This document shows positions 1 through 14,619 of a stretch of DNA of 14,619 nt, in pieces. Each line of letters opens with the position of its first letter. Positions within the stretch are counted from its first letter, which is position 1. Made by a program: the position numbers and the translations under genes. The notes below the pieces were generated by a model that saw only the letters and a program-made list of their open reading frames with translations, had not been told where the DNA came from and searched no databases. This stretch comes from a virus. Location of the stretch: UHGV virus genome UHGV-1690626. The stretch is one strand, 5' to 3'.

Positions 1-2
1 CA

Positions 3-629
3 CACATACGCTTCCCCGGGCTGAAGGATTTTGTTAGAGACGCGGGTGTTTATAACCGGGATACGTTCAGGAATGTTGTAAACGTAAACCATTTTAATTC
101 ATCAGCTGAATACGAAAATGCTATTGCCCGGGGGCATGACGGCACAGCCAAAAGCCCCCTGGGGATGAGCATCAGGTATCGTTACGAGATAACTGATGAA
201 CTGGGTGTTATAGCCTCTTTTACATGGGCGCGCTCCATGACTAATGCGCAGGCATTTATTGATATTAACCCAGGAGATGAATCCAGAGAGGTTAAAAATC
301 CGGCAGCTTCAGCGAGAACTGATATCAGGGCTAATTACTGGAGCCTGTTAGCGGGTCCTTCGTGGCGGTTTAACGAATACCTCAGTGTGTATGCAATGGC
401 TGGTATGGGCGTAGCTAAAGTTACCGCTGACCTGAAAATTAAGGACAACATTAACAGTACCGGTGGATTTTCTGAAAGCAACAGTACGAAAAAAACAGCA
501 CTTGCATGGGCTGCTGGTGCACAATTTAACCTGAATGAAAGTGTTGCTATGGATGTCGCGTATGAAAGCTCCGGATCTGGTGACTGGCGCACGAGCGGGG
601 TTGTTGTAGGTATTGGCCTGAAATTCTGA
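3..629 (+). CDS. lom: Lom/Ail/PagC-family outer-membrane beta-barrel protein, 5'-partial in this window
   Basis: Frame-3 translation aligns by eye with lambda Lom and Yersinia Ail along its length (IRYRYEITDELGVIASF, YWSLLAGPSWRFNEYLSVYAMAGMG, C-terminal SSGSGDWRTSGVVVGIGLKF ending in an aromatic residue). The frame is open back to nt 3 with no in-frame ATG/GTG/TTG before the ATG at 165 and no signal-peptide-like stretch, so the true N-terminus is either outside the window or lost. Stop TGA at 627-629. Confidence 0.8.
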   Translation, partial: HIRFPGLKDFVRDAGVYNRDTFRNVVNVNHFNSSAEYENAIARGHDGTAKSPLGMSIRYRYEITDELGVIASFTWARSMTNAQAFIDINPGDESREVKNPAASARTDIRANYWSLLAGPSWRFNEYLSVYAMAGMGVAKVTADLKIKDNINSTGGFSESNSTKKTALAWAAGAQFNLNESVAMDVAYESSGSGDWRTSGVVVGIGLKF

Positions 630-651
630 TCTGTATCCGACAACATGTCAT

Positions 652-680
652 AACCCGCTGTGATGGCGGGTTTTTTGTTG
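652..680 (+). terminator. Rho-independent terminator downstream of lom
   Basis: Stem CCCGC (654-658) / GCGGG (666-670) with a 7-nt loop, flanking A-T pairs, then TTTTTTG (671-677), starting 23 nt after the lom stop. Confidence 0.7.
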
Positions 681-706
681 CCCGTGCAGGGCAAAAATCG
701 TAGATT
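678..706 (+). promoter_or_regulatory. Candidate sigma70 promoter for the hok-like transcript
   Basis: TTGCCC (678-683), 17-nt spacer, TAGATT (701-706); 4/6 match to consensus in each hexamer. Its position would give a leader of about 150 nt before the hok-like ORF. Hexamer matching by eye only. Confidence 0.25.
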
Positions 707-861
707 ATGCGCGGGTGCCTTTCGGCTGATGGCTGGAGGGAGAACCTGAAGGCCTGATGTGGAAAGGCCCCGAGTCAAACATTTTGTTTAACCCGAGGCC
801 CTAACCATCATACCTTAAGCAAGTAGAAGGTTAGCGCCTCTCCACTCAGGAGACAAGCGTT

Positions 862-1002
862 ATGTCGCAAAAATCGCTCATCACCGTCACAATTTGTATG
901 ACGGTAATCTTCACCATCTGGATGTTACACGGCTCGTTGTGTGAGTTCCGGCTGAATTTGTGGGGAGCGGAGTTTGCGGCGTTCTTACAGTGTAAGCAGT
1001 AG
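862..1002 (+). CDS. hok: Hok/Gef-family type I toxin (46 aa small membrane peptide)
   Basis: Not in the ORF track (too short). ATG at 862 preceded by AGGAGA (848-853) with 8-nt spacing. Product MSQKSLITVTICMTVIFTIWMLHGSLCEFRLNLWGAEFAAFLQCKQ has an N-terminal hydrophobic helix followed by the SLCE.R ... E.AAF..C pattern I recognise from Hok/Gef/HokA-type toxins. Stop TAG 1000-1002. Confidence 0.6.
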   Translation: MSQKSLITVTICMTVIFTIWMLHGSLCEFRLNLWGAEFAAFLQCKQ

Positions 1003-1013
1003 GAAAACCGCGA

Positions 1014-1035
1014 CGGGGACGAAAGTCCCCGTCAA
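1014..1035 (+). promoter_or_regulatory. GC-rich stem-loop 12 nt after the hok-like stop, candidate mRNA 3' structure
   Basis: GACGGGGA (1014-1021) / TCCCCGTC (1028-1035) perfect 8-bp stem with loop CGAAAG and no U-tract after it. Hok-family mRNAs are known to end in a structured 3' region; the assignment here is by position only. Confidence 0.35.
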
Positions 1036-1058
1036 CTGGTTGCTGAGGTTCAGCCGAT

Positions 1059-1460
1059 ATGGCACCCGTTTCAGGTGAGAGAATGGACGACAGAATTCTC
1101 CGGTATATGCAGCGTGTTGTGAGAAATTCCCGCAACCCTGAATTTATGAATGAAGTTAAAGACGCCTGCCTTAAAAAGCAGGCGTTTTGCTTTGAAGCGC
1201 CGGATGGTTTTCTGGTGCTGCGTTCTGTGCTCAGTGACGATGGTATCCCTTATGTTCTGGTGTTGCTGGGTGTGTGTACGGGGTGTGCCGGTGTTGAGCG
1301 TTATCTGCCGGAGGTGAAGACATTAACCCGCCTGGCTGGCGGACGCTGGGCCGAATTTCATACGGCAAGACGAGGATTTATCCGGCTGGGAAAACGTCTG
1401 GGCTTTGAGCGAATGCCGGATGATGAGGATGGCTTCATGGTGTTCAGGATAGCAGTCTGA
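1059..1460 (+). CDS. Hypothetical 133-aa protein with C-x6-C ... C-x2-C cysteine pattern
   Basis: ORF track ORF; GAGG 10 nt upstream of ATG 1059 (alternative in-frame ATGs at 1083, 1107, 1146). Cysteines at about aa 37, 44, 73 and 76 (VCTGCAG). No family recognised. Confidence 0.5.
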   Translation: MAPVSGERMDDRILRYMQRVVRNSRNPEFMNEVKDACLKKQAFCFEAPDGFLVLRSVLSDDGIPYVLVLLGVCTGCAGVERYLPEVKTLTRLAGGRWAEFHTARRGFIRLGKRLGFERMPDDEDGFMVFRIAV

Positions 1461-1512
1461 CTGCCACTGTATTCATCATCGAGCGTAAACCCACATTGCA
1501 ATTCACATTCTG

Positions 1513-1537
1513 ACCCTGCTCCGGCAGGGTTTTTTGT
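1513..1537 (+). terminator. Rho-independent terminator immediately upstream of the RBS of the five-gene module
   Basis: CCCTGC (1514-1519) / GCAGGG (1524-1529) with loop TCCG, then TTTTTTG (1530-1536); followed by GAGGAG (1543-1548) and ATG at 1554. Confidence 0.7.
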
Positions 1538-1553
1538 TATCTGAGGAGCCATT

Positions 1554-2210
1554 ATGGGCGGAAGTAAAGGTGGTGGTGATACCAAAGTAAAACCAACAGC
1601 AGCGCAAATAGCACAGGAAGAGGTGGCCTGGAAAGGGTGGCAGGATTACAAAAATATTCTCCGTCCGGCAGAAGATAACTTCATGAAAAAGGTCGATGAC
1701 CTTAACAGTGAGCAGCAGTACGAAAATATCGCAGGCACAACAAATCTTGGGTATCAGAAACAGTTTGGTGAAGCGCGAAGGGAGCTGGCGGGTAATCTTG
1801 CTCAGTCCGGCGTTGACCCATCCAGTGGTCGTTTTAATGCAGTAATGGATGCAAATCAAAGCGACCAGGTGATCGGGCAGATTGACACGACCACACGGGG
1901 GCAGGTATCGCAGGCAGATAAATATATTGCCGGGCTACAGGATGTTGCGGCTCTCGGTTCCGGTCAGAAGGCAGATGCGTTACAGAGTTTTAACTCCCTG
2001 GCTGACAGCAGTCTGGCAAAAGCCAAATCGGATGCACAGGCGGCGTTTACGAAACAACAGGGGCGAGCTTCTCTTGTTGGCGCTGGTCTGGGAGCTGTAG
2101 GTGCGTACGCGATGCATAAGGCTGGCGGTAACGGAGGTGGTGGCGGCGCTAAAACGCCAGGCACCGGCGCTAATGCTATTCAGCATCAGGCTCAGAACTG
2201 GAGACTGTAA
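1554..2210 (+). CDS. Hypothetical 218-aa protein, Gly-rich with a C-terminal glycine-zipper-like hydrophobic segment; first gene of the module
   Basis: GAGGAG SD 5 nt upstream of ATG. C-terminal LVGAGLGAVGAYAM followed by GGNGGGGG. Stop lies 2 nt before the next start codon. Confidence 0.75.
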   Translation: MGGSKGGGDTKVKPTAAQIAQEEVAWKGWQDYKNILRPAEDNFMKKVDDLNSEQQYENIAGTTNLGYQKQFGEARRELAGNLAQSGVDPSSGRFNAVMDANQSDQVIGQIDTTTRGQVSQADKYIAGLQDVAALGSGQKADALQSFNSLADSSLAKAKSDAQAAFTKQQGRASLVGAGLGAVGAYAMHKAGGNGGGGGAKTPGTGANAIQHQAQNWRL

Positions 2211-2212
2211 TT

Positions 2213-2659
2213 ATGGAGTATGGCAAATACGAAACTCTCGCAAGGGCTGGTTATTCAGGCGCAGCCCGCCCACAGGGTGACTGGCAGACATCCGCCGCGC
2301 TGACACGCCAGCAATACGACGACTGGCGAACCAGATATTTGCCCCGCGTGGCAAGGCTGGCTGACCTTGGTGAGAACAACAGCCTGATGAATGCACAGCT
2401 TGCCCGGGTGGGCGGCCTTGCCACTTCCAGTCTCCGTACAGCGCAGATGGCGCAGGATAACCAGATGGCACGATATGGCGTTAACCGACCTGATAATCCC
2501 AACAGTAATACGCTGGGGTTACGTAATGCCCTGGCAATTGCTGGCGCGAAAAATGGTATCCGTGAAGCAGAGCAGGATCGTCAGATGAACATACTGACGG
2601 GGGCTTCTGCACCTGCAAGACAGCAACTGAGTGTTGGCGGACAACTGGTGTCAGCTTAA
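2213..2659 (+). CDS. Hypothetical 148-aa protein (Gln/Arg/Ala-rich), translationally coupled
   Basis: ATG 2 nt after the upstream stop; GGAGA about 10 nt upstream inside the previous gene. No family recognised. Confidence 0.7.
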   Translation: MEYGKYETLARAGYSGAARPQGDWQTSAALTRQQYDDWRTRYLPRVARLADLGENNSLMNAQLARVGGLATSSLRTAQMAQDNQMARYGVNRPDNPNSNTLGLRNALAIAGAKNGIREAEQDRQMNILTGASAPARQQLSVGGQLVSA

Positions 2660-2668
2660 GGAGGAAAT

Positions 2669-2920
2669 ATGGGATACGGTTTACTGGATATTGCGAATCA
2701 GTCACGTCGAGAGGCATTACAGGGAATAAGTGACGCCGACAGGCGACGTGAAGAAATTGAGGCTGCTAACAAGCAGATGGCGGCGCAACAGAAAGCGCAG
2801 AACAAACAGAATATCGGCACGGGAATTGGTACGGGTGCAGCTATGGGCGCTGCTGTTGGTGGTCTCCCCGGTGCGGCTATTGGTGCTGTCATAGGTGGTA
2901 TTGCTGGTTCTTTGTTTTAA
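2669..2920 (+). CDS. Small 83-aa protein: charged coiled-coil N-terminus plus C-terminal glycine-zipper (GxxxG) membrane segment
   Basis: AAGGAGG SD ahead of ATG 2669. C-terminal GTGIGTGAAMGAAVGGLPGAAIGAVIGGIAGSLF is a textbook glycine-zipper hydrophobic helix. Confidence 0.75.
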   Translation: MGYGLLDIANQSRREALQGISDADRRREEIEAANKQMAAQQKAQNKQNIGTGIGTGAAMGAAVGGLPGAAIGAVIGGIAGSLF

Positions 2921-2930
2921 GGAGTGGTGA

Positions 2931-4196
2931 ATGAGCGGATTTGCACAGGGTTTACTTGCCGGATTCAGCACGGTTGACCAGGCAATGACCCGTCGTAAGG
3001 AACTTGGTTTGCGAGAAGCACAGCTTGCTCAACAACAGAAAAATAACGAGCGCGATTTTGAATTTGCACAGTCGCAGTTTGAACATAATAAAGACGTTGA
3101 TCAGCGGAACTTTGATTACAGAGCCAAAGTCGACGACCGTAATTATGCACTGCAGGAAAGGGAGTTTAACGCCAACCAGAATTACCGGAATGCGTCGCTG
3201 GGTATGGAGCAGCAGCGACTCCGGATGCAGAAATACAACCAGCGACGGCTTGAGTATAACGATATGCTGGCGCGCGATCAGCCTGTGATGGCGGCGCTTG
3301 GAAAGGCTGTGGATGCTGGCGATCGGGATGCAGCAATGCGTCTTTACGGCCAGTTGTCAGAGGGTAATCCGCTGAGGCTGATGGCGAATGATGGCTATGT
3401 AGCGAAAGCGGGTCAGGCCGTGAACAACCTGCAAAAAATCTTTGATGACAAGCCGGACAGGGCTATCGCTTCACTTAATACGCCGGAGAATCTTGATGTC
3501 CTTTCCGGGGTGTTTGGCCCGGAACTGCAACAGCGTATTGGCATGCCCGATTCAACCGGGAAAAAGACGATAAAAGAGGCCAGGATTGGCAGTATCGTAC
3601 CGGCGCAGCAGGAAGGGTACGTACTTATTGGCCTTGATCTCACATACAGCGATGGCTCCACCGCGCATAAACCTGTAACAGAATACGGCAGTGCACATCC
3701 TGATGATCAAACCGTGCTGGCGGTGCCTGTTGATAAGGCTGTTGAGCTTGTCAGGGATCGCAGTAAATTCGCGGAAATTTCGAAAAATTTCGGCTATTTC
3801 ACGCCGAAGCAGCAGGGACTTTCTCTGGCGAAACTTCAGGAAGGAGCCAGCAGTGTAGCGGCGGAAGCGATCAAGAACGGCGGGAATGCTCAGGCGGCGG
3901 TGGATGAGTATTACGCTGCAACTGGTTCACCGCAACATCAGCAGAAAATTCAGCAGCAAAAAATTCAACAAGGGATTACCAGTTGGGCGGGTGATGATCC
4001 GGATAAGCAGGCATTCGCCAGAGAAGTTGCTTCCCGTCAGCCAGAAATGCTGGAGCCTCAGAATCAGAAATTGCTGGAAAACGGGTATGCGAATTTTCTC
4101 CGTATTCAAAAGGCTAAGGGGGAACAGGCCAGAGATGATAGTGCGGCCTCTGCATCTGAGTTTATCCGTGGTCTGAAACAGAATTACGCGCAGTAA
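2931..4196 (+). CDS. Hypothetical 421-aa protein with Gln/Arg-rich predicted coiled-coil N-terminal third
   Basis: AAGGAG SD ahead of ATG 2931, which is the first in-frame start after a TGA. Contains the QQKIQQQKIQQ repeat (nt about 3942-3975). No enzymatic motif recognised. Confidence 0.75.
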   Translation: MSGFAQGLLAGFSTVDQAMTRRKELGLREAQLAQQQKNNERDFEFAQSQFEHNKDVDQRNFDYRAKVDDRNYALQEREFNANQNYRNASLGMEQQRLRMQKYNQRRLEYNDMLARDQPVMAALGKAVDAGDRDAAMRLYGQLSEGNPLRLMANDGYVAKAGQAVNNLQKIFDDKPDRAIASLNTPENLDVLSGVFGPELQQRIGMPDSTGKKTIKEARIGSIVPAQQEGYVLIGLDLTYSDGSTAHKPVTEYGSAHPDDQTVLAVPVDKAVELVRDRSKFAEISKNFGYFTPKQQGLSLAKLQEGASSVAAEAIKNGGNAQAAVDEYYAATGSPQHQQKIQQQKIQQGITSWAGDDPDKQAFAREVASRQPEMLEPQNQKLLENGYANFLRIQKAKGEQARDDSAASASEFIRGLKQNYAQ

Positions 4197-4227
4197 TTCA
4201 CCATTCCTGTTAATACTATTTCCTGAT

Positions 4228-4253
4228 ACCCGGTCATTGTGCCGGGTTTTTTT
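4228..4253 (+). terminator. Rho-independent terminator immediately upstream of the giant gene's RBS
   Basis: ACCCGG (4228-4233) / CCGGGT (4242-4247) with loop TCATTGTG, then a run of seven T (4247-4253); GGAG at 4256-4259 and ATG at 4265. Confidence 0.75.
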
Positions 4254-4264
4254 ATGGAGTCTGT

Positions 4265-7200
4265 ATGGCTTATTCCGATGAACAGCGCCCTGAAGCGCAA
4301 TTTGGCAACCAGAACCGCAACAGCCTGAACATTCAGCAGCCGGGCGAGACTGACAGCTATGATGCGTTTTTCTCCGATCCCAATCGCTGGAAGGACAACA
4401 GCACGTCGTTCAGCCTGGGCGATGTATTGCCAACTATGGGGAAAGGTGTCGCCCAGTCCATCCGGGGGACAGGGGAAATGGCCCGTGGACTCGGTGATGC
4501 GATGATTCAGAGTCCTGTAAAAACAGGGGCGCGTATTTTAAATGAGTTCAGCCGTATGGGGCTGCCGGGAGTCGCAACTGTTCAGGATATTTTTGTCGGT
4601 GGCAGCAAGGGGGCGGATGAGGTCATCGACACTCTGCCTGATGGAAAAAATGCGGTTACTGATACTGTCGGTAAAGGTCTGAAGGCCACAGGCAAGGCAG
4701 TCAGTGATGGTGCCAAAGCCTCGGATGAATGGCTGACAGATCAGATGTCGCCGGGTGCTGTTCGTGCGCTGAACACGCCAATGAGTGAAGGCTATGATGA
4801 TTCTGCGGTCTTGCTGACGAAGGGTGTAAACCTGATTGGTGCGCTTGTACCTGATCTGGTTGCAGGCGGTGTGACTAAAAAGCTGGGTGAAGTCACTCTG
4901 CGAAAAGTGCTGACCGCCGGGCTGGAGAAAAAATACATTGCGGCAGGGATGCAGCCGGAAAGAGCTACCGCACTGGCAGCAGAAGCTGTCGATAAAAAAA
5001 TGCCGGATTTATTCCAGGCAGGCCTGATCACCCATTCCTCAGCCAGCGCACAGGGGCAGAGTGCAATGGCAGCAGCAGACTCTGTTCTTAACGCGGATTA
5101 CTCTGAGCTGGCGAAGTCCCCGAAATTTCAGCAGACGTTTTTGTCAATTGATGCAGATCCGCAGCACGCACAGCTTACTGATCGCCAGAAAATGGATCTG
5201 GCAAAAGAGCGTGTTGCCGATGAGGTGCGCGCGCAGCTGGCAACCGATCCTCAGTTGCTGGCTGTGAATGCCATGGCGGCAAAACTGGGCGATGCACAGT
5301 TGCTTAATCTGGCGATGCGGGGTACGGCGAAGACCGTTAAGAGCGGCATTATCAGAAACGCCACAGAACAGGGCGTAATTAACGGGGCGCAGGGCGGCTA
5401 TTCGCGTTACCAGGAAAATATGGCGTTGCGTGAGACCGCCGGAATGGATGTGTCGCCGTGGGAGGGCGTGGCTGACGCAACAATCGACGGTGCTGCTCTT
5501 GGTGCAGCGATGGGGGCTCCATTTGGCGCGGTTGCCGGATATCGTGGCAGACGTCAGGCCGCAGACGAAGCCGCCATGCGTGAGGCTGAAGTCGTACAGC
5601 AGGGTGAAGCAGCCCCGCAACCCGAACCGGTTGATCCGGTGGCACAGCATCGTGAATCCATGCAGGGCATGAACCGCGAGCAGCTTCTGGAACAGTATGC
5701 TGATGCGGATATGGCACATGAGGGAGACACGTCTGCCGTTCATCGCCGGGAAGCCGCCAGCCAGCTGTTAAATGAACTGGATGAACAGGCGAAGCGACAG
5801 GCGGTGATGGATGAGCTGAAGGCGAAGCCGCGCCCTGAACTGCTTGAGGAATACCGAAAACTCAGCCTGAAGGAAGGGCGTACTGATACTGAAGAGCAGC
5901 AGTTACAGGCTATCCGTGATGTGCTTCGCCCTCAGCAGGAGGCCAGACCGGAGGCACAGCCACAGCCGGAAAATGCGGATGATGGCGACGGGAGTATTTA
6001 CCCGACGGTGCGGTTCCGCGATCCGGATGAAGTTCGTATTGAAATTAACGGGAGTGGTGCGTCCAGACCAGCAGAACGCATTGAAAAGGTGCGTCCGGAC
6101 AACCGTTATTTCACGGATGAAAAAAGTGCTCTGGGGAGCGACGTTTTCCGCAATGCCAGCGCCACCGGCCTGAAACCGTCCGTAGTGAAGAAAGGCGAGA
6201 ATCAGTATGCCGTTGAAATGGATAATCCTGCGTTCTCTGAAGATGTGGCAACGGAGACCATTAACACTCTGGCTGACGGAGAGCGTATTACTGATGCTGA
6301 TCCGATGGAACAGCCCGCGTTCATGCGTGACCCGCGATTCCGTGGTTTCACGGGGGATGATACAGAAGTGCAGGCCCGCCTTGCCCGTGGCAACGCGCCG
6401 ACGGCAGAGGAGCTTGTACGTTCACAGATGGCTGAAGGTGATGCCGGTCCGACAGCACAGGAGTTAACTGAGCGTCCACGCCTTCCCGCTCCCGGCGATA
6501 TTCATCCCGGACAGGGATATCCGTTACCAGGAGAAGTGGCGCGTACGCCGGATGAAAATCAGGCCGGACGTGGTGGTCGTTTTACCACAACCGGTGAGGT
6601 GAAGGGCCAGAGTTTCCAGAAAGGACGTGCGCAGGCACCGGAAAATGCCGCTGGTCGCCAGGGGGAAATACTGGAGGGCGAACCGGTTCGTCGTGGTCTG
6701 CCGTCACCGGATGAGCAGAACGCCACAGCACCAGTGCGTGAAGGACTTCCTGCACCTGAACAGCGTGGGGTTGATATGCCACATCCTGAATCACTCCCTC
6801 GTATGGTTCGTGACTCCCTTCCGGAACTGGCACAGCAGGCAGAAGCGCGCAGACAGACCGGGGATAATCGCCAGACCATAACCGATGTTCCGGATACTGA
6901 GGTGCCGGTGCCGGTGCCGGTAGATAAACCGAGCACTCACCAGCAGGCGCGTGGTGCAAAAATAGAAGACTTTGGCGAGGAGATTAAGGGCGCGGCAAAA
7001 CACCGTTATGCACAGCTTGCCGAAACACTGGGTAAAACGCTGGAAGACAGGGATTATGTCACGCAACCGCTGAGCAAACTGTTCCCGAAACCGGACTACG
7101 CAAAACTGGCGAACGAAGGTGCCGATGCTGATACCCTGGCAATGATAGCGCTGTATCGTAGCGATATTCCGGCGAAGACGAAACACAATACGGCTGGCTG

Positions 7201-10200
7201 GGGGGAGAGCGTAAAAAAAGTACGACACAGTGTATCGGAAATGCTGAACGGAACGGTCAGCGCGAAACGCCTCGCAGAATGGATGGAAGGCAGAATGCCC
7301 TCCCGTTACGCGGATACCTGGCAACTGTTACGCACGCTGCCACCTTCACAGATGGACAAGGCTTCTGCTTATCGGGTGGTATCGGGTGTGTATCAGGCGG
7401 CAGGAGGGAAGCGTTACGATCCGCCACAGAAACTTTATTCACTGCGCAATAAGGACAATAAGGGGACTAACCTCTTTTTCTCGGAAAGCAGGGATGAATT
7501 ACTGACAAAGGCGAAAGTCTGGTTTGCAGAGCTGGAGGAAAAGTCACAGGCGAAAGGTGATGAAAAAACAGCACCGTCACCGGATGACAAAATCAGCTTT
7601 GACGTTTACCGGAATACCCGCAGTGGCGATATTTTTATCGCTTATGGCAAAAACAAAATGCGGGTGAGAGGTGGCTTTAAGTCAGCCAGTGATGCGCGTA
7701 AGTACATTGATTCACATCGTGATGAGCTTGTTCGTCATGTGAAGGAGATGCGGGAGATTTCGCGTGAGGAGCAGCGTAACGCCACCAACCGCGATCGTAC
7801 CGGACCAGAACGCCGCAAGGGGGATGTTTCGCCGGAGCAGTTCAGTGATGCGTTTGGTTTTCGTGGTGTGCAGTTTGGTAATTATGTGGAAGGTCCGCGT
7901 CGTCAGGCTGATTTGAACCGGGCTTATGACTCGCTGCATGACCTGGCTGATGTGCTGAACGTGCCGACAAAAGCGCTTTCTCTGAACGGTCGTCTTGGGC
8001 TTGCTTTTGGTGCCCGTGGTAAGGGTAAGGCGGCGGCACACTATGAGCCGGGTGAGGTGGCAATCAACCTGACAAAAGGTAACGGACCGGGGGCGCTGGC
8101 CCACGAATGGTTCCATTCACTGGATAATTATTTTGGTCGTTATGATGTTTCCACTGACGGGAAGATCACGTCAGGTGGCGACTATATGACGGAAGCACAG
8201 CGTGCCGGGCGCGTATTTAAAGACGGCAGATATGTTGATGCGGAATATCCGGTACGTCAGGAGGTTTACGACGCGTTTAAAGGCGTGATGAAAGCGATCA
8301 ACAGCAGTGACATGCCGCGTCGTTCAGCGCTTCTCGATGAGGTGCGCTCAAAACCGTACTGGTCAACGGATGTTGAAATGGCGGCGCGTGCCTTTGAGCG
8401 TTATGTTCAGGATAAAGCGCGTACGGCTGGCGTGGAGAATGATTATCTGGTCAATATCCGTAAGGCACCTGAGCACAACACAGATAACACCTGGGCTTAT
8501 CCGACGAATGCGGAACTGGATGGTGGCATTCGTGAGGCATTCGATCACCTGTTCCGCACCCTGAAAACCCGTGAGACGGACAAGGGCGTTGCGTTTTATT
8601 CCCGTAAGGGCGTGACCCGCACACCTGAAGGCAATCTCATTTCGGATGTTAACCGCAGTGCGGAAGCCAAAGGCAGCCCGGTCCCGCAGGTTGAAGCGGT
8701 TGCCCGTGGCGTGATGAGTGGCATTAAGGACAGTGACCTGAAGGTCCGCGTGGTGAAGTCACAGAAAGAGGCTGAAGCACTGGCGGGTGAATCATTCGAC
8801 GGTTACGGCAAGGTGCACGCGTTCTATCGTCCGGATAAACGTGAAATTGTCCTGGTGGCGGATAACATTCCTGACGGGCGGACCGTTCGCGAGAAGCTGC
8901 GTCACGAGATTATCCACCATGCAATGGAGCATGTAGTCACGCCAGCGGAATATCAGACGATTATTAAGACCGTACTGAAAACCCGTGACAGTGATAACGC
9001 CACCATCCGTGAAGCCTGGCGTAAGGTTGATGCGTCTTATGGTAAGGAATCACCGGAAGTGCAGGCGGGTGAATTTCTGGCACATATGGCGGAGAAACAG
9101 CCGAATAAATTCGTGGCGGCATGGGAGCGTGTTGTTGCCCTGGTCAAAGGGGTACTGCGTCGCACGGGGTTACTGAAGCCGACAGAGCTGAACGATATCA
9201 GACTTGTTCGCGAAACTATTCGCACGTTAGGCCAGCGTGTGCGGGAAGGTTACACGCCGCGTGAGGATGGCGCTGGCGCATCGTCTCAGTACTCCCGTAG
9301 CGGTAAGCCTGATCCGTTCAAAGTGCCGGAAGGTGAGGGCGAGCGTTATCGTGATGACCTTGCCAGAATGATGAAGTCTCTGCGCTCAACGGATTTAACG
9401 GTAAACATCGGGCGTACGCCGCCGGTATTGCGTCACCTTGGCGCACCAGATTTGCCGCTGGTTATCTCCCGCGACACTGTGCGTAAGGCCACCAATGGTG
9501 TGAAACATGTGGTGCCGATGGATGTTATCGAGAGACTACCGGAACTGATGCACGATCCGGATGCAATTTACCGTTCCGCGACAGAAAGAAATGCGGTTGT
9601 GATGCTGCTTGATGCCATGGATAAAAATGGTGATCCTGTAGTGTCAGCGGTACACATGAAGGCTGTCCGGTCGCGCCTGGAAATCAACAAGGTAGCTTCA
9701 GTTTACGGTACAGAAAATGGAAAAAAACTGAAGAGTATGGAAATGACCGGGTTAACGTTGTACCGGAGAGAAAAATTAAGCCGCGATAACCTTCTGCACA
9801 GAGGGCTTCAATTGCCCAAAGGGGAACATTCTTATCGCGGCTCTGCGGATAAAATACTCTATCCTGAAGATATTCGCAAGGGGCCGCATTACTCCCGTAC
9901 CAGCAGTCTGACACCGGAAGAGACAATTGCATCGCGTTTTGTGCGCCAGATGCAGGATAAATTCCAGGTGCTGAAAGCTGTTCAGGAGAATATCCGTAAA
10001 ACTGGCGGAAAAATAGACGACAGTAACAACGCTTATATGGCAGAAGAACTCTTCCACGGGAAGGCGGAAAACGACCTGAACGTGATGAAGGAGCGCTATG
10101 TTCAGCCGCTGGCTAAATTACTGGCGGACTACAAAATTGCGCAGGCCGATCTGGATGAGTACCTCTACGCCCGTCACGCGCCGGAACGTAACGCGCATAT

Positions 10201-12634
10201 CGCGAAAATCAACCCGAAAATGCCGGACGGCGGTTCGGGGATGACCAACGCGGAAGCGGCGGAAATCATGCAGCGTGTGCGTAACAGTGGCAAACAGGCA
10301 CAGTATGACCGTCTGGCAGGGATTGTTGACGATATGCTGGCCCGTCGCCGTGAGCTTATCCGTGAGGCCGGACTGGAAGAGAGCGGTGTGGTGGATGCCT
10401 GGCAGAAAGCCTACCGTTACTACGTTCCCCTGAAAGGGCAGGATGTTGACGGTGTGGTGTCACTGCCCCGTACAGGTAAAGGCTTCACTATCGGCGGACG
10501 TGAAAGCAGGCAGGCCATGGGGCGTGCATCCCGCGCACAGTCTCCTTCCACTCAGGCGATACAGGATTTGAGCGAATCGCTGATCCGCAATCGCAAAAAT
10601 GAAGTGGGTAACGCCTTCCTGAAACTGGTACAGGATAATCCAGACAAGGATTACTGGCAGGTATTCACCAATGAGCGACCGGACACCATGCGTGCGATTG
10701 CAGAGCGTGTTGTTCCGGAAACCGGTGAAACCCGTCACGAAGTTGTCGAACGTCCTGTACCGATGGCAATGATGGCAGACCGGTACTTCACCACCAAAAA
10801 GAACGGCAAAACGTACTACATCAAACTCCATGATCCGCGCCTGATGCGTGCGATGAAGAATATGGGACCGGAAACCAGTAACGCCGTAATCCGCACGCTG
10901 GGGAAAGTTAACCGCTTCCTGGCAACGGTGAACACGTCGTATAACCCGGAATTTCTGGTCAGTAACTTCATCCGTGACGTGCAGACGGCGGTGATGAACC
11001 TGAAGGCGGAGCAGGGAAGGAGCGACGGTAAACTGAAAGGGCTGGATAACTTATCCGCCCTGGCTGTGGTGAAAGACAGCCGTTCTGCCATGTCAGCCGT
11101 ATACGCCAGTCTGCGTGGTAAAACCCTCACGGGCAAAGGCGCACAGTGGCAGAAAGTGTGGAAAGAGTTTGTTGAGGACGGAGGTAAAACCGGCTGGTTT
11201 AACATGGGTGACCTTGAAGGCCAGCAGAAGGAAATGGATCGCCTTGTATCGCTGGCGAAGGGAGGATGGAAAGGCCAGAGTATCGGTGCATGGAATTCGT
11301 TCCTTAACCTTGTCGAGGATGCCAACGGTGCGGTTGAAAACGCTCTGCGTCTTTCTGCCTATAAACACGCCCGTGATGCTGGTTTGTCACGCCAGCAGGC
11401 GGCGTCTCTTGCCAAAAACATGACGGTGAACTTTAACCGTCGTGGTGAGCAGGGAGCGCTGATGAACTCGCTGTATATGTTTGCCAACGCCAGCATTCAG
11501 GGGACCGCAAACCTGGTGAGAACGCTCGGACATCTTAATGGCGACGGGCCGTTACCGGAGCGCCTTCGCTGGAAGAATCTCAATGTACCGCAGAAAATCG
11601 CGCTTGCAGCTGTGGGAGCGGGTTATCTGCTTGGCTCGCTTAACCGCAGTGTTGCGGGGGAGGATGATGACGGGGTTAACTGGTATGACAAGGTGCCGTC
11701 TCATGTGAAAGAGCGTAACCTCGTCATTATGAAATCGGTGTTCGGGGGCAAGGCCGGAGAGTACTGGAGTATTCCTCTGCCTTACGGGTACAACGTTTTC
11801 TTCCTGCTCGGGCATACTGCTGAAGGTGTGGCAGCGGGCGACCTGACTGCTTCACGTGCTGCCGGTAATGTTGTCGGTGGTATCCTGGGGGCATTCAGTC
11901 CTGTGGGCAGTGAAACGTCGGAAACACTGTCCGGGGCATTGCTGAAAAATGCAGCGCCGACCATTCTGCGTCCGTTTGCGAACCTTGCCATGAATGAAAA
12001 CTTCATGGGGGCGCAGATTTACCAGGAGAACATGCCATTTGGCACACCGAAACCGGACAGCCAGCTGGGCAGACGTTCAACGCCTGAGGCGTACAAGGCG
12101 TTTGCATCCTGGCTGAATGCGTTCTCAGGTGGCAGCCAGTATCGTCCCGGCGCGGTGGATATCACACCGGAATCGCTGAAATTCTGGATTGACTATATCT
12201 CCGGAGGGACAGGGCGCTTCATTTCCAAAACCACAGATGCGGCGGTGAAATCGCTGAACGGTATTGATATACCGGAGCAGCAGGTGCCCTTCCTGGGGAA
12301 AATTTCGGGTGAGGTGATGCCGTATGCTGACCAGCAGAAGATGTATGACCGGATGACGGAGGTTGCGCAGTACCACGCAGAGCTGAAGAGTCTGACCGGT
12401 GCAGAAAGAACGGCATTCATTGACGAGAACAACGGAAAATTGTCGATGAACGGGCTTATGCAGGATACCCGGAAGAGACTGAAGGATTTGCGTAAACAAC
12501 GTGATGCCATTTACGCCGACAGTACTCTCAGTCTGGCGCAACAGTCGGCGATGGTGAAATCGGTAGAGCGGGATATGAAAATTGCCGTGGATCGGTTTAA
12601 CCGCGAGTACAACAAAAAAGTGGGAGTGGATTAA
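4265..12634 (+). CDS. Giant 2,789-aa multidomain protein with two HExxH zincin-like motifs; candidate virion-delivered polyvalent or ejection protein
   Basis: Uninterrupted 8,370-nt ORF with GGAG 6 nt upstream. ALAHEWFHSLD at aa 1280-1284 (nt 8102-8116) and LRHEIIHHAMEH at aa 1547-1551 (nt 8903-8917). Acidic Pro/Glu/Gln/Arg-rich low-complexity stretch at aa about 430-900. Glycine-zipper-like segment IDGAALGAAMGAPFGAVAGY at aa about 405-425. Hydrophobic/Gly-rich stretches in the C-terminal 700 aa. No Walker A, DEAD-box or single-subunit RNA polymerase motifs seen by eye. Reality of the CDS is high confidence; function is inference. Confidence 0.85.
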   Translation: MAYSDEQRPEAQFGNQNRNSLNIQQPGETDSYDAFFSDPNRWKDNSTSFSLGDVLPTMGKGVAQSIRGTGEMARGLGDAMIQSPVKTGARILNEFSRMGLPGVATVQDIFVGGSKGADEVIDTLPDGKNAVTDTVGKGLKATGKAVSDGAKASDEWLTDQMSPGAVRALNTPMSEGYDDSAVLLTKGVNLIGALVPDLVAGGVTKKLGEVTLRKVLTAGLEKKYIAAGMQPERATALAAEAVDKKMPDLFQAGLITHSSASAQGQSAMAAADSVLNADYSELAKSPKFQQTFLSIDADPQHAQLTDRQKMDLAKERVADEVRAQLATDPQLLAVNAMAAKLGDAQLLNLAMRGTAKTVKSGIIRNATEQGVINGAQGGYSRYQENMALRETAGMDVSPWEGVADATIDGAALGAAMGAPFGAVAGYRGRRQAADEAAMREAEVVQQGEAAPQPEPVDPVAQHRESMQGMNREQLLEQYADADMAHEGDTSAVHRREAASQLLNELDEQAKRQAVMDELKAKPRPELLEEYRKLSLKEGRTDTEEQQLQAIRDVLRPQQEARPEAQPQPENADDGDGSIYPTVRFRDPDEVRIEINGSGASRPAERIEKVRPDNRYFTDEKSALGSDVFRNASATGLKPSVVKKGENQYAVEMDNPAFSEDVATETINTLADGERITDADPMEQPAFMRDPRFRGFTGDDTEVQARLARGNAPTAEELVRSQMAEGDAGPTAQELTERPRLPAPGDIHPGQGYPLPGEVARTPDENQAGRGGRFTTTGEVKGQSFQKGRAQAPENAAGRQGEILEGEPVRRGLPSPDEQNATAPVREGLPAPEQRGVDMPHPESLPRMVRDSLPELAQQAEARRQTGDNRQTITDVPDTEVPVPVPVDKPSTHQQARGAKIEDFGEEIKGAAKHRYAQLAETLGKTLEDRDYVTQPLSKLFPKPDYAKLANEGADADTLAMIALYRSDIPAKTKHNTAGWGESVKKVRHSVSEMLNGTVSAKRLAEWMEGRMPSRYADTWQLLRTLPPSQMDKASAYRVVSGVYQAAGGKRYDPPQKLYSLRNKDNKGTNLFFSESRDELLTKAKVWFAELEEKSQAKGDEKTAPSPDDKISFDVYRNTRSGDIFIAYGKNKMRVRGGFKSASDARKYIDSHRDELVRHVKEMREISREEQRNATNRDRTGPERRKGDVSPEQFSDAFGFRGVQFGNYVEGPRRQADLNRAYDSLHDLADVLNVPTKALSLNGRLGLAFGARGKGKAAAHYEPGEVAINLTKGNGPGALAHEWFHSLDNYFGRYDVSTDGKITSGGDYMTEAQRAGRVFKDGRYVDAEYPVRQEVYDAFKGVMKAINSSDMPRRSALLDEVRSKPYWSTDVEMAARAFERYVQDKARTAGVENDYLVNIRKAPEHNTDNTWAYPTNAELDGGIREAFDHLFRTLKTRETDKGVAFYSRKGVTRTPEGNLISDVNRSAEAKGSPVPQVEAVARGVMSGIKDSDLKVRVVKSQKEAEALAGESFDGYGKVHAFYRPDKREIVLVADNIPDGRTVREKLRHEIIHHAMEHVVTPAEYQTIIKTVLKTRDSDNATIREAWRKVDASYGKESPEVQAGEFLAHMAEKQPNKFVAAWERVVALVKGVLRRTGLLKPTELNDIRLVRETIRTLGQRVREGYTPREDGAGASSQYSRSGKPDPFKVPEGEGERYRDDLARMMKSLRSTDLTVNIGRTPPVLRHLGAPDLPLVISRDTVRKATNGVKHVVPMDVIERLPELMHDPDAIYRSATERNAVVMLLDAMDKNGDPVVSAVHMKAVRSRLEINKVASVYGTENGKKLKSMEMTGLTLYRREKLSRDNLLHRGLQLPKGEHSYRGSADKILYPEDIRKGPHYSRTSSLTPEETIASRFVRQMQDKFQVLKAVQENIRKTGGKIDDSNNAYMAEELFHGKAENDLNVMKERYVQPLAKLLADYKIAQADLDEYLYARHAPERNAHIAKINPKMPDGGSGMTNAEAAEIMQRVRNSGKQAQYDRLAGIVDDMLARRRELIREAGLEESGVVDAWQKAYRYYVPLKGQDVDGVVSLPRTGKGFTIGGRESRQAMGRASRAQSPSTQAIQDLSESLIRNRKNEVGNAFLKLVQDNPDKDYWQVFTNERPDTMRAIAERVVPETGETRHEVVERPVPMAMMADRYFTTKKNGKTYYIKLHDPRLMRAMKNMGPETSNAVIRTLGKVNRFLATVNTSYNPEFLVSNFIRDVQTAVMNLKAEQGRSDGKLKGLDNLSALAVVKDSRSAMSAVYASLRGKTLTGKGAQWQKVWKEFVEDGGKTGWFNMGDLEGQQKEMDRLVSLAKGGWKGQSIGAWNSFLNLVEDANGAVENALRLSAYKHARDAGLSRQQAASLAKNMTVNFNRRGEQGALMNSLYMFANASIQGTANLVRTLGHLNGDGPLPERLRWKNLNVPQKIALAAVGAGYLLGSLNRSVAGEDDDGVNWYDKVPSHVKERNLVIMKSVFGGKAGEYWSIPLPYGYNVFFLLGHTAEGVAAGDLTASRAAGNVVGGILGAFSPVGSETSETLSGALLKNAAPTILRPFANLAMNENFMGAQIYQENMPFGTPKPDSQLGRRSTPEAYKAFASWLNAFSGGSQYRPGAVDITPESLKFWIDYISGGTGRFISKTTDAAVKSLNGIDIPEQQVPFLGKISGEVMPYADQQKMYDRMTEVAQYHAELKSLTGAERTAFIDENNGKLSMNGLMQDTRKRLKDLRKQRDAIYADSTLSLAQQSAMVKSVERDMKIAVDRFNREYNKKVGVD
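6902..6919 (+). repeat. In-frame tandem hexanucleotide repeat (GTGCCG)x3 encoding VPVPVP
   Basis: ggtgccggtgccggtgccggta read directly in the sequence, inside the low-complexity region of the giant gene. Confidence 0.9.
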
Positions 12635-12642
12635 CAGAAATG

Positions 12643-12664
12643 GCCCCGTACGGAAGTGCGGGGC
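12643..12664. other. Strong hairpin with GGAA tetraloop 9 nt after the giant gene stop
   Basis: GCCCCGTAC / GTGCGGGGC 9-bp stem (one G-U pair) with loop GGAA. No U-tract on the plus strand; a modest U-rich stretch follows on the minus strand. Confidence 0.5.
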
Positions 12665-12757
12665 TGATTAAGAAATAAACACACATTAACCTGTTATAAC
12701 CGGAGCTATTAACATATAGTCAGAAAGAGTATTTCATGTGAGACAGAGAGCCGATTT

Positions 12758-12949
12758 ATGTTTAATGAAGAAAAAGTTGCGTAAATGGCAGCGTATTTGC
12801 TGAAAAAGCATGGCGGATCTATGCGTTTCATTAAGCTGATGAAGCTGATGTATCTCTCTGACCGCAAAGCAATGGAGTCTTTAACCGGGAAGGGGAGAGG
12901 TTTGAATGCTCCCCCACAATTCCCCGGCATCAAATCTCCATGCAGGTGA
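12758..12949 (+). pseudogene. Degraded remnant resembling the N-terminus of a Panacea (DUF4065)-domain protein
   Basis: ATG 12758 gives MFNEEKVA, then an in-frame TAA (12782-12784), then MAAYLLKKHGGSMRFIKLMKLMYLSDRKAMESLTG. This matches the remembered N-terminal pattern of Panacea-domain proteins (KLxKLxY), but the downstream part of the domain is missing and the frame ends at 12949. Confidence 0.3.
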
Positions 12950-13023
12950 TCTATTTTACCCCCAGCGGCAAATCAGTGCGATCGAAATGGCAGCCACTAC
13001 AATTGCAAATGCTTCAGGCTAGG

Positions 13024-13596
13024 TCATTGGCGTACCTCCTTCGGCGGTTCTGGTAGCGGCATCCAGTGGGTTACTTCTTTGAGATGCAGGTCTTCGCCAT
13101 CACCGTCATCCCAAGTGGGATTGCCATCATTAAACCAGTCGCCATATACGCCGACCTGAGTGTTGGGGATGCTTGGTGGGTAGTTGTTTTTAAAGTCAGC
13201 TGCTAACACATAGTATTGTCGCTCTCCCATTTCTGGCATCCGCTCACTACAGCTTATCCAACTATCCGGAGTTCCCGGAGAGTTGCCATTTACATCGAAG
13301 TTTGGCTCTGCGTCCTGAACCAGGAGGATGTAACCATTCTTGGCAGTATCAAGTTCTAACGCCTCGGTGACGGTGCCGAAATAGCGATTACCTAAATCAG
13401 CATCACAAGTGCTTACATCAATGGAAACTTCCATGCCCTCGATTAATTCTGGCAAGTTGTAAGTTTGGCTTACAGGTTCGGCTTCCAGAGATGCCAGCGC
13501 AATCCGTGCAAGTTCCATTTGTTCGCCACGGGTAAGTCCGTTATCAAGCGGATTTTTAATGAATAATTCGATACGTTCTTTGGTTATAGCGCTCAT
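13024..13596 (-). CDS. DUF551-domain phage protein (190 aa)
   Basis: C-terminal LKEVTHWMPLPEPPKE matches the W-x-P-L-P-E-P-P signature I associate with DUF551 proteins of lambdoid early regions. ATG at 13596 with AAGGAG SD chosen over the TTG at 13677 reported in the ORF track. Start lies 1 nt after the upstream gene's stop. Confidence 0.65.
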   Translation of the reverse strand: MSAITKERIELFIKNPLDNGLTRGEQMELARIALASLEAEPVSQTYNLPELIEGMEVSIDVSTCDADLGNRYFGTVTEALELDTAKNGYILLVQDAEPNFDVNGNSPGTPDSWISCSERMPEMGERQYYVLAADFKNNYPPSIPNTQVGVYGDWFNDGNPTWDDGDGEDLHLKEVTHWMPLPEPPKEVRQ

Positions 13597-13597
13597 C

Positions 13598-14383
13598 TCA
13601 CTCTCCTTTGATACGAATGCCCGCGGCGTGTGGCACATTAACTTCCACGATGCGCACTGTTGGTTTGTACATCTCAATCGCTGTCAGCCAGTCAGCTCCT
13701 GTCATGCGCTTTTCCGCATCGCCATTAGTCCACTTAACCGGTACACCAATAGACTTCATCGCGATTTCTATTTCCCCGGCGATGGCGCTTTTTCCGCAAC
13801 CAGTAAAACCAGATACAACGACAAGAACTTCGCCTTTGGCTGGTTTTATTTCCCGTGCTTCCTGCCCTGATTTGCGCAGCAAAACAGCGTACTTTAATGC
13901 GTCCTGGGCTTTCTGAAATTTCAGTGCATAGTCAGTGGCGATTTTCTCCAGTTCAGCAATACGCTTACTCCCATCCGAGATAACACCTTCGTAATACTCA
14001 CGCTGCTCGTTGAGTTTTGATTTTGTCTCCTCAAGCTCAACGCGCAGCTTCCCTACCGTTAGCGCAATATCCTCGTTCTCCTGGTCGCGGCGTTTGATGT
14101 ATTGCTGGTTTCTTTCCCGTTCATCCAGCAGTGCCAGCACGGTAGCCGGATTGGCTGCGGCGATGAATTCAGCATTGGCCTGCTGTTCCATTTGGAAATC
14201 TTCATCGAAACCGCTTTCAGGATGTGCTCCTTCAATTCTGCAAATGGGAATATATCCAGCAGCCTCGCGATGAATTAGTGCATCATCACCATCAAATCGG
14301 TTCTCTCCATATTCGAGCGACCACTCACCACGCGTTGCTTTTTCTGCCTTTTCACGCAGTACCTGATAGTTAATCTCGCTCAT
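13598..14383 (-). CDS. Ead/Ea22-like early-region protein (261 aa) with coiled-coil middle and a Walker-A-like motif near the C-terminus
   Basis: N-terminal MSEINYQVLREKAEKATRGEW plus a long charged coiled coil resemble Ea22-like proteins of lambdoid early-left operons. GFTGCGKS (nt about 13777-13800) fits G-x4-G-K-S. ATG at 14383 preferred over the TTG at 14407. Confidence 0.55.
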   Translation of the reverse strand: MSEINYQVLREKAEKATRGEWSLEYGENRFDGDDALIHREAAGYIPICRIEGAHPESGFDEDFQMEQQANAEFIAAANPATVLALLDERERNQQYIKRRDQENEDIALTVGKLRVELEETKSKLNEQREYYEGVISDGSKRIAELEKIATDYALKFQKAQDALKYAVLLRKSGQEAREIKPAKGEVLVVVSGFTGCGKSAIAGEIEIAMKSIGVPVKWTNGDAEKRMTGADWLTAIEMYKPTVRIVEVNVPHAAGIRIKGE

Positions 14384-14619
14384 TTTTCTCTTCGCTCCGG
14401 TATACAAGAATTACAACGTCACCTCTGCTAATTACGCGAGCTGGACCTCCTGGCTCCATGCTGTCAATCCCGAAGGCTTCGGAAAACGCATTCATTGCCT
14501 TCTGGCGTTGATCCTGCTTACGGCATTTATTCCATTTTTTCAGTAACAACAGCGATAGCCACCGCCCGGCGCAGAACATAATGTAAAAATAACCAAGAAG
14601 CGCCAGACCTGTGTTGAGG
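14370..14619 (-). CDS. Hypothetical protein, 3' part only (5' end beyond window), with a hydrophobic stretch
   Basis: Minus-strand frame is open from the window edge to the stop at 14370-14372. Contains LALLGYFYIMFCAGRWLSLLLL. Overlaps the Ea22-like start by 14 nt. Confidence 0.4.
   Translation of the reverse strand, partial: LNTGLALLGYFYIMFCAGRWLSLLLLKKWNKCRKQDQRQKAMNAFSEAFGIDSMEPGGPARVISRGDVVILVYRSEEKNERD

What the first reader, a model, noticed from the sequence alone, without database searches (positions are those of the whole stretch)
678..1035. Unannotated Hok/Gef-family type I toxin locus between lom and the module
A 46-aa ORF (862-1002) with a good SD encodes a peptide with the Hok-family layout: hydrophobic helix, then SLCEFR ... 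EFAAFLQCK. It sits between a candidate promoter (678-706) and a perfect 8-bp GC hairpin (1014-1035), with a leader of about 150 nt that contains an imperfect extended hairpin (about 767-803) and a 15-codon upstream ORF (757-804). Known hok/sok loci use a structured leader, an upstream mok frame and a short antisense RNA. A minus-strand TATGAT-like element (complement of 807-812) could drive such an antisense RNA across the leader. It could serve as an addiction or abortive-infection element for the prophage.
Basis: partly seen in the sequence, partly recalled or inferred. Interest (0 to 1): 0.5.

Follow-up and report, generated by a model that had tools for sequence, protein, structure and literature searches.

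The report
Second Hok toxin locus in Stx phage
The short gene after lom is a real Hok-family membrane toxin with its antisense-RNA control region, but this exact peptide is already catalogued and reported toxic, so the finding is correct and mostly ordinary.

Summary
The 46-aa ORF at 862-1002 is real. It passes Pfam HOK_GEF (33.2 bits against a cut-off of 22) and is 45% identical to K-12 HokA. RefSeq already names the identical protein "Hok/Gef family protein" (WP_000078907.1). A 2025/26 preprint lists it as Hok 72_1589, cloned it, and reports only three other tested homologs as non-toxic.

Several parts need correction:
- The conserved cassette runs 678-1067. It ends at a 3' element (UCAGCCG..GGCACCC, 1050-1067) that pairs with the mRNA 5' end (713-729), like R1 tac/fbi.
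- The GC hairpin lies at 1012-1033 and has 9 bp. It covaries but has no T-run, so it is not the terminator. Relatives carry a terminator about 20 nt after fbi. This window does not.
- The conserved antisense promoter is TTGTCT-N17-TAACCT (856-828), not TATGAT.
- The leader hairpin (764-802) is much stronger on the minus strand, which fits a Sok-like RNA of about 60 nt.
- The 15-codon uORF is not conserved, and no mok frame reaches hok.

933W and VT2-Sakai carry this locus in addition to the studied hokW-sokW.

The parts
678..1067 (+). Whole conserved hok/sok-type cassette, from promoter to fbi
   Evidence: Sequence similarity to relatives in unrelated contexts begins at the -35 box and stops just after GGCACCC (1061-1067). 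The flanks are unrelated.
678..706 (+). Putative hok mRNA promoter: -35 TTGCCC (678-683), 17-nt spacer, -10 TAGATT (701-706)
   Evidence: Read from the sequence. It is conserved across contexts. It aligns with the hokC promoter region. It falls below the consensus-scan threshold. The start near 713 is inferred from the start of the Rfam model.
713..729 (+). mRNA 5' end, tac-like element: GGGUGCC (713-719) and CGGCUGA (723-729)
   Evidence: It pairs with 1050-1067 in the MFE fold and in the RNAalifold consensus. Helix 1 is paired in 97.9% of cells and helix 2 in 85.5%.
757..804 (+). 15-codon uORF, not conserved as a reading frame and probably incidental
   Evidence: The ATG is present in 46 of 48 variants. 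Stops fall after 1 to 79 codons in all three frames relative to hok.
760..820 (-). Predicted Sok-like antisense RNA of about 60 nt: 5' tail (820 to about 803), hairpin 802-764, then UUUCC
   Evidence: The ends are placed by alignment to the annotated K-12 sokC. The fold has a z-score of -6.3. The hairpin averages -23.3 kcal/mol on the minus strand against -13.0 on the plus strand, with 2-4 G.U pairs in all 24 variants. The transcript itself has not been shown.
828..856 (-). Putative sok promoter: -35 TTGTCT (856-851), 17-nt spacer, -10 TAACCT (833-828)
   Evidence: TTG..N17-18..TAACCT is kept in 46 of 48 variants. It has the same geometry as the promoter upstream of the sokC 5' end. The -10 box contains TAG 832-834 in the hok frame.
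839..853 (+). Anti-SD (UCUCC 839-843) and SD (GGAGA 849-853) hairpin
   Evidence: It forms in the window MFE fold. It is paired in 73% of cells across variants, though the alignment is weak around the loop.
862..1002 (+). hok-family toxin ORF, 46 aa
   Evidence: Entropy summed by codon position is 11.6, 5.2 and 18.2. Thirty-two homologous peptides keep L26 C27 E28, E37 and C44 invariant or nearly so. The identical peptide is 72_1589 in the preprint's list of tested homologs.
1012..1033 (+). Conserved stem-loop after the stop codon, 9 bp with a GAAA loop, not a terminator
   Evidence: It is paired in 99.8% of cells, and 3 pairs show compensatory changes (AU<->GC in 20 sequences; AU<->CG/GC in 27). 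There is no T-run on the + strand.
1050..1067 (+). fbi-like 3' element: UCAGCCG (1050-1056) and GGCACCC (1061-1067)
   Evidence: It is complementary to 713-729. It marks the 3' edge of the conservation block.

Best explanation
Positions 678-1067 are a hok/sok-type type I toxin-antitoxin cassette of the HokA-like clade, sitting like a moron between lom and the next phage gene.

Inferred working model:
- A + strand mRNA starts near 713 and encodes a 46-aa inner-membrane toxin (862-1002).
- In the full-length RNA the 5' end (713-729) pairs with the 3' element at 1050-1067, as tac and fbi do in R1. The SD (849-853) sits in a local hairpin, so the RNA is translationally inert.
- A Sok-like RNA of about 60 nt is made from the minus strand, from the promoter at 856-828, running from about 820 to 760. 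It is fully complementary to the leader and is expected to silence the mRNA, probably by duplex formation and RNase III cleavage.

Shown:
- Family membership of the peptide.
- Conservation and covariation of the RNA elements.
- Toxicity of the identical peptide on overexpression (preprint).

Inferred:
- The transcript ends.
- That the antisense RNA is made.
- The mechanism of repression.

Unlike R1, no mok frame reaches hok, and the cassette's own terminator is missing in this phage context.
For: Toxin:
- Pfam HOK_GEF scores 33.2 bits against a cut-off of 22.
- BLASTP to K-12 HokA gives 45% identity, E 4e-12.
- RefSeq annotates the same ORF as a Hok/Gef family protein.
- Variation is highest at the third codon position, and the C-terminal half is invariant.
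- The identical peptide 72_1589 was cloned as LRP157. Only 19_179, 60_1482 and 69_1540 are reported non-toxic.

RNA elements:
- Rfam sok matches 713-873 at E 1.4e-7.
- The 5'-3' pairing appears in both the MFE and the consensus fold.
- The named helices are 91% paired, against 34-53% when slid.
- The antisense promoter is conserved in 46 of 48 variants.
- The hairpin is stronger on the minus strand in every variant.
- The layout is colinear with the annotated hokC/mokC/sokC locus.

Cassette behaviour:
- The same block occurs after lom in Stx phages, after gpD in P2-like prophages, and next to a seryl-tRNA synthetase gene in E. albertii.
Against: - No mok-like ORF reaches the hok SD, yet mok translation up to the hok SD is mandatory in R1 (PMC9841398).
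- The Rfam sok score is below its gathering threshold (39.8 against 59).
- The NCBIfam HokA and Hok models are below their cut-offs.
- There is no intrinsic terminator after fbi in this window.
- The tac/fbi core is almost invariant, so covariation says little about it.
- Modelling of SD accessibility gave only small, inconsistent shifts.
- No transcript data were available.
Confidence: 0.85

Rival explanations
1. The locus is a silent or decaying hok relic. The toxin ORF is intact, but it cannot be translated from its native mRNA because the mok frame and the cassette's own terminator have been lost.
For: - No ORF crosses the hok start in 30 of 48 variants, and none does in the window.
- Mok translation is required in R1.
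- The terminator found in relatives is absent here.
- The preprint cites earlier work in which the chromosomal hokA, hokB and hokC loci could not mediate post-segregational killing.
Against: - The peptide is under purifying selection across Escherichia, Shigella, Salmonella and Citrobacter.
- The promoter, tac/fbi, the antisense promoter and the hairpins are all conserved, and one hairpin shows compensatory changes.
- An antitoxin gene would not be retained for a toxin that is never made.
Confidence: 0.15
2. The locus is active, and its biological role is to help phage release at induction, as reported for hokW-sokW of Sp5. It would not then serve prophage addiction or abortive infection.
For: - In Sp5, deletion of hokW-sokW delays growth arrest and halves the phage released. 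HokW appears after RecA-dependent induction (PMC8621323).
- This locus lies in the same phages, 933W and VT2-Sakai.
Against: - No experiment addresses this locus.
- The same cassette also occurs in P2-like prophages and near a chromosomal gene.
- R1 hok/sok is reported to reduce T4 plating, so a defence role is equally open.
Confidence: 0.3
3. The ORF is fortuitous, and the region is only the lom terminator plus regulatory sequence for the downstream gene.
For: - The lom terminator lies at 652-672.
- The region is unannotated in the 933W and VT2-Sakai records.
Against: - Pfam E-value is 4e-8.
- Fifty-six homologous proteins were found.
- The cassette occurs without lom and without the downstream gene.
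- The peptide is reported toxic.
Confidence: 0.01

Closest known systems
Hok cluster 72 (sequence 72_1589) in Escalera-Maurer et al., bioRxiv 10.1101/2025.08.07.668861; RefSeq WP_000078907.1 'Hok/Gef family protein'
   Same: The 46-aa peptide is identical. It belongs to a high-abundance cluster. It was cloned as LRP157 and is not among the three non-toxic homologs.
   Different: Nothing differs at the peptide level. That study deliberately did not analyse the Mok, Sok or mRNA elements, and these are described here for this cluster.
hokA of E. coli K-12 (b4455)
   Same: It is the closest characterised toxin, at 45% identity over the full length. Both cysteines are hard-coded (C27 and C44 here). 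The motifs SLCE..E.AAFL.CK are shared.
   Different: The peptide is 46 aa rather than 50 aa. It falls below the NCBIfam HokA equivalog cut-off (38.4 against 89). It sits in a prophage rather than at the cspA-proximal chromosomal site. The K-12 hokA leader is disrupted by IS150, so the leaders could not be compared.
hok/sok (parB) of plasmid R1
   Same: Shared features are the promoter, a structured leader of about 150 nt, antisense RNA against the leader, 5'-3' tac/fbi pairing, a sequestered SD, and a GC stem-loop after the stop codon.
   Different: There is no mok frame. There is no terminator immediately after fbi in this window. The peptide is only distantly related.
hokC/mokC/sokC of K-12
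   Same: The leader is colinear. The hairpin core GCCCCGAG..CCCGAGGCC is homologous. The annotated sokC 5' end maps to about 820 in the window.
   Different: mokC is an in-frame 19-codon extension of hokC. Here the frame is closed by TAG 832-834, which lies inside the antisense -10 box. Peptide identity is 27%.
hokW-sokW of Sp5/933W (Takada et al. 2021, PMC8621323)
   Same: It is a hok-family locus in the same phages, and it has been shown experimentally to be a type I TA system.
   Different: It is a different locus. HokW is 51 aa and starts MKQQKAM. It lies at about 58.7 kb on the opposite strand in 933W, whereas this locus lies at 45.66 kb. Its sequence is absent from the window.

Membership tests
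Hok/Gef toxin family (Pfam PF01848) | Score above the Pfam gathering threshold | tested here: met
   33.2 bits against 22, E 4e-8, covering residues 8-44.
Hok/Gef toxin family (Pfam PF01848) | N-terminal hydrophobic helix, then the conserved L-C-E motif, a downstream Glu and a second Cys or Tyr | tested here: met
   Residues 6-23 are hydrophobic. L26 C27 E28, E37 and C44 are invariant or nearly so in 32 homologues. They correspond, at an offset of 4, to L30 C31 E32, E41 and position 48 of the family logo.
Hok/Gef toxin family (Pfam PF01848) | Toxic when overexpressed | not testable with these tools
   Reported for the identical peptide 72_1589 (LRP157). The preprint names only three other homologs as non-toxic.
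HokA equivalog (NCBIfam NF007290) | Score above the curated cut-off | tested here: not met
   38.4 bits against 89. The peptide is HokA-like at 45% identity but is not a HokA ortholog.
hok/sok type I TA locus (R1 paradigm) | Cis-antisense RNA gene in the leader, with its own promoter and terminator hairpin | tested here: met
   In silico only. TTG..N17-18..TAACCT is kept in 46 of 48 variants. The hairpin is 10 kcal/mol stronger on the minus strand in all variants. The position matches the annotated sokC. The transcript has not been shown.
hok/sok type I TA locus (R1 paradigm) | Long-range tac/fbi pairing between the mRNA 5' and 3' ends | tested here: met
   7 + 7 complementary bases at the two ends of the conserved block. 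They are paired in 97.9% and 85.5% of cells. The core is nearly invariant, so covariation support is weak.
hok/sok type I TA locus (R1 paradigm) | mok reading frame translated up to or across the hok start | tested here: not met
   All three frames are closed between 805 and 835. TAG 832-834, in the hok frame, is invariant. Thirty of 48 variants have no ATG/GTG/TTG ORF crossing the hok ATG, and the remainder are heterogeneous.
hok/sok type I TA locus (R1 paradigm) | Intrinsic terminator just downstream of fbi | tested here: not met
   It is absent in the window. The nearest terminator-like hairpin is at 1162-1185, inside the next ORF. Relatives have CCCGCAGCG..CTGCGGGTTTT about 20 nt after fbi.
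hok/sok type I TA locus (R1 paradigm) | Match to Rfam sok (RF01794) at the gathering score | tested here: not met
   39.8 bits against 59. E is 1.4e-7 over the full model, at 713-873.
hok/sok type I TA locus (R1 paradigm) | 3' processing that activates the mRNA; RNase III cleavage of the duplex | not testable with these tools
   This needs RNA work in a lysogen.
hokW-sokW of Sp5 | Same locus or same peptide | tested here: not met
   The HokW primer sequence is absent from the window. The window has only one Hok-like ORF. hokW lies 13 kb away on the other strand in 933W.

The most novel reading that the evidence does not exclude
The HokA-like cluster-72 loci would form a mok-less branch of hok/sok. 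In this branch the antisense -10 box (TAACCT) itself places an in-frame stop 9 codons before hok. The toxin would then be translated and repressed without the leader-peptide coupling that is mandatory in R1. One possible route is that the antisense RNA switches the leader between a helix pairing 797-808 with 829-840 and the anti-SD/SD hairpin.
Probability: 0.35. Interest if true: 0.4.

Novelty: already known. Interest (0 to 1): 0.2.

Why it matters
There is little general significance. Hok loci are common in Enterobacteriaceae and are enriched in prophages, and this peptide is already annotated and reported toxic.

Two practical points follow.
1. 933W and Sp5/VT2-Sakai carry two hok loci. The published delta-hokW-sokW phenotypes (delayed arrest, half the phage yield) were therefore measured with this second locus still present. 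It could mask or add to the effect.
2. The cluster has every R1-type RNA element except mok. That makes it a convenient natural test of whether mok coupling is universal in the family.

The reference records of 933W, VT2-Sakai and many Stx phages should have this gene annotated.

Tried and rejected
There is no T-run, and both conservation and the 5'-3' pairing continue to 1067.
It lies in the most variable 10-nt bin, with entropy 0.91.
- The uORF at 757-804 as a mok analogue is rejected. Its frame and stop are not conserved.
- I modelled SD and AUG accessibility for the full-length RNA, the 3'-truncated RNA, and the truncated RNA with 762-820 blocked, in 13 variants. The shifts were small and inconsistent (SD unpaired probability 0.17-0.43), so no mok-independent switch could be established.
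- Rfam at gathering thresholds found nothing in the window.
The peptide alignment A1 was used instead.
- Literature searches for a lom-adjacent hok found no dedicated study, only the catalogue preprint.
- Identity with hokW-sokW was considered and excluded.

Full report
**Observation**

The window begins inside an Ail/Lom-family gene that ends at 629 (Pfam Ail_Lom, E 3.7e-31). An intrinsic terminator follows at 652-672.

The reported ORF is present at 862-1002 and encodes 46 aa. AGGAG lies 9 nt upstream of its ATG. The other described elements also exist:
- TTGCCC-N17-TAGATT at 678-706.
- The 15-codon uORF at 757-804.
- A long imperfect hairpin, whose true span is 764-802.
- A minus-strand TATGAT at 812-807.

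The GC hairpin is 2 nt off the stated coordinates. It is GACGGGGAC (1012-1020), GAAA, GTCCCCGTC (1025-1033), which gives 9 pairs.

**Identity of the peptide**

- It scores 33.2 bits on Pfam HOK_GEF, above the cut-off of 22, with E 4e-8.
- Its best NCBIfam match is the HokA model, but below the cut-off (38.4 against 89).
- BLASTP gives 45% identity to K-12 HokA (E 4e-12) and 27% to HokC.
- A database search returned 56 homologues, almost all 46 aa, from E. coli, Shigella and Salmonella, and named "Hok/Gef family protein".
- In an alignment of 32 of them the C-terminal half (GSLCE...GAEFAAFLQCK) is nearly invariant, while the membrane helix varies.
- Across 48 distinct DNA variants, entropy summed by codon position is 11.6, 5.2 and 18.2. 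This is the pattern expected of a translated gene.

**It is already known**

- DNA about 99% identical occurs in Stx2a phages and other E. coli phages, and similar DNA (80-99% identical) occurs in 1551 of 5426 complete E. coli genomes.
- RefSeq annotates the ORF as WP_000078907.1, "Hok/Gef family protein". One RefSeq phage record calls it "MokW-like host killing".
- It is unannotated in 933W (the gap between lom and p67; identical peptide at record position 45660). It is also unannotated in VT2-Sakai (44701-44841).
- A 2025/26 preprint cataloguing 1264 Hok peptides lists this exact sequence as 72_1589, in a high-abundance cluster. The authors cloned it (plasmid LRP157) for arabinose-induced toxicity assays. 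They state that 42 of 45 tested homologs were toxic and name three others as the exceptions.
Both have therefore been passed.

**It is not hokW-sokW**

The studied Sp5 locus encodes a 51-aa HokW that begins MKQQKAM. Its sequence is absent from the window. The window has only one Hok-like ORF. In 933W, hokW lies at 58737-58786 on the opposite strand. So 933W and VT2-Sakai each carry two hok loci.

**Anatomy from comparison**

I collected 87 related loci and aligned 48 distinct versions of the region equivalent to 713-1070 (A2).

- *Cassette limits.* Similarity between contexts starts at the -35 box (678) and ends just after GGCACCC (1061-1067). Beyond these limits the flanks are unrelated. The same cassette sits in three kinds of context:
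  - After lom in short-tailed Stx phages.
  - After a gpD tail gene in P2-like prophages.
  - Next to a seryl-tRNA synthetase gene in E. albertii.

  It therefore behaves as a mobile moron.
- *5'-3' pairing.* The 5' end of the RNA (GGGUGCC 713-719, CGGCUGA 723-729) is complementary to the 3' end of the block (UCAGCCG 1050-1056, GGCACCC 1061-1067). This pairing appears in the MFE fold (-157 kcal/mol, z -8.75) and in the RNAalifold consensus. It matches the tac/fbi interaction that defines R1 hok mRNA.
- *Hairpin after the stop codon.* The 1012-1033 hairpin is an internal element. It is paired in 99.8% of cells and has three pairs with compensatory changes. It has no T-run.
- *Terminator.* Most relatives have a strong terminator (CCCGCAGCG..CTGCGGGTTTTCTTTTT) about 20 nt after fbi. 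In the window that part has been replaced by the next phage gene. The first terminator-like hairpin is at 1162-1185, inside that gene.
- *Overall support.* The four named helices are paired in 91% of cells, against 34-53% when partners are slid by 1-3 columns.

**The antisense gene**

Aligning the window with the annotated hokC/mokC/sokC locus of K-12 places the Sok 5' end at about 820. Its promoter is then at TTGTCT (856-851), 17 nt, TAACCT (833-828). That geometry, TTG plus TAACCT at 17-18 nt, is kept in 46 of 48 variants.

The leader hairpin at 764-802 is far more stable as the minus-strand RNA. It averages -23.3 against -13.0 kcal/mol, because 2-4 G.U pairs become C.A mismatches on the + strand. 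This holds in all 24 distinct versions. The asymmetry is good indirect evidence that the functional hairpin belongs to an antisense transcript of about 60 nt, which ends in UUUCC.

That bin corresponds to the 5' tail of the antisense RNA and its target, which in this family is the fast-evolving specificity region.

**The main departure from the paradigm**

In R1, translation of mok up to the hok SD is mandatory. In K-12, mokC is a 19-codon in-frame extension of hokC.

Here all three frames are closed between 805 and 835. The TAG at 832-834 lies in the hok frame and inside the invariant antisense -10 box. Thirty of 48 variants have no ATG/GTG/TTG ORF crossing the hok start. The uORF from ATG757 ends after anything from 1 to 79 codons.

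So the uORF is not a conserved mok, and this cluster appears to lack mok altogether. How the toxin is then translated and repressed is not established. My thermodynamic modelling of SD exposure was inconclusive. The catalogue preprint explicitly left Mok and Sok unanalysed.

**Mechanism and role**

The most likely mechanism is that of a type I TA locus:
- A stable, folded toxin mRNA.
- A short, constitutively made antisense RNA that silences it.
- Toxin production when the antisense RNA disappears.

The silent-relic alternative is weakened by the joint conservation of the peptide, both promoters and the RNA helices.

The biological role is open. It could be prophage retention, exclusion of other phages, or help with lysis as shown for hokW-sokW.

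**Verdict**

This is a correct identification of an ordinary, already catalogued element, with several corrected parts. There is one modest open question (regulation without mok) and one practical note (a second hok locus in Sp5/933W).

Noticed in passing
window 1059-1460 (+): The downstream 133-aa ORF is called from ATG 1059 in RefSeq. That ATG lies inside the hok fbi element (GATATGGCACCC), which belongs to the cassette in unrelated contexts. ATG 1083, preceded by GGTGAG, is the more plausible start. The protein has no Pfam or NCBIfam match.
   Followed up: partly
window 1162-1194 (+): A terminator-like hairpin (ACGCCTGC..GCAGGCGT followed by TTTGCTTTG) lies inside the downstream ORF. It is the first candidate 3' end for the hok transcript in this phage, which lacks the cassette's own terminator.
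   Followed up: no
933W NC_000924.1 45660-45800 and AF125520.1 58737-58786; VT2-Sakai AP000363.1 44701-44841 and 57778-57827: Both reference Stx2 phages carry two hok loci: this unannotated one after lom, and hokW-sokW near the right end. The published delta-hokW-sokW experiments left this one in place.
   Followed up: yes
L026 (IMG/VR contig 2529293141_000015), equivalent of window 678-750: In this natural variant the promoter and the tac 5' end are replaced by unrelated sequence, while the rest of the cassette, including fbi, is intact.
   Followed up: no
L005, L058, L068 (after a Phage_GPD gene); L007 (next to a seryl-tRNA synthetase gene): The same cassette, with its own terminator, sits at the end of the late operon of P2-like prophages in Salmonella and E. 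coli, and beside a housekeeping gene in E. albertii. It is therefore a mobile moron rather than a Stx-phage feature.
   Followed up: partly
window 1011-1034 (-); L005 1650-1673 (-): The hairpin after the stop codon also scores as an intrinsic terminator on the minus strand (stem followed by CGGTTTTCC), and it does so in a distant relative too. It might stop antisense transcription entering hok from downstream.
   Followed up: no
L052, L057, L060, L072, L077, L080, L081: Seven IMG/VR proviral contigs end 3 nt after the tblastn match to hok, that is, at the stop codon. In those predictions hok is the terminal gene of the provirus.
   Followed up: no
L003 (Xanthomonas pisi), L004 (Planococcaceae MAG), L006 (Vagococcus sp.): Enterobacterial-type hok cassettes appear on contigs assigned to non-enterobacterial genomes. 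L003 is a short contig, and it and L004 are whole-genome-shotgun or MAG assemblies. This looks like assembly contamination rather than a true host range.
   Followed up: no

Follow-up and report, generated by a model that had tools for sequence, protein, structure and literature searches.

What is the role of intrinsic terminators that stand directly in front of ribosome-binding sites in the middle of a phage late operon? The question is raised by the stretch of DNA analysed here (the window, 14,619 nucleotides of the virus genome UHGV-1690626), in which a GC-rich hairpin with a run of T ends a few nucleotides before the Shine-Dalgarno sequence (SD) of a gene at two places. We refer to the one before the virion protein gene g218 as T1 and to the one before the giant gene of the locus as T2. 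An earlier note on this DNA had proposed that the genes behind them can be expressed only by read-through, as in the late transcription of lambda under Q antitermination.

The Locus and Its Late-Operon Setting

The window comes from a lambdoid prophage of the 933W/phi24B type, i.e., of the Shiga-toxin type of E. coli, and covers the distal end of its late operon; from 600 to 4800 it is 97% identical to PhiR5_2. The window ends short of the region of the late regulators, and the lambda-type context that had been supposed is found in the relatives. In phi24B, Q, pR', qut and tR' all lie upstream on the same strand as the late genes, while PhiR5_2 has a Q-like gene (PHROG E = 3e-68; PHROGs were matched, Pfam and NCBIfam were not) followed by a tR'-like terminator. 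T1 and T2 are located ~25–28 kb downstream of tR'. A search of the phage collection in distant mode gave relatives only at 78–99% identity, which is too little divergence for a strong test of covariation, and the search of genome contigs with g421 had as its sole match a 552-bp “Xanthomonas pisi” contig, probably contamination. Scanning the whole window against Rfam (E up to 1) gave no match at T1 or T2; the matches elsewhere were a sub-threshold sok, a spurious snoRNA and a Trp-leader that is T0 (below) itself. A literature search for ECs1237–ECs1242 found no transcript-level study, and PMC6580645 is without phage-gene data.

All the features described here are on the + strand. The window opens within lom (1–629, 5' end cut by the window; Pfam Ail_Lom E = 4e-31, annotated by PGAP in L001), which codes for an Ail/Lom outer-membrane protein and is an inserted gene expressed from the prophage. 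Behind it come an intrinsic terminator, T0 (652–679, stem 652–672, six T), with a stem that is invariant in 47 loci, and a hok/sok toxin-antitoxin locus (713–1068, hok CDS 862–1002) recognized by an Rfam sok match below the gathering score (E = 4e-6) and by Pfam HOK_GEF. The 5' end of the hok mRNA (713–730) pairs with 1048–1068 (duplex of −30.9 kcal/mol), and its inferred promoter, read by eye, has a −35 at 678–683 and a −10 at 701–706. The GC content differs slightly between the lom region (0.46–0.49) and the module that follows (0.52–0.58). Next lies ORF133 (1083–1460), a conserved late-operon gene with homologs 66–70% identical in the relatives L053 and L054; PGAP starts it at 1059, the likely true start at 1083 gives 125 amino acids, and the alignment to PHROG 610 begins at residue 9. 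Inside its coding sequence there is a strong terminator-like hairpin with a T-rich tail, Ti (1159–1195), where 8/8 synonymous-capable codons are identical against a gene-wide background of 47–58%; this hairpin may be due to chance.

The first four genes behind T1 form the internal-protein module. They are g218 (1554–2210, 218 amino acids; vb_24B_44 or “gp51” of phi24B; 82 PSM in purified virions and a weak PHROG match to a virion structural protein), g148 (2213–2659; “gp50,” 83 PSM), g83 (2669–2920; a small glycine-zipper membrane protein annotated as “bacteriocin,” 6 PSM in virions, Pfam Gly-zipper_YMGG at E = 4.5e-6, below cutoff, also present in the Vibrio phage module) and g421 (2931–4196; “gp48,” by position ORF79 of Sp5, 179 PSM). 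The fifth gene behind T1 is the giant gene (4265–12634), whose product of 2789 amino acids is an encapsidated ejection protein with the polyvalent-protein domains LPD5, LPD1, MuF_C and LPD38 of Pfam. A hairpin free of any T-run (12643–12664) follows its stop codon, and there the + strand late unit ends.

Three published lines indicate that the genes downstream of T1 and T2 are late: they are linked to induction, they code for virion proteins and they are needed for infectivity. In phi24B, RT-qPCR showed that the giant gene follows induction and that lom is constitutive, and the products of all five genes behind T1 are present in purified virions. Among the deletions made in Sp5, that of ORF76 (probably g218) sharply reduced infectivity, that of ORF79 (taken as g421) gave particles that had packaged DNA and were non-infectious, and that of ORF80 (the giant gene) was non-infectious as well, the gene not being needed for packaging. 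The giant protein is abundant in virions, yet it is not in the cryo-EM map.

Two Terminators Among About a Dozen

T1 (1512–1538) has an 8-bp stem, GACCCTGC/GCAGGGTT (1512–1531), closed by a UCCG loop. Six T follow at 1530–1535, the run beginning within the last stem position, and then GTT up to 1538. The SD of g218 (GAGGAG, 1543–1548; ATG at 1554) is 4–7 nt from the end of the T-run. T2 (4228–4253) has a 7-bp stem, ACCCGGT/GCCGGGT (4228–4247), a 6-nt loop and seven T (4247–4253) that also start inside the last stem position, and from there it is only 2 nt to the SD of the giant gene (GGAG, 4256–4259) and 11 nt to its ATG at 4265. The arrangement described by the earlier note is therefore present at both sites, and the folding energies that it had proposed as a check agree with it: −14.6 kcal/mol for T1 (z = −4.4; 0/200 shuffles fold equally well) and −11.2 kcal/mol for T2 (z = −2.8; 2/200 as stable). 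A simple consensus terminator scan lists the two as well. Folding gave the terminator hairpin alone at T1 and T2, with no competing pairing of the kind expected for an attenuator or a riboswitch leader. We also considered an anti-SD at T2, where UUCC at 4220–4223 could pair across the hairpin with the SD of the giant gene, as UUCCA could with UGGAG in L053; this was rejected by eye, the pairing being found neither in the L035 clade nor in the distant lineages.

Among the relatives the hairpins are maintained over a changing background. At T1, 0/16 stem columns and 1/7 T-run columns are variable vs. 14/51 in the spacer, and at T2, 0/6 T-run columns vs. 20/31, these upstream spacers being the most variable segments of the region. 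Its least variable part is the segment from the T-run to the SD (0/6 and 1/14 variable columns). The pairing at T2 holds in 100 and 97.6% of the cells, against 24–52% in slid registers. Two pairs of T2 are altered on both sides, as is one pair of T1 (in L053), although these compensatory changes amount to few independent events, both pairs of T2 coming from one clade and that of T1 also from one.

T1 and T2 are not alone. We defined strict terminators as uninterrupted stems of at least 6 pairs with dG ≤ −10.5 and at least 4 consecutive T. The complete 36-kb late unit of phi24B has 12 of them on the late strand and 2 on the other, when 24 dinucleotide shuffles of the unit gave a mean of 0.04 sites. 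Their placement is also far from random: 9/11 sites are strictly intergenic, even though non-coding DNA is 9.6% of the unit (binomial P = 3e-8). In all there are about 12 late-strand terminators, 9 or 10 of them intergenic, and in relatives the major capsid gene and the gene behind it are likewise each followed by a terminator ≤ ~20 nt before the next ATG. With a GC stem, a short loop, a 3' T-run, the sense strand, a non-coding gap and compensatory change, the sequence indicates that T1 and T2 are genuine terminators, two of about a dozen. The earlier count of two hairpins at this locus was right for these sites and too low overall, with T0 (652–672) in the same window and the others along the late unit.

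The 2–7 nt between each terminator and its SD are too few for a promoter, as had been claimed, so that any transcript carrying these ribosome-binding sites includes the hairpin. A scan from 600 to 4265 found no promoter-like site on the + strand; being a weak consensus test that misses the hok promoter too, it leaves the argument resting mainly on the spacing.

T2 Is Conserved Far More Deeply Than T1

The evolutionary depth of the two terminators is very different, a point that had been missed before. Every lineage that was sampled, from clades at 59–69% protein identity to others down to 25–31%, has a T2-equivalent immediately before the giant gene. In ~20 loci at 25–31% identity, 9 kb of the + strand hold no strong terminator besides it, or hardly any, and the Vibrio podovirus 252E42.2 has a terminator 5' of its giant gene as well. 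All lineages keep a T-run of 5–8 T, with one interruption in the Vibrio phage. The distance to the SD is ~12 nt from the T-run in the distant enterobacterial-type lineages and 85–150 nt from the terminator in L122 and the Vibrio phage. In the latter the ~85 nt after the terminator contain the promoter-like TATATAAT and TTCACC-17-TATGAT, and therefore the ancestral role may have been the separation of two transcription units rather than gating by antitermination. The leader after the T-run is alike even at 28% protein identity, and TGGAG together with an N-terminus M-(A/T)-Y is found in nearly all the lineages sampled. This conserved SD and N-terminus put the start of the giant gene at the ATG after the hairpin; the deposited phi24B record begins it upstream of the hairpin.

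T1 stands where the tail genes end and the internal-protein module begins. It is retained in clades at 57–66% identity and missing from L111 and L113, and by its distribution it would be a younger boundary terminator, kept only in the closer clades; the most distant lineages, which do without it, can therefore dispense with a gate at this point. T1 and ORF133 are found together in relatives that have neither lom nor hok, so that the independence of T1 from these two genes stands. T1 is always after ORF133. An apparent independence from ORF133 in L053–L055 was rejected, as the 123-aa gene upstream turned out to be an ORF133 homolog.

The new point is the conservation of the terminator before the giant gene in very distant phages, which on comparative grounds makes T2 an old element of its 5' flank.

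What the Terminators May Do

Several explanations other than read-through by an antiterminated polymerase have to be weighed. One possibility, which we consider open to real doubt but which is compatible with the reading preferred below, is that T1 and T2 are stoichiometric attenuators at which a fixed share of the lytic polymerases stops, after the logic of T-phi in T7, lowering the downstream blocks and the giant protein most of all. This is among the roles named by the phage L authors and would suit a terminator that accompanies the giant gene in every lineage. In the published figures, which are fold changes and spectral counts and not absolute levels, RNA-seq induction goes from 15.8 before lom to 8.3, 7.0, and 7.3 (~7.5) after T1 and to 5.6 after T2, and the giant protein has 1.4–2 fold fewer crude PSM per residue than g218, g148 and g421. 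However, a hairpin terminator is expected to be ignored by Q-modified polymerase, and the steps are small, confounded by unequal basal levels and by a gradient along the whole operon (from 134 for S down to 30 for the portal gene), with p = 0.31 for the giant gene. The attenuation of the giant protein that had been suggested is thus compatible with these values, unproven, and at most ~1.3–2 fold. Hairpins that stabilize the mRNA between cistrons are a known device, and an unlikely explanation is that termination is incidental and the element acts on RNA, as a 3' barrier that shields the upstream cistrons from exonucleases entering by way of the long message of the giant gene, or as a hairpin and U-tract leader that stabilizes or boosts the downstream one. 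In the window the U-run touches the SD, and the low variability from T-run to SD and the similarity of the leader among distant lineages would both agree with this. But a stabilizer has no need for a U-tract, and every lineage keeps one; the long distance to the SD in L122 and the Vibrio phage is a poor fit to a translation enhancer; and the strand bias along the operon and the canonical form of the hairpins match termination.

The two remaining explanations concern origin and promoters. A moron, i.e., an insert of promoter, gene and terminator (PMC3594210), is a good description of lom with T0 and of hok, all of them absent in some syntenic relatives (lom and hok from L053 and L055), with lom constitutive and T0 placed where the terminator of a moron is expected. 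T1 could then be the terminator of an inserted lom/hok/ORF133 block and T2 a similar relic; the hok promoter is indeed upstream of T1 in this lineage, and the lambda lom terminator is 16 nt before the next late gene. We find this improbable, and as an account of the origin of T1 and T2 it is already contradicted. Both are kept in relatives that have neither lom nor hok, where the ORF133 homolog retained with T1 begins 2 nt after the tail-tip gene and therefore has no promoter of its own. T2 has an essential virion gene on each side, and its conservation reaches well past any insert. The genes behind T1 and T2 are linked to induction, in contrast to the expression of lom from the repressed prophage. 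It is more improbable still, to the point that we give it hardly any weight, that the giant gene is a transcription unit by itself, started from its own promoter and in no need of read-through. The promoter-like motifs of the Vibrio phage are in its favor, but the window leaves 2 nt to the SD and 11 nt to the ATG behind the T-run, the sequence overlapping the hairpin is GC-rich and has no −10-like hexamer, the scan found no candidate upstream of 4265, and the distant enterobacterial-type lineages have only their ~12 nt.

The explanation that we prefer, and consider likely, is that T1 and T2 are Rho-independent terminators within one late unit that are passed by Q-modified polymerase and block unmodified polymerase; probably only the phage-modified RNA polymerase reads through them. 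Given the late, virion nature of the genes behind them, and a giant gene linked to induction vs. a constitutive lom, we infer that read-through by Q-modified polymerase is well supported. In the lysogen, unmodified polymerase that had started at the constitutive promoters of lom and hok or at stray sites would halt at T1 or T2, and g218, g148, g83, g421 and above all the 8.4-kb gene of the ejection protein would be silent. Upon induction, Q would join the polymerase at pR'. Q is a ring in the RNA exit channel that prevents hairpin formation (PMC6606751), and a polymerase so modified, with no terminator hairpins forming in the channel, would pass T0, Ti, T1, T2 and the other terminators of the late operon. 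A small step-down in giant-gene mRNA or the shielding of upstream mRNA from 3' decay may come in addition.

We would go one step further only tentatively. The giant gene may have in T2 an ancient gate of its own, shared by phages as distant as Vibrio podoviruses and Stx phages irrespective of the gene that precedes it, and, in the same speculative vein, a polyvalent ejection-protein gene of 8–9 kb may be harmful or too costly when its expression is leaky or unscheduled. In that case its transcription would be left to antiterminated polymerase alone or, where the phage has no Q, to a promoter dedicated to it. Genes for giant injected effectors would then follow a general design rule, and terminators inside operons would have a defined role. 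T2 is a clean case for that role, being short and intergenic, with pairing under visible selection and one essential gene behind it, and the phages that carry it include Sp5 and phi24B, for which there are clean deletions, complementation, virion proteomics and cryo-EM. The silence of a large virion-delivered protein in lysogens of Shiga-toxin phages, with the lom and hok promoters active upstream, is a further question on which T2 bears.

Comparison With Known Systems

Intra-operon terminators are a known design of late operons, and lambda and P22 share it at lower density: one and the same scan finds 12 in 36 kb here, 4 in 26.5 kb of lambda and 3 in 22 kb of P22 (a difference of ~twofold). 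T7 has the terminator T-phi after capsid gene 10, a partial terminator that separates head from tail and internal-core genes and sets their ratio; it works with T7 RNA polymerase and no antitermination factor, and partial termination is demonstrated there and conjectured for T1 and T2. Within the same operon a parallel is tR' of the Stx phages, the source of the StxS small RNA, an intrinsic terminator overcome by Q and mapped by Term-seq in strain Sakai (GSE143631). However, tR' is a regulatory switch at the start of the unit, and T1 and T2, far along it, are predicted from sequence. Whereas lom with T0 and hok/sok behave as morons, the presence of T1 and T2 is not tied to that of any insert. 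The ant terminator of P22 is similar in that it lies in the late operon upstream of tailspike gene 9, a structural gene expressed late; the amount of tailspike is thought to be set by late polymerase crossing this stretch. Yet the ant terminator sits in a variable inserted region (immI), while T2 is between two conserved essential virion genes. The P22 stem-loop after the coat gene is annotated as common to HK97 and lambda, and the capsid gene of phi24B is followed by one too. In lambda, the terminators of the D–E gap, the I–J gap and lom resemble T1 and T2 in having a hairpin and a T-run on the late strand in short gaps, and those at 6097–6118 and 19612–19633, downstream of Q and pR', are 16–17 nt from the next late ATG. 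Phage L has a terminator of this kind in its procapsid module, and the phage L genome paper describes intra-operon terminators as known and their roles as not known. For the sites of lambda and phage L, a tie to one gene across distant phages, such as T2 has to the giant gene, is not reported.

The late region and its gene map

Positions 600–4800 share 97–98% identity with E. coli chromosomal prophages and phage PhiR5_2, and 93% with many Stx2a-converting phages. On the same strand of the close relative L001, the region comes after a capsid gene of N4-gp56 type and the tail genes. The window is thus the distal end of the late region in a short-tailed lambdoid prophage of the 933W/phi24B type (Sepvirinae). 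On the plus strand lie lom (1–629, cut by the window start), the hairpin and T-run terminator T0 (652–672), hok/sok (713–1068), ORF133 (1083–1460), terminator T1 (1512–1531), g218 (1554–2210), g148 (2213–2659), the glycine-zipper protein gene g83 (2669–2920), g421 (2931–4196), terminator T2 (4228–4247) and a giant gene of 2789 aa (4265–12634). The giant protein contains LPD5, LPD1, MuF_C and LPD38 domains and is therefore a polyvalent protein, while g218, g148 and g421 are members of conserved phage families without known function.

The layout of the hok mRNA is recognisable at 678–1068. Its promoter, read by eye (-35 TTGCCC at 678–683, -10 TAGATT at 701–706), begins at the T-run of T0 and places the transcript start near 713. 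The 5′ end of this mRNA (713–730) can pair with 1048–1068 in a duplex of -30.9 kcal/mol that resembles the fold-back of the hok family, and the ORF133 start called by PGAP (1059) falls within this fold-back. From the PHROG profile and the distant homologs, the ATG at 1083 is more likely to be the true start. The ORF133 coding sequence itself contains a strong terminator-like hairpin, Ti (1159–1195), with an energy of about -15 to -18 kcal/mol and a tail rich in T; the minus strand is flagged here as well. Relatives at 66–70% protein identity retain the hairpin, and the most distant lineages lack it. All eight of its codons that could change synonymously are identical at the nucleotide level (gene-wide background 47–58%), and the sole amino-acid change is located in the loop.

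Immediately behind the stop codon of the giant gene there is a GC hairpin (GCCCCG...CGGGGC, 12643–12664) with no plus-strand T-run, so that the late unit lacks a canonical terminator at its own end. L001 and PhiR5_2 have an intact Panacea-domain gene behind the giant gene; its copy here (12785–12949) is truncated, with homology ending at 12878 after ca. 31 native codons, a 9-nt duplication (KLM KLM), and unrelated sequence beyond. Directly after the late end, lambdoid genes of early-left type (DUF551, Ead/Ea22, DUF4752) are found on the minus strand at 13024–14579, ca. 90% identical to phi24B 2843–3737. The ibrAB, antirepressor, attachment-site and integrase genes of the relatives are absent at this junction, which is a product of rearrangement or deletion.

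Two terminators directly in front of ribosome-binding sites

The earlier note had placed an intrinsic terminator directly before the ribosome-binding site (SD) of two genes, and this is borne out to the base. T1 has the stem GACCCTGC/GCAGGGTT, a UCCG loop and six T, followed after 4–7 nt by the SD GAGGAG and then by the ATG at 1554. T2 has the stem ACCCGGT/GCCGGGT, a 6-nt loop and seven T, and only 2 nt separate it from the SD GGAG of the giant gene (ATG at 4265). Folding energies, proposed there as a check, were -14.6 kcal/mol for T1 (z = -4.4) and -11.2 kcal/mol for T2 (z = -2.8). A further case of a terminator immediately before a ribosome-binding site was seen in the related locus L054 (3153–3190), where a strong one (-20.7 kcal/mol, six T) abuts the SD (GGGAG) of a DUF4376 gene that lies behind a hok gene.

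In the phi24B record (L051 19149, i.e., phi24B 49148) and in the ORF list used for its proteomics (49136), the giant gene begins before the T2 hairpin. Nearly all lineages sampled conserve an SD TGGAG and, at the N-terminus, M-(A/T)-Y, which put the start codon at the ATG behind the hairpin, in agreement with PGAP.

Conservation of T1 and T2

Close relatives were compared over 48 viral loci with g421 at 76–98% protein identity. None of the 16 columns of the T1 stem varied, against 14 of 51 in the upstream spacer (Fisher P = 0.016), and the loop showed U/C variation. T1 is also kept in clades at 57–66% identity, where one pair has been replaced in both halves of the stem (C-G to A-U) and the loop reads UUCG; it is absent in the most distant lineages. 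The 57–66% clades have neither lom nor hok, and the gene before T1 is an ORF133 homolog that starts 2 nt past the tail-tip gene. T1 is thus genuinely an intra-operon terminator, bordering the tail module, and did not come in with the lom/hok insert.

The T2 stem occurs in three versions among the same 48 loci. Two pairs carry a double substitution (A-U to G-C and G-C to A-U), with pairing kept in all cases, whereas registers shifted by 1–3 columns pair in just 24–43%; as the changes stem from one clade, the independent compensatory events are few. The T-run had no variable columns out of six, compared to 20 of 31 in the spacer. A protein search with the giant N-terminus retrieved loci at 59–68% identity, and a profile search of viral contigs added a 67–69% clade and ca. 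20 loci at 25–31%. Throughout the 59–69% clades T2 reads GCCCGG-CATTATGA-CCGGG(T/C), then five or six T, the SD and the ATG. At 25–31% the stems are dissimilar (AAGCCTCGCC/GGCGGGGCTT, AAGCCTCAC/GTGGGGCTT, AGCCTCA/TGAGGCT and a weak CCGC-UUCG-GCGG), each followed by 7–8 T and located 25–31 nt ahead of the ATG; one lineage (L122, L127 and L131) has a strong terminator ca. 150 nt upstream instead. In these distant loci there is no, or hardly any, strong plus-strand terminator within 9 kb besides the equivalent of T2. This equivalent adjoins the giant gene even when 1–2 kb of extra genes separate the latter from the g421 homolog, so that T2 is part of the giant gene's 5′ flank and not of the 3′ end of g421. 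The Vibrio podovirus 252E42.2 has the same module with a terminator in the equivalent gap, and behind it ca. 85 nt bearing promoter-like motifs.

In three assemblies made from public read sets, the giant ORF was called as two genes: L053 (7001–15231; 565+2187 aa), L055 (7001–15232; 445+2296 aa) and L054 (7001–15695; 564 plus at least 2318 aa). A 552-bp contig of a Xanthomonas pisi assembly (NZ_JPLE01000287.1) carries the g421 N-terminus at 92% identity and is most likely contamination by an E. coli phage.

Products and expression of the downstream genes

A cryo-EM and proteomics preprint on phi24B found the giant protein abundant in purified virions and missing from the density map, and proposed that it is an encapsidated ejection protein. 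According to its supplementary table, the batch virion sample contained the products of all five genes after T1, with spectral counts (PSM) of 746 (giant), 179 (g421), 83 (g148), 82 (g218) and 6 (g83), compared to 101 for the portal. The g83 product, detected at this low level, was set aside as a contaminant by those authors. It is labelled “bacteriocin” in several records, belongs to the conserved module even in the Vibrio podovirus, and may truly be a membrane protein that is a minor part of the virion or takes part in ejection. In the related phage Sp5, in-frame deletion of ORF80 (the giant gene) or ORF79 (by position g421) left DNA packaging normal and the particles non-infectious, and deletion of ORF76 (probably g218) caused strong impairment.

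By RT-qPCR, giant-gene expression in phi24B is tied to induction, while the upstream lom was equal in lysogens and induced cells, a result surprising to its authors. RNA-seq of the same phage gave fold inductions of 22, 15.5 and 15.8 for the tail genes located upstream of lom, 3.0 for lom, 8.3 for g218, 7.0 for g148, 7.3 for g421 and 5.6 for the giant gene. The genes from g218 to the giant gene are thus late genes, and their transcription must cross T0, T1 and T2.

Role of the terminators

The family has the lambdoid late switch, with Q, pR′, qut and tR′ in phi24B. In PhiR5_2 a Q-like protein is followed by a terminator, and nearly all genes from there to the giant gene share one strand. Q sits in the RNA exit channel as a ring that keeps hairpins from forming (PMC6606751), which explains passage through many hairpin terminators. 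It is likely that T1 and T2 are real terminators read through by antiterminated polymerase, and the reading of a late operon in the earlier note is right in its main line, with read-through predicted to depend on Q. We think that their main role is that of a gate: in the lysogen, the hok and lom promoters point at the virion-protein module, and T0, Ti, T1 and T2 would stop their transcripts. In addition, giant-gene mRNA could be lowered modestly, or the upstream mRNA protected.

Both additions are compatible with a gate, and each might instead be the whole explanation. That the terminators serve purely to attenuate is a minority possibility. The attenuation of the giant protein foreseen previously survives weakly, as a small step-down allowed by the fall in induction from 7.3 to 5.6 fold; judging from these fold changes and crude spectral-count ratios, it may reach at most about 1.3–2 fold. 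A role of the hairpins at the RNA level is somewhat less probable still. A regulated attenuator is unlikely, since conservation is lowest in the upstream spacers and T1 and T2 matched no Rfam family. The view that both came as terminators of morons fails, because relatives devoid of lom and hok keep T1, and T2, set between two essential virion genes, has a conservation that extends well past any insert. A promoter of the giant gene's own is very improbable, there being no room for it in the lineage of the window. The gate remains our preferred explanation.

Terminators in other lambdoid late operons

We scanned the full phi24B genome, for which a full annotation is available, with one strict terminator definition. 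Its late unit (36.3 kb from pR′ to the giant gene stop codon) had 12 strong sites on the late strand against two on the other, and 24 dinucleotide shuffles gave a mean of 0.04. The earlier note had counted two; both are real, but they are part of a larger set. Nine of 11 sites were strictly intergenic, even though non-coding sequence makes up only 9.6% of the unit (P = 3e-8), and a tenth is intergenic if PGAP gene calls are used. They comprise the tR′ pair, single sites before stx, after stxB and after the portal gene, a site 20 nt ahead of the gene following the capsid gene, and one in the next gap; T0, T1 and T2 are the rest of the intergenic set, and Ti lies inside ORF133.

The identical scan found four sites in the lambda late unit (26.5 kb), including one 17 nt before E and another after lom, 16 nt before the next late gene, and three in P22, among them the ant terminator, which precedes tailspike gene 9. 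The P22 database record also notes a stem-loop behind the coat gene, and the phage L genome paper, which treats such elements as known features, put forward two possible roles, partial termination or the halting of transcription started without antitermination. With these counterparts in lambda, P22 and phage L, T1 and T2 belong to a recognised class, to which they are well-conserved additions. Their particular contribution is that T2 has stayed with one gene over a great evolutionary depth, which makes it well suited to testing the role of intra-operon terminators.

Follow-up and report, generated by a model that had tools for sequence, protein, structure and literature searches.

A conserved late gene block with a giant polyvalent protein, probably an internal-virion protein module, in 933W-type short-tailed phages

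Genomic context and gene order

The window, i.e., the whole analysed stretch of 14,619 nucleotides from the virus genome UHGV-1690626, corresponds to the right-hand end of the late operon in a short-tailed phage of the 933W/Sp5/phi24B type (Sepvirinae). Its DNA matches 461 phage records at 92-97% identity, with the phages GER2, PhiR5_2, and PhiR12_3 ahead of the O157 Stx phages, and prophages with matching DNA (92-97% identity) are found in 427 of 5,426 complete E. coli genomes (about 8%). The lom gene is open at the left edge of the window and continues beyond it; a Hok/Gef toxin ORF (862-1002) separates it from a block of six genes (Table 1). A first-pass annotation of the sequence had recognized five of these genes, placed them downstream of lom, and compared them with the stf/tfa genes of lambda. 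The five ORFs, their coordinates, spacing, and Shine-Dalgarno sites were confirmed; the parallel with stf/tfa is one of position only. The lambda framing is wrong because the phage is a Sepvirinae podovirus: its particle is of the podovirus type and has no lambda tail. Structured RNA was searched for in the window with Rfam and gave zero matches at gathering scores.

Table 1. Features of the gene block and of the giant protein (window coordinates; aa, residues of the giant protein)
Feature	Position	Strand	Remarks
133-aa ORF	1059-1460	+	Sixth, upstream member of the block; Sp5 ORF75; PHROG 610
Terminator-like GC hairpin, then T-run	1512-1531	+	Just 5' of the 218-aa gene; within the late operon
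218-aa ORF	1554-2210	+	Sp5 ORF76, phi24B gp51; PHROG 611
148-aa ORF	2213-2659	+	Sp5 ORF77, phi24B gp50
83-aa ORF	2669-2920	+	Sp5 ORF78
421-aa ORF	2931-4196	+	Sp5 ORF79, phi24B gp48
Terminator-like hairpin, then T7	4228-4247	+	In the 68-nt gap 5' of the giant gene
Giant 2,789-aa ORF (307 kDa)	4265-12634	+	Sp5 ORF80, phi24B gp47, 933W L0134
Giant, N-terminal region	4652-5788 (aa 130-508)	+	Conserved in the giant of the Vibrio phage (phmmer to V20 aa 95-472, E 3e-34); tblastn
Giant, glycine-zipper-like hydrophobic segment	5480-5563 (aa 406-433)	+	Hydrophobic 19-mers; weak Gly-zipper matches
Giant, Pro/Glu/Gln-rich acidic stretch	5582-6964 (~aa 440-900)	+	Composition; no Pfam match
Giant, LPD5	7403-7852 (aa 1047-1196)	+	Pfam PF18799, E 3e-45
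Giant, CLCA_X-type zincin metallopeptidase region	7796-8563 (aa 1178-1433)	+	NCBIfam NF041907, E 1.1e-44
Giant, HEWFH (HExxH)	8102-8116 (aa 1280-1284)	+	Inside the zincin region
Giant, LPD1	8333-8572 (aa 1357-1436)	+	Pfam PF18796, E 1e-23; overlaps the zincin region
Giant, second HExxH (HEIIH)	8903-8917 (aa 1547-1551)	+	No family match except weak Peptidase_M76, E 0.24
Giant, MuF_C	9500-9769 (aa 1746-1835)	+	Pfam PF18819, E 2e-17
Giant, conserved C-terminal module	9785-12631 (aa 1841-2789)	+	Mostly helical, with a small beta domain
Giant, LPD38	11678-12295 (aa 2472-2677)	+	Pfam
Giant, hydrophobic segments in C-terminal module	aa 2441-2463, aa 2500-2519	+	

The genes from the 218-aa to the 421-aa ORF are separated by gaps of 2, 9, and 10 nt, and the 421-aa and giant genes lie 68 nt apart. 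GGAG or AAGGAG precedes every start of the five ORFs, the GGAG for the start at 4265 being located 3' of the hairpin. All five products match PHROG families over their full length, and an ORF of 8.4 kb cannot be a product of chance. The 133-aa gene is the sixth collinear member of what had been described as a five-gene module; it is an addition of the present analysis and is also kept in podophages of Vibrio and Aeromonas.

Full-length comparison with phi24B, Sp5/VT2-Sakai, and POCJ13 gives 87-97% amino-acid identity for the six proteins, and the gene order is unchanged. Sp5 ORF75-ORF80 (numbers assigned by protein length in Mondal's Table S1) and phi24B gp52-gp47 (vb_24B_43-48) correspond to these genes one for one, in unchanged order and with allelic variation only. 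933W carries the genes too, with 94-98% identity for the parts compared, namely the 133-aa protein, the 218-aa protein, and the C-terminal module of the giant. The same six genes are collinear and directly 3' of the tail genes in Vibrio phage 1.205.O and Aeromonas phiARM81mr; in the Vibrio phage genomes the block adjoins the tail genes, with no morons around it. In tblastn searches, the 218-aa protein, the 421-aa protein, and the N-terminus of the giant were each found in 289-291 phage records of nearly equal make-up per query (about 186 of Stx type and 102-104 of Vibrio). The gene block is already known from the Shiga-toxin-type short-tailed phages of E. coli, and its homologues have been under study since 2016 (genetics in 2016, domain analysis in 2017, and virion proteomics in 2026).

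Small proteins and the 421-aa protein

The 133-aa protein contains one hydrophobic segment (aa 61-83) and has homologues in Vibrio (V15, E 1.6e-7) and Aeromonas (p64, E 6e-29) phages. Its orthologue is missing from the virion proteome table of phi24B (bioRxiv 10.64898/2026.04.10.717836), and Sp5 ORF75 is non-essential (PMC5155283). The 218-aa protein, 94-97% identical to its counterparts in phi24B, Sp5, and POCJ13, has a Gly-rich N-terminus and a Gly/Ala-rich segment in its C-terminal part. Besides PHROG 611, it matches more weakly a PHROG labelled 'virion structural protein', and its homologues include V16 (3.5e-16), Aeromonas p65 (4e-53), and gp71 of GP4, annotated 'virion structural protein' (3e-7). 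The 148-aa protein is basic (pI 10), with homologues V17 (2.8e-8) and Aeromonas p66 (1e-29).

The 83-aa protein (homologues: V18, 6.8e-11; Aeromonas p67, 5.5e-20) consists of a charged N-terminal helix and an uncharged C-terminal glycine-zipper segment (aa 47-83), which matches Pfam Gly-zipper_YMGG slightly below the cut-off (E 4.5e-6). The earlier characterization of the small proteins as glycine-zipper rich applies to this one. Some records annotate it as 'bacteriocin', with the glycine-zipper segment as the sole basis, and in the phi24B study it was discounted as a 'bacteriocin homologue' and contaminant (bioRxiv 10.64898/2026.04.10.717836).

Within the block, the 421-aa protein diverges most (87-89% identity to its Sp5 and phi24B orthologues); it belongs to a family of 73 clusters among 1.84 billion representatives, with homologues V19 (A2 profile, 1.2e-87) and Aeromonas p68 (3.8e-18). 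A conserved GLxxGFxxGF motif is located at its N-terminus. The predicted structure (AF2 pLDDT 82.9) begins with a helix of 126 residues (aa 4-129), which is followed by an alpha/beta domain (aa 130-290) and by a C-terminal part made of helices; a PDB search with this fold gave no match. A protein of about 510 aa is encoded directly upstream of the giant genes of GP4 and BcepIL02, but homology to it was undetected with a 40-sequence profile, and only its position is analogous. The first-pass annotation saw no enzymatic motifs in the small proteins; this holds for the 218-, 148-, 83-, and 421-aa proteins, while the giant contains two HExxH motifs and a zincin domain.

The giant protein

The giant is 94% identical to its phi24B and Sp5 orthologues and matches PHROG 616 over its full length. 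Its domain composition (LPD5, a CLCA_X-type zincin, LPD1, MuF_C, and LPD38) places it among the 'large polyvalent proteins'. The four Pfam domains all exceed the gathering cut-offs; the NF041907 match is a domain-level one (positions 3-245 of 250) and lies under the whole-protein cut-off. Like the large polyvalent proteins described by Iyer, Burroughs, Anand, de Souza, and Aravind (2017, PMC5512222), the giant combines several domains in one polypeptide, and its gene lies with those of late virion proteins. In that class, the zincin metallopeptidase is a hub domain predicted to process the polyvalent protein, and MuF_C is described as a PBECR RNase-fold domain (PMC5512222). The corresponding features are present here: at the sequence level, a predicted metallopeptidase with an HEWFH motif, and a gene that is the last of the late operon, 3' of the tail genes. 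The class has been cast as conflict effectors (PMC5512222), whereas the giant of these phages is essential without a known defence barrier. As judged from composition, the acidic stretch of about aa 440-900 is probably an extended or disordered linker.

The giant has no Walker A motif: neither [AG]xxxxGK[ST] nor a looser P-loop occurs in all 2,789 residues. An AAA+ ATPase (COG1483), as suggested by Mondal et al., is unsupported, given the lack of a P-loop and of any ATPase family match in Pfam or NCBIfam. A lytic transglycosylase domain was looked for in the module proteins and gave no Pfam match, even at E <=5 on sub-segments. Homology to a tail fibre or tape-measure protein, which had been named as evidence against an internal virion role, was found in none of Pfam, PHROGs, NCBIfam, and the PDB sequences.

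The C-terminal module in other podoviruses

The last ~950 residues of the giant are its best-conserved part and have a confidently predicted fold without a match in the PDB; Pfam LPD38 covers only about 190 of them. This module is common to the giant proteins of GP4, Bcep22-like, and PTXU04 phages, with different cargo in each. In Ralstonia GP4 gp68 and in the Bcep22-like proteins BcepIL02 gp70 and JC1 gp69, the homologous module shows 26-28% identity (A1 profile, E ~1e-157), and it is kept in GP4 gp68, BcepIL02 gp70, and others behind differing cargo: methylase, ADP-ribosyltransferase, RelA/SpoT, or GGDEF domains, and LT_GEWL in some relatives. The middles of the Bcep22-like and GP4 giants contain a methylase and a helicase (i.e., they are true DarB-like), as opposed to LPD5, zincin, and MuF_C here. 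As in the present phage, these giants are encoded by the last gene of the morphogenesis block, and the particles share their type with the 933W group (T=9 heads and GP4-like tails). Among the small proteins, only the 218-aa one has a detectable homologue in the Bcep22-like/GP4 group, namely GP4 gp71.

The fold matches of the C-terminal module include a polyvalent protein of PTXU04; an LPD38 protein of 2,198 aa from this phage (PTXU04_00025) is needed for efficient infection of a laboratory host. Mass spectrometry showed JC1 gp69 to be associated with virions, together with gp68 and gp67, which are encoded upstream of it. The two hydrophobic segments within the module of the giant, considered below as candidate membrane elements, may instead be helices buried in the core of the predicted fold.

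The PHROG label of the Bcep22-type relatives, 'DarB-like antirestriction', does not make the giant a DarB family member, as the shared part is the Bcep22-type C-terminal module, which is absent from P1 DarB. P1 DarB gave no match to the giant (phmmer) or to the A1 profile; as a positive control, BcepIL02 gp70 matches DarB in its middle (E 3.7e-55). Neither a methylase nor a helicase domain was found in the giant with Pfam.

Genetics and virion content of the orthologues

In Sp5, in-frame deletions of ORF79 and ORF80 abolish both plaques and lysogens and are both complemented in trans, while DNase-protected DNA and head morphology stay at the wild-type level; the orthologues of the 421-aa protein and the giant are thus essential at a stage after DNA packaging (Mondal 2016, PMC5155283). 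It has been shown in this way that they are indispensable for infectious particles, with heads still forming and filling with DNA. Particles lacking ORF79 or ORF80 showed no labelling with anti-tail-fibre antibodies, and both were called 'tail formation' genes; the negative immuno-EM results were given as data not shown (PMC5155283). Deletion of ORF76, encoding the 218-aa orthologue, strongly reduces infectivity, while ORF77 and ORF78 (148 and 83 aa) are each dispensable singly on K-12 (PMC5155283).

Purified phi24B virions contain all five products according to a cryo-EM and proteomics preprint (bioRxiv 10.64898/2026.04.10.717836). In peptide-spectrum matches (PSMs), gp47 reaches 10,962, second only to the capsid protein, followed by 1,634 for gp48, 523 for gp51, 129 for gp50 (83 of them from the in-solution sample), and 13 for the 83-aa protein; the portal has 2,226. 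Both full and emptied phi24B/Sp5 particles exist. The gp48 PSMs peak at the gel position expected of the full-length protein, while gp47 peptides smear from the gel top downwards, which fits either processing or post-storage degradation. Abundant as it is, gp47 is absent from the cryo-EM map of capsid and tail, and the authors propose an encapsidated ejection protein (bioRxiv 10.64898/2026.04.10.717836). These published phi24B data have shown that the orthologues of the 1554-12634 products reside inside the particle and outside the ordered portal-adaptor-nozzle-needle tail. A rough length-normalised estimate from the PSMs gives about 6-50 copies per protein and about 10 MDa in total, an amount that would roughly fit the space left free in a T=9 head by 58-63 kb of DNA. 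Riley et al. 2012, in their account of phi24B genes expressed in lysogen cultures, do not mention the block genes by locus tag.

Comparison with known ejection and anti-defence systems

T7 gp14/gp15/gp16 and P22 gp7/gp16/gp20 are late internal proteins thought to span the cell envelope. As judged from the orthologue data, the 421-aa protein and the giant resemble these ejectosomes in being dispensable for DNA packaging and needed for infectivity (a partial need in the case of the 218-aa protein), but, unlike T7 gp16, the block products contain no transglycosylase domain. P22 and T7 particles without ejection proteins retain their tails, whereas the loss of the Sp5 proteins also removed tail-fibre labelling; either the proteins also stabilise tail attachment or the ejection model is incomplete. 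A PDB sequence search and a fold search revealed no similarity to ejection proteins of known structure from T7, P22, or N4-like phages.

A mechanistic analogue comes from the N4-like phages (Schitoviridae), in which a T=9 podovirus packs, and ejects with its DNA, a zincin-containing virion RNA polymerase of about 3,500 aa (gp50). In N4, as in DEV (gp71-73), the giant gene adjoins genes of smaller ejection proteins. In contrast to N4 gp50, the giant here has no RNA polymerase domain, and its roughly estimated copy number lies above the 4 copies of N4. The Dar system of P1 also has a very large head-carried protein with small partners encoded nearby; DarB differs in being accessory, while the present giant is essential, non-homologous, and devoid of methylase and helicase.

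Proposed function and alternative explanations

The block (1059-12634) is probably an internal-virion (ejection or 'pilot') protein module of 933W/Sp5/phi24B-type short-tailed temperate phages. Internal or ejected virion proteins, the large one polyvalent, had also been the proposal of the first-pass annotation, and the detection in phi24B virions, the essentiality after packaging, and the Pfam polyvalent domains support it, as do the linkage of the six genes in the Vibrio and Aeromonas phages and the recurrence of the C-terminal module behind different cargo; absence of the products from virions, which would have spoken against it, is contradicted by the presence of the orthologues in phi24B particles. 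Actual ejection into the host is a proposal, for the near-identical orthologues as well. The type of function inferred from raw sequence alone was thus right, for a module that had already been described.

Under this model, the block would be transcribed as the distal end of a Q-antiterminated late operon. Upon release of the needle at the BamA receptor, the proteins would exit through the tail, ahead of or together with the DNA. Short glycine-zipper and hydrophobic elements might then enter the envelope and lengthen the ~20-nm tail into a trans-envelope conduit. Candidate membrane elements are the glycine-zipper and hydrophobic segments of the 83-aa protein and the giant and the predicted long helix of the 421-aa protein; the proposed conduit would include the 83-aa protein, the C-terminus of the 218-aa protein, the N-terminus and long helix of the 421-aa protein, and aa 406-433, 2441-2463, and 2500-2519 of the giant. 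The conserved modules at either end of the giant would serve encapsidation, exit, or the conduit, while its variable middle (LPD5, the HEWFH zincin, the second HExxH, and MuF_C/PBECR) might be cargo acting early in the cell, possibly freed by self-cleavage through the zincin. The 133-aa protein, absent from virions, may be an assembly factor. Several observations weigh against the model: the missing tail-fibre labelling of Sp5 particles that lack ORF79 or ORF80, the lack of sequence or fold similarity to solved ejection proteins and of a transglycosylase domain, and the dispensability of the 148- and 83-aa proteins when deleted singly on K-12, the latter being barely detected in virions.

Following Mondal et al., the 421-aa protein and the giant could instead be tail-assembly or structural components (a scaffold, a chaperone, or an energy-using factor) that are not ejected. 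The full-headed Sp5 particles without anti-tail-fibre labelling point in this direction (PMC5155283), as do the position of the genes directly 3' of the tail genes, with no separation in the Vibrio and Aeromonas phages, and the 'internal tail contents' mentioned in the preprint as constraining tail orientation in full particles (bioRxiv 10.64898/2026.04.10.717836). The phi24B tail is, however, complete in cryo-EM without these proteins (portal, two adaptor rings, nozzle, fibres, and needle), and the abundant gp47 is invisible both there and in negative stain. Packing at about portal-level copies or more would be unexpected for an assembly factor, the hint of an AAA+ ATPase is unsupported by any Walker A motif or ATPase family match, and the immuno-EM negatives were data not shown (PMC5155283). 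This explanation is unlikely.

It is also unlikely that the giant is mainly an injected counter-defence or host-takeover effector, with the small proteins as head-loading factors and no conduit. The precedent is phage P1, in which Hdf, DarA, DdrA, and Ulx load DarB into the head; graded phenotypes of the small genes would suit such a loading hierarchy. The polyvalent architecture of the giant, with a zincin and a PBECR-like domain, agrees with this explanation, as do the methylase, ADP-ribosyltransferase, RelA/SpoT, or GGDEF domains that relatives bear on the same C-terminal module and the 'DarB-like antirestriction' label of the Bcep22-type PHROG. P1 DarB, however, is dispensable on non-restricting hosts, while the giant and the 421-aa protein are essential on K-12 for K-12-raised phage, where no restriction barrier exists, and the LPD38 protein of PTXU04 is likewise needed for efficient infection of a laboratory host. 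Moreover, the giant has no homology to P1 DarB, and what is conserved across phages is the non-enzymatic C-terminal module and not the cargo. For the middle of the giant, an effector role is compatible with the ejection model.

The alternative offered by the first-pass annotation, a prophage cassette for toxin delivery or defence that the lysogen would express, is effectively refuted already and has hardly any probability left. Morons (lom, hok/gef) and terminator-like hairpins flank the block, and the 83-aa protein bears a 'bacteriocin' annotation in some records, but that label is founded on the glycine-zipper segment alone. PADLOC gave no meaningful match, its two hits being at chance level (E ~0.004-0.007) and both to the low-complexity 83-aa protein. 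The orthologous proteins are found in virions and needed for infectivity, and the Vibrio phages keep the block beside the tail genes with no morons around.

As an internal-virion module, the block is the obvious candidate machinery for DNA passage across the envelope after BamA binding, and its genes sit in the commonest type of Shiga-toxin-converting phage. It thereby bears on the emergence of new Shiga-toxin-producing (STEC) strains.

In the literature on these phages, the small partners were not found discussed as one functional unit. More tentatively, and with somewhat less than even confidence, the four small virion proteins could form, with the conserved N- and C-terminal parts of the giant, a distinct class of ejectosome in T=9 podoviruses of the GP4/933W type. 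Such a class would have neither sequence nor fold in common with the T7, P22, and N4 systems, and the C-terminal module would be its essential, universal carrier of freely swappable cargo. The occurrence of the C-terminal module behind varied enzymatic cargo in many podoviruses suggests a general phage platform for protein injection. In the present phage the swappable cargo would be zincin/PBECR; other phages would bring in methylase-helicase, ADP-ribosyltransferase, RelA/SpoT, GGDEF, or lysozyme.

Phage type and gene organization

Megablast matched the window at 92-97% identity to 461 phage records, overwhelmingly Stx-converting phages and relatives (933W, VT2-Sakai/Sp5, phi24B, and POCJ13), which are classified with their kin as Sepvirinae podoviruses; the same 11.6 kb is contained in 427 of 5,426 complete E. 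coli genomes. A lambda-type particle as the origin of the window is thus rejected. In related Stx phages, the genes for the portal, capsid, adaptors, fibres, nozzle, and needle are followed by lom, the block, and the leftward early genes. The first-pass annotation had placed the block where lambda carries stf/tfa; given the podovirus origin and this gene order, the comparison holds for position alone.

The ORF listing and translations bear out the five plus-strand genes of that annotation, with their gaps of 2, 9, and 10 nt and with GGAG or AAGGAG upstream of each of the five starts, but a sixth member, encoding a 133-aa protein, had been omitted. All five products match over their full length PHROG families labelled 'unknown function', and hence represent real, widely conserved genes. 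The 68-nt spacer between the 421-aa gene and the gene for the 2,789-aa (giant) protein holds the last of three terminator-like hairpins, all on the coding strand within the late operon. Q-modified polymerase presumably reads through them. In lysogens, a possible role would be insulation of the lom and hok morons from the virion genes.

Features of the window and of the giant protein (window positions, or residues where marked aa)
Feature	Position	Strand	Basis or remark
lom, truncated by the left window edge	1-629	+	frame open from base 3
Terminator-like hairpin and T-run, strong	652-672	+	after lom
46-aa ORF MSQKSLITVTICMTVIFTIWMLHGSLCEFRLNLWGAEFAAFLQCKQ, Hok/Gef type	862-1002	+	Pfam HOK_GEF, 33.2 bits (gathering score 22)
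133-aa gene	1059-1460	+	
Terminator-like hairpin and T-run, strong	1512-1531	+	before 218-aa gene
218-aa ORF	1554-2210	+	ORF call, translation
148-aa ORF	2213-2659	+	ORF call, translation
83-aa ORF	2669-2920	+	ORF call, translation
421-aa ORF	2931-4196	+	ORF call, translation
Terminator-like hairpin and T-run, strong	4228-4247	+	before giant gene
Giant 2,789-aa ORF	4265-12634	+	ORF call, translation
LPD5	aa 1047-1196	+	Pfam
CLCA_X-type zincin region, HEWFH at aa 1280	aa 1178-1433	+	NCBIfam, E 1e-44
LPD1	aa 1357-1436	+	Pfam
Second HExxH	aa 1547	+	motif search
MuF_C	aa 1746-1835	+	Pfam
LPD38	aa 2472-2677	+	Pfam
DUF551 protein, early gene	13024-13677	-	Pfam
Ead/Ea22 protein, early gene	13598-14407	-	Pfam

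Mutant phenotypes and virion proteome of the orthologues

For near-identical orthologues, the genes end the late operon, their products are found in virions, the giant protein lies outside the ordered tail, and two genes are essential once DNA has been packaged. Full-length identity of the six proteins encoded at 1059-12634 to their counterparts in phi24B, Sp5, and POCJ13 is 87-97%. Every Sp5 gene of unknown function was deleted in frame by Mondal et al. 2016 (PMC5155283), and the lengths in their Table S1 were used to pair the window proteins with ORF75 (133 aa), ORF76 (218), ORF77 (148), ORF78 (83), ORF79 (421), and ORF80 (2,793). Deletion of ORF79 or ORF80 left neither plaques nor lysogens, and both were complemented in trans; the mutants packaged DNase-protected DNA at wild-type amounts in normal-looking heads. 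As an anti-tail-fibre antibody did not bind these particles, the two were named 'tail formation' genes. Deletion of ORF76 was severely impairing, yet the phage was still infectious, while ORF75, ORF77, and ORF78 were each dispensable singly on K-12 (PMC5155283).

Cryo-EM and proteomics of phi24B (April 2026 preprint, bioRxiv 10.64898/2026.04.10.717836) describe a T=9 head and a GP4-like tail composed of the portal, two adaptor rings, nozzle, six fibres, and needle. The giant protein (gp47) yielded 10,962 PSMs, second to the capsid protein alone, and is not visible in the maps; the authors note LPD5/LPD1/LPD38/MuF-C in it and propose an encapsidated ejection protein. In the supplement, the 421-aa gp48 has 1,634 PSMs, with a gel peak where the full-length protein is expected, followed by the 218-aa gp51 (523), the 148-aa gp50 (129), and the 83-aa protein (13), compared with 2,226 for the portal and 702 for the nozzle. 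The 133-aa protein is not listed in the virion proteome table. Gp48-gp51 are nowhere discussed in the main text, and the 83-aa protein ('bacteriocin homologue') is set aside there as a contaminant. The supplement labels the 421-aa protein 'Transcription factor?', which appears to derive from an old GenBank note.

Copy numbers were estimated here, rather than by the authors of the preprint, from in-solution PSMs divided by protein length and scaled to 12 portal copies, a rough measure that matches known numbers within about 2-fold for six of seven reference proteins. The resulting copy numbers are approximately 23 (giant), 37 (421-aa), 48 (148-aa), 32 (218-aa), and 6 (83-aa protein). Together they add up to roughly 10 MDa, for which a T=9 head with a 58-63-kb genome would have enough spare volume.

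The giant protein and its C-terminal module

The LPD5, LPD1, MuF_C, and LPD38 families were defined for the 'large polyvalent proteins' that phages and conjugative elements encode (Iyer et al. 2017), a class to which the block belongs by domain content. Since HEWFH and the zincin match coincide with the LPD5-LPD1 region, the predicted metallopeptidase is located there rather than in MuF_C, which the preprint calls a metallopeptidase; MuF_C is an RNase-fold domain (Iyer et al. 2017). Zincins of this kind have been argued to process polyvalent proteins by self-cleavage (Iyer et al. 2017), which also seems more likely here than peptidoglycan digestion. The giant has neither a Walker A motif nor an ATPase family match, leaving the 2016 AAA+ suggestion unsupported. 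Residues ~440-900 are Pro/Glu/Gln-rich and match no domain; hydrophobic or glycine-zipper-like segments occur at aa 181-199, 406-433, 2441-2463, and 2500-2519.

The last 949 residues, including LPD38, are found by tblastn at 41% identity in ~100 Vibrio phages, at 26-28% in Ralstonia GP4-like gp68 and Burkholderia Bcep22-like BcepIL02 gp70, and at 22-23% in one Bacteroides phage and Bacillus phage Page. Database proteins that carry this module differ widely in their upstream domains (methyltransferases, ADP-ribosyltransferase PF18760, LPD3, GGDEF, and others). Invariant polar motifs in a 40-sequence alignment include HAPERNAH, YNPEF..NF.RD, ENA.RLSAY, NFNR.GE, YMFANASIQG, and PLPYGYN. The module profile matches the Vibrio, BcepIL02, and GP4 proteins (E 0 to 1e-157) and the Aeromonas protein (7e-37). 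It finds no match in P1 DarB, and gp70 is DarB-like in its middle only; homology of the giant to DarB is therefore rejected, and the term 'DarB-like' is not applicable. A core rather than accessory function of the module is favoured by two independent findings: JC1 gp69 and the products of the genes just upstream (gp68 and gp67) are virion-associated by mass spectrometry, and efficient infection by coliphage PTXU04, a polyvalent protein of which is among the fold matches, needs its 2,198-aa LPD38 protein.

Small proteins and the conserved six-gene unit

In line with the first-pass annotation, Pfam and NCBIfam give no enzymatic signature for the small proteins. The 83-aa protein consists of a charged helix and a 37-residue uncharged glycine zipper. 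The 218-aa protein is Gly-rich at both ends; it is related both to GP4 gp71, which carries the annotation 'virion structural protein' (reciprocal match, E 3e-7), and to a PHROG of virion structural proteins. In the 421-aa protein, the N-terminal G7/G11 motif is almost invariant; a confident predicted model comprises a single helix (residues 4-129), an alpha/beta domain, and a helical C-terminal part, and a fold search returned no solved structural relative. With 73 clusters in a set of 1.84 billion representatives, the family is a small one. Within the block, the 421-aa gene varies most: its identity to the reference phages is 87-89%, compared with 93-97% for the adjacent genes, and E. coli homologues range from 77 to 90%. 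Some Stx2a phages align over aa 82-421 or 109-421 only, in two places, a pattern suggestive of a recombination event or a disruption inside the long N-terminal helix. The 133-aa protein, with one hydrophobic segment and absent from virions, might be an assembly factor.

In Vibrio phage 1.205.O, the tail genes are directly followed by six genes (131, 201, 117, 77, 442, and 3,130 aa) homologous to the window proteins position by position (E 1.6e-7, 3.5e-16, 2.8e-8, 6.8e-11, 2.7e-13, and 6e-275). Aeromonas phage phiARM81mr has the same six; the small ones match at E 6e-29, 4e-53, 1e-29, 5.5e-20, and 3.8e-18, the giant by profile alone. This collinearity places the 133-aa gene within the conserved unit. 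By tblastn, the 218-aa protein, the 421-aa protein, and the N-terminus of the giant each occur in 289-291 phage records of nearly identical make-up (~186 Stx-type, 102-104 Vibrio).

Proposed function

The proteins probably sit inside the head, perhaps also in the portal-tail lumen, and would exit upon needle release. Their glycine-zipper and helical elements would form or line an envelope-spanning passage; encapsidation and exit would be served by the two conserved ends of the giant, with its variable middle as cargo, perhaps freed by the zincin. That the block is a distinct ejectosome class doubling as a cargo-injection platform is a tentative reading, given somewhat under even chances. In its proposed working, the block resembles a podovirus ejection-protein set, but by no test run is it a member of the T7, P22, or N4 families.

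The main fact discordant with ejection is the missing tail-fibre labelling on particles without ORF79 or ORF80. It would be expected if the 421-aa and giant proteins were tail-assembly factors, a reading that we consider quite unlikely beside the abundance of the giant in virions and its absence from the cryo-EM maps. Under the ejection model, part of the protein set could occupy the portal-tail channel and stabilise tail attachment; 'internal tail contents' constrain the tail in full particles (10.64898/2026.04.10.717836). The exchangeable upstream domains would also suit an anti-defence cargo system of the Dar type, in which the small proteins would act as loading factors; this is compatible with ejection as regards the giant's middle. 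The giant is no homologue of P1 DarB, and this reading is judged unlikely. A toxin or defence cassette expressed in the lysogen, for which the neighbouring Hok/Gef-type ORF might speak, is highly improbable given the virion proteome, the mutant phenotypes, and the lack of meaningful PADLOC matches for the small proteins.

As published genes of Sp5, phi24B, and 933W, the block is already known. The published accounts reviewed do not treat the giant and its small partners as a single conserved six-gene unit, nor do they recognise in the C-terminal fold of ~950 aa a putative constant carrier of swappable cargo; the corrected protease and ATPase assignments are likewise absent from them.

Flanking and annotation features

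The phi24B record HM208303 lists three minus-strand ORFs within the giant gene (vb_24B_50c-52c; 8192-8515, 10667-11047, and 11398-11769). These frames have no virion-proteome entry, the few other reverse-frame entries in the block having one PSM each, and are probably spurious. In phiARM81mr, a 1.86-kb unannotated gap (18048-19905) before the giant gene p69 has an open 619-codon frame, so p69 may begin well upstream of its annotated start. A 'retron-type' reverse transcriptase among the tail genes of this phage (7588-8874) may be part of a diversity-generating retroelement.

The 46-aa ORF, located between lom and the genes for the virion proteins, is a type I toxin moron; its orthologue in POCJ13 carries the annotation 'MokW-like host killing', and Rfam at gathering thresholds found no Sok-like RNA. 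Alignment to the window begins at base 171 in most Stx phages, 16 in GER2, and 102 in PhiR5_2, and these differing starts point to another allele or a mosaic joint in the N-terminal part of lom. Similarity also stops at differing points soon after the giant stop (12671 in GER2, 12878 in PhiR5_2, 14177 or 14619 in others); these staggered ends, within 12635-14619, reveal a mosaic boundary where the late operon meets the early genes of the opposite strand.

Follow-up and report, generated by a model that had tools for sequence, protein, structure and literature searches.

Transmembrane glycine zippers, reportedly described by Kim et al. in 2005, are said to pack helices through GxxxGxxxG faces in channels, VacA and MscS among them. 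In phage P22, in situ cryo-EM shows a 36-helix pore in the outer membrane to which gp7 contributes 24 helices and gp20 12, and the listed lipid-facing residues of gp7 fall in its double zipper; gp7 and gp20 belong to the outer and gp16 to the cytoplasmic membrane (bioRxiv 10.64898/2026.09.03.749273). In phage N4, gp52 is assigned to the outer membrane and the N-terminal domain of gp50, the giant virion RNA polymerase, to the inner-membrane end of the channel; this domain enters nanodiscs and binds lipid, and a low-complexity linker comes next (PMC13434306).

A conserved module of virion proteins

The window, that is the whole stretch of 14,619 nucleotides from the viral genome UHGV-1690626, represents the late region of a short-tailed phage of the 933W/phi24B type (186 Stx-type phage records, 80-96% identity). 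Five neighbouring genes on its plus strand (like all features described here), co-encoded with tight spacing, belong to a conserved module and code for p218 (1554..2210, PHROG 611), p148 (2213..2659, PHROG 596), p83 (2669..2920), p421 (2931..4196, PHROG 601) and a giant polyvalent protein of 2789 aa (4265..12634). The module is syntenic in five diverged phage lineages at 16-48% identity, including Vibrio D459, Aeromonas and Vibrio 1F273_PE002. Its first gene, p133 (1059..1460, PHROG 610, function unknown), has its place filled in these three by a gene for 119-137 aa whose C-terminal sequence is similar; p133 does not resemble P22 gp14, its phi24B ortholog is missing from those entries of the virion proteome that were examined, and it is probably not a virion protein.

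Purified phi24B virions hold orthologs of all five neighbouring gene products, with 87-94% identity where compared. The p218 ortholog (vb_24B_44, 94% identical) is represented by 523 PSMs, the p421 counterpart (87% identical, labelled 'gp48 Transcription factor?') by 1634, and the match to p148, ORF 47095-47577 (labelled gp50), which was paired by gene order and length only, by 129. The p83 ortholog (vb_24B_46, 93% identical) is identified through the unique peptide EALQGISDADR, which accounts for nearly all of its 13 PSMs. With 10,962 PSMs the giant is the second most abundant protein by this measure, and the first 500 aa of our giant are 91% identical to it (vb_24B_48, the preprint's gp47). 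The phi24B preprint discusses the giant as a proposed ejection protein that is absent from the ordered capsid and tail density of the cryo-EM map and was not placed in the reconstruction; its main text makes no mention of the orthologs of p218, p148, p83 and p421.

The giant has, in this order, an N-terminal helical module, an acidic low-complexity linker and a series of Pfam domains, namely LPD5 (nt 7403-7852), LPD1 (nt 8333-8572), MuF_C (nt 9500-9769) and LPD38 (nt 11678-12295), while its first 1046 residues are covered by no Pfam model. The LPD and MuF_C domains of the giant are those that define the phage polyvalent proteins, and LPD38 is confined to polyvalent proteins of the phage type; the main text of that survey mentions neither a glycine zipper nor a transmembrane segment (Iyer et al. 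2017, PMC5512222). The N-terminal module (aa 135-445, 4667..5599) is all-helical in an AF2 model (pLDDT 73.3, pTM 0.59) and occurs near the N-terminus in about 100 cluster representatives, most of which are giants of 2000-5500 aa. Its fold matches in BFVD all come from the N-terminal parts of giant phage proteins, and searches against solved structures returned no convincing relative.

Glycine zippers in p218, p83 and the giant protein

A sequence-only reading had proposed that one glycine-zipper motif recurs in p218, p83 and the giant, and re-checking the sequence located all three motifs where it had put them. After they had been seen, we defined a strict segment as at least 14 aa without D, E, K, R, H, N or Q that carry a [GAS]xxx[GAS] ladder of four or more rungs, including two or more Gly. 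Applied to the module, this definition retrieved exactly three segments, p218 aa 172-187, p83 aa 49-83 and giant aa 409-426, with shuffle P values of 0.016, 0.019 and 0.044 for the three carriers; none was retrieved from a control set of 69 phage proteins (18,237 aa) other than ejection proteins (3/6 versus 0/69, Fisher ~3e-4). It also picks two segments in P22 gp7 and one in T7 gp16 (aa 387-405), the latter inside the reported putative membrane region TMH I (PMC8954989). Conservation is stronger evidence for the zippers than these chance statistics; Gly-rich hydrophobic segments occupy the same three positions of the module in the five lineages. What recurs is one motif class and not one sequence, as the ladders differ.

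The segment of p218, ASLVGAGLGAVGAYAM (aa 172-187, 2067..2114), is flanked by R171 and H188-K189 and includes the motif first noticed, LVGAGLGAVGAYAM (aa 174-187, nt 2073-2114), which was thought to end the protein, whereas 31 further residues follow. Its ladder is only GxxxGxxxA (G176/G180/A184), yet G176 and G180 do not vary among 24 homologs with identities as low as 37%, while the rest of the C-terminal third is variable, and the Vibrio and Aeromonas modules have a Gly-rich hydrophobic segment at this position. p218 is predicted to consist entirely of long helices (its AF2 model, with four of them, has a pLDDT of 45.8 and is unusable); it matches PHROG 8003 'virion structural protein' weakly, and sequence searches found no PDB relative and no significant similarity to P22 gp7.

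In the small virion protein p83 (83 aa), a polar N-terminal half is followed by a double zipper, IGTGIGTGAAMGAAVGGLPGAAIGAVIGGIAGSLF (aa 49-83, 2813..2917), read as two short helices with a short G-L-P-G turn between them and a terminal Phe; the motif GTGIGTG...GSLF corresponds to aa 50-83 (nt 2816-2917). G56, G60, G64, G68, G72 and G76 were invariant in a first alignment of five sequences, and G56, G68, G72 and G76 remained so in a wider one of seven family members. The tail of p83 aligns with the P22 gp7 C-terminus (aa 212-229) with an hhalign probability of 87% and 61% identity, and the native score of 39.0 lies above those of all 30 block shuffles (at most 28.8), but the likeness spans no more than 18 residues of biased composition and drops to 5.9% when broader profiles of the families are compared.

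The zipper of the giant, IDGAALGAAMGAPFGAVAGY (aa 407-426, 5483..5542), is a five-rung all-Gly ladder (G409/413/417/421/425) that is followed by R-G-R-R and the linker. It is present in 71 of 75 distant giants; G413 and G417 are invariant, and the family signature is 42% Gly, a preceding Glu (58/75) and Arg or Lys after it, with an asymmetry of acidic and then basic flanks (K+R 0.55 before and 2.39 after). The N-terminal module aligns with the N4 gp50 N-terminal domain (hhalign 91.8%, E 7.4e-7; native score 57.2 versus at most 23.5 in shuffles), and judging from these profiles giant aa 260-420 (nt 5042-5524) are probably homologous to N4 gp50 aa 297-439. The zipper falls on gp50 AGLGALYGFGSAGVV (aa 425-439), a weaker counterpart that meets only a relaxed definition; the N4 authors predict membrane-spanning helices at aa 224-278 and not there (PMC13434306).

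Three related segments had been overlooked, one at the N-terminus of p421 and two in the giant that are not zippers. p421, abundant in virions and encoded directly upstream of the giant, starts with a GxxxGxxxG ladder, SGFAQGLLAGFSTV (2937..2975; G3xxxG7xxxG11), whose G7 and G11 are invariant among the homologs compared (five lineages) and align with the N-terminus of P22 gp20; p421 has no significant similarity to P22 gp20 or to N4 gp51. Giant aa 181-208, AVLLTKGVNLIGALVPDLVAGGVTKKLG (4805..4888), form its most hydrophobic segment (KD 1.57), conserved as ...G.GS..P.LA.GG..G in the family consensus, and might be the counterpart of the membrane-spanning helices predicted in gp50 at aa 224-278. 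Giant aa 2445-2463, IALAAVGAGYLLGSLNRSV (11597..11653), form a hydrophobic helix just upstream of LPD38; this position is also hydrophobic in the Vibrio D459, Aeromonas and Vibrio douglas giants, which have no Gly zipper there. p148, whose gene is syntenic in all lineages compared, has no strict zipper segment.

Each zipper helix has about 16-18 uncharged residues and is marginally hydrophobic. On the position-independent Hessa scale they score +3 to +6 kcal/mol, so that none of them, taken singly, would be called a classical transmembrane helix; their hydrophobicity overlaps that of the P22 gp7 membrane helices. For membrane insertion, such helices would depend on oligomerisation.

Likely setting of the zippers

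We favour, with somewhat better than even confidence, the reading that p218, p148, p83, p421 and the giant are ejection proteins whose zippers enter host membranes after expulsion through the tail. A conduit across the host envelope is the most likely setting, as the best precedent for such helices is the gp7/gp20 outer-membrane pore of P22; membrane insertion itself we infer. By analogy with P22 and N4, the most likely site of action is the outer membrane for p83 and perhaps p218, and the inner membrane for the giant helix.

In such a mechanism, the marginal hydrophobicity of the helices (~42% Gly, 16-18 uncharged residues) would let the proteins stay soluble in the producing cell and in the capsid. 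Ejected p83 would insert in the outer membrane as a two-helix hairpin, like gp7, and the single helix of p218, possibly with the p421 N-terminus, may join the same ring, like P22 gp20, the helices packing via their small-residue faces. p421, together with the helical bodies of its partners, could then prolong the channel across the periplasm to an inner-membrane end that the N-terminal module of the giant would form or dock at. The giant zipper would span the inner membrane with its N-terminus outside and its C-terminus inside, an orientation that agrees with the positive-inside rule, given that an acidic flank precedes the zipper and an Arg/Lys flank follows it, and the linker and the LPD/peptidase cargo domains would reach the cytoplasm still tethered, as proposed for N4 vRNAP.

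The zippers might instead be helix-packing surfaces inside the particle only, serving oligomerisation or stacking in the capsid or portal lumen or incorporation into the procapsid and never entering a membrane. GxxxG faces pack soluble helices too, T7 core proteins build ordered helical stacks on the portal before ejection, and the zipper helices are short and marginally hydrophobic. The AF2 model, moreover, keeps the giant zipper within a long, confident helix (H268-310, pLDDT 74-93) of a folded, all-helical domain, as would befit a segment buried in a soluble protein; this fits either state and is not decisive, because ejection proteins remain folded and soluble until they are ejected and then refold in membranes (T7 gp16, PMC8954989). 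Against this reading, the P22 gp7 double zipper, which is the nearest counterpart with a resolved structure, is seen in a membrane, the N4 homolog of the N-terminal module binds lipid, and about 17 positions without charged or polar residues in 75 sequences, with acidic and then basic flanks, are typical of membrane helices, so that we hold a purely internal role to be unlikely. The two roles are not mutually exclusive.

The three zippers had also been proposed to assemble into one membrane-spanning structure. While co-encoding, the virion orthologs and P22 gp7 argue for an envelope conduit, the stronger version, in which all three pack into a single heteromeric pore in one membrane, appears still less probable than packing within the particle. 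P22 does build its 36-helix pore from two different ejection proteins, two helices of p83 and one of p218 would reproduce its 2+1 arithmetic, and the three segments match in length and composition; but the giant N-terminal module is probably homologous to an N4 domain assigned to the inner-membrane end, and the flank charges suggest that the giant crosses a membrane with ~2360 residues on the far side, which would be difficult to square with an outer-membrane ring. Separate elements in the two membranes would fit the P22 and N4 precedents better than one shared pore.

Very improbable, finally, is a bacteriocin-like or membrane-active accessory role for p83 (toxin, lysis or exclusion factor) with unrelated low-complexity motifs in p218 and the giant: NCBI names p83 homologs 'bacteriocin', a weak match to Pfam Bacteriocin_IIc exists (E 0.0011) and the phi24B authors set aside a 'bacteriocin homolog' as contaminant, but the name has no support from any curated NCBIfam model, the match covers the Gly-rich part only (19.3 versus a cut-off of 27.1 bits), no double-glycine leader is seen in the p83 sequence, its gene occupies one constant position among the genes for virion proteins in five lineages, with such genes on either side, the ortholog's peptide is present in virions, and conservation of the other two motifs extends to very distant homologs.

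Comparison with known systems

In pattern and length, the zippers resemble the Pfam families Gly-zipper_YMGG (PF13441), Gly-zipper_OmpA (PF13436) and Gly-zipper_Omp (PF13488), in which the p83 and giant segments find their best matches and the p218 segment none; all matches lie under the curated cut-offs (p83 against Gly-zipper_YMGG, 26.7 versus 28.9 bits), and these families are mostly small bacterial envelope lipoproteins, whereas the zippers described here belong to virion proteins. T7 gp14, gp15 and gp16 follow the same principle: they are internal proteins, soluble until ejection, that then refold to make a trans-envelope channel, in which the small proteins gp6.7 and gp7.3 (88-99 aa) take part (PMC8954989, PMC11784390); gp14 and gp15 are without a strict zipper, and T7 has no sequence relationship to the giant N-terminal module (0.28%).

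N4 (Schitoviridae), like the module, encodes a giant virion protein last, after smaller ejection proteins, and gp50 shares with our giant the succession of N-terminal helical module, low-complexity linker and cargo domains, the cargo being an RNA polymerase in N4 and LPD5/LPD1/MuF_C/LPD38 here. N4 gp51 and gp52 have no detectable relation to the module's upstream proteins, nor do its small proteins show significant similarity to gp52.

P22 has three ejection proteins and the module five virion proteins; the largest are the 609-aa gp16 and the 2789-aa polyvalent giant, between which there is no similarity. PHROGs differ, broad profile comparisons are not significant and family membership is not demonstrable, and the hairpin that is part of gp7 in P22 is a separate 83-aa protein in the module. 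In both, virion-internal proteins are encoded side by side in a late operon, gp7 (229 aa) and p218 (218 aa) are of similar length with a zipper near the C-terminus, and gp7 shares with the p83 family the double Gly zipper, the arrangement in two helices, a comparable turn of the PWGA type and the terminal GSLF.

Glycine zippers in a late gene module

A search with nucleotides 1500-6000 returned 186 phage records that are 80-96% identical, nearly all of them Stx-converting or related short-tailed phages of E. coli and Shigella. On the + strand, a truncated lom gene is followed by p133 (1059-1460; proteins are named by their length in residues), p218 (1554-2210), p148 (2213-2659), p83 (2669-2920), p421 (2931-4196) and the gene for a giant protein of 2789 aa (4265-12634), together referred to as the module. 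From p218 onward these genes share one strand with intergenic gaps of 2-68 nt, the clustering in the late structural region that is one mark of ejection-class proteins. Terminator-like hairpins with T runs lie on the + strand after lom (652-672), between p133 and p218 (1512-1531) and between p421 and the giant gene (4228-4247), the first two flanking p133 on both sides; late transcription of the module would presumably need Q-type antitermination. Downstream of the giant gene, two overlapping ORFs of 217 and 269 aa occupy the - strand (13024-14407), and the GC skew flips sign there.

PHROGs assigns each module protein to a family of unknown function, and Pfam has no match in p133, p218, p148, p421 or the first 1046 residues of the giant. 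The giant does match LPD5, LPD1, MuF_C and LPD38, all far over their cut-offs, and with LPD-type domains and a MuF-related domain in one polypeptide it is a 'polyvalent protein' as defined by Iyer et al. 2017. Its residues 1178-1433 (7796-8563), overlapping LPD5/LPD1, also match NCBIfam CLCA_X (NF041907) at 152.8 bits, under the 260-bit cut-off, and a zincin-like HEWFH motif is readable just ahead of this stretch at about aa 1172; judged by these signatures, the region is probably a metallopeptidase core.

The sequence-only reading had pointed to three glycine-rich hydrophobic sequences, and these are indeed present in p218 (aa 174-187), p83 (aa 50-83) and the giant (aa 407-426), except that p218 does not end in its motif, as had been stated, since 31 more residues follow. 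We defined a zipper segment as at least 14 residues without D, E, K, R, H, N or Q that carry a [GAS]xxx[GAS] ladder of four or more rungs and at least two Gly, and found exactly three such segments in the module, one each in p218 (aa 172-187), p83 (aa 49-83) and the giant (aa 409-426). Composition-preserving shuffles gave P = 0.016, 0.019 and 0.044 per segment, and no such segment occurs in a control set of 69 proteins (18,237 residues) annotated with functions other than ejection, drawn from T7, P22, N4 and the relatives compared. This definition was set after the motifs had been seen, so we placed more weight on conservation. The helices comprise 16-18 uncharged residues with Kyte-Doolittle (KD) values of 1.1-1.6 and position-independent Hessa sums of +3 to +6 kcal/mol, and are thus only marginally hydrophobic, in a range that overlaps that of both P22 gp7 helices seen in membrane. 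Against the Pfam family Gly-zipper_YMGG (PF13441; gathering cut-off 28.9 bits), p83 scored 26.7 and the giant segment 18.9, both below the cut-off, and p218 gave no match to this family; some close p83 homologs bear a precomputed PF13441 assignment.

Other hydrophobic elements occur in the module. The start of p421 (aa 3-15; 2937-2975) reads SGFAQGLLAGFSTV, a GxxxGxxxG pattern whose G7 and G11 are invariant among the p421 homologs compared (five lineages) and with which the N-terminus of P22 gp20 (MATWQQGINSGGFLAG) aligns; from its sequence, it is a possible fourth zipper. The giant has two further hydrophobic helices whose position is conserved across lineages, at aa 181-208 (4805-4888) and just upstream of LPD38 at aa 2445-2463 (11597-11653), neither of which is a Gly zipper.

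Conservation across phage lineages

By tblastn, which included searches with single diverged sequences, we found diverged syntenic modules in four further lineages: Aeromonas phage phiARM81mr, about 104 Vibrio phages (represented by D459 and D171), Vibrio phage 1F273_PE002 and Vibrio phage douglas 12A4. The gene order is kept (about 200-240 aa, 117-168 aa, 77-85 aa, 421-566 aa and a giant of about 2800-3770 aa), with a p133-like gene in front in three of the four relatives and none annotated there in douglas 12A4. At an overall identity of 16-48%, each of the five lineages has Gly-rich hydrophobic segments in the three corresponding places. In p218, G176 and G180 are invariant in 24 homologs with identities down to 37%, and the surrounding C-terminal third is variable.

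The giant zipper closes an N-terminal module (N-module, aa 135-445) that extends far beyond these lineages. A word-indexed search with the giant N-terminus returned close-relative fragments only, and an exhaustive search with aa 150-440 returned 106 cluster representatives, mostly giants of 2000-5500 aa that match near their N-terminus; the N-module spans roughly aa 110-445 in about 100 of the cluster representatives. In 71 of the 75 long representatives the match ends in DPxxGV...A..EG..G...G...GA.GG, and G413 and G417 of the giant zipper are invariant. Among these 75 giants, Gly makes up 42% of the uncharged stretch, whose median length is 17 residues; Glu stands ahead of it in 58, and in 45 the first polar residue past it is Arg or Lys. 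K+R average 0.55 in the 12 residues before the stretch versus 2.39 in the 12 that come next. Behind the zipper lies an acidic low-complexity linker, the next 100 residues averaging 19% D+E and 7% Pro. We rejected a chance or low-complexity origin of the zippers on this conservation together with the 69 control proteins, and because conservation holds across lineages and families, the zippers are real and under selection.

Several features of the relatives' loci deserve mention. In the Aeromonas and Vibrio relatives the module adjoins an upstream long gene annotated as tail fibre (lipoprotein in 1F273_PE002), and in Stx-type phages lom and other small genes lie in between. The phiARM81mr giant (KT898134; record L004) is annotated from 7637, but its reading frame is already open at 5651; the roughly 600 N-terminal residues left out (5651-7637) include the conserved N-module and zipper (AIEGGLIGMGTGGAVGAVGG). 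In Vibrio phages D459 (record L003, 3434-4225) and D171 (record L005, 3481-4272), the p83-like and p421-like genes are separated by an inserted HNH endonuclease gene that runs in the other direction. The arrangement differs in Pasteurella phage Pmp11 (OR544128; record L007, 8473-15444), where a giant with the N-module directly follows a 'head-tail adaptor' gene and runs to the record end, and the small-protein genes are not upstream of it. The product of p133 combines a hydrophobic stretch (PYVLVLLGVCTGCAGV) with a C-terminal half that is conserved, a p133-like gene is the first gene in four of the five lineages, and p133 may be an assembly factor for internal proteins.

Virion presence of the phi24B orthologs

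Shiga-toxin genes are spread by short-tailed Stx phages. The only structural study to date, a cryo-EM and virion proteomics preprint on phi24B (10.64898/2026.04.10.717836), reports that its map lacks the giant and already proposes it as an ejection protein, a statement that covers the giant only; the other four detected module proteins are undiscussed. Identity between the window and phi24B is 93% for p83 (vb_24B_46), 94% for p218 (vb_24B_44), 91% for the giant N-terminus (vb_24B_48) and 87% for p421, and the p148 counterpart was matched by position and length only. The proteomic data of the same preprint list 10,962 PSMs for the giant ('gp47 IP?'), 1,634 for the p421 counterpart ('gp48 Transcription factor?', phi24B 47852-49117), 523 for the p218 ortholog gp51, 129 for the p148 counterpart gp50 and 13, with the unique peptide EALQGISDADR, for the p83 ortholog, an 86-aa ORF at phi24B 47590-47841; the portal, for comparison, has 2,226 (10.64898/2026.04.10.717836). 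Taken as a proxy for the window phage, the phi24B orthologs are thus in purified virions, the second mark of the ejection class, with the evidence for p83 being thin at 13 PSMs. The last 36 residues of p83 offer trypsin no site to cut. An ortholog of p133 was not found in the portion of the phi24B virion proteome accessible to us.

The main text of the preprint never mentions gp48, gp50 or gp51, and its authors call a 'transcription regulation factor' and a 'homolog of a bacteriocin' contaminants on the basis of annotation (10.64898/2026.04.10.717836). Since NCBI names p83 homologs 'bacteriocin', we infer that the p83 and p421 orthologs are among the dismissed proteins, probably set aside owing to the misleading names 'bacteriocin' and 'transcription factor?'. 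No NCBIfam model stands behind the former name. We rejected p83 as a class II bacteriocin: Bacteriocin_IIc (PF10439) scores 19.3 bits versus a 27.1 cut-off and matches the Gly-rich part only, and the N-terminal half is long and polar with no leader-like (double-glycine) sequence visible.

Comparison with ejection proteins of N4, P22 and T7

From 26 diverse sequences, AlphaFold2 (AF2) built an all-helical model of the N-module that is usable (pLDDT 73.3, pTM 0.59) and places the giant zipper within a long helix (model residues 268-310, pLDDT 74-93). Searches of solved structures turned up no convincing relative of this fold, and its BFVD matches at probability 1.00 come from the N-terminal parts of other giant phage proteins, among them some annotated as RNA polymerase or polyvalent protein. 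By hhalign, the N-module family matches aa 1-900 of N4 gp50, the virion RNA polymerase (vRNAP), with 91.8% probability (E 7.4e-7, 140 columns), giant aa 260-420 aligning to gp50 aa 297-439, which is part of the roughly 900-residue N4 domain only, with the giant zipper on AGLGALYGFGSAGVV of gp50. The native score is 57.2, whereas no reversed or shuffled N4 control exceeded 23.5, and the N-module gave 0.25% against P22 gp16 and 0.28% against T7 gp16 as negative controls. The lipid-binding N-terminal domain of N4 gp50 enters nanodiscs and is followed by a low-complexity linker of about 100 residues, and its cargo refolds in the cytoplasm while still anchored to the membrane (PMC13434306). Both giant virion proteins thus run from an N-terminal module through a low-complexity linker to a cargo, but the cargo differs. 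The N4 authors predicted membrane helices at gp50 aa 224-278 (PMC13434306), upstream of the aligned part, and giant aa 181-208, its most hydrophobic segment, may be their counterpart. About 100 clusters of uncharacterised giant phage proteins are tied in this way to an experimentally studied domain. Among the module proteins, only the giant N-module significantly matches a characterised ejection protein: homology tests of p421 against N4 gp51 and P22 gp20, and of p218 and p83 against N4 gp52, failed, p133 has no similarity to P22 gp14, PDB sequence searches with the p218 profile, the giant and p421 returned nothing, and the AF2 model of p218 (24 homologs) reached a pLDDT of 45.8.

Most likely, on our analysis, is a two-membrane arrangement in which p83, possibly joined by p218 and the GxxxGxxxG N-terminus of p421, would lie at the outer membrane and the giant zipper at the inner membrane, with the C-terminal cargo inside the cell. 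Marginal hydrophobicity would keep the proteins soluble through assembly and storage, and membrane insertion would be coupled to oligomerisation via the small-residue faces. Mutation of the conserved residues G60, G64, G72 and G76 of p83, G176 and G180 of p218, and G413, G417 and G421 of the giant should then stop infection, not assembly. It is conceivable, though we hold this rather doubtful, that marginally hydrophobic Gly zippers are a general portable ejection device, soluble before and inserting as oligomers after ejection, and that the N-module of about 300 aa is a shared membrane-docking vehicle for varied giant cargoes whose zipper marks the inner-membrane crossing. If so, an N-module ending in EG..G...G...GA.GG would be fused to RNA polymerase in N4-like phages, and to polyvalent domains with anti-defence or peptidase functions in Stx-type phages and many marine ones.

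Applied to known ejection proteins, the segment definition finds P22 gp7 twice (aa 189-205 and 207-229, ending in ...PWGAAIGGGIGLLGSLF) and T7 gp16 once (aa 387-405, inside its putative membrane region TMH I, aa 243-410; PMC8954989), with no segment in T7 gp14 and gp15, P22 gp20 and gp16, or N4 gp51 and gp52. One sequence test thus finds the gp7 membrane hairpin, the putative T7 gp16 membrane region and the three window segments, and could locate membrane-inserting parts of ejection proteins in unannotated phages. Our searches of the literature on glycine zippers or GxxxG with ejection or virion proteins found nothing relevant, nor did we find in searchable literature any account of zippers recurring in this way, of their conservation across the family, of the likeness to the gp7 membrane hairpin or of homology between N-module and N4.

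A close likeness links p83 aa 49-83 and gp7 aa 189-229, each a C-terminal double Gly zipper with an aromatic end. The last 18 residues of the p83 family align with gp7 aa 212-229 at 87% hhalign probability and 61% identity, with a native score of 39.0 versus a maximum of 28.8 in 30 block shuffles (above 30 of 30), and broader family profiles give a non-significant 5.9%. In PHROGs, gp7 belongs to family 598 ('DNA ejection'), whereas p83 belongs to 594 and p218 to 611, and we describe p83 and gp7 as closely resembling each other in position, layout and chemistry without claiming homology. The alignment of p218 with gp7 is colinear, zipper over zipper, but at 1.35% in a family-versus-family hhalign it is without statistical support. 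The distant gp7 homologs of Shewanella phage ZP9, phage Sortsne and Vibrio phage 1.067.O lack the second C-terminal zipper helix and have a Gly-rich hydrophobic N-terminus instead (e.g. MGGAISGIGNAVGGILGGIG); membrane helices seem to shift position within the gp7 family.

In the P22 channel seen in situ, 36 helices form the outer-membrane pore: 12 gp7 subunits supply two each (24) and gp20 supplies the other 12. The lipid-facing residues of gp7 are listed as I191, L204, I208, I218, I222, L224, L225 and F229 (10.64898/2026.09.03.749273), all of which fall in the gp7 double zipper. P22 thus provides a direct precedent on two counts: a Gly-zipper hairpin serves as a membrane element of the conduit for phage DNA, and helices of two co-encoded proteins are combined in one pore. 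A single pore built from all three zippers, as the sequence-only reading had proposed, is less likely than the two-membrane arrangement, in which the giant zipper, aligned to N4 gp50, would sit apart at the inner membrane. On this reading, the module would be a form of the podovirus ejectosome.

Follow-up and report, generated by a model that had tools for sequence, protein, structure and literature searches.

Amino acids 429 to 899 of the giant protein encoded in the window, by which we mean the whole 14,619-nucleotide stretch of viral DNA analyzed here, form a genuine Glu/Gln/Pro-rich, mildly acidic region, yet they are not a featureless disordered linker. The segment consists of short spacers that are Pro-rich and acidic (aa 429 to 458, 555 to 575, and 866 to 898), a helical module (block A, aa 459 to 554), a dispensable insert (block B, aa 576 to 680), a conserved block (block C, aa 681 to 790), and a variable Pro-rich region (block D, aa 791 to 865). 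Our preferred reading, which we hold to be reasonably probable, is that of a composite inter-domain tether, built like beads on a string and carrying embedded docking modules, within a ~300-kDa polyvalent protein packaged in virions.

RESULTS

The giant protein and the position of the segment

The segment is read from the plus strand in a single ORF (nucleotides 5549 to 6961), where and in the frame in which the original prediction had placed it. The giant ORF and the elements that flank the segment are as follows.

4265 to 12634, plus strand: giant ORF of 2789 aa, polyvalent virion-packaged (ejection) protein (ORF list and translation, Pfam, PHROG, RefSeq annotation, phi24B proteomics).
5477 to 5548, plus strand: end of the N-terminal all-helical region, Gly-zipper-like stretch DGAALGAAMGAPFGAVAGYRG (aa 405 to 428), upstream boundary of the segment (sequence, AlphaFold).
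7403 to 7852, plus strand: LPD5 domain (aa 1047 to 1196), the first Pfam-recognized domain 3' of the segment (Pfam, E 3e-45).
8102 to 8116, plus strand: HEWFH (aa 1280 to 1284), within a zincin-like region (motif; NCBIfam CLCA_X match over aa 1178 to 1433, under the cut-off).
8903 to 8917, plus strand: HEIIH (aa 1547 to 1551), the second HExxH (motif; region 1437 to 1745 kept in all genus-level orthologues).

The orthologues of this ORF are phi24B gp47 and PA2 gp48, labeled "LPD5 domain-containing protein" in RefSeq. It has the very large chain and the several LPD/effector domains by which polyvalent proteins are recognized: Pfam identifies LPD5, LPD1, MuF_C, and LPD38, all far above their cut-offs, PHROG 616 matches the protein over its full length, and the gene shares 94 to 95% nucleotide identity with its counterparts in 186 Stx-type phages. 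The CLCA_X match reaches E 1e-44 and 152.8 bits against a curated cut-off of 260, and Pfam gave no MPTase match. Within aa 429 to 899, Pfam returned no family at E values up to 10, leaving blocks A and C outside the Pfam LPD families, NCBIfam gave just a chance-level LapB match (E 0.057, 12.5 bits), a PADLOC search of the segment gave no match, and neither a sequence nor a fold match was found in the PDB. Fold searches of the PDB and BFVD with an AlphaFold model of residues 380 to 960 retrieved only the protein's own family (phi191 fragment, E 1e-46), the best PDB entry having an E value of 0.23, and no Rfam RNA family was found in the window. Other-frame and opposite-strand ORFs in the segment (e.g., 5144 to 5743 and 6559 to 6936, both on the minus strand) were dismissed as by-products of a GC-rich frame; the giant ORF is preferred over them because the plus-strand frame is under purifying selection and is represented by mass spectrometry peptides.

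As proposed, the segment lies between an all-helical N-terminal region ending in a Gly-zipper-like stretch and the domain-rich core (LPD5 at 1047 to 1196, HEWFH at 1280, HEIIH at 1547). It starts just past ...GAPFGAVAGYRGRR (aa 405 to 430) and ends at KIEDFGEEIKGAAKH (aa 899 onward). The Gly-zipper-like stretch has a weak match to Gly-zipper_OmpA (Pfam, E 0.31), is helical in the AlphaFold model, and retains G413, G417, G421, G425, and R427 as invariant positions across 7 orthologues, while the N-terminal 440 aa as a whole are modeled as all-helical at low confidence.

Virion packaging has been documented for the orthologue: mass spectrometry of purified phi24B virions shows gp47 in abundance, the protein is absent from the cryo-EM map, and the authors of that work proposed its ejection through the tail and explicitly raised the question of how so large a protein is stored and delivered (bioRxiv 10.64898/2026.04.10.717836). 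Peptides of the segment are among those detected in phi24B virions. In the same proteomics, gp47 spectral counts are highest in the top gel slices, which implies that most of it is whole or in large fragments. The premise that this is an injected phage protein is thus borne out as far as packaging is concerned, injection being the proposal of the phi24B authors.

Composition, charge, and complexity

The most frequent residues of the segment are A (11.5%), E (11.3%), R (9.8%), P (9.3%), Q (7.9%), and D (7.4%). The original prediction had described the region as dense in E, D, Q, P, and R; compared with the rest of the protein (Fisher), E (OR 1.9, p 2e-4), Q (OR 2.2, p 3e-4), and P (OR 2.4, p 1.5e-5) are indeed enriched about twofold, but no significant enrichment was seen for D (p 0.5) or R (p 0.07), and K, Y, and W are depleted. 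"Acidic" is correct in a mild sense, the net charge being -28 (-0.059 per residue, pI 4.8) versus +30 for the rest of the protein, with basic residues making up 12.8% of the segment. Hydrophobic residues account for 19% of the segment versus 27 to 29% of the flanks, and the Kyte-Doolittle score is below -0.8 in nearly all 50-aa windows from 426 to 876. The segment therefore has the composition expected of a disordered linker (disorder-promoting residues, low hydrophobicity), and the charge-hydropathy plot puts it on the disordered side, as it does the recognized LPD5 domain.

The description of the region as low-complexity did not hold in the SEG sense of low entropy or long simple repeats. 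Shannon entropy in 50-aa windows is 3.5 to 3.9 bits, a range equal to that of the rest of the protein, and there is a single 21-nt tandem repeat. The short repeats that had been quoted do exist, although they amount to two copies of one 8- to 9-mer and one hexanucleotide slippage tract; a search for internal repeats by self-BLASTP yielded nothing usable.

Disorder and conservation across the segment

In the 380-to-960 model, about 245 of the 471 segment residues (~52%) have pLDDT values below 50, moderate values (57 to 75) occur at 614 to 654 and 679 to 745, and five helices with pLDDT 85 to 92 occupy 459 to 554. Low pLDDT is weak evidence for disorder here, since only 11 and 7 sequences entered the alignments and the N-terminal region, presumably folded, likewise has a mean of only 49. 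About half of the segment is predicted to be disordered; given the predicted helical module at 459 to 554 and the conserved part at 681 to 790, a uniform linker fails in part.

Fast divergence with conservation of length and composition alone is likewise confined to 429 to 458, 555 to 575, and 866 to 898. Among 7 Stx-phage copies, the identity of the segment is 0.905 versus 0.90 and 0.88 for the flanks. Across genera, its length ranges from 354 to 568 aa and its E/Q/P-rich, K-poor, mildly acidic composition is kept (net charge -0.04 to -0.075 per residue); these length changes come about through gain and loss of whole modules at the spacers. Synonymous divergence jumps to a dS of 0.67 to 0.77 in aa 791 to 1046, which, together with two unalignable alleles at 866 to 898, points to the spacers as recombination joints. 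The parts of the segment, all on the plus strand, are listed below.

5549 to 5638, plus strand: spacer 1 (aa 429 to 458), charged, Q/P-rich (APQPEP, 450 to 455), pLDDT below 50.
5639 to 5926, plus strand: block A (aa 459 to 554), predicted five-helix module (AlphaFold pLDDT 85 to 92, helices at model positions 79 to 175).
5927 to 5989, plus strand: spacer 2 (aa 555 to 575), RPQQEARPEAQPQPENADDGD, the most acidic piece (pLDDT below 50; variable, gapped).
5990 to 6304, plus strand: block B (aa 576 to 680), lineage-specific optional insert with a weakly predicted small alpha/beta core (aa ~614 to 654).
6305 to 6634, plus strand: block C (aa 681 to 790), family-wide conserved module (conservation, dN/dS, mass spectrometry peptides).
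6314 to 6328, plus strand: PAFMR (aa 684 to 688), with the invariant core P-A-[FY]-x-R and a superficial resemblance to the FtsZ C-terminal peptide DIPAFLRK.
6473 to 6496, plus strand: RPRLPAPG (aa 737 to 744), a nearly invariant proline motif in that half of block C which is predicted as coil.
6635 to 6859, plus strand: block D (aa 791 to 865), Pro-rich variable region with one weakly predicted helix (aa ~846 to 865).
6860 to 6958, plus strand: hypervariable true linker (aa 866 to 898) (identity, indels, alleles).
6901 to 6921, plus strand: hexanucleotide repeat (GGTGCC)x3.5 encoding VPVPVPV (aa 880 to 886), the only DNA tandem repeat in the region.

Spacers, block A, and block B

Spacer 1 varies in both length and sequence between genera (identity 6 to 20%), with a dN/dS of 0.35 over aa 429 to 463. 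Spacer 2 carries a charge of about -0.29 per residue (aa 559 to 575). Between them, block A contradicts the earlier statement that the region has no hydrophobic core pattern, since it is predicted as a helical bundle whose hydrophobic positions are conserved across genera. Its pattern, R[ED]xLLxxYAxADL ... PRxExLxxYRxL ... AxRxVL, is kept in the Salmonella, Pectobacterium, and Edwardsiella orthologues (28 to 46% identity) and absent in those of Serratia and Yersinia; its dN/dS is 0.109, and its peptide EAASQLLNELDEQAK(R) was detected in phi24B virions. An internal duplication of the block A halves was considered and discarded, the Smith-Waterman score being reached by 116 of 1000 shuffles.

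Block B is present in E. coli phages and Salmonella P0039 and cleanly absent from Salmonella P0053, P0054, P0073, and P0074 and from the distant orthologues. Its pLDDT is 59 to 75 at 614 to 654 and below 50 elsewhere, and dN/dS over aa 559 to 680 is 0.106. A small SPOR-like alpha/beta module common to block B and the "GATFEAVEGGYAIRMP" element found in the orthologues from Serratia and Pectobacterium was suspected, but the idea was dropped (BLASTP E = 2); Pfam gave no SPOR match, and the structural hints were nonsignificant (PrgK/EscJ ring-building motifs, E 0.5 to 2; Bam35c SPOR protein, E 1.8).

Block C, block D, and the hypervariable tail

By comparison of orthologous sequences, block C is one of the best-conserved blocks of the whole giant protein. 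Of its alignment columns, 22 are invariant over 8 sequences representing 6 genera; its identity across genera is 42 to 72%, and its dN/dS is 0.056, the lowest in the protein (LPD5, 0.196). In the Serratia, Pectobacterium, and Edwardsiella orthologues, its identity of 42 to 44% compares with 18 to 19% for LPD38, and its cross-genus identity exceeds that of the N-domain and LPD5 as well. Sequence conservation, which in strict form had been named as an argument against a linker, is thus high at 681 to 790, while 429 to 458, 555 to 575, and 866 to 898 vary. The N-terminal half of block C is helical (PAFMRDPRFRGF ... TAEELVRSQM; pLDDT 57 to 70), and the C-terminal half is Pro/Gly-rich (RPRLPAPGDIHPGQGYPLPGEV ... 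AGRGGRFTTTGEVKGQSF; pLDDT below 50); 4 block C peptides were detected in phi24B virions. In an exhaustive phmmer search, block C was the only part of the segment matched in distant giant proteins. The distribution is narrow, with 16 matches among 1.84 billion representatives, all identified ones belonging to Enterobacterales and the Serratia match lying in a prophage context. When the block C alignment was used as a profile query, no relatives beyond Enterobacterales emerged.

Block D holds two [RE]GLPxP[DE] copies, RGLPSPDEQ (810 to 818) and EGLPAPEQR (826 to 834), a pair that is marginal as a repeat, with two copies only and 5 of 1000 shuffles reaching the score of GLPSPDEQ/GLPAPEQR. Over aa 791 to 899, dN/dS is 0.248 and dS is 0.67. 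The linker at 866 to 898 has an identity of 0.67 with indels, and Stx phages carry it in two allele types that cannot be aligned with each other; in one variant from E. coli (P0071), ~300 aa are inserted here, after block D, and Stx2_16002 differs in hexanucleotide copy number (VPVPV).

DISCUSSION

A probable composite tether in a putative ejection protein

Short-tailed Stx phages carry the ~300-kDa protein within their capsids, and at infection it would exit via the tail. The hydrophilic, Pro-rich, and poorly packed character of the segment would keep it extended and easily unfolded, so that a chain of 2789 aa could be stored in the head and then threaded through the narrow portal-tail channel. 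The segment would also space the N-terminal helical Gly-zipper region, which is probably membrane associating, from the enzymatic modules beyond it (zincin-like HExxH, LPD5, LPD1, MuF_C, and LPD38). Block C, and probably block A, may serve as protein-protein docking elements for incorporation into the capsid or the ejection conduit rather than as passive filler; for block C, such a role is suggested by its conservation without a predicted fold.

Several other readings were weighed against this composite tether. Were the segment a pure entropic spacer, as originally envisaged, with all 470 residues disordered and just length, flexibility, and charge of any consequence, this would fit the enrichment in E, Q, and P, the low hydrophobicity, the charge-hydropathy result, which is on the side of disorder, the half of its residues with pLDDT below 50, the lack of any Pfam, NCBIfam, or PDB match in the segment, and the conservation of composition at variable length across genera. 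We nevertheless consider it unlikely, given the confident helical module at 459 to 554, the 22 invariant columns of block C in 6 genera at a dN/dS of 0.056 and a cross-genus identity above that of named domains, and an overall divergence of the segment no higher than that of its flanks. That the segment is instead mostly folded, as a chain of compact family-specific domains on which AlphaFold fails because the family is small, would agree with an alignment of 11 sequences only, with the equally poor scores of the presumably folded N-terminal region, with purifying selection on blocks A, B, and C, and with the moderate pLDDT (57 to 75) at 614 to 654 and 679 to 745; a proline content of 9 to 15% and only 17 to 19% hydrophobic residues in blocks C and D, the unalignable 866-to-898 alleles and spacers of variable length, and the gain and loss of whole modules without compensating changes make it decidedly improbable. 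The original prediction had further mentioned nucleic-acid mimicry as a possibility; in this reading, an acidic mimic would enter the cell with the DNA as an anti-restriction decoy like Ocr or ArdA. The net charge of -28 speaks for it, as do a match of the C-terminal part of the giant protein to a PHROG annotated "DarB-like antirestriction" and the label "Antirestriction protein" given to one Serratia orthologue by its source, yet these labels concern other parts of the giant protein. We reject DNA mimicry, to which we give next to no credence, because the charge density is too low: -0.059 per residue over the segment and -14 in its most acidic 117-aa window (at most -0.12 per residue), versus -28 in the 117 aa of Ocr (-0.239 per residue). 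Moreover, the predictions show no rigid or compact fold on which a phosphate-like array could be displayed, and neither sequence nor fold matches Ocr or ArdA.

Two readings focus on block C. Its [DE]-x-P-A-[FY]-[LM]-R helix could mimic the FtsZ tail and dock the injected protein on FtsA/ZipA at the inner membrane, with MinC, SlmA, ZapD, and ClpX as alternative partners. The tail of E. coli MG1655 FtsZ was confirmed as ...DYLDIPAFLRKQAD; the phage motif reads DIPAYLRQ in Serratia and LDVPAFMRD in Salmonella, its P, A, aromatic residue, and R are invariant across 6 genera, and a 7-residue pattern of this kind is expected by chance ~2e-4 times per protein of this size, by our own estimate from residue frequencies. 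A disordered stretch precedes the motif, for which a short helix is predicted, and the FtsZ tail is a short helix when bound. Set against the real FtsZ sequence and published mutagenesis, however, the resemblance fails at position I374, which is critical for binding of ZipA, FtsA, MinC, and SlmA and whose exchange in I374K abolishes it (PMC4117426): the equivalent residue is Gln in the window protein (E-Q-P-A-F-M-R) as well as in Edwardsiella, and Pectobacterium and Yersinia have Thr. At the equivalent of L378, the window protein has M, Edwardsiella has Q, and Serratia, Pectobacterium, and Yersinia have L. The motif is also internal, not C-terminal, the resemblance was spotted post hoc among many possible motifs, and no literature precedent was found, which together render such mimicry very improbable. 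We place as little faith in block C being an undescribed, family-defining interaction module of Enterobacterales prophage ejection proteins whose FtsZ-tail-like helix docks on FtsA, ZipA, or another tail-binding protein on the cytoplasmic side of the inner membrane.

The exposed Pro/Gly-rich half of block C (RPRLPAPGDIHPGQGYPLPGEV...) might alternatively be a processing region, cut by the protein's own zincin-like HExxH domains or by a host protease, and a cut after delivery would free the N-terminal part from the effector modules. Processing has been proposed in general for polyvalent proteins with MPTase domains (Iyer et al. 2017, PMC5512222). The two HExxH motifs with a CLCA_X-type zincin match over the first, the fact that block C and the HEIIH region (1437 to 1745) are the two parts with at least 35% identity in all four genus-level orthologues, and the spread of gp47 peptides across many gel slices below the top one are all consistent with it. 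We regard it as distinctly unlikely all the same: neither HExxH region reaches a curated protease-family threshold, virion gp47 runs mainly at the gel top, the ~80-kDa slice, where an N-terminal fragment would run, shows no discrete enrichment, and a 41-residue peptide across the motif (SQMAEGDAGPTAQELTERPRLPAPGDIHPGQGYPLPGEVAR) was detected in phi24B virions, so at least part of the gp47 population is uncut there.

The division into parts has practical consequences for a protein that takes up ~14% of the genome in the commonest Shiga-toxin phages. No published description of the 429-to-899 region was found, and telling the real spacers among its 470 unannotated residues from the dispensable insert and from the two conserved modules can guide experimenters. 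Block B should be deletable, the 866-to-898 spacer is a natural site for tagging or insertion, and block C is the first target for mutagenesis, since its conservation across genera exceeds that of the named LPD domains. The analysis also does away with the acidic DNA mimic, an appealing idea for which support is lacking.

Comparison with known systems

Internal or ejection proteins of podoviruses include T7 gp14 to gp16, P22 gp7, gp16, and gp20, the N4 virion RNA polymerase, and the cargo proteins of crAss-like phages; they are stored in the head, are poorly ordered or invisible in symmetric reconstructions, and have to be at least partly unfolded to pass the narrow tail channel. No sequence or fold similarity to these was detected, and the giant protein differs in that a single ~300-kDa chain joins putative conduit and effector functions. 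Pro-rich linkers are known from the (Glu-Pro)n/(Lys-Pro)n spacer of TonB and the Ala/Pro linkers of 2-oxo-acid dehydrogenase E2 chains. As in these, X-Pro runs (APQPEP at 450 to 455, QPQPE, and VPVPVPV at 880 to 886) stand exactly at module boundaries; unlike these, which extend over ~30 or more residues, the runs are just 6 to 7 residues long, so a TonB-like polyproline rod spanning the periplasm is not indicated and was rejected. Ocr (T7 gp0.3) is an acidic, phage-encoded protein that acts at DNA entry, compared with which the segment is about four times less dense in net charge, is rich in basic residues, and lacks a compact fold.

Polyvalent proteins (Iyer, Burroughs, Anand, de Souza, and Aravind 2017, PMC5512222) are alike in their LPD5, LPD1, MuF_C, and LPD38 domains and zincin-like HExxH regions, and likewise in module swapping between relatives and, putatively, in delivery together with the DNA; that paper is a catalogue of domains whose text uses none of the words "linker," "disordered," and "low-complexity." From phi24B gp47 and its counterparts in Sepvirinae Stx phages (933W, PA2, P13374, etc.), annotated as "LPD5 domain-containing protein," all of which have the same Pfam domains, neighborhood, and segment position, the window protein differs in nothing of substance and represents another allele. 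The closest match to its segment is that of phage PhiR12_3 (98.7%), and relative to most Stx phages it differs mainly in aa 866 to 898 and block D. The segment is otherwise an ordinary case of a modular, partly disordered inter-domain region within a known class of proteins.

Giant gene and its surroundings

The window comes from a short-tailed lambdoid phage of the Stx type (Sepvirinae) and carries its late right-hand end. Its 8.4-kb ORF (4265-12634, + strand) encodes a protein of 2789 aa, whose orthologue is named 'LPD5 domain-containing protein' in RefSeq, and shares 94-95% DNA identity with 186 Stx-type phage records; the upstream gene order (Lom, hok-like gene, four small genes, 421-aa gene) is also that of the RefSeq phages. 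PHROG 616 spans the protein over its full length, and the C-terminal third also matches the PHROG 'DarB-like antirestriction'.

Parts of the giant protein (residues; all encoded on the + strand)
429-458: spacer 1, charged, Q/P-rich, varies between genera
459-554: block A, five helices at pLDDT 85-92 (AlphaFold, 11-sequence alignment)
555-575: spacer 2, RPQQEARPEAQPQPENADDGD
576-680: block B, present in E. coli phages and in a single Salmonella variant (P0039)
681-790: block C
791-865: block D, Pro-rich, variable, two [RE]GLPxP[DE] copies
866-898: hypervariable tail, two unalignable allele types among Stx phages
1047-1196: LPD5 (Pfam)
1280: HEWFH (HExxH), within a sub-threshold NCBIfam CLCA_X zincin match
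1357-1436: LPD1 (Pfam)
1547: HEIIH (HExxH)
1746-1835: MuF_C (Pfam)
2472-2677: LPD38 (Pfam)

The CLCA_X match (aa 1178-1433, window 7796-8563; E 1e-44, under the curated cut-off) suggests that the HEWFH region may be a zincin related to the CLCA metalloprotease domain. The latter is self-cleaving, and the match thus bears on the idea of auto-processing of the giant protein.

Immediately upstream, 2931-4196 (+) encodes a 421-aa protein with no Pfam family; its phi24B orthologue, gp48, is labelled 'Transcription factor?' and occurs abundantly in purified virions (1634 spectra, with the maximum in a gel slice that fits its size), and the protein is probably another internal or ejection protein. 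The 83-aa protein at 2669-2920 (+) combines a Gly-zipper of the YMGG type with a weak match to class II bacteriocins, and is called 'bacteriocin' in RefSeq phages; its likely phi24B counterpart (86 aa) gave trace counts only in virion preparations. A 46-aa ORF (862-1002, +) resembles a Hok/Gef-type membrane toxin, RefSeq phages having 'MokW-like host killing' there, and Rfam at the gathering threshold returned no Sok-type antisense RNA. Lom may have lost part of its N-terminus here, or be disrupted, because the Lom/Ail ORF (165-629, +) matches profile positions 52-199 only and its ATG start follows an in-frame stop. About 390 nt past the giant-gene stop lie lambdoid early-left genes (13024-13677 and 13598-14407, both -; DUF551, Ead/Ea22-like), with no integrase and no att site in between; attR or int comes after the giant gene in most Stx phages, and Shigella phage 75/02 Stx has the arrangement of the window.

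Composition and modular anatomy of the segment

The segment (aa 429-899, nt 5549-6961) directly follows a Gly-zipper-like stretch (…GAPFGAVAGYRGRR), and KIEDFGEEIKGAAKH marks its end. The original prediction had described it as an acidic, low-complexity disordered linker, dense in E, D, Q, P and R, with short repeats and no hydrophobic core pattern. The compositional bias was borne out: relative to the rest of the protein, E (OR 1.9, p 2e-4), Q (OR 2.2, p 3e-4) and P (OR 2.4, p 1.5e-5) are enriched and K, Y and W depleted, but D and R show no significant enrichment; the net charge is -28 (-0.059 per residue, pI 4.8) versus +30 for the rest of the protein, and hydrophobic residues make up 19% versus 27-29% in the flanks. 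The motifs quoted in that prediction are present, but the sole tandem DNA repeat in the region is (GGTGCC)x3.5 at 6901-6921, encoding VPVPVPV, and entropy in windows along the segment (3.5-3.9 bits) is like that of the remainder of the protein, so neither 'short repeats' nor 'low-complexity' is an apt description. The supposed lack of a hydrophobic core pattern is contradicted by block A, which has conserved hydrophobic positions (…LLxxYAxADL…AxxxL…LxxYRxL…AxRxVL) in its predicted helices.

Three sequence sets were compared: seven full-length Stx-phage copies, Salmonella relatives and distant giant proteins, the last from an exhaustive phmmer search of 1.84 billion representatives with the segment as query, which yielded just 16 matches. 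Distant matches whose source was looked up come from Edwardsiella, Pectobacterium, Serratia and Yersinia; the Serratia protein shares all four Pfam domains and closes a prophage-like gene block that borders on host genes. Database relatives of the segment are mostly partial proteins on 0.7-2.5-kb E. coli contigs, which suggests that draft assemblies often break within the giant gene, probably due to several similar prophage copies per genome.

No part of aa 429-899 had a Pfam, NCBIfam, PADLOC, PDB-sequence or fold match. Block A is found in Salmonella, Pectobacterium and Edwardsiella and is missing from Serratia and Yersinia, and spacer 2 is the only really acidic piece (-0.29 per residue across aa 559-575). 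Block B, in which only aa 614-654 are modestly predicted (pLDDT 59-75), is cleanly absent from other Salmonella orthologues and all distant ones, and is thus an optional insert. One E. coli variant carries a ~300-aa insertion in the tail, and the VP repeat is one unit shorter in phage Stx2_16002, a close relative (VPVPV, against VPVPVPV here), consistent with slippage of the GGTGCC hexamer. Elsewhere, the Salmonella (P0074, 2931 aa) and Edwardsiella (P0080, 2410 aa) orthologues have an extra central module, absent from the window's protein, with a putative phosphoribosyltransferase-like signature (…YFIVDDTLTQGGTLAGL…; by eye), and phage P27 has a ~76-aa insertion around aa 1551-1600; module swapping therefore extends beyond 429-899.

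Block C is the sole part of the segment matched by the distant giant proteins, and 22 of its columns are invariant across eight sequences that represent six genera; its profile search returned no members beyond Enterobacterales. Among Stx phages no other region of the protein has a dN/dS as low as its 0.056 (LPD5, 0.196; C-terminal 950 aa, 0.082). With the Serratia, Pectobacterium and Edwardsiella orthologues it shares 42-44% identity, the corresponding cross-genus values being 13-29% for the N-terminal region, 33% for LPD5 (Serratia only) and 18-19% for LPD38. Short helices are predicted for its N-terminal half (PAFMRDPRFRGF…TAEELVRSQM…; pLDDT 57-70) and coil for its C-terminal half (RPRLPAPGDIHPGQGYPLPGEV…AGRGGRFTTTGEVKGQSF; pLDDT below 50).

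Presence in the virion

In phi24B, mass spectrometry detected large amounts of the orthologue gp47 (there translated as 2811 aa) in purified virions, and the protein was not visible in the cryo-EM map; the authors of this 2026 preprint (10.64898/2026.04.10.717836) proposed that it is an encapsidated ejection protein. In the gel-slice data, gp47 spectral counts are highest in the top slices (2188, 1686, 1187, 1260) and lower beyond, and the 724-aa portal peaks in the fifth, so the packaged protein is mostly intact or in large pieces. Five segment peptides identical to the window sequence, EAASQLLNELDEQAK(R), GFTGDDTEVQAR, GNAPTAEELVR, LPAPGDIHPGQGYPLPGEVAR and FTTTGEVK, gave 43-80 spectra each in virions, and a 41-residue peptide across RPRLPAPG was also detected; the segment is therefore part of the mature protein.

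Discussion

Of the 471 residues, about 245 score pLDDT below 50, and on the charge-hydropathy plot every sub-block lies to the disordered side of the boundary; these indicators are soft here, since the alignment has little depth, the N-terminal 440 aa, although presumably folded, likewise average pLDDT 49 and LPD5 too plots as 'disordered'. The evolutionary arguments for real spacers are stronger: (i) lengths vary, (ii) the 866-898 alleles are unalignable, and (iii) whole modules are gained or lost at Pro-rich joints. Synonymous divergence also rises sharply, to dS 0.67-0.77, over aa 791-1046, pointing to recombination between divergent alleles. That AlphaFold missed a mostly folded region is a long shot in our estimate. 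Compared across homologues, as the original prediction had suggested, the distance from Gly-zipper to next domain varies (354-568 aa) while composition is kept (E+Q+P-rich, K-poor, -0.04 to -0.075 net charge per residue, 18-21% hydrophobic). A purely entropic linker is unlikely, being contradicted by blocks A and C. A self-processing site within block C is improbable as well: co-conservation with the HEIIH region and the MPTase proposal of Iyer et al. (PMC5512222) would fit it, but the virion protein is mostly uncut and a peptide spanning the RPRLPAPG motif exists.

Mimicry fares worse. The nucleic-acid mimicry first entertained is scarcely credible, the segment having one quarter of the charge density of Ocr (-28 in 117 aa, verified against PDB 1s7z), with no 117-aa window beyond -14. 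An FtsZ-tail mimic is very improbable, too. Block C opens with [DE]-x-P-A-[FY]-[LM]-R (Serratia, DIPAYLRQ; Salmonella, LDVPAFMRD), which resembles the FtsZ tail DYLDIPAFLRKQAD (confirmed from MG1655 ftsZ), but the position equivalent to I374, essential for binding of ZipA, FtsA, MinC and SlmA (PMC4117426), is occupied by Gln in the window and Edwardsiella and by Thr in Pectobacterium and Yersinia; the motif is also internal, and the resemblance was spotted post hoc.

The modular layout, the pattern of conservation and the presence in the virion are shown; the role of the segment is inferred. With slightly better than even confidence, we favor a flexible, easily unfolded tether in which blocks A and C would serve for specific docking, a phage virion partner being likelier than a host partner. 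Such a tether could make it possible to keep the 300-kDa chain in the head and thread it through the tail, and would set the helical N-terminal part, which ends in the Gly-zipper, apart from the enzymatic modules.

By the usage of Iyer et al. 2017 (PMC5512222), the giant protein belongs to the phage polyvalent proteins; protein and class were already known, and the segment occurs in hundreds of sequenced Stx phages. The advance is modest: the 'linker' consists of modules strung together, including a predicted helical module and a motif-rich block outside any domain library, and the latter is, by cross-genus identity, better conserved than the protein's named LPD domains.

Follow-up and report, generated by a model that had tools for sequence, protein, structure and literature searches.

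A truncated panA remnant at a probable late/leftward-block boundary in a 933W/POCJ13-like phage contig

The window analysed here, a stretch of 14,619 nucleotides, is the entire metagenome contig ERZ772849 NODE_2417_length_14619_cov_2.69, with which it is byte-identical over the part compared. Both of its ends are assembly ends, and coverage is low (2.7x). The window appears to represent the late end of a temperate podophage of the 933W/POCJ13-like (Sepvirinae) type, and the junction between its late and leftward genes is 95-98% identical to those of 933W-like Stx-type phages and of hundreds of Escherichia coli prophages. The following features were delineated:

3-629, plus strand: gene for a Lom/Ail outer-membrane protein, open from the first bases of the contig, with its 5' end cut
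4265-12634, plus strand: giant late gene (2789 aa), the last of the late block, with Pfam matches LPD5, LPD1, MuF_C and LPD38
12635-12671, plus strand: tail of the late module including the hairpin, from comparison across loci
12642-12665, plus strand: GC-rich hairpin with a 10-bp stem (GGCCCCGUAC / GUGCGGGGCU) and a GGAA loop, found by folding, 7 nt past the stop codon
12666-12757, plus strand: leader and 5' untranslated region of a putative former panA gene, from comparison across loci
12758-12878, plus strand: 5' stub of panA, codons 1-41, from tblastn and phmmer matches to PF13274 proteins
12879-12970, no strand assigned: filler of ~92 bp, present in window-type junctions only
12971-13023, minus strand: 3' flank of the DUF551 cassette, from a match to phage Stx2a_1447
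13024-13596, minus strand: DUF551 gene, 190 aa from the ATG at 13596 (Pfam DUF551, 1.6e-19)
13598-14383, minus strand: Ead/Ea22-like gene, 261 aa (Pfam Ead_Ea22, 2.1e-37)
14370-14619, minus strand: DUF4752 gene, cut by the contig end (Pfam DUF4752, 1.1e-27, profile positions 20-84 of 84)

The product of the giant gene is predicted to be a polyvalent protein of the virion or injected type, and the 3' end of the gene is 95-98% identical to those of the giant genes L0134 of phage 933W and gp71 of phage POCJ13. Between this gene and the Lom/Ail gene, matches were found to five PHROG families of unknown function (610, 611, 596, 594 and 601). The ORF listed at 165-629 is only the part of the Lom/Ail gene that lies past an internal ATG. 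On the other side of the junction, the listed DUF551 ORF, starting with TTG, extends to 13677; the identical 190-aa protein is encoded in 12 contigs, including LIVA01000060 of E. coli.

The gap of interest (12635-13023, 389 bp) is flanked by the TAA stop codon of the giant gene on the plus strand (12632-12634) and by the stop codon of the DUF551 gene on the minus strand (13024-13026). The sequence-only reading had set the end of the giant gene at 12634 and that of the minus-strand DUF551 gene at 13024, and every coordinate holds. It had also described the gap as devoid of integrase, which is borne out by our searches: there is no tRNA in the 14.6-kb window, and no integrase match among the main ORFs screened (Lom/Ail, the five PHROG proteins, the giant protein, the panA stub, DUF551, Ea22 and DUF4752). 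As to what the gap does contain, the description of a hairpin followed by a truncated, Panacea-like ORF with an in-frame TAA proved accurate, but this TAA is not a disabling lesion, as detailed below. No promoter was found in a consensus scan of 12300-13400. The Rfam search of 12400-13300 (E <= 1) returned two sub-threshold chance matches only, and the antisense ORF of 74 aa at 12709-12933 has no match in Pfam.

On the plus strand the hairpin has a predicted folding energy of -20.5 kcal/mol (z = -5.2), and none of 200 shuffled sequences was as stable; on the minus strand the value is -13.5 kcal/mol, a G-U pair turning into an A-C mismatch. The hairpin is invariant across seven aligned loci. 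The sole variant seen is that of the TW14359 prophage integrated at argW/yfdC (locus L018, ~7080-7105), with the sequence CATGCCCCGTAC-GGAA-GTGCGGGGCATG. The base of its stem differs from that of the window, and the stem is fully paired over 12 bp, so that pairing is kept or extended. The stem varies too little among the close relatives for covariation to show, and TW14359 alone differs. At least 80% of the query 12440-12700 is kept in 185 of 186 phage records, and among the matches listed (a sample of 40) the shortest still extend to 12664-12671, beyond the hairpin. The hairpin thus appears to be the terminal element of the conserved late module, the last one that always travels with the giant gene.

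The tail that follows the hairpin on the plus strand (UGAUUAAG) is not U-rich and has no U-tract. That on the minus strand (AUUUCUGUU) is U-rich, but the stem is weaker on that strand because of the A-C mismatch. In a terminator scan of 12300-13400 the hairpin was not called on either strand, and the two terminator-like matches inside the stub correspond to chance expectation. Late transcription in lambdoid phages is Q-antiterminated, and a terminator is therefore only one of the roles that the hairpin might have. Given the much higher stability on the plus strand, the position 7 nt after the stop codon and the pairing kept in TW14359, the hairpin would most likely act on the late mRNA as a structure for 3'-end protection or termination. 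Secondarily, it might limit leftward read-through into the giant gene, which the U-rich tail of the minus strand makes possible in spite of the weaker stem. We predict a transcript-end function of some kind for the hairpin, a proposal that may equally well turn out to be right or wrong.

Downstream of the hairpin, the leader (12666-12757) is nearly identical in the window, POCJ13, the E. coli strains cM8a and 05-3629, and 933W, as well as in three loci with a long or intact panA gene (L008, L009 and E. coli EC2). The panA stub comes next. The filler that follows supplies the out-of-family tail and the stop codon (12947-12949) of an ORF of 54 or 63 aa; it was seen only in window-type junctions, namely those of POCJ13, phage 75/02 Stx and 43 E. 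coli genomes. The last part of the gap belongs with the leftward genes: positions 12971-13074 match phage Stx2a_1447 at 84%, and in that phage the matching segment is directly 3' of a minus-strand gene (2105-2911) in the true early-left region adjoining int-xis. Relative to POCJ13, cM8a and 05-3629, the window has a 12-bp deletion near 12979; a 39-mer spanning this deletion had no exact match in the collections genome_contigs and viral_contigs. In 12879-13023, no remnant was detected in any frame of the rest of panA, of the 135-aa partner gene described below, of IbrB, or of L0135 and L0136 of 933W, with no match better than E ~0.1.

Translation of the frame 12758-12949 gives MFNEEKVA-stop-MAAYLLKKHGGSMRFIKLMKLMYLSDRKAMESLTGKGRGLNAPPQFPGIKSPCR-stop, the internal TAA being at 12782-12784 (codon 9), and an alternative ATG is present immediately after it, at 12785. 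The resemblance of this ORF to Panacea-domain proteins, put forward from the sequence alone, is real but indirect, in that the relatives score against PF13274 and the fragment itself does not. Thus, hmmscan of the 63-aa read-through translation against Pfam returned no family at E <= 0.1, and the gathering threshold of PF13274 was not reached. In contrast, the first ~40 residues match PF13274-bearing proteins with E-values down to 8e-10 in a search of 5.8 billion sequences (P0008, P0011, P0015-P0018). The stub is 62-70% identical to the full-length, 187-aa PanA proteins of Klebsiella and Yersinia phages, and 90% identical to residues 1-28 of the intact, 174-aa PanA of E. coli EC2, whose gene is found at the same genomic site. 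One variant of the ORF is already labelled 'Panacea domain-containing protein' by NCBI's pipeline.

The homology to the intact E. coli panA gene stops exactly at 12878. The Pfam domain covers residues 16-127 of EC2 PanA, and the stub retains residues 1-28 of that protein, corresponding to ~13 of the 113 profile positions. The complete Panacea domain is therefore absent, ~88% of it being missing. We considered the TAA as the inactivating mutation and rejected it, since the otherwise intact copies of EC2, L008 and L009 carry the same TAA; the annotation of their panA genes begins at the next codon, an ATG equivalent to 12785 in the window. The disabling lesion appears instead to be the loss of everything past codon 41 (12878), as a protein with so few Panacea positions left would be dead. 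In addition, the stub lacks a co-directional toxin partner, the next gene being the convergent DUF551 gene, and nothing resembling the 135-aa protein encoded next to panA in the Klebsiella and Yersinia phages was detected past the stub (12879-13023).

Several features point to neutral decay. The stub contains an in-frame, 9-bp tandem repeat, AAGCTGATG (Lys-Leu-Met, 12833-12850), which occurs once in POCJ13, 933W, L008 and L009, twice in the window and in 05-3629, and three times in cM8a. Frameshifted variants of the stub with other tails exist (P0004, P0005 and P0007), and the 12-bp deletion relative to POCJ13 goes in the same direction. The variation in copy number of AAGCTGATG looks like replication slippage. 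Compared with the PanA proteins of the PanAT systems (Panacea, DUF4065, PF13274; Kurata et al. 2022, PMC8832971), the ORF shows homology to a bona fide PanA over its first 41 codons, but with most of the domain missing, no partner gene and an unrelated tail it would be a pseudogene remnant and not a functional member of the family. Comparison of the loci shows the stub to be, as far as its sequence can tell, a non-functional 5' remnant with a fortuitous out-of-family tail.

The best-surviving alternative, which is nevertheless very improbable, is that the 54/63-aa ORF is functional, with the N-terminal helix of PanA joined to a novel tail, and that it modulates, for instance, a PanA/PanT system of the host or of another prophage. 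The ORF is already catalogued as a PHROG family of its own, phrog_3658, and is in frame in most copies (P0001-P0003), including those of POCJ13, 75/02 Stx, 43 E. coli genomes and several metagenome contigs, and the variation of the 9-bp repeat respects the reading frame. These copies are 95-100% identical, however, which indicates recent common ancestry and not demonstrable selection. The ORF comprises only the few Panacea positions mentioned above, its tail matches no known family, and the frameshifted versions have different tails. Moreover, the ORF is cut at codon 27 in 933W-type phages and is wholly absent from other phages.

Analyses of other genomes revealed where the intact gene is found. 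A panA gene coding for the 174-aa protein WP_032144006.1 occupies this very site in 19 complete E. coli genomes, and EC2 PanA scores 70.7 bits against PF13274, for a cut-off of 25.7. Where panA is intact, as in EC2 (L016, NZ_CP058571, 8916-11384), it is followed by convergent genes coding for an IbrB-like protein and for a PAPS-reductase/DUF3440 (IbrA-like) protein, which replace the DUF551/Ea22 cassette. No co-directional toxin gene is found downstream of this intact panA; in EC2 the giant gene, 150 bp upstream, is the only neighbour that runs in its direction. The panA genes of the Klebsiella and Yersinia phages are each followed by a conserved gene coding for a protein of 135 aa (L006, 3068-3475; L007, 3058-3465), which matches phrog_19071 and no Pfam family. 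This 135-aa protein is a candidate PanT toxin. In YeP2, the pair formed by panA and the 135-aa gene adjoins the integrase gene.

Given this environment, panA might have been, and in the 19 intact cases might still be, the immunity partner of a toxic domain in the giant polyvalent protein, its decay in the window then reflecting the loss of that toxic activity. We regard this as even less probable than a functional short ORF. It would fit the position of the EC2 gene, for which the giant gene is the only co-directional neighbour and the IbrB/IbrA genes are convergent, all the more as the homologues of the Klebsiella and Yersinia phages do carry a downstream partner and as PanAT systems can have a toxin-first order (PMC8832971). 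Nevertheless, about half of the Panacea proteins are not in recognizable two-gene toxin-antitoxin loci (Kurata et al. 2022, PMC8832971), and the orphan state of the intact copies is thus unremarkable. Furthermore, conservation of the giant protein stays at 95-98% regardless of the state of panA (intact, truncated or absent), so that no dependence is visible, and no toxin domain was identified at its C-terminus, where Pfam finds LPD38 only. Taken together, it is very doubtful that the hairpin, the panA leader and the short ORF have been kept for a function, be it that of a PanA-derived peptide or one descending from a PanA that originally conferred immunity to the giant protein. Were it so, the unit on the giant-gene end would be a retained one and not a decaying remnant.

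Among relatives, homology to the gap ends at nested positions. The end of the giant gene is present in 424 E. coli genomes, and breakpoints were read in an evenly spaced sample of 60 of them:

Homology ends at 12664-12671, just past the hairpin: 33/60, with cargo or host DNA directly after
Homology ends at 12839-12845: 16/60, the 933W type, with a 27-codon stub
Homology ends at 12878: 3/60, with a long or intact panA
No break: 6/60, the window type
Break elsewhere: 2/60, other

The whole set of 424 genomes agrees with this sample, with 43 window-type junctions and 19 intact panA genes. The nested breakpoints lend support, as far as the PanA stub is concerned, to the earlier suggestion that a module boundary bears a recombination scar here. 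The slot after the hairpin appears to be a recombination-prone site for variable cargo. An ancestor would have held an intact panA antitoxin gene in this slot, and in the lineage of the window the joining of the DUF551 cassette would have replaced everything after panA codon 41.

The extent of the cargo varies among relatives. In TW14359, the host gene yfdC starts ~185 bp past the end of homology, itself just after the hairpin; in strain 10153 a hok fragment is followed by ymdF and rutG; and the records of phages phi24B and PA28 end 69 and 110 bp past the end of homology, respectively. Host DNA can thus begin ~0.2-1 kb after the hairpin, and these ends show that some relatives have att directly after the late block, others carrying up to ~4 kb of cargo.

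We then compared the arrangement of the window with those of the phages and prophages closest to it. In Shigella phage POCJ13 (NC_025434, gp71-gp79), the end of the giant gene, the hairpin, the panA stub, the filler and the DUF551 gene are as in the window, at ~95-96% identity, with the same leftward continuation into Ea22 and DUF4752. Relative to POCJ13, the window has a TAA at codon 9, two 9-bp repeats instead of one and the above-mentioned deletion near 12979, and the central parts of its DUF551 and Ea22 genes differ. The gene order in POCJ13 is the giant gene, two small ORFs, then the leftward DUF551, Ea22, DUF4752 and Ant genes up to the end of the record. The record opens with int, on the minus strand, and exo, bet, gam, kil, N and cI come after it. 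Phage 75/02 Stx has its junction in common with the window up to ~13066.

The overall plan of phage 933W (AF125520) is that of the window as well, with the giant gene, the hairpin, the panA leader and first 27 codons, a leftward block and attR in common, and int-xis at the other end. More precisely, 4.2 kb of genes, most of them leftward, separate its giant ORF L0134 from the attR core, and attL, int and xis are at the other end. The leftward stretch codes for a YgiW-like protein, hokW/sokW, L0139, L0140, a TraR-like protein and L0142. The homology of 933W to the window breaks at 12845, and L0135, the YgiW/YdeI-like gene and hok/sok occupy the place of the longer stub and filler of the window.

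In the complete genomes of the E. coli strains 05-3629, cM8a and EC2, the giant gene is followed by the junction, a leftward block, the Ant gene, a truncated ynfG and ynfF, with attR located in ynfG. The junction of 05-3629 is the same as that of the window, at 96-97% identity, and belongs to a complete prophage, ynfG'-int...Ant-'ynfG. At its other end the module is intact, with the order ynfG'-int-DUF4222-exo-bet-gam-recE-kil. The E. coli contig LIVA01000060 is 97.8-98.4% identical to positions 12705-14619 of the window, save for 13878-13945, and continues with genes for DUF4752, TraR, Ant and an AntA fragment, followed by truncated ynfG and ynfF. Mosaicism is high, and no record covers at least 80% of 12300-13700 or of 12635-14619. 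Wherever a relative has this junction, int and att are beyond a leftward accessory block of 3-4 kb.

The stx genes and the int/attP region of the family arrangement fall outside this contig, and the position of int and att has to be read from the relatives. By synteny, int and att would not have been deleted but would lie beyond the block, some 3.3 kb away from the junction, which puts them ~1.5-1.9 kb beyond the last base of the contig. The gap would then represent a normal convergent boundary between the rightward late operon and a leftward accessory block that is placed between the late genes and attP, comprising DUF551, Ea22-like and DUF4752 genes and, in relatives, TraR and Ant genes. In all, the 389-bp gap is very probably the ordinary boundary between the late genes and the leftward block of a 933W/POCJ13-like phage, with int/att beyond the contig and with a panA remnant. 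Of the explanations offered by the sequence-only reading, that of an integrase located elsewhere is the one favoured by the relatives sharing the junction, which carry int/att past the 3-4 kb block. Its view of the arrangement as anomalous does not stand, as this short region recurs, conserved, in related phages.

The least probable explanation is that the int-att module has been deleted, with the late and early-left blocks fused in a prophage that is defective and cannot excise: although no integrase or tRNA was found in the 14.6-kb window (main ORFs screened) nor any att-like feature within it, and although genes of the DUF551/EaA type also occur in the true early-left region by int-xis (L0065 of 933W, Stx2a_1447), such that a fusion could look alike, the same junction is found in phages deposited as complete with an integrase (POCJ13 and 75/02 Stx, int being shown for POCJ13) and in a complete prophage flanked by ynfG, the right end of the window is 98% identical to a contig that runs on to Ant and attR, and the window stops solely because the contig stops. 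The case for a defective prophage is thus unsupported, with a complete prophage in 05-3629 and a contig that merely ends 1.6 kb after the junction.

Even lambda would fail a requirement that att and int come right behind the last late gene. In the b region of that phage, the leftward genes ea47, ea31 and ea59 are found between the late genes and attP. When the genome is circular, the leftward transcript reaches the b-region genes after int; integration as a prophage places them at the end opposite int. Finding leftward genes of the 'ea' type right behind the late block is therefore no sign that att is missing. The likeness between the two systems consists in the presence of non-essential leftward genes between the last late gene and attP, the lambda arrangement being established knowledge. 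The gene content differs, DUF551, Ea22, DUF4752, TraR and Ant being found here, and the likeness proposed is one of position.

The architecture of this locus, already known from 933W/POCJ13-type phages, is not novel; a pseudogene remnant occupies a cargo slot prone to recombination. The absence of int/att from a short 933W-like contig should not be taken as the mark of a defective prophage. In the Stx-type family, 0-4 kb of variable leftward cargo are found between the late genes and attP, and depending on the lineage the slot is occupied by panA, hok/sok, a YgiW-like gene, IbrAB or DUF551/Ea22 cassettes. The breakpoints are consistent with the known mosaicism of these medically important phages and may be useful for comparative work on them; beyond correct annotation, the importance of the locus is little.

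Lastly, the DUF551 and Ea22 genes are themselves mosaic (13280-13940). Their central parts are unmatched in POCJ13 and 05-3629, and their ends match at 96-98%. Similarly, ~68 bp of the Ea22 gene (13878-13945) are unmatched in LIVA01000060, which is otherwise 98% identical. On the minus strand, the stop codon of the Ea22 gene (13598-13600) and the ATG of the DUF551 gene (13594-13596) are one base apart, which suggests translational coupling.
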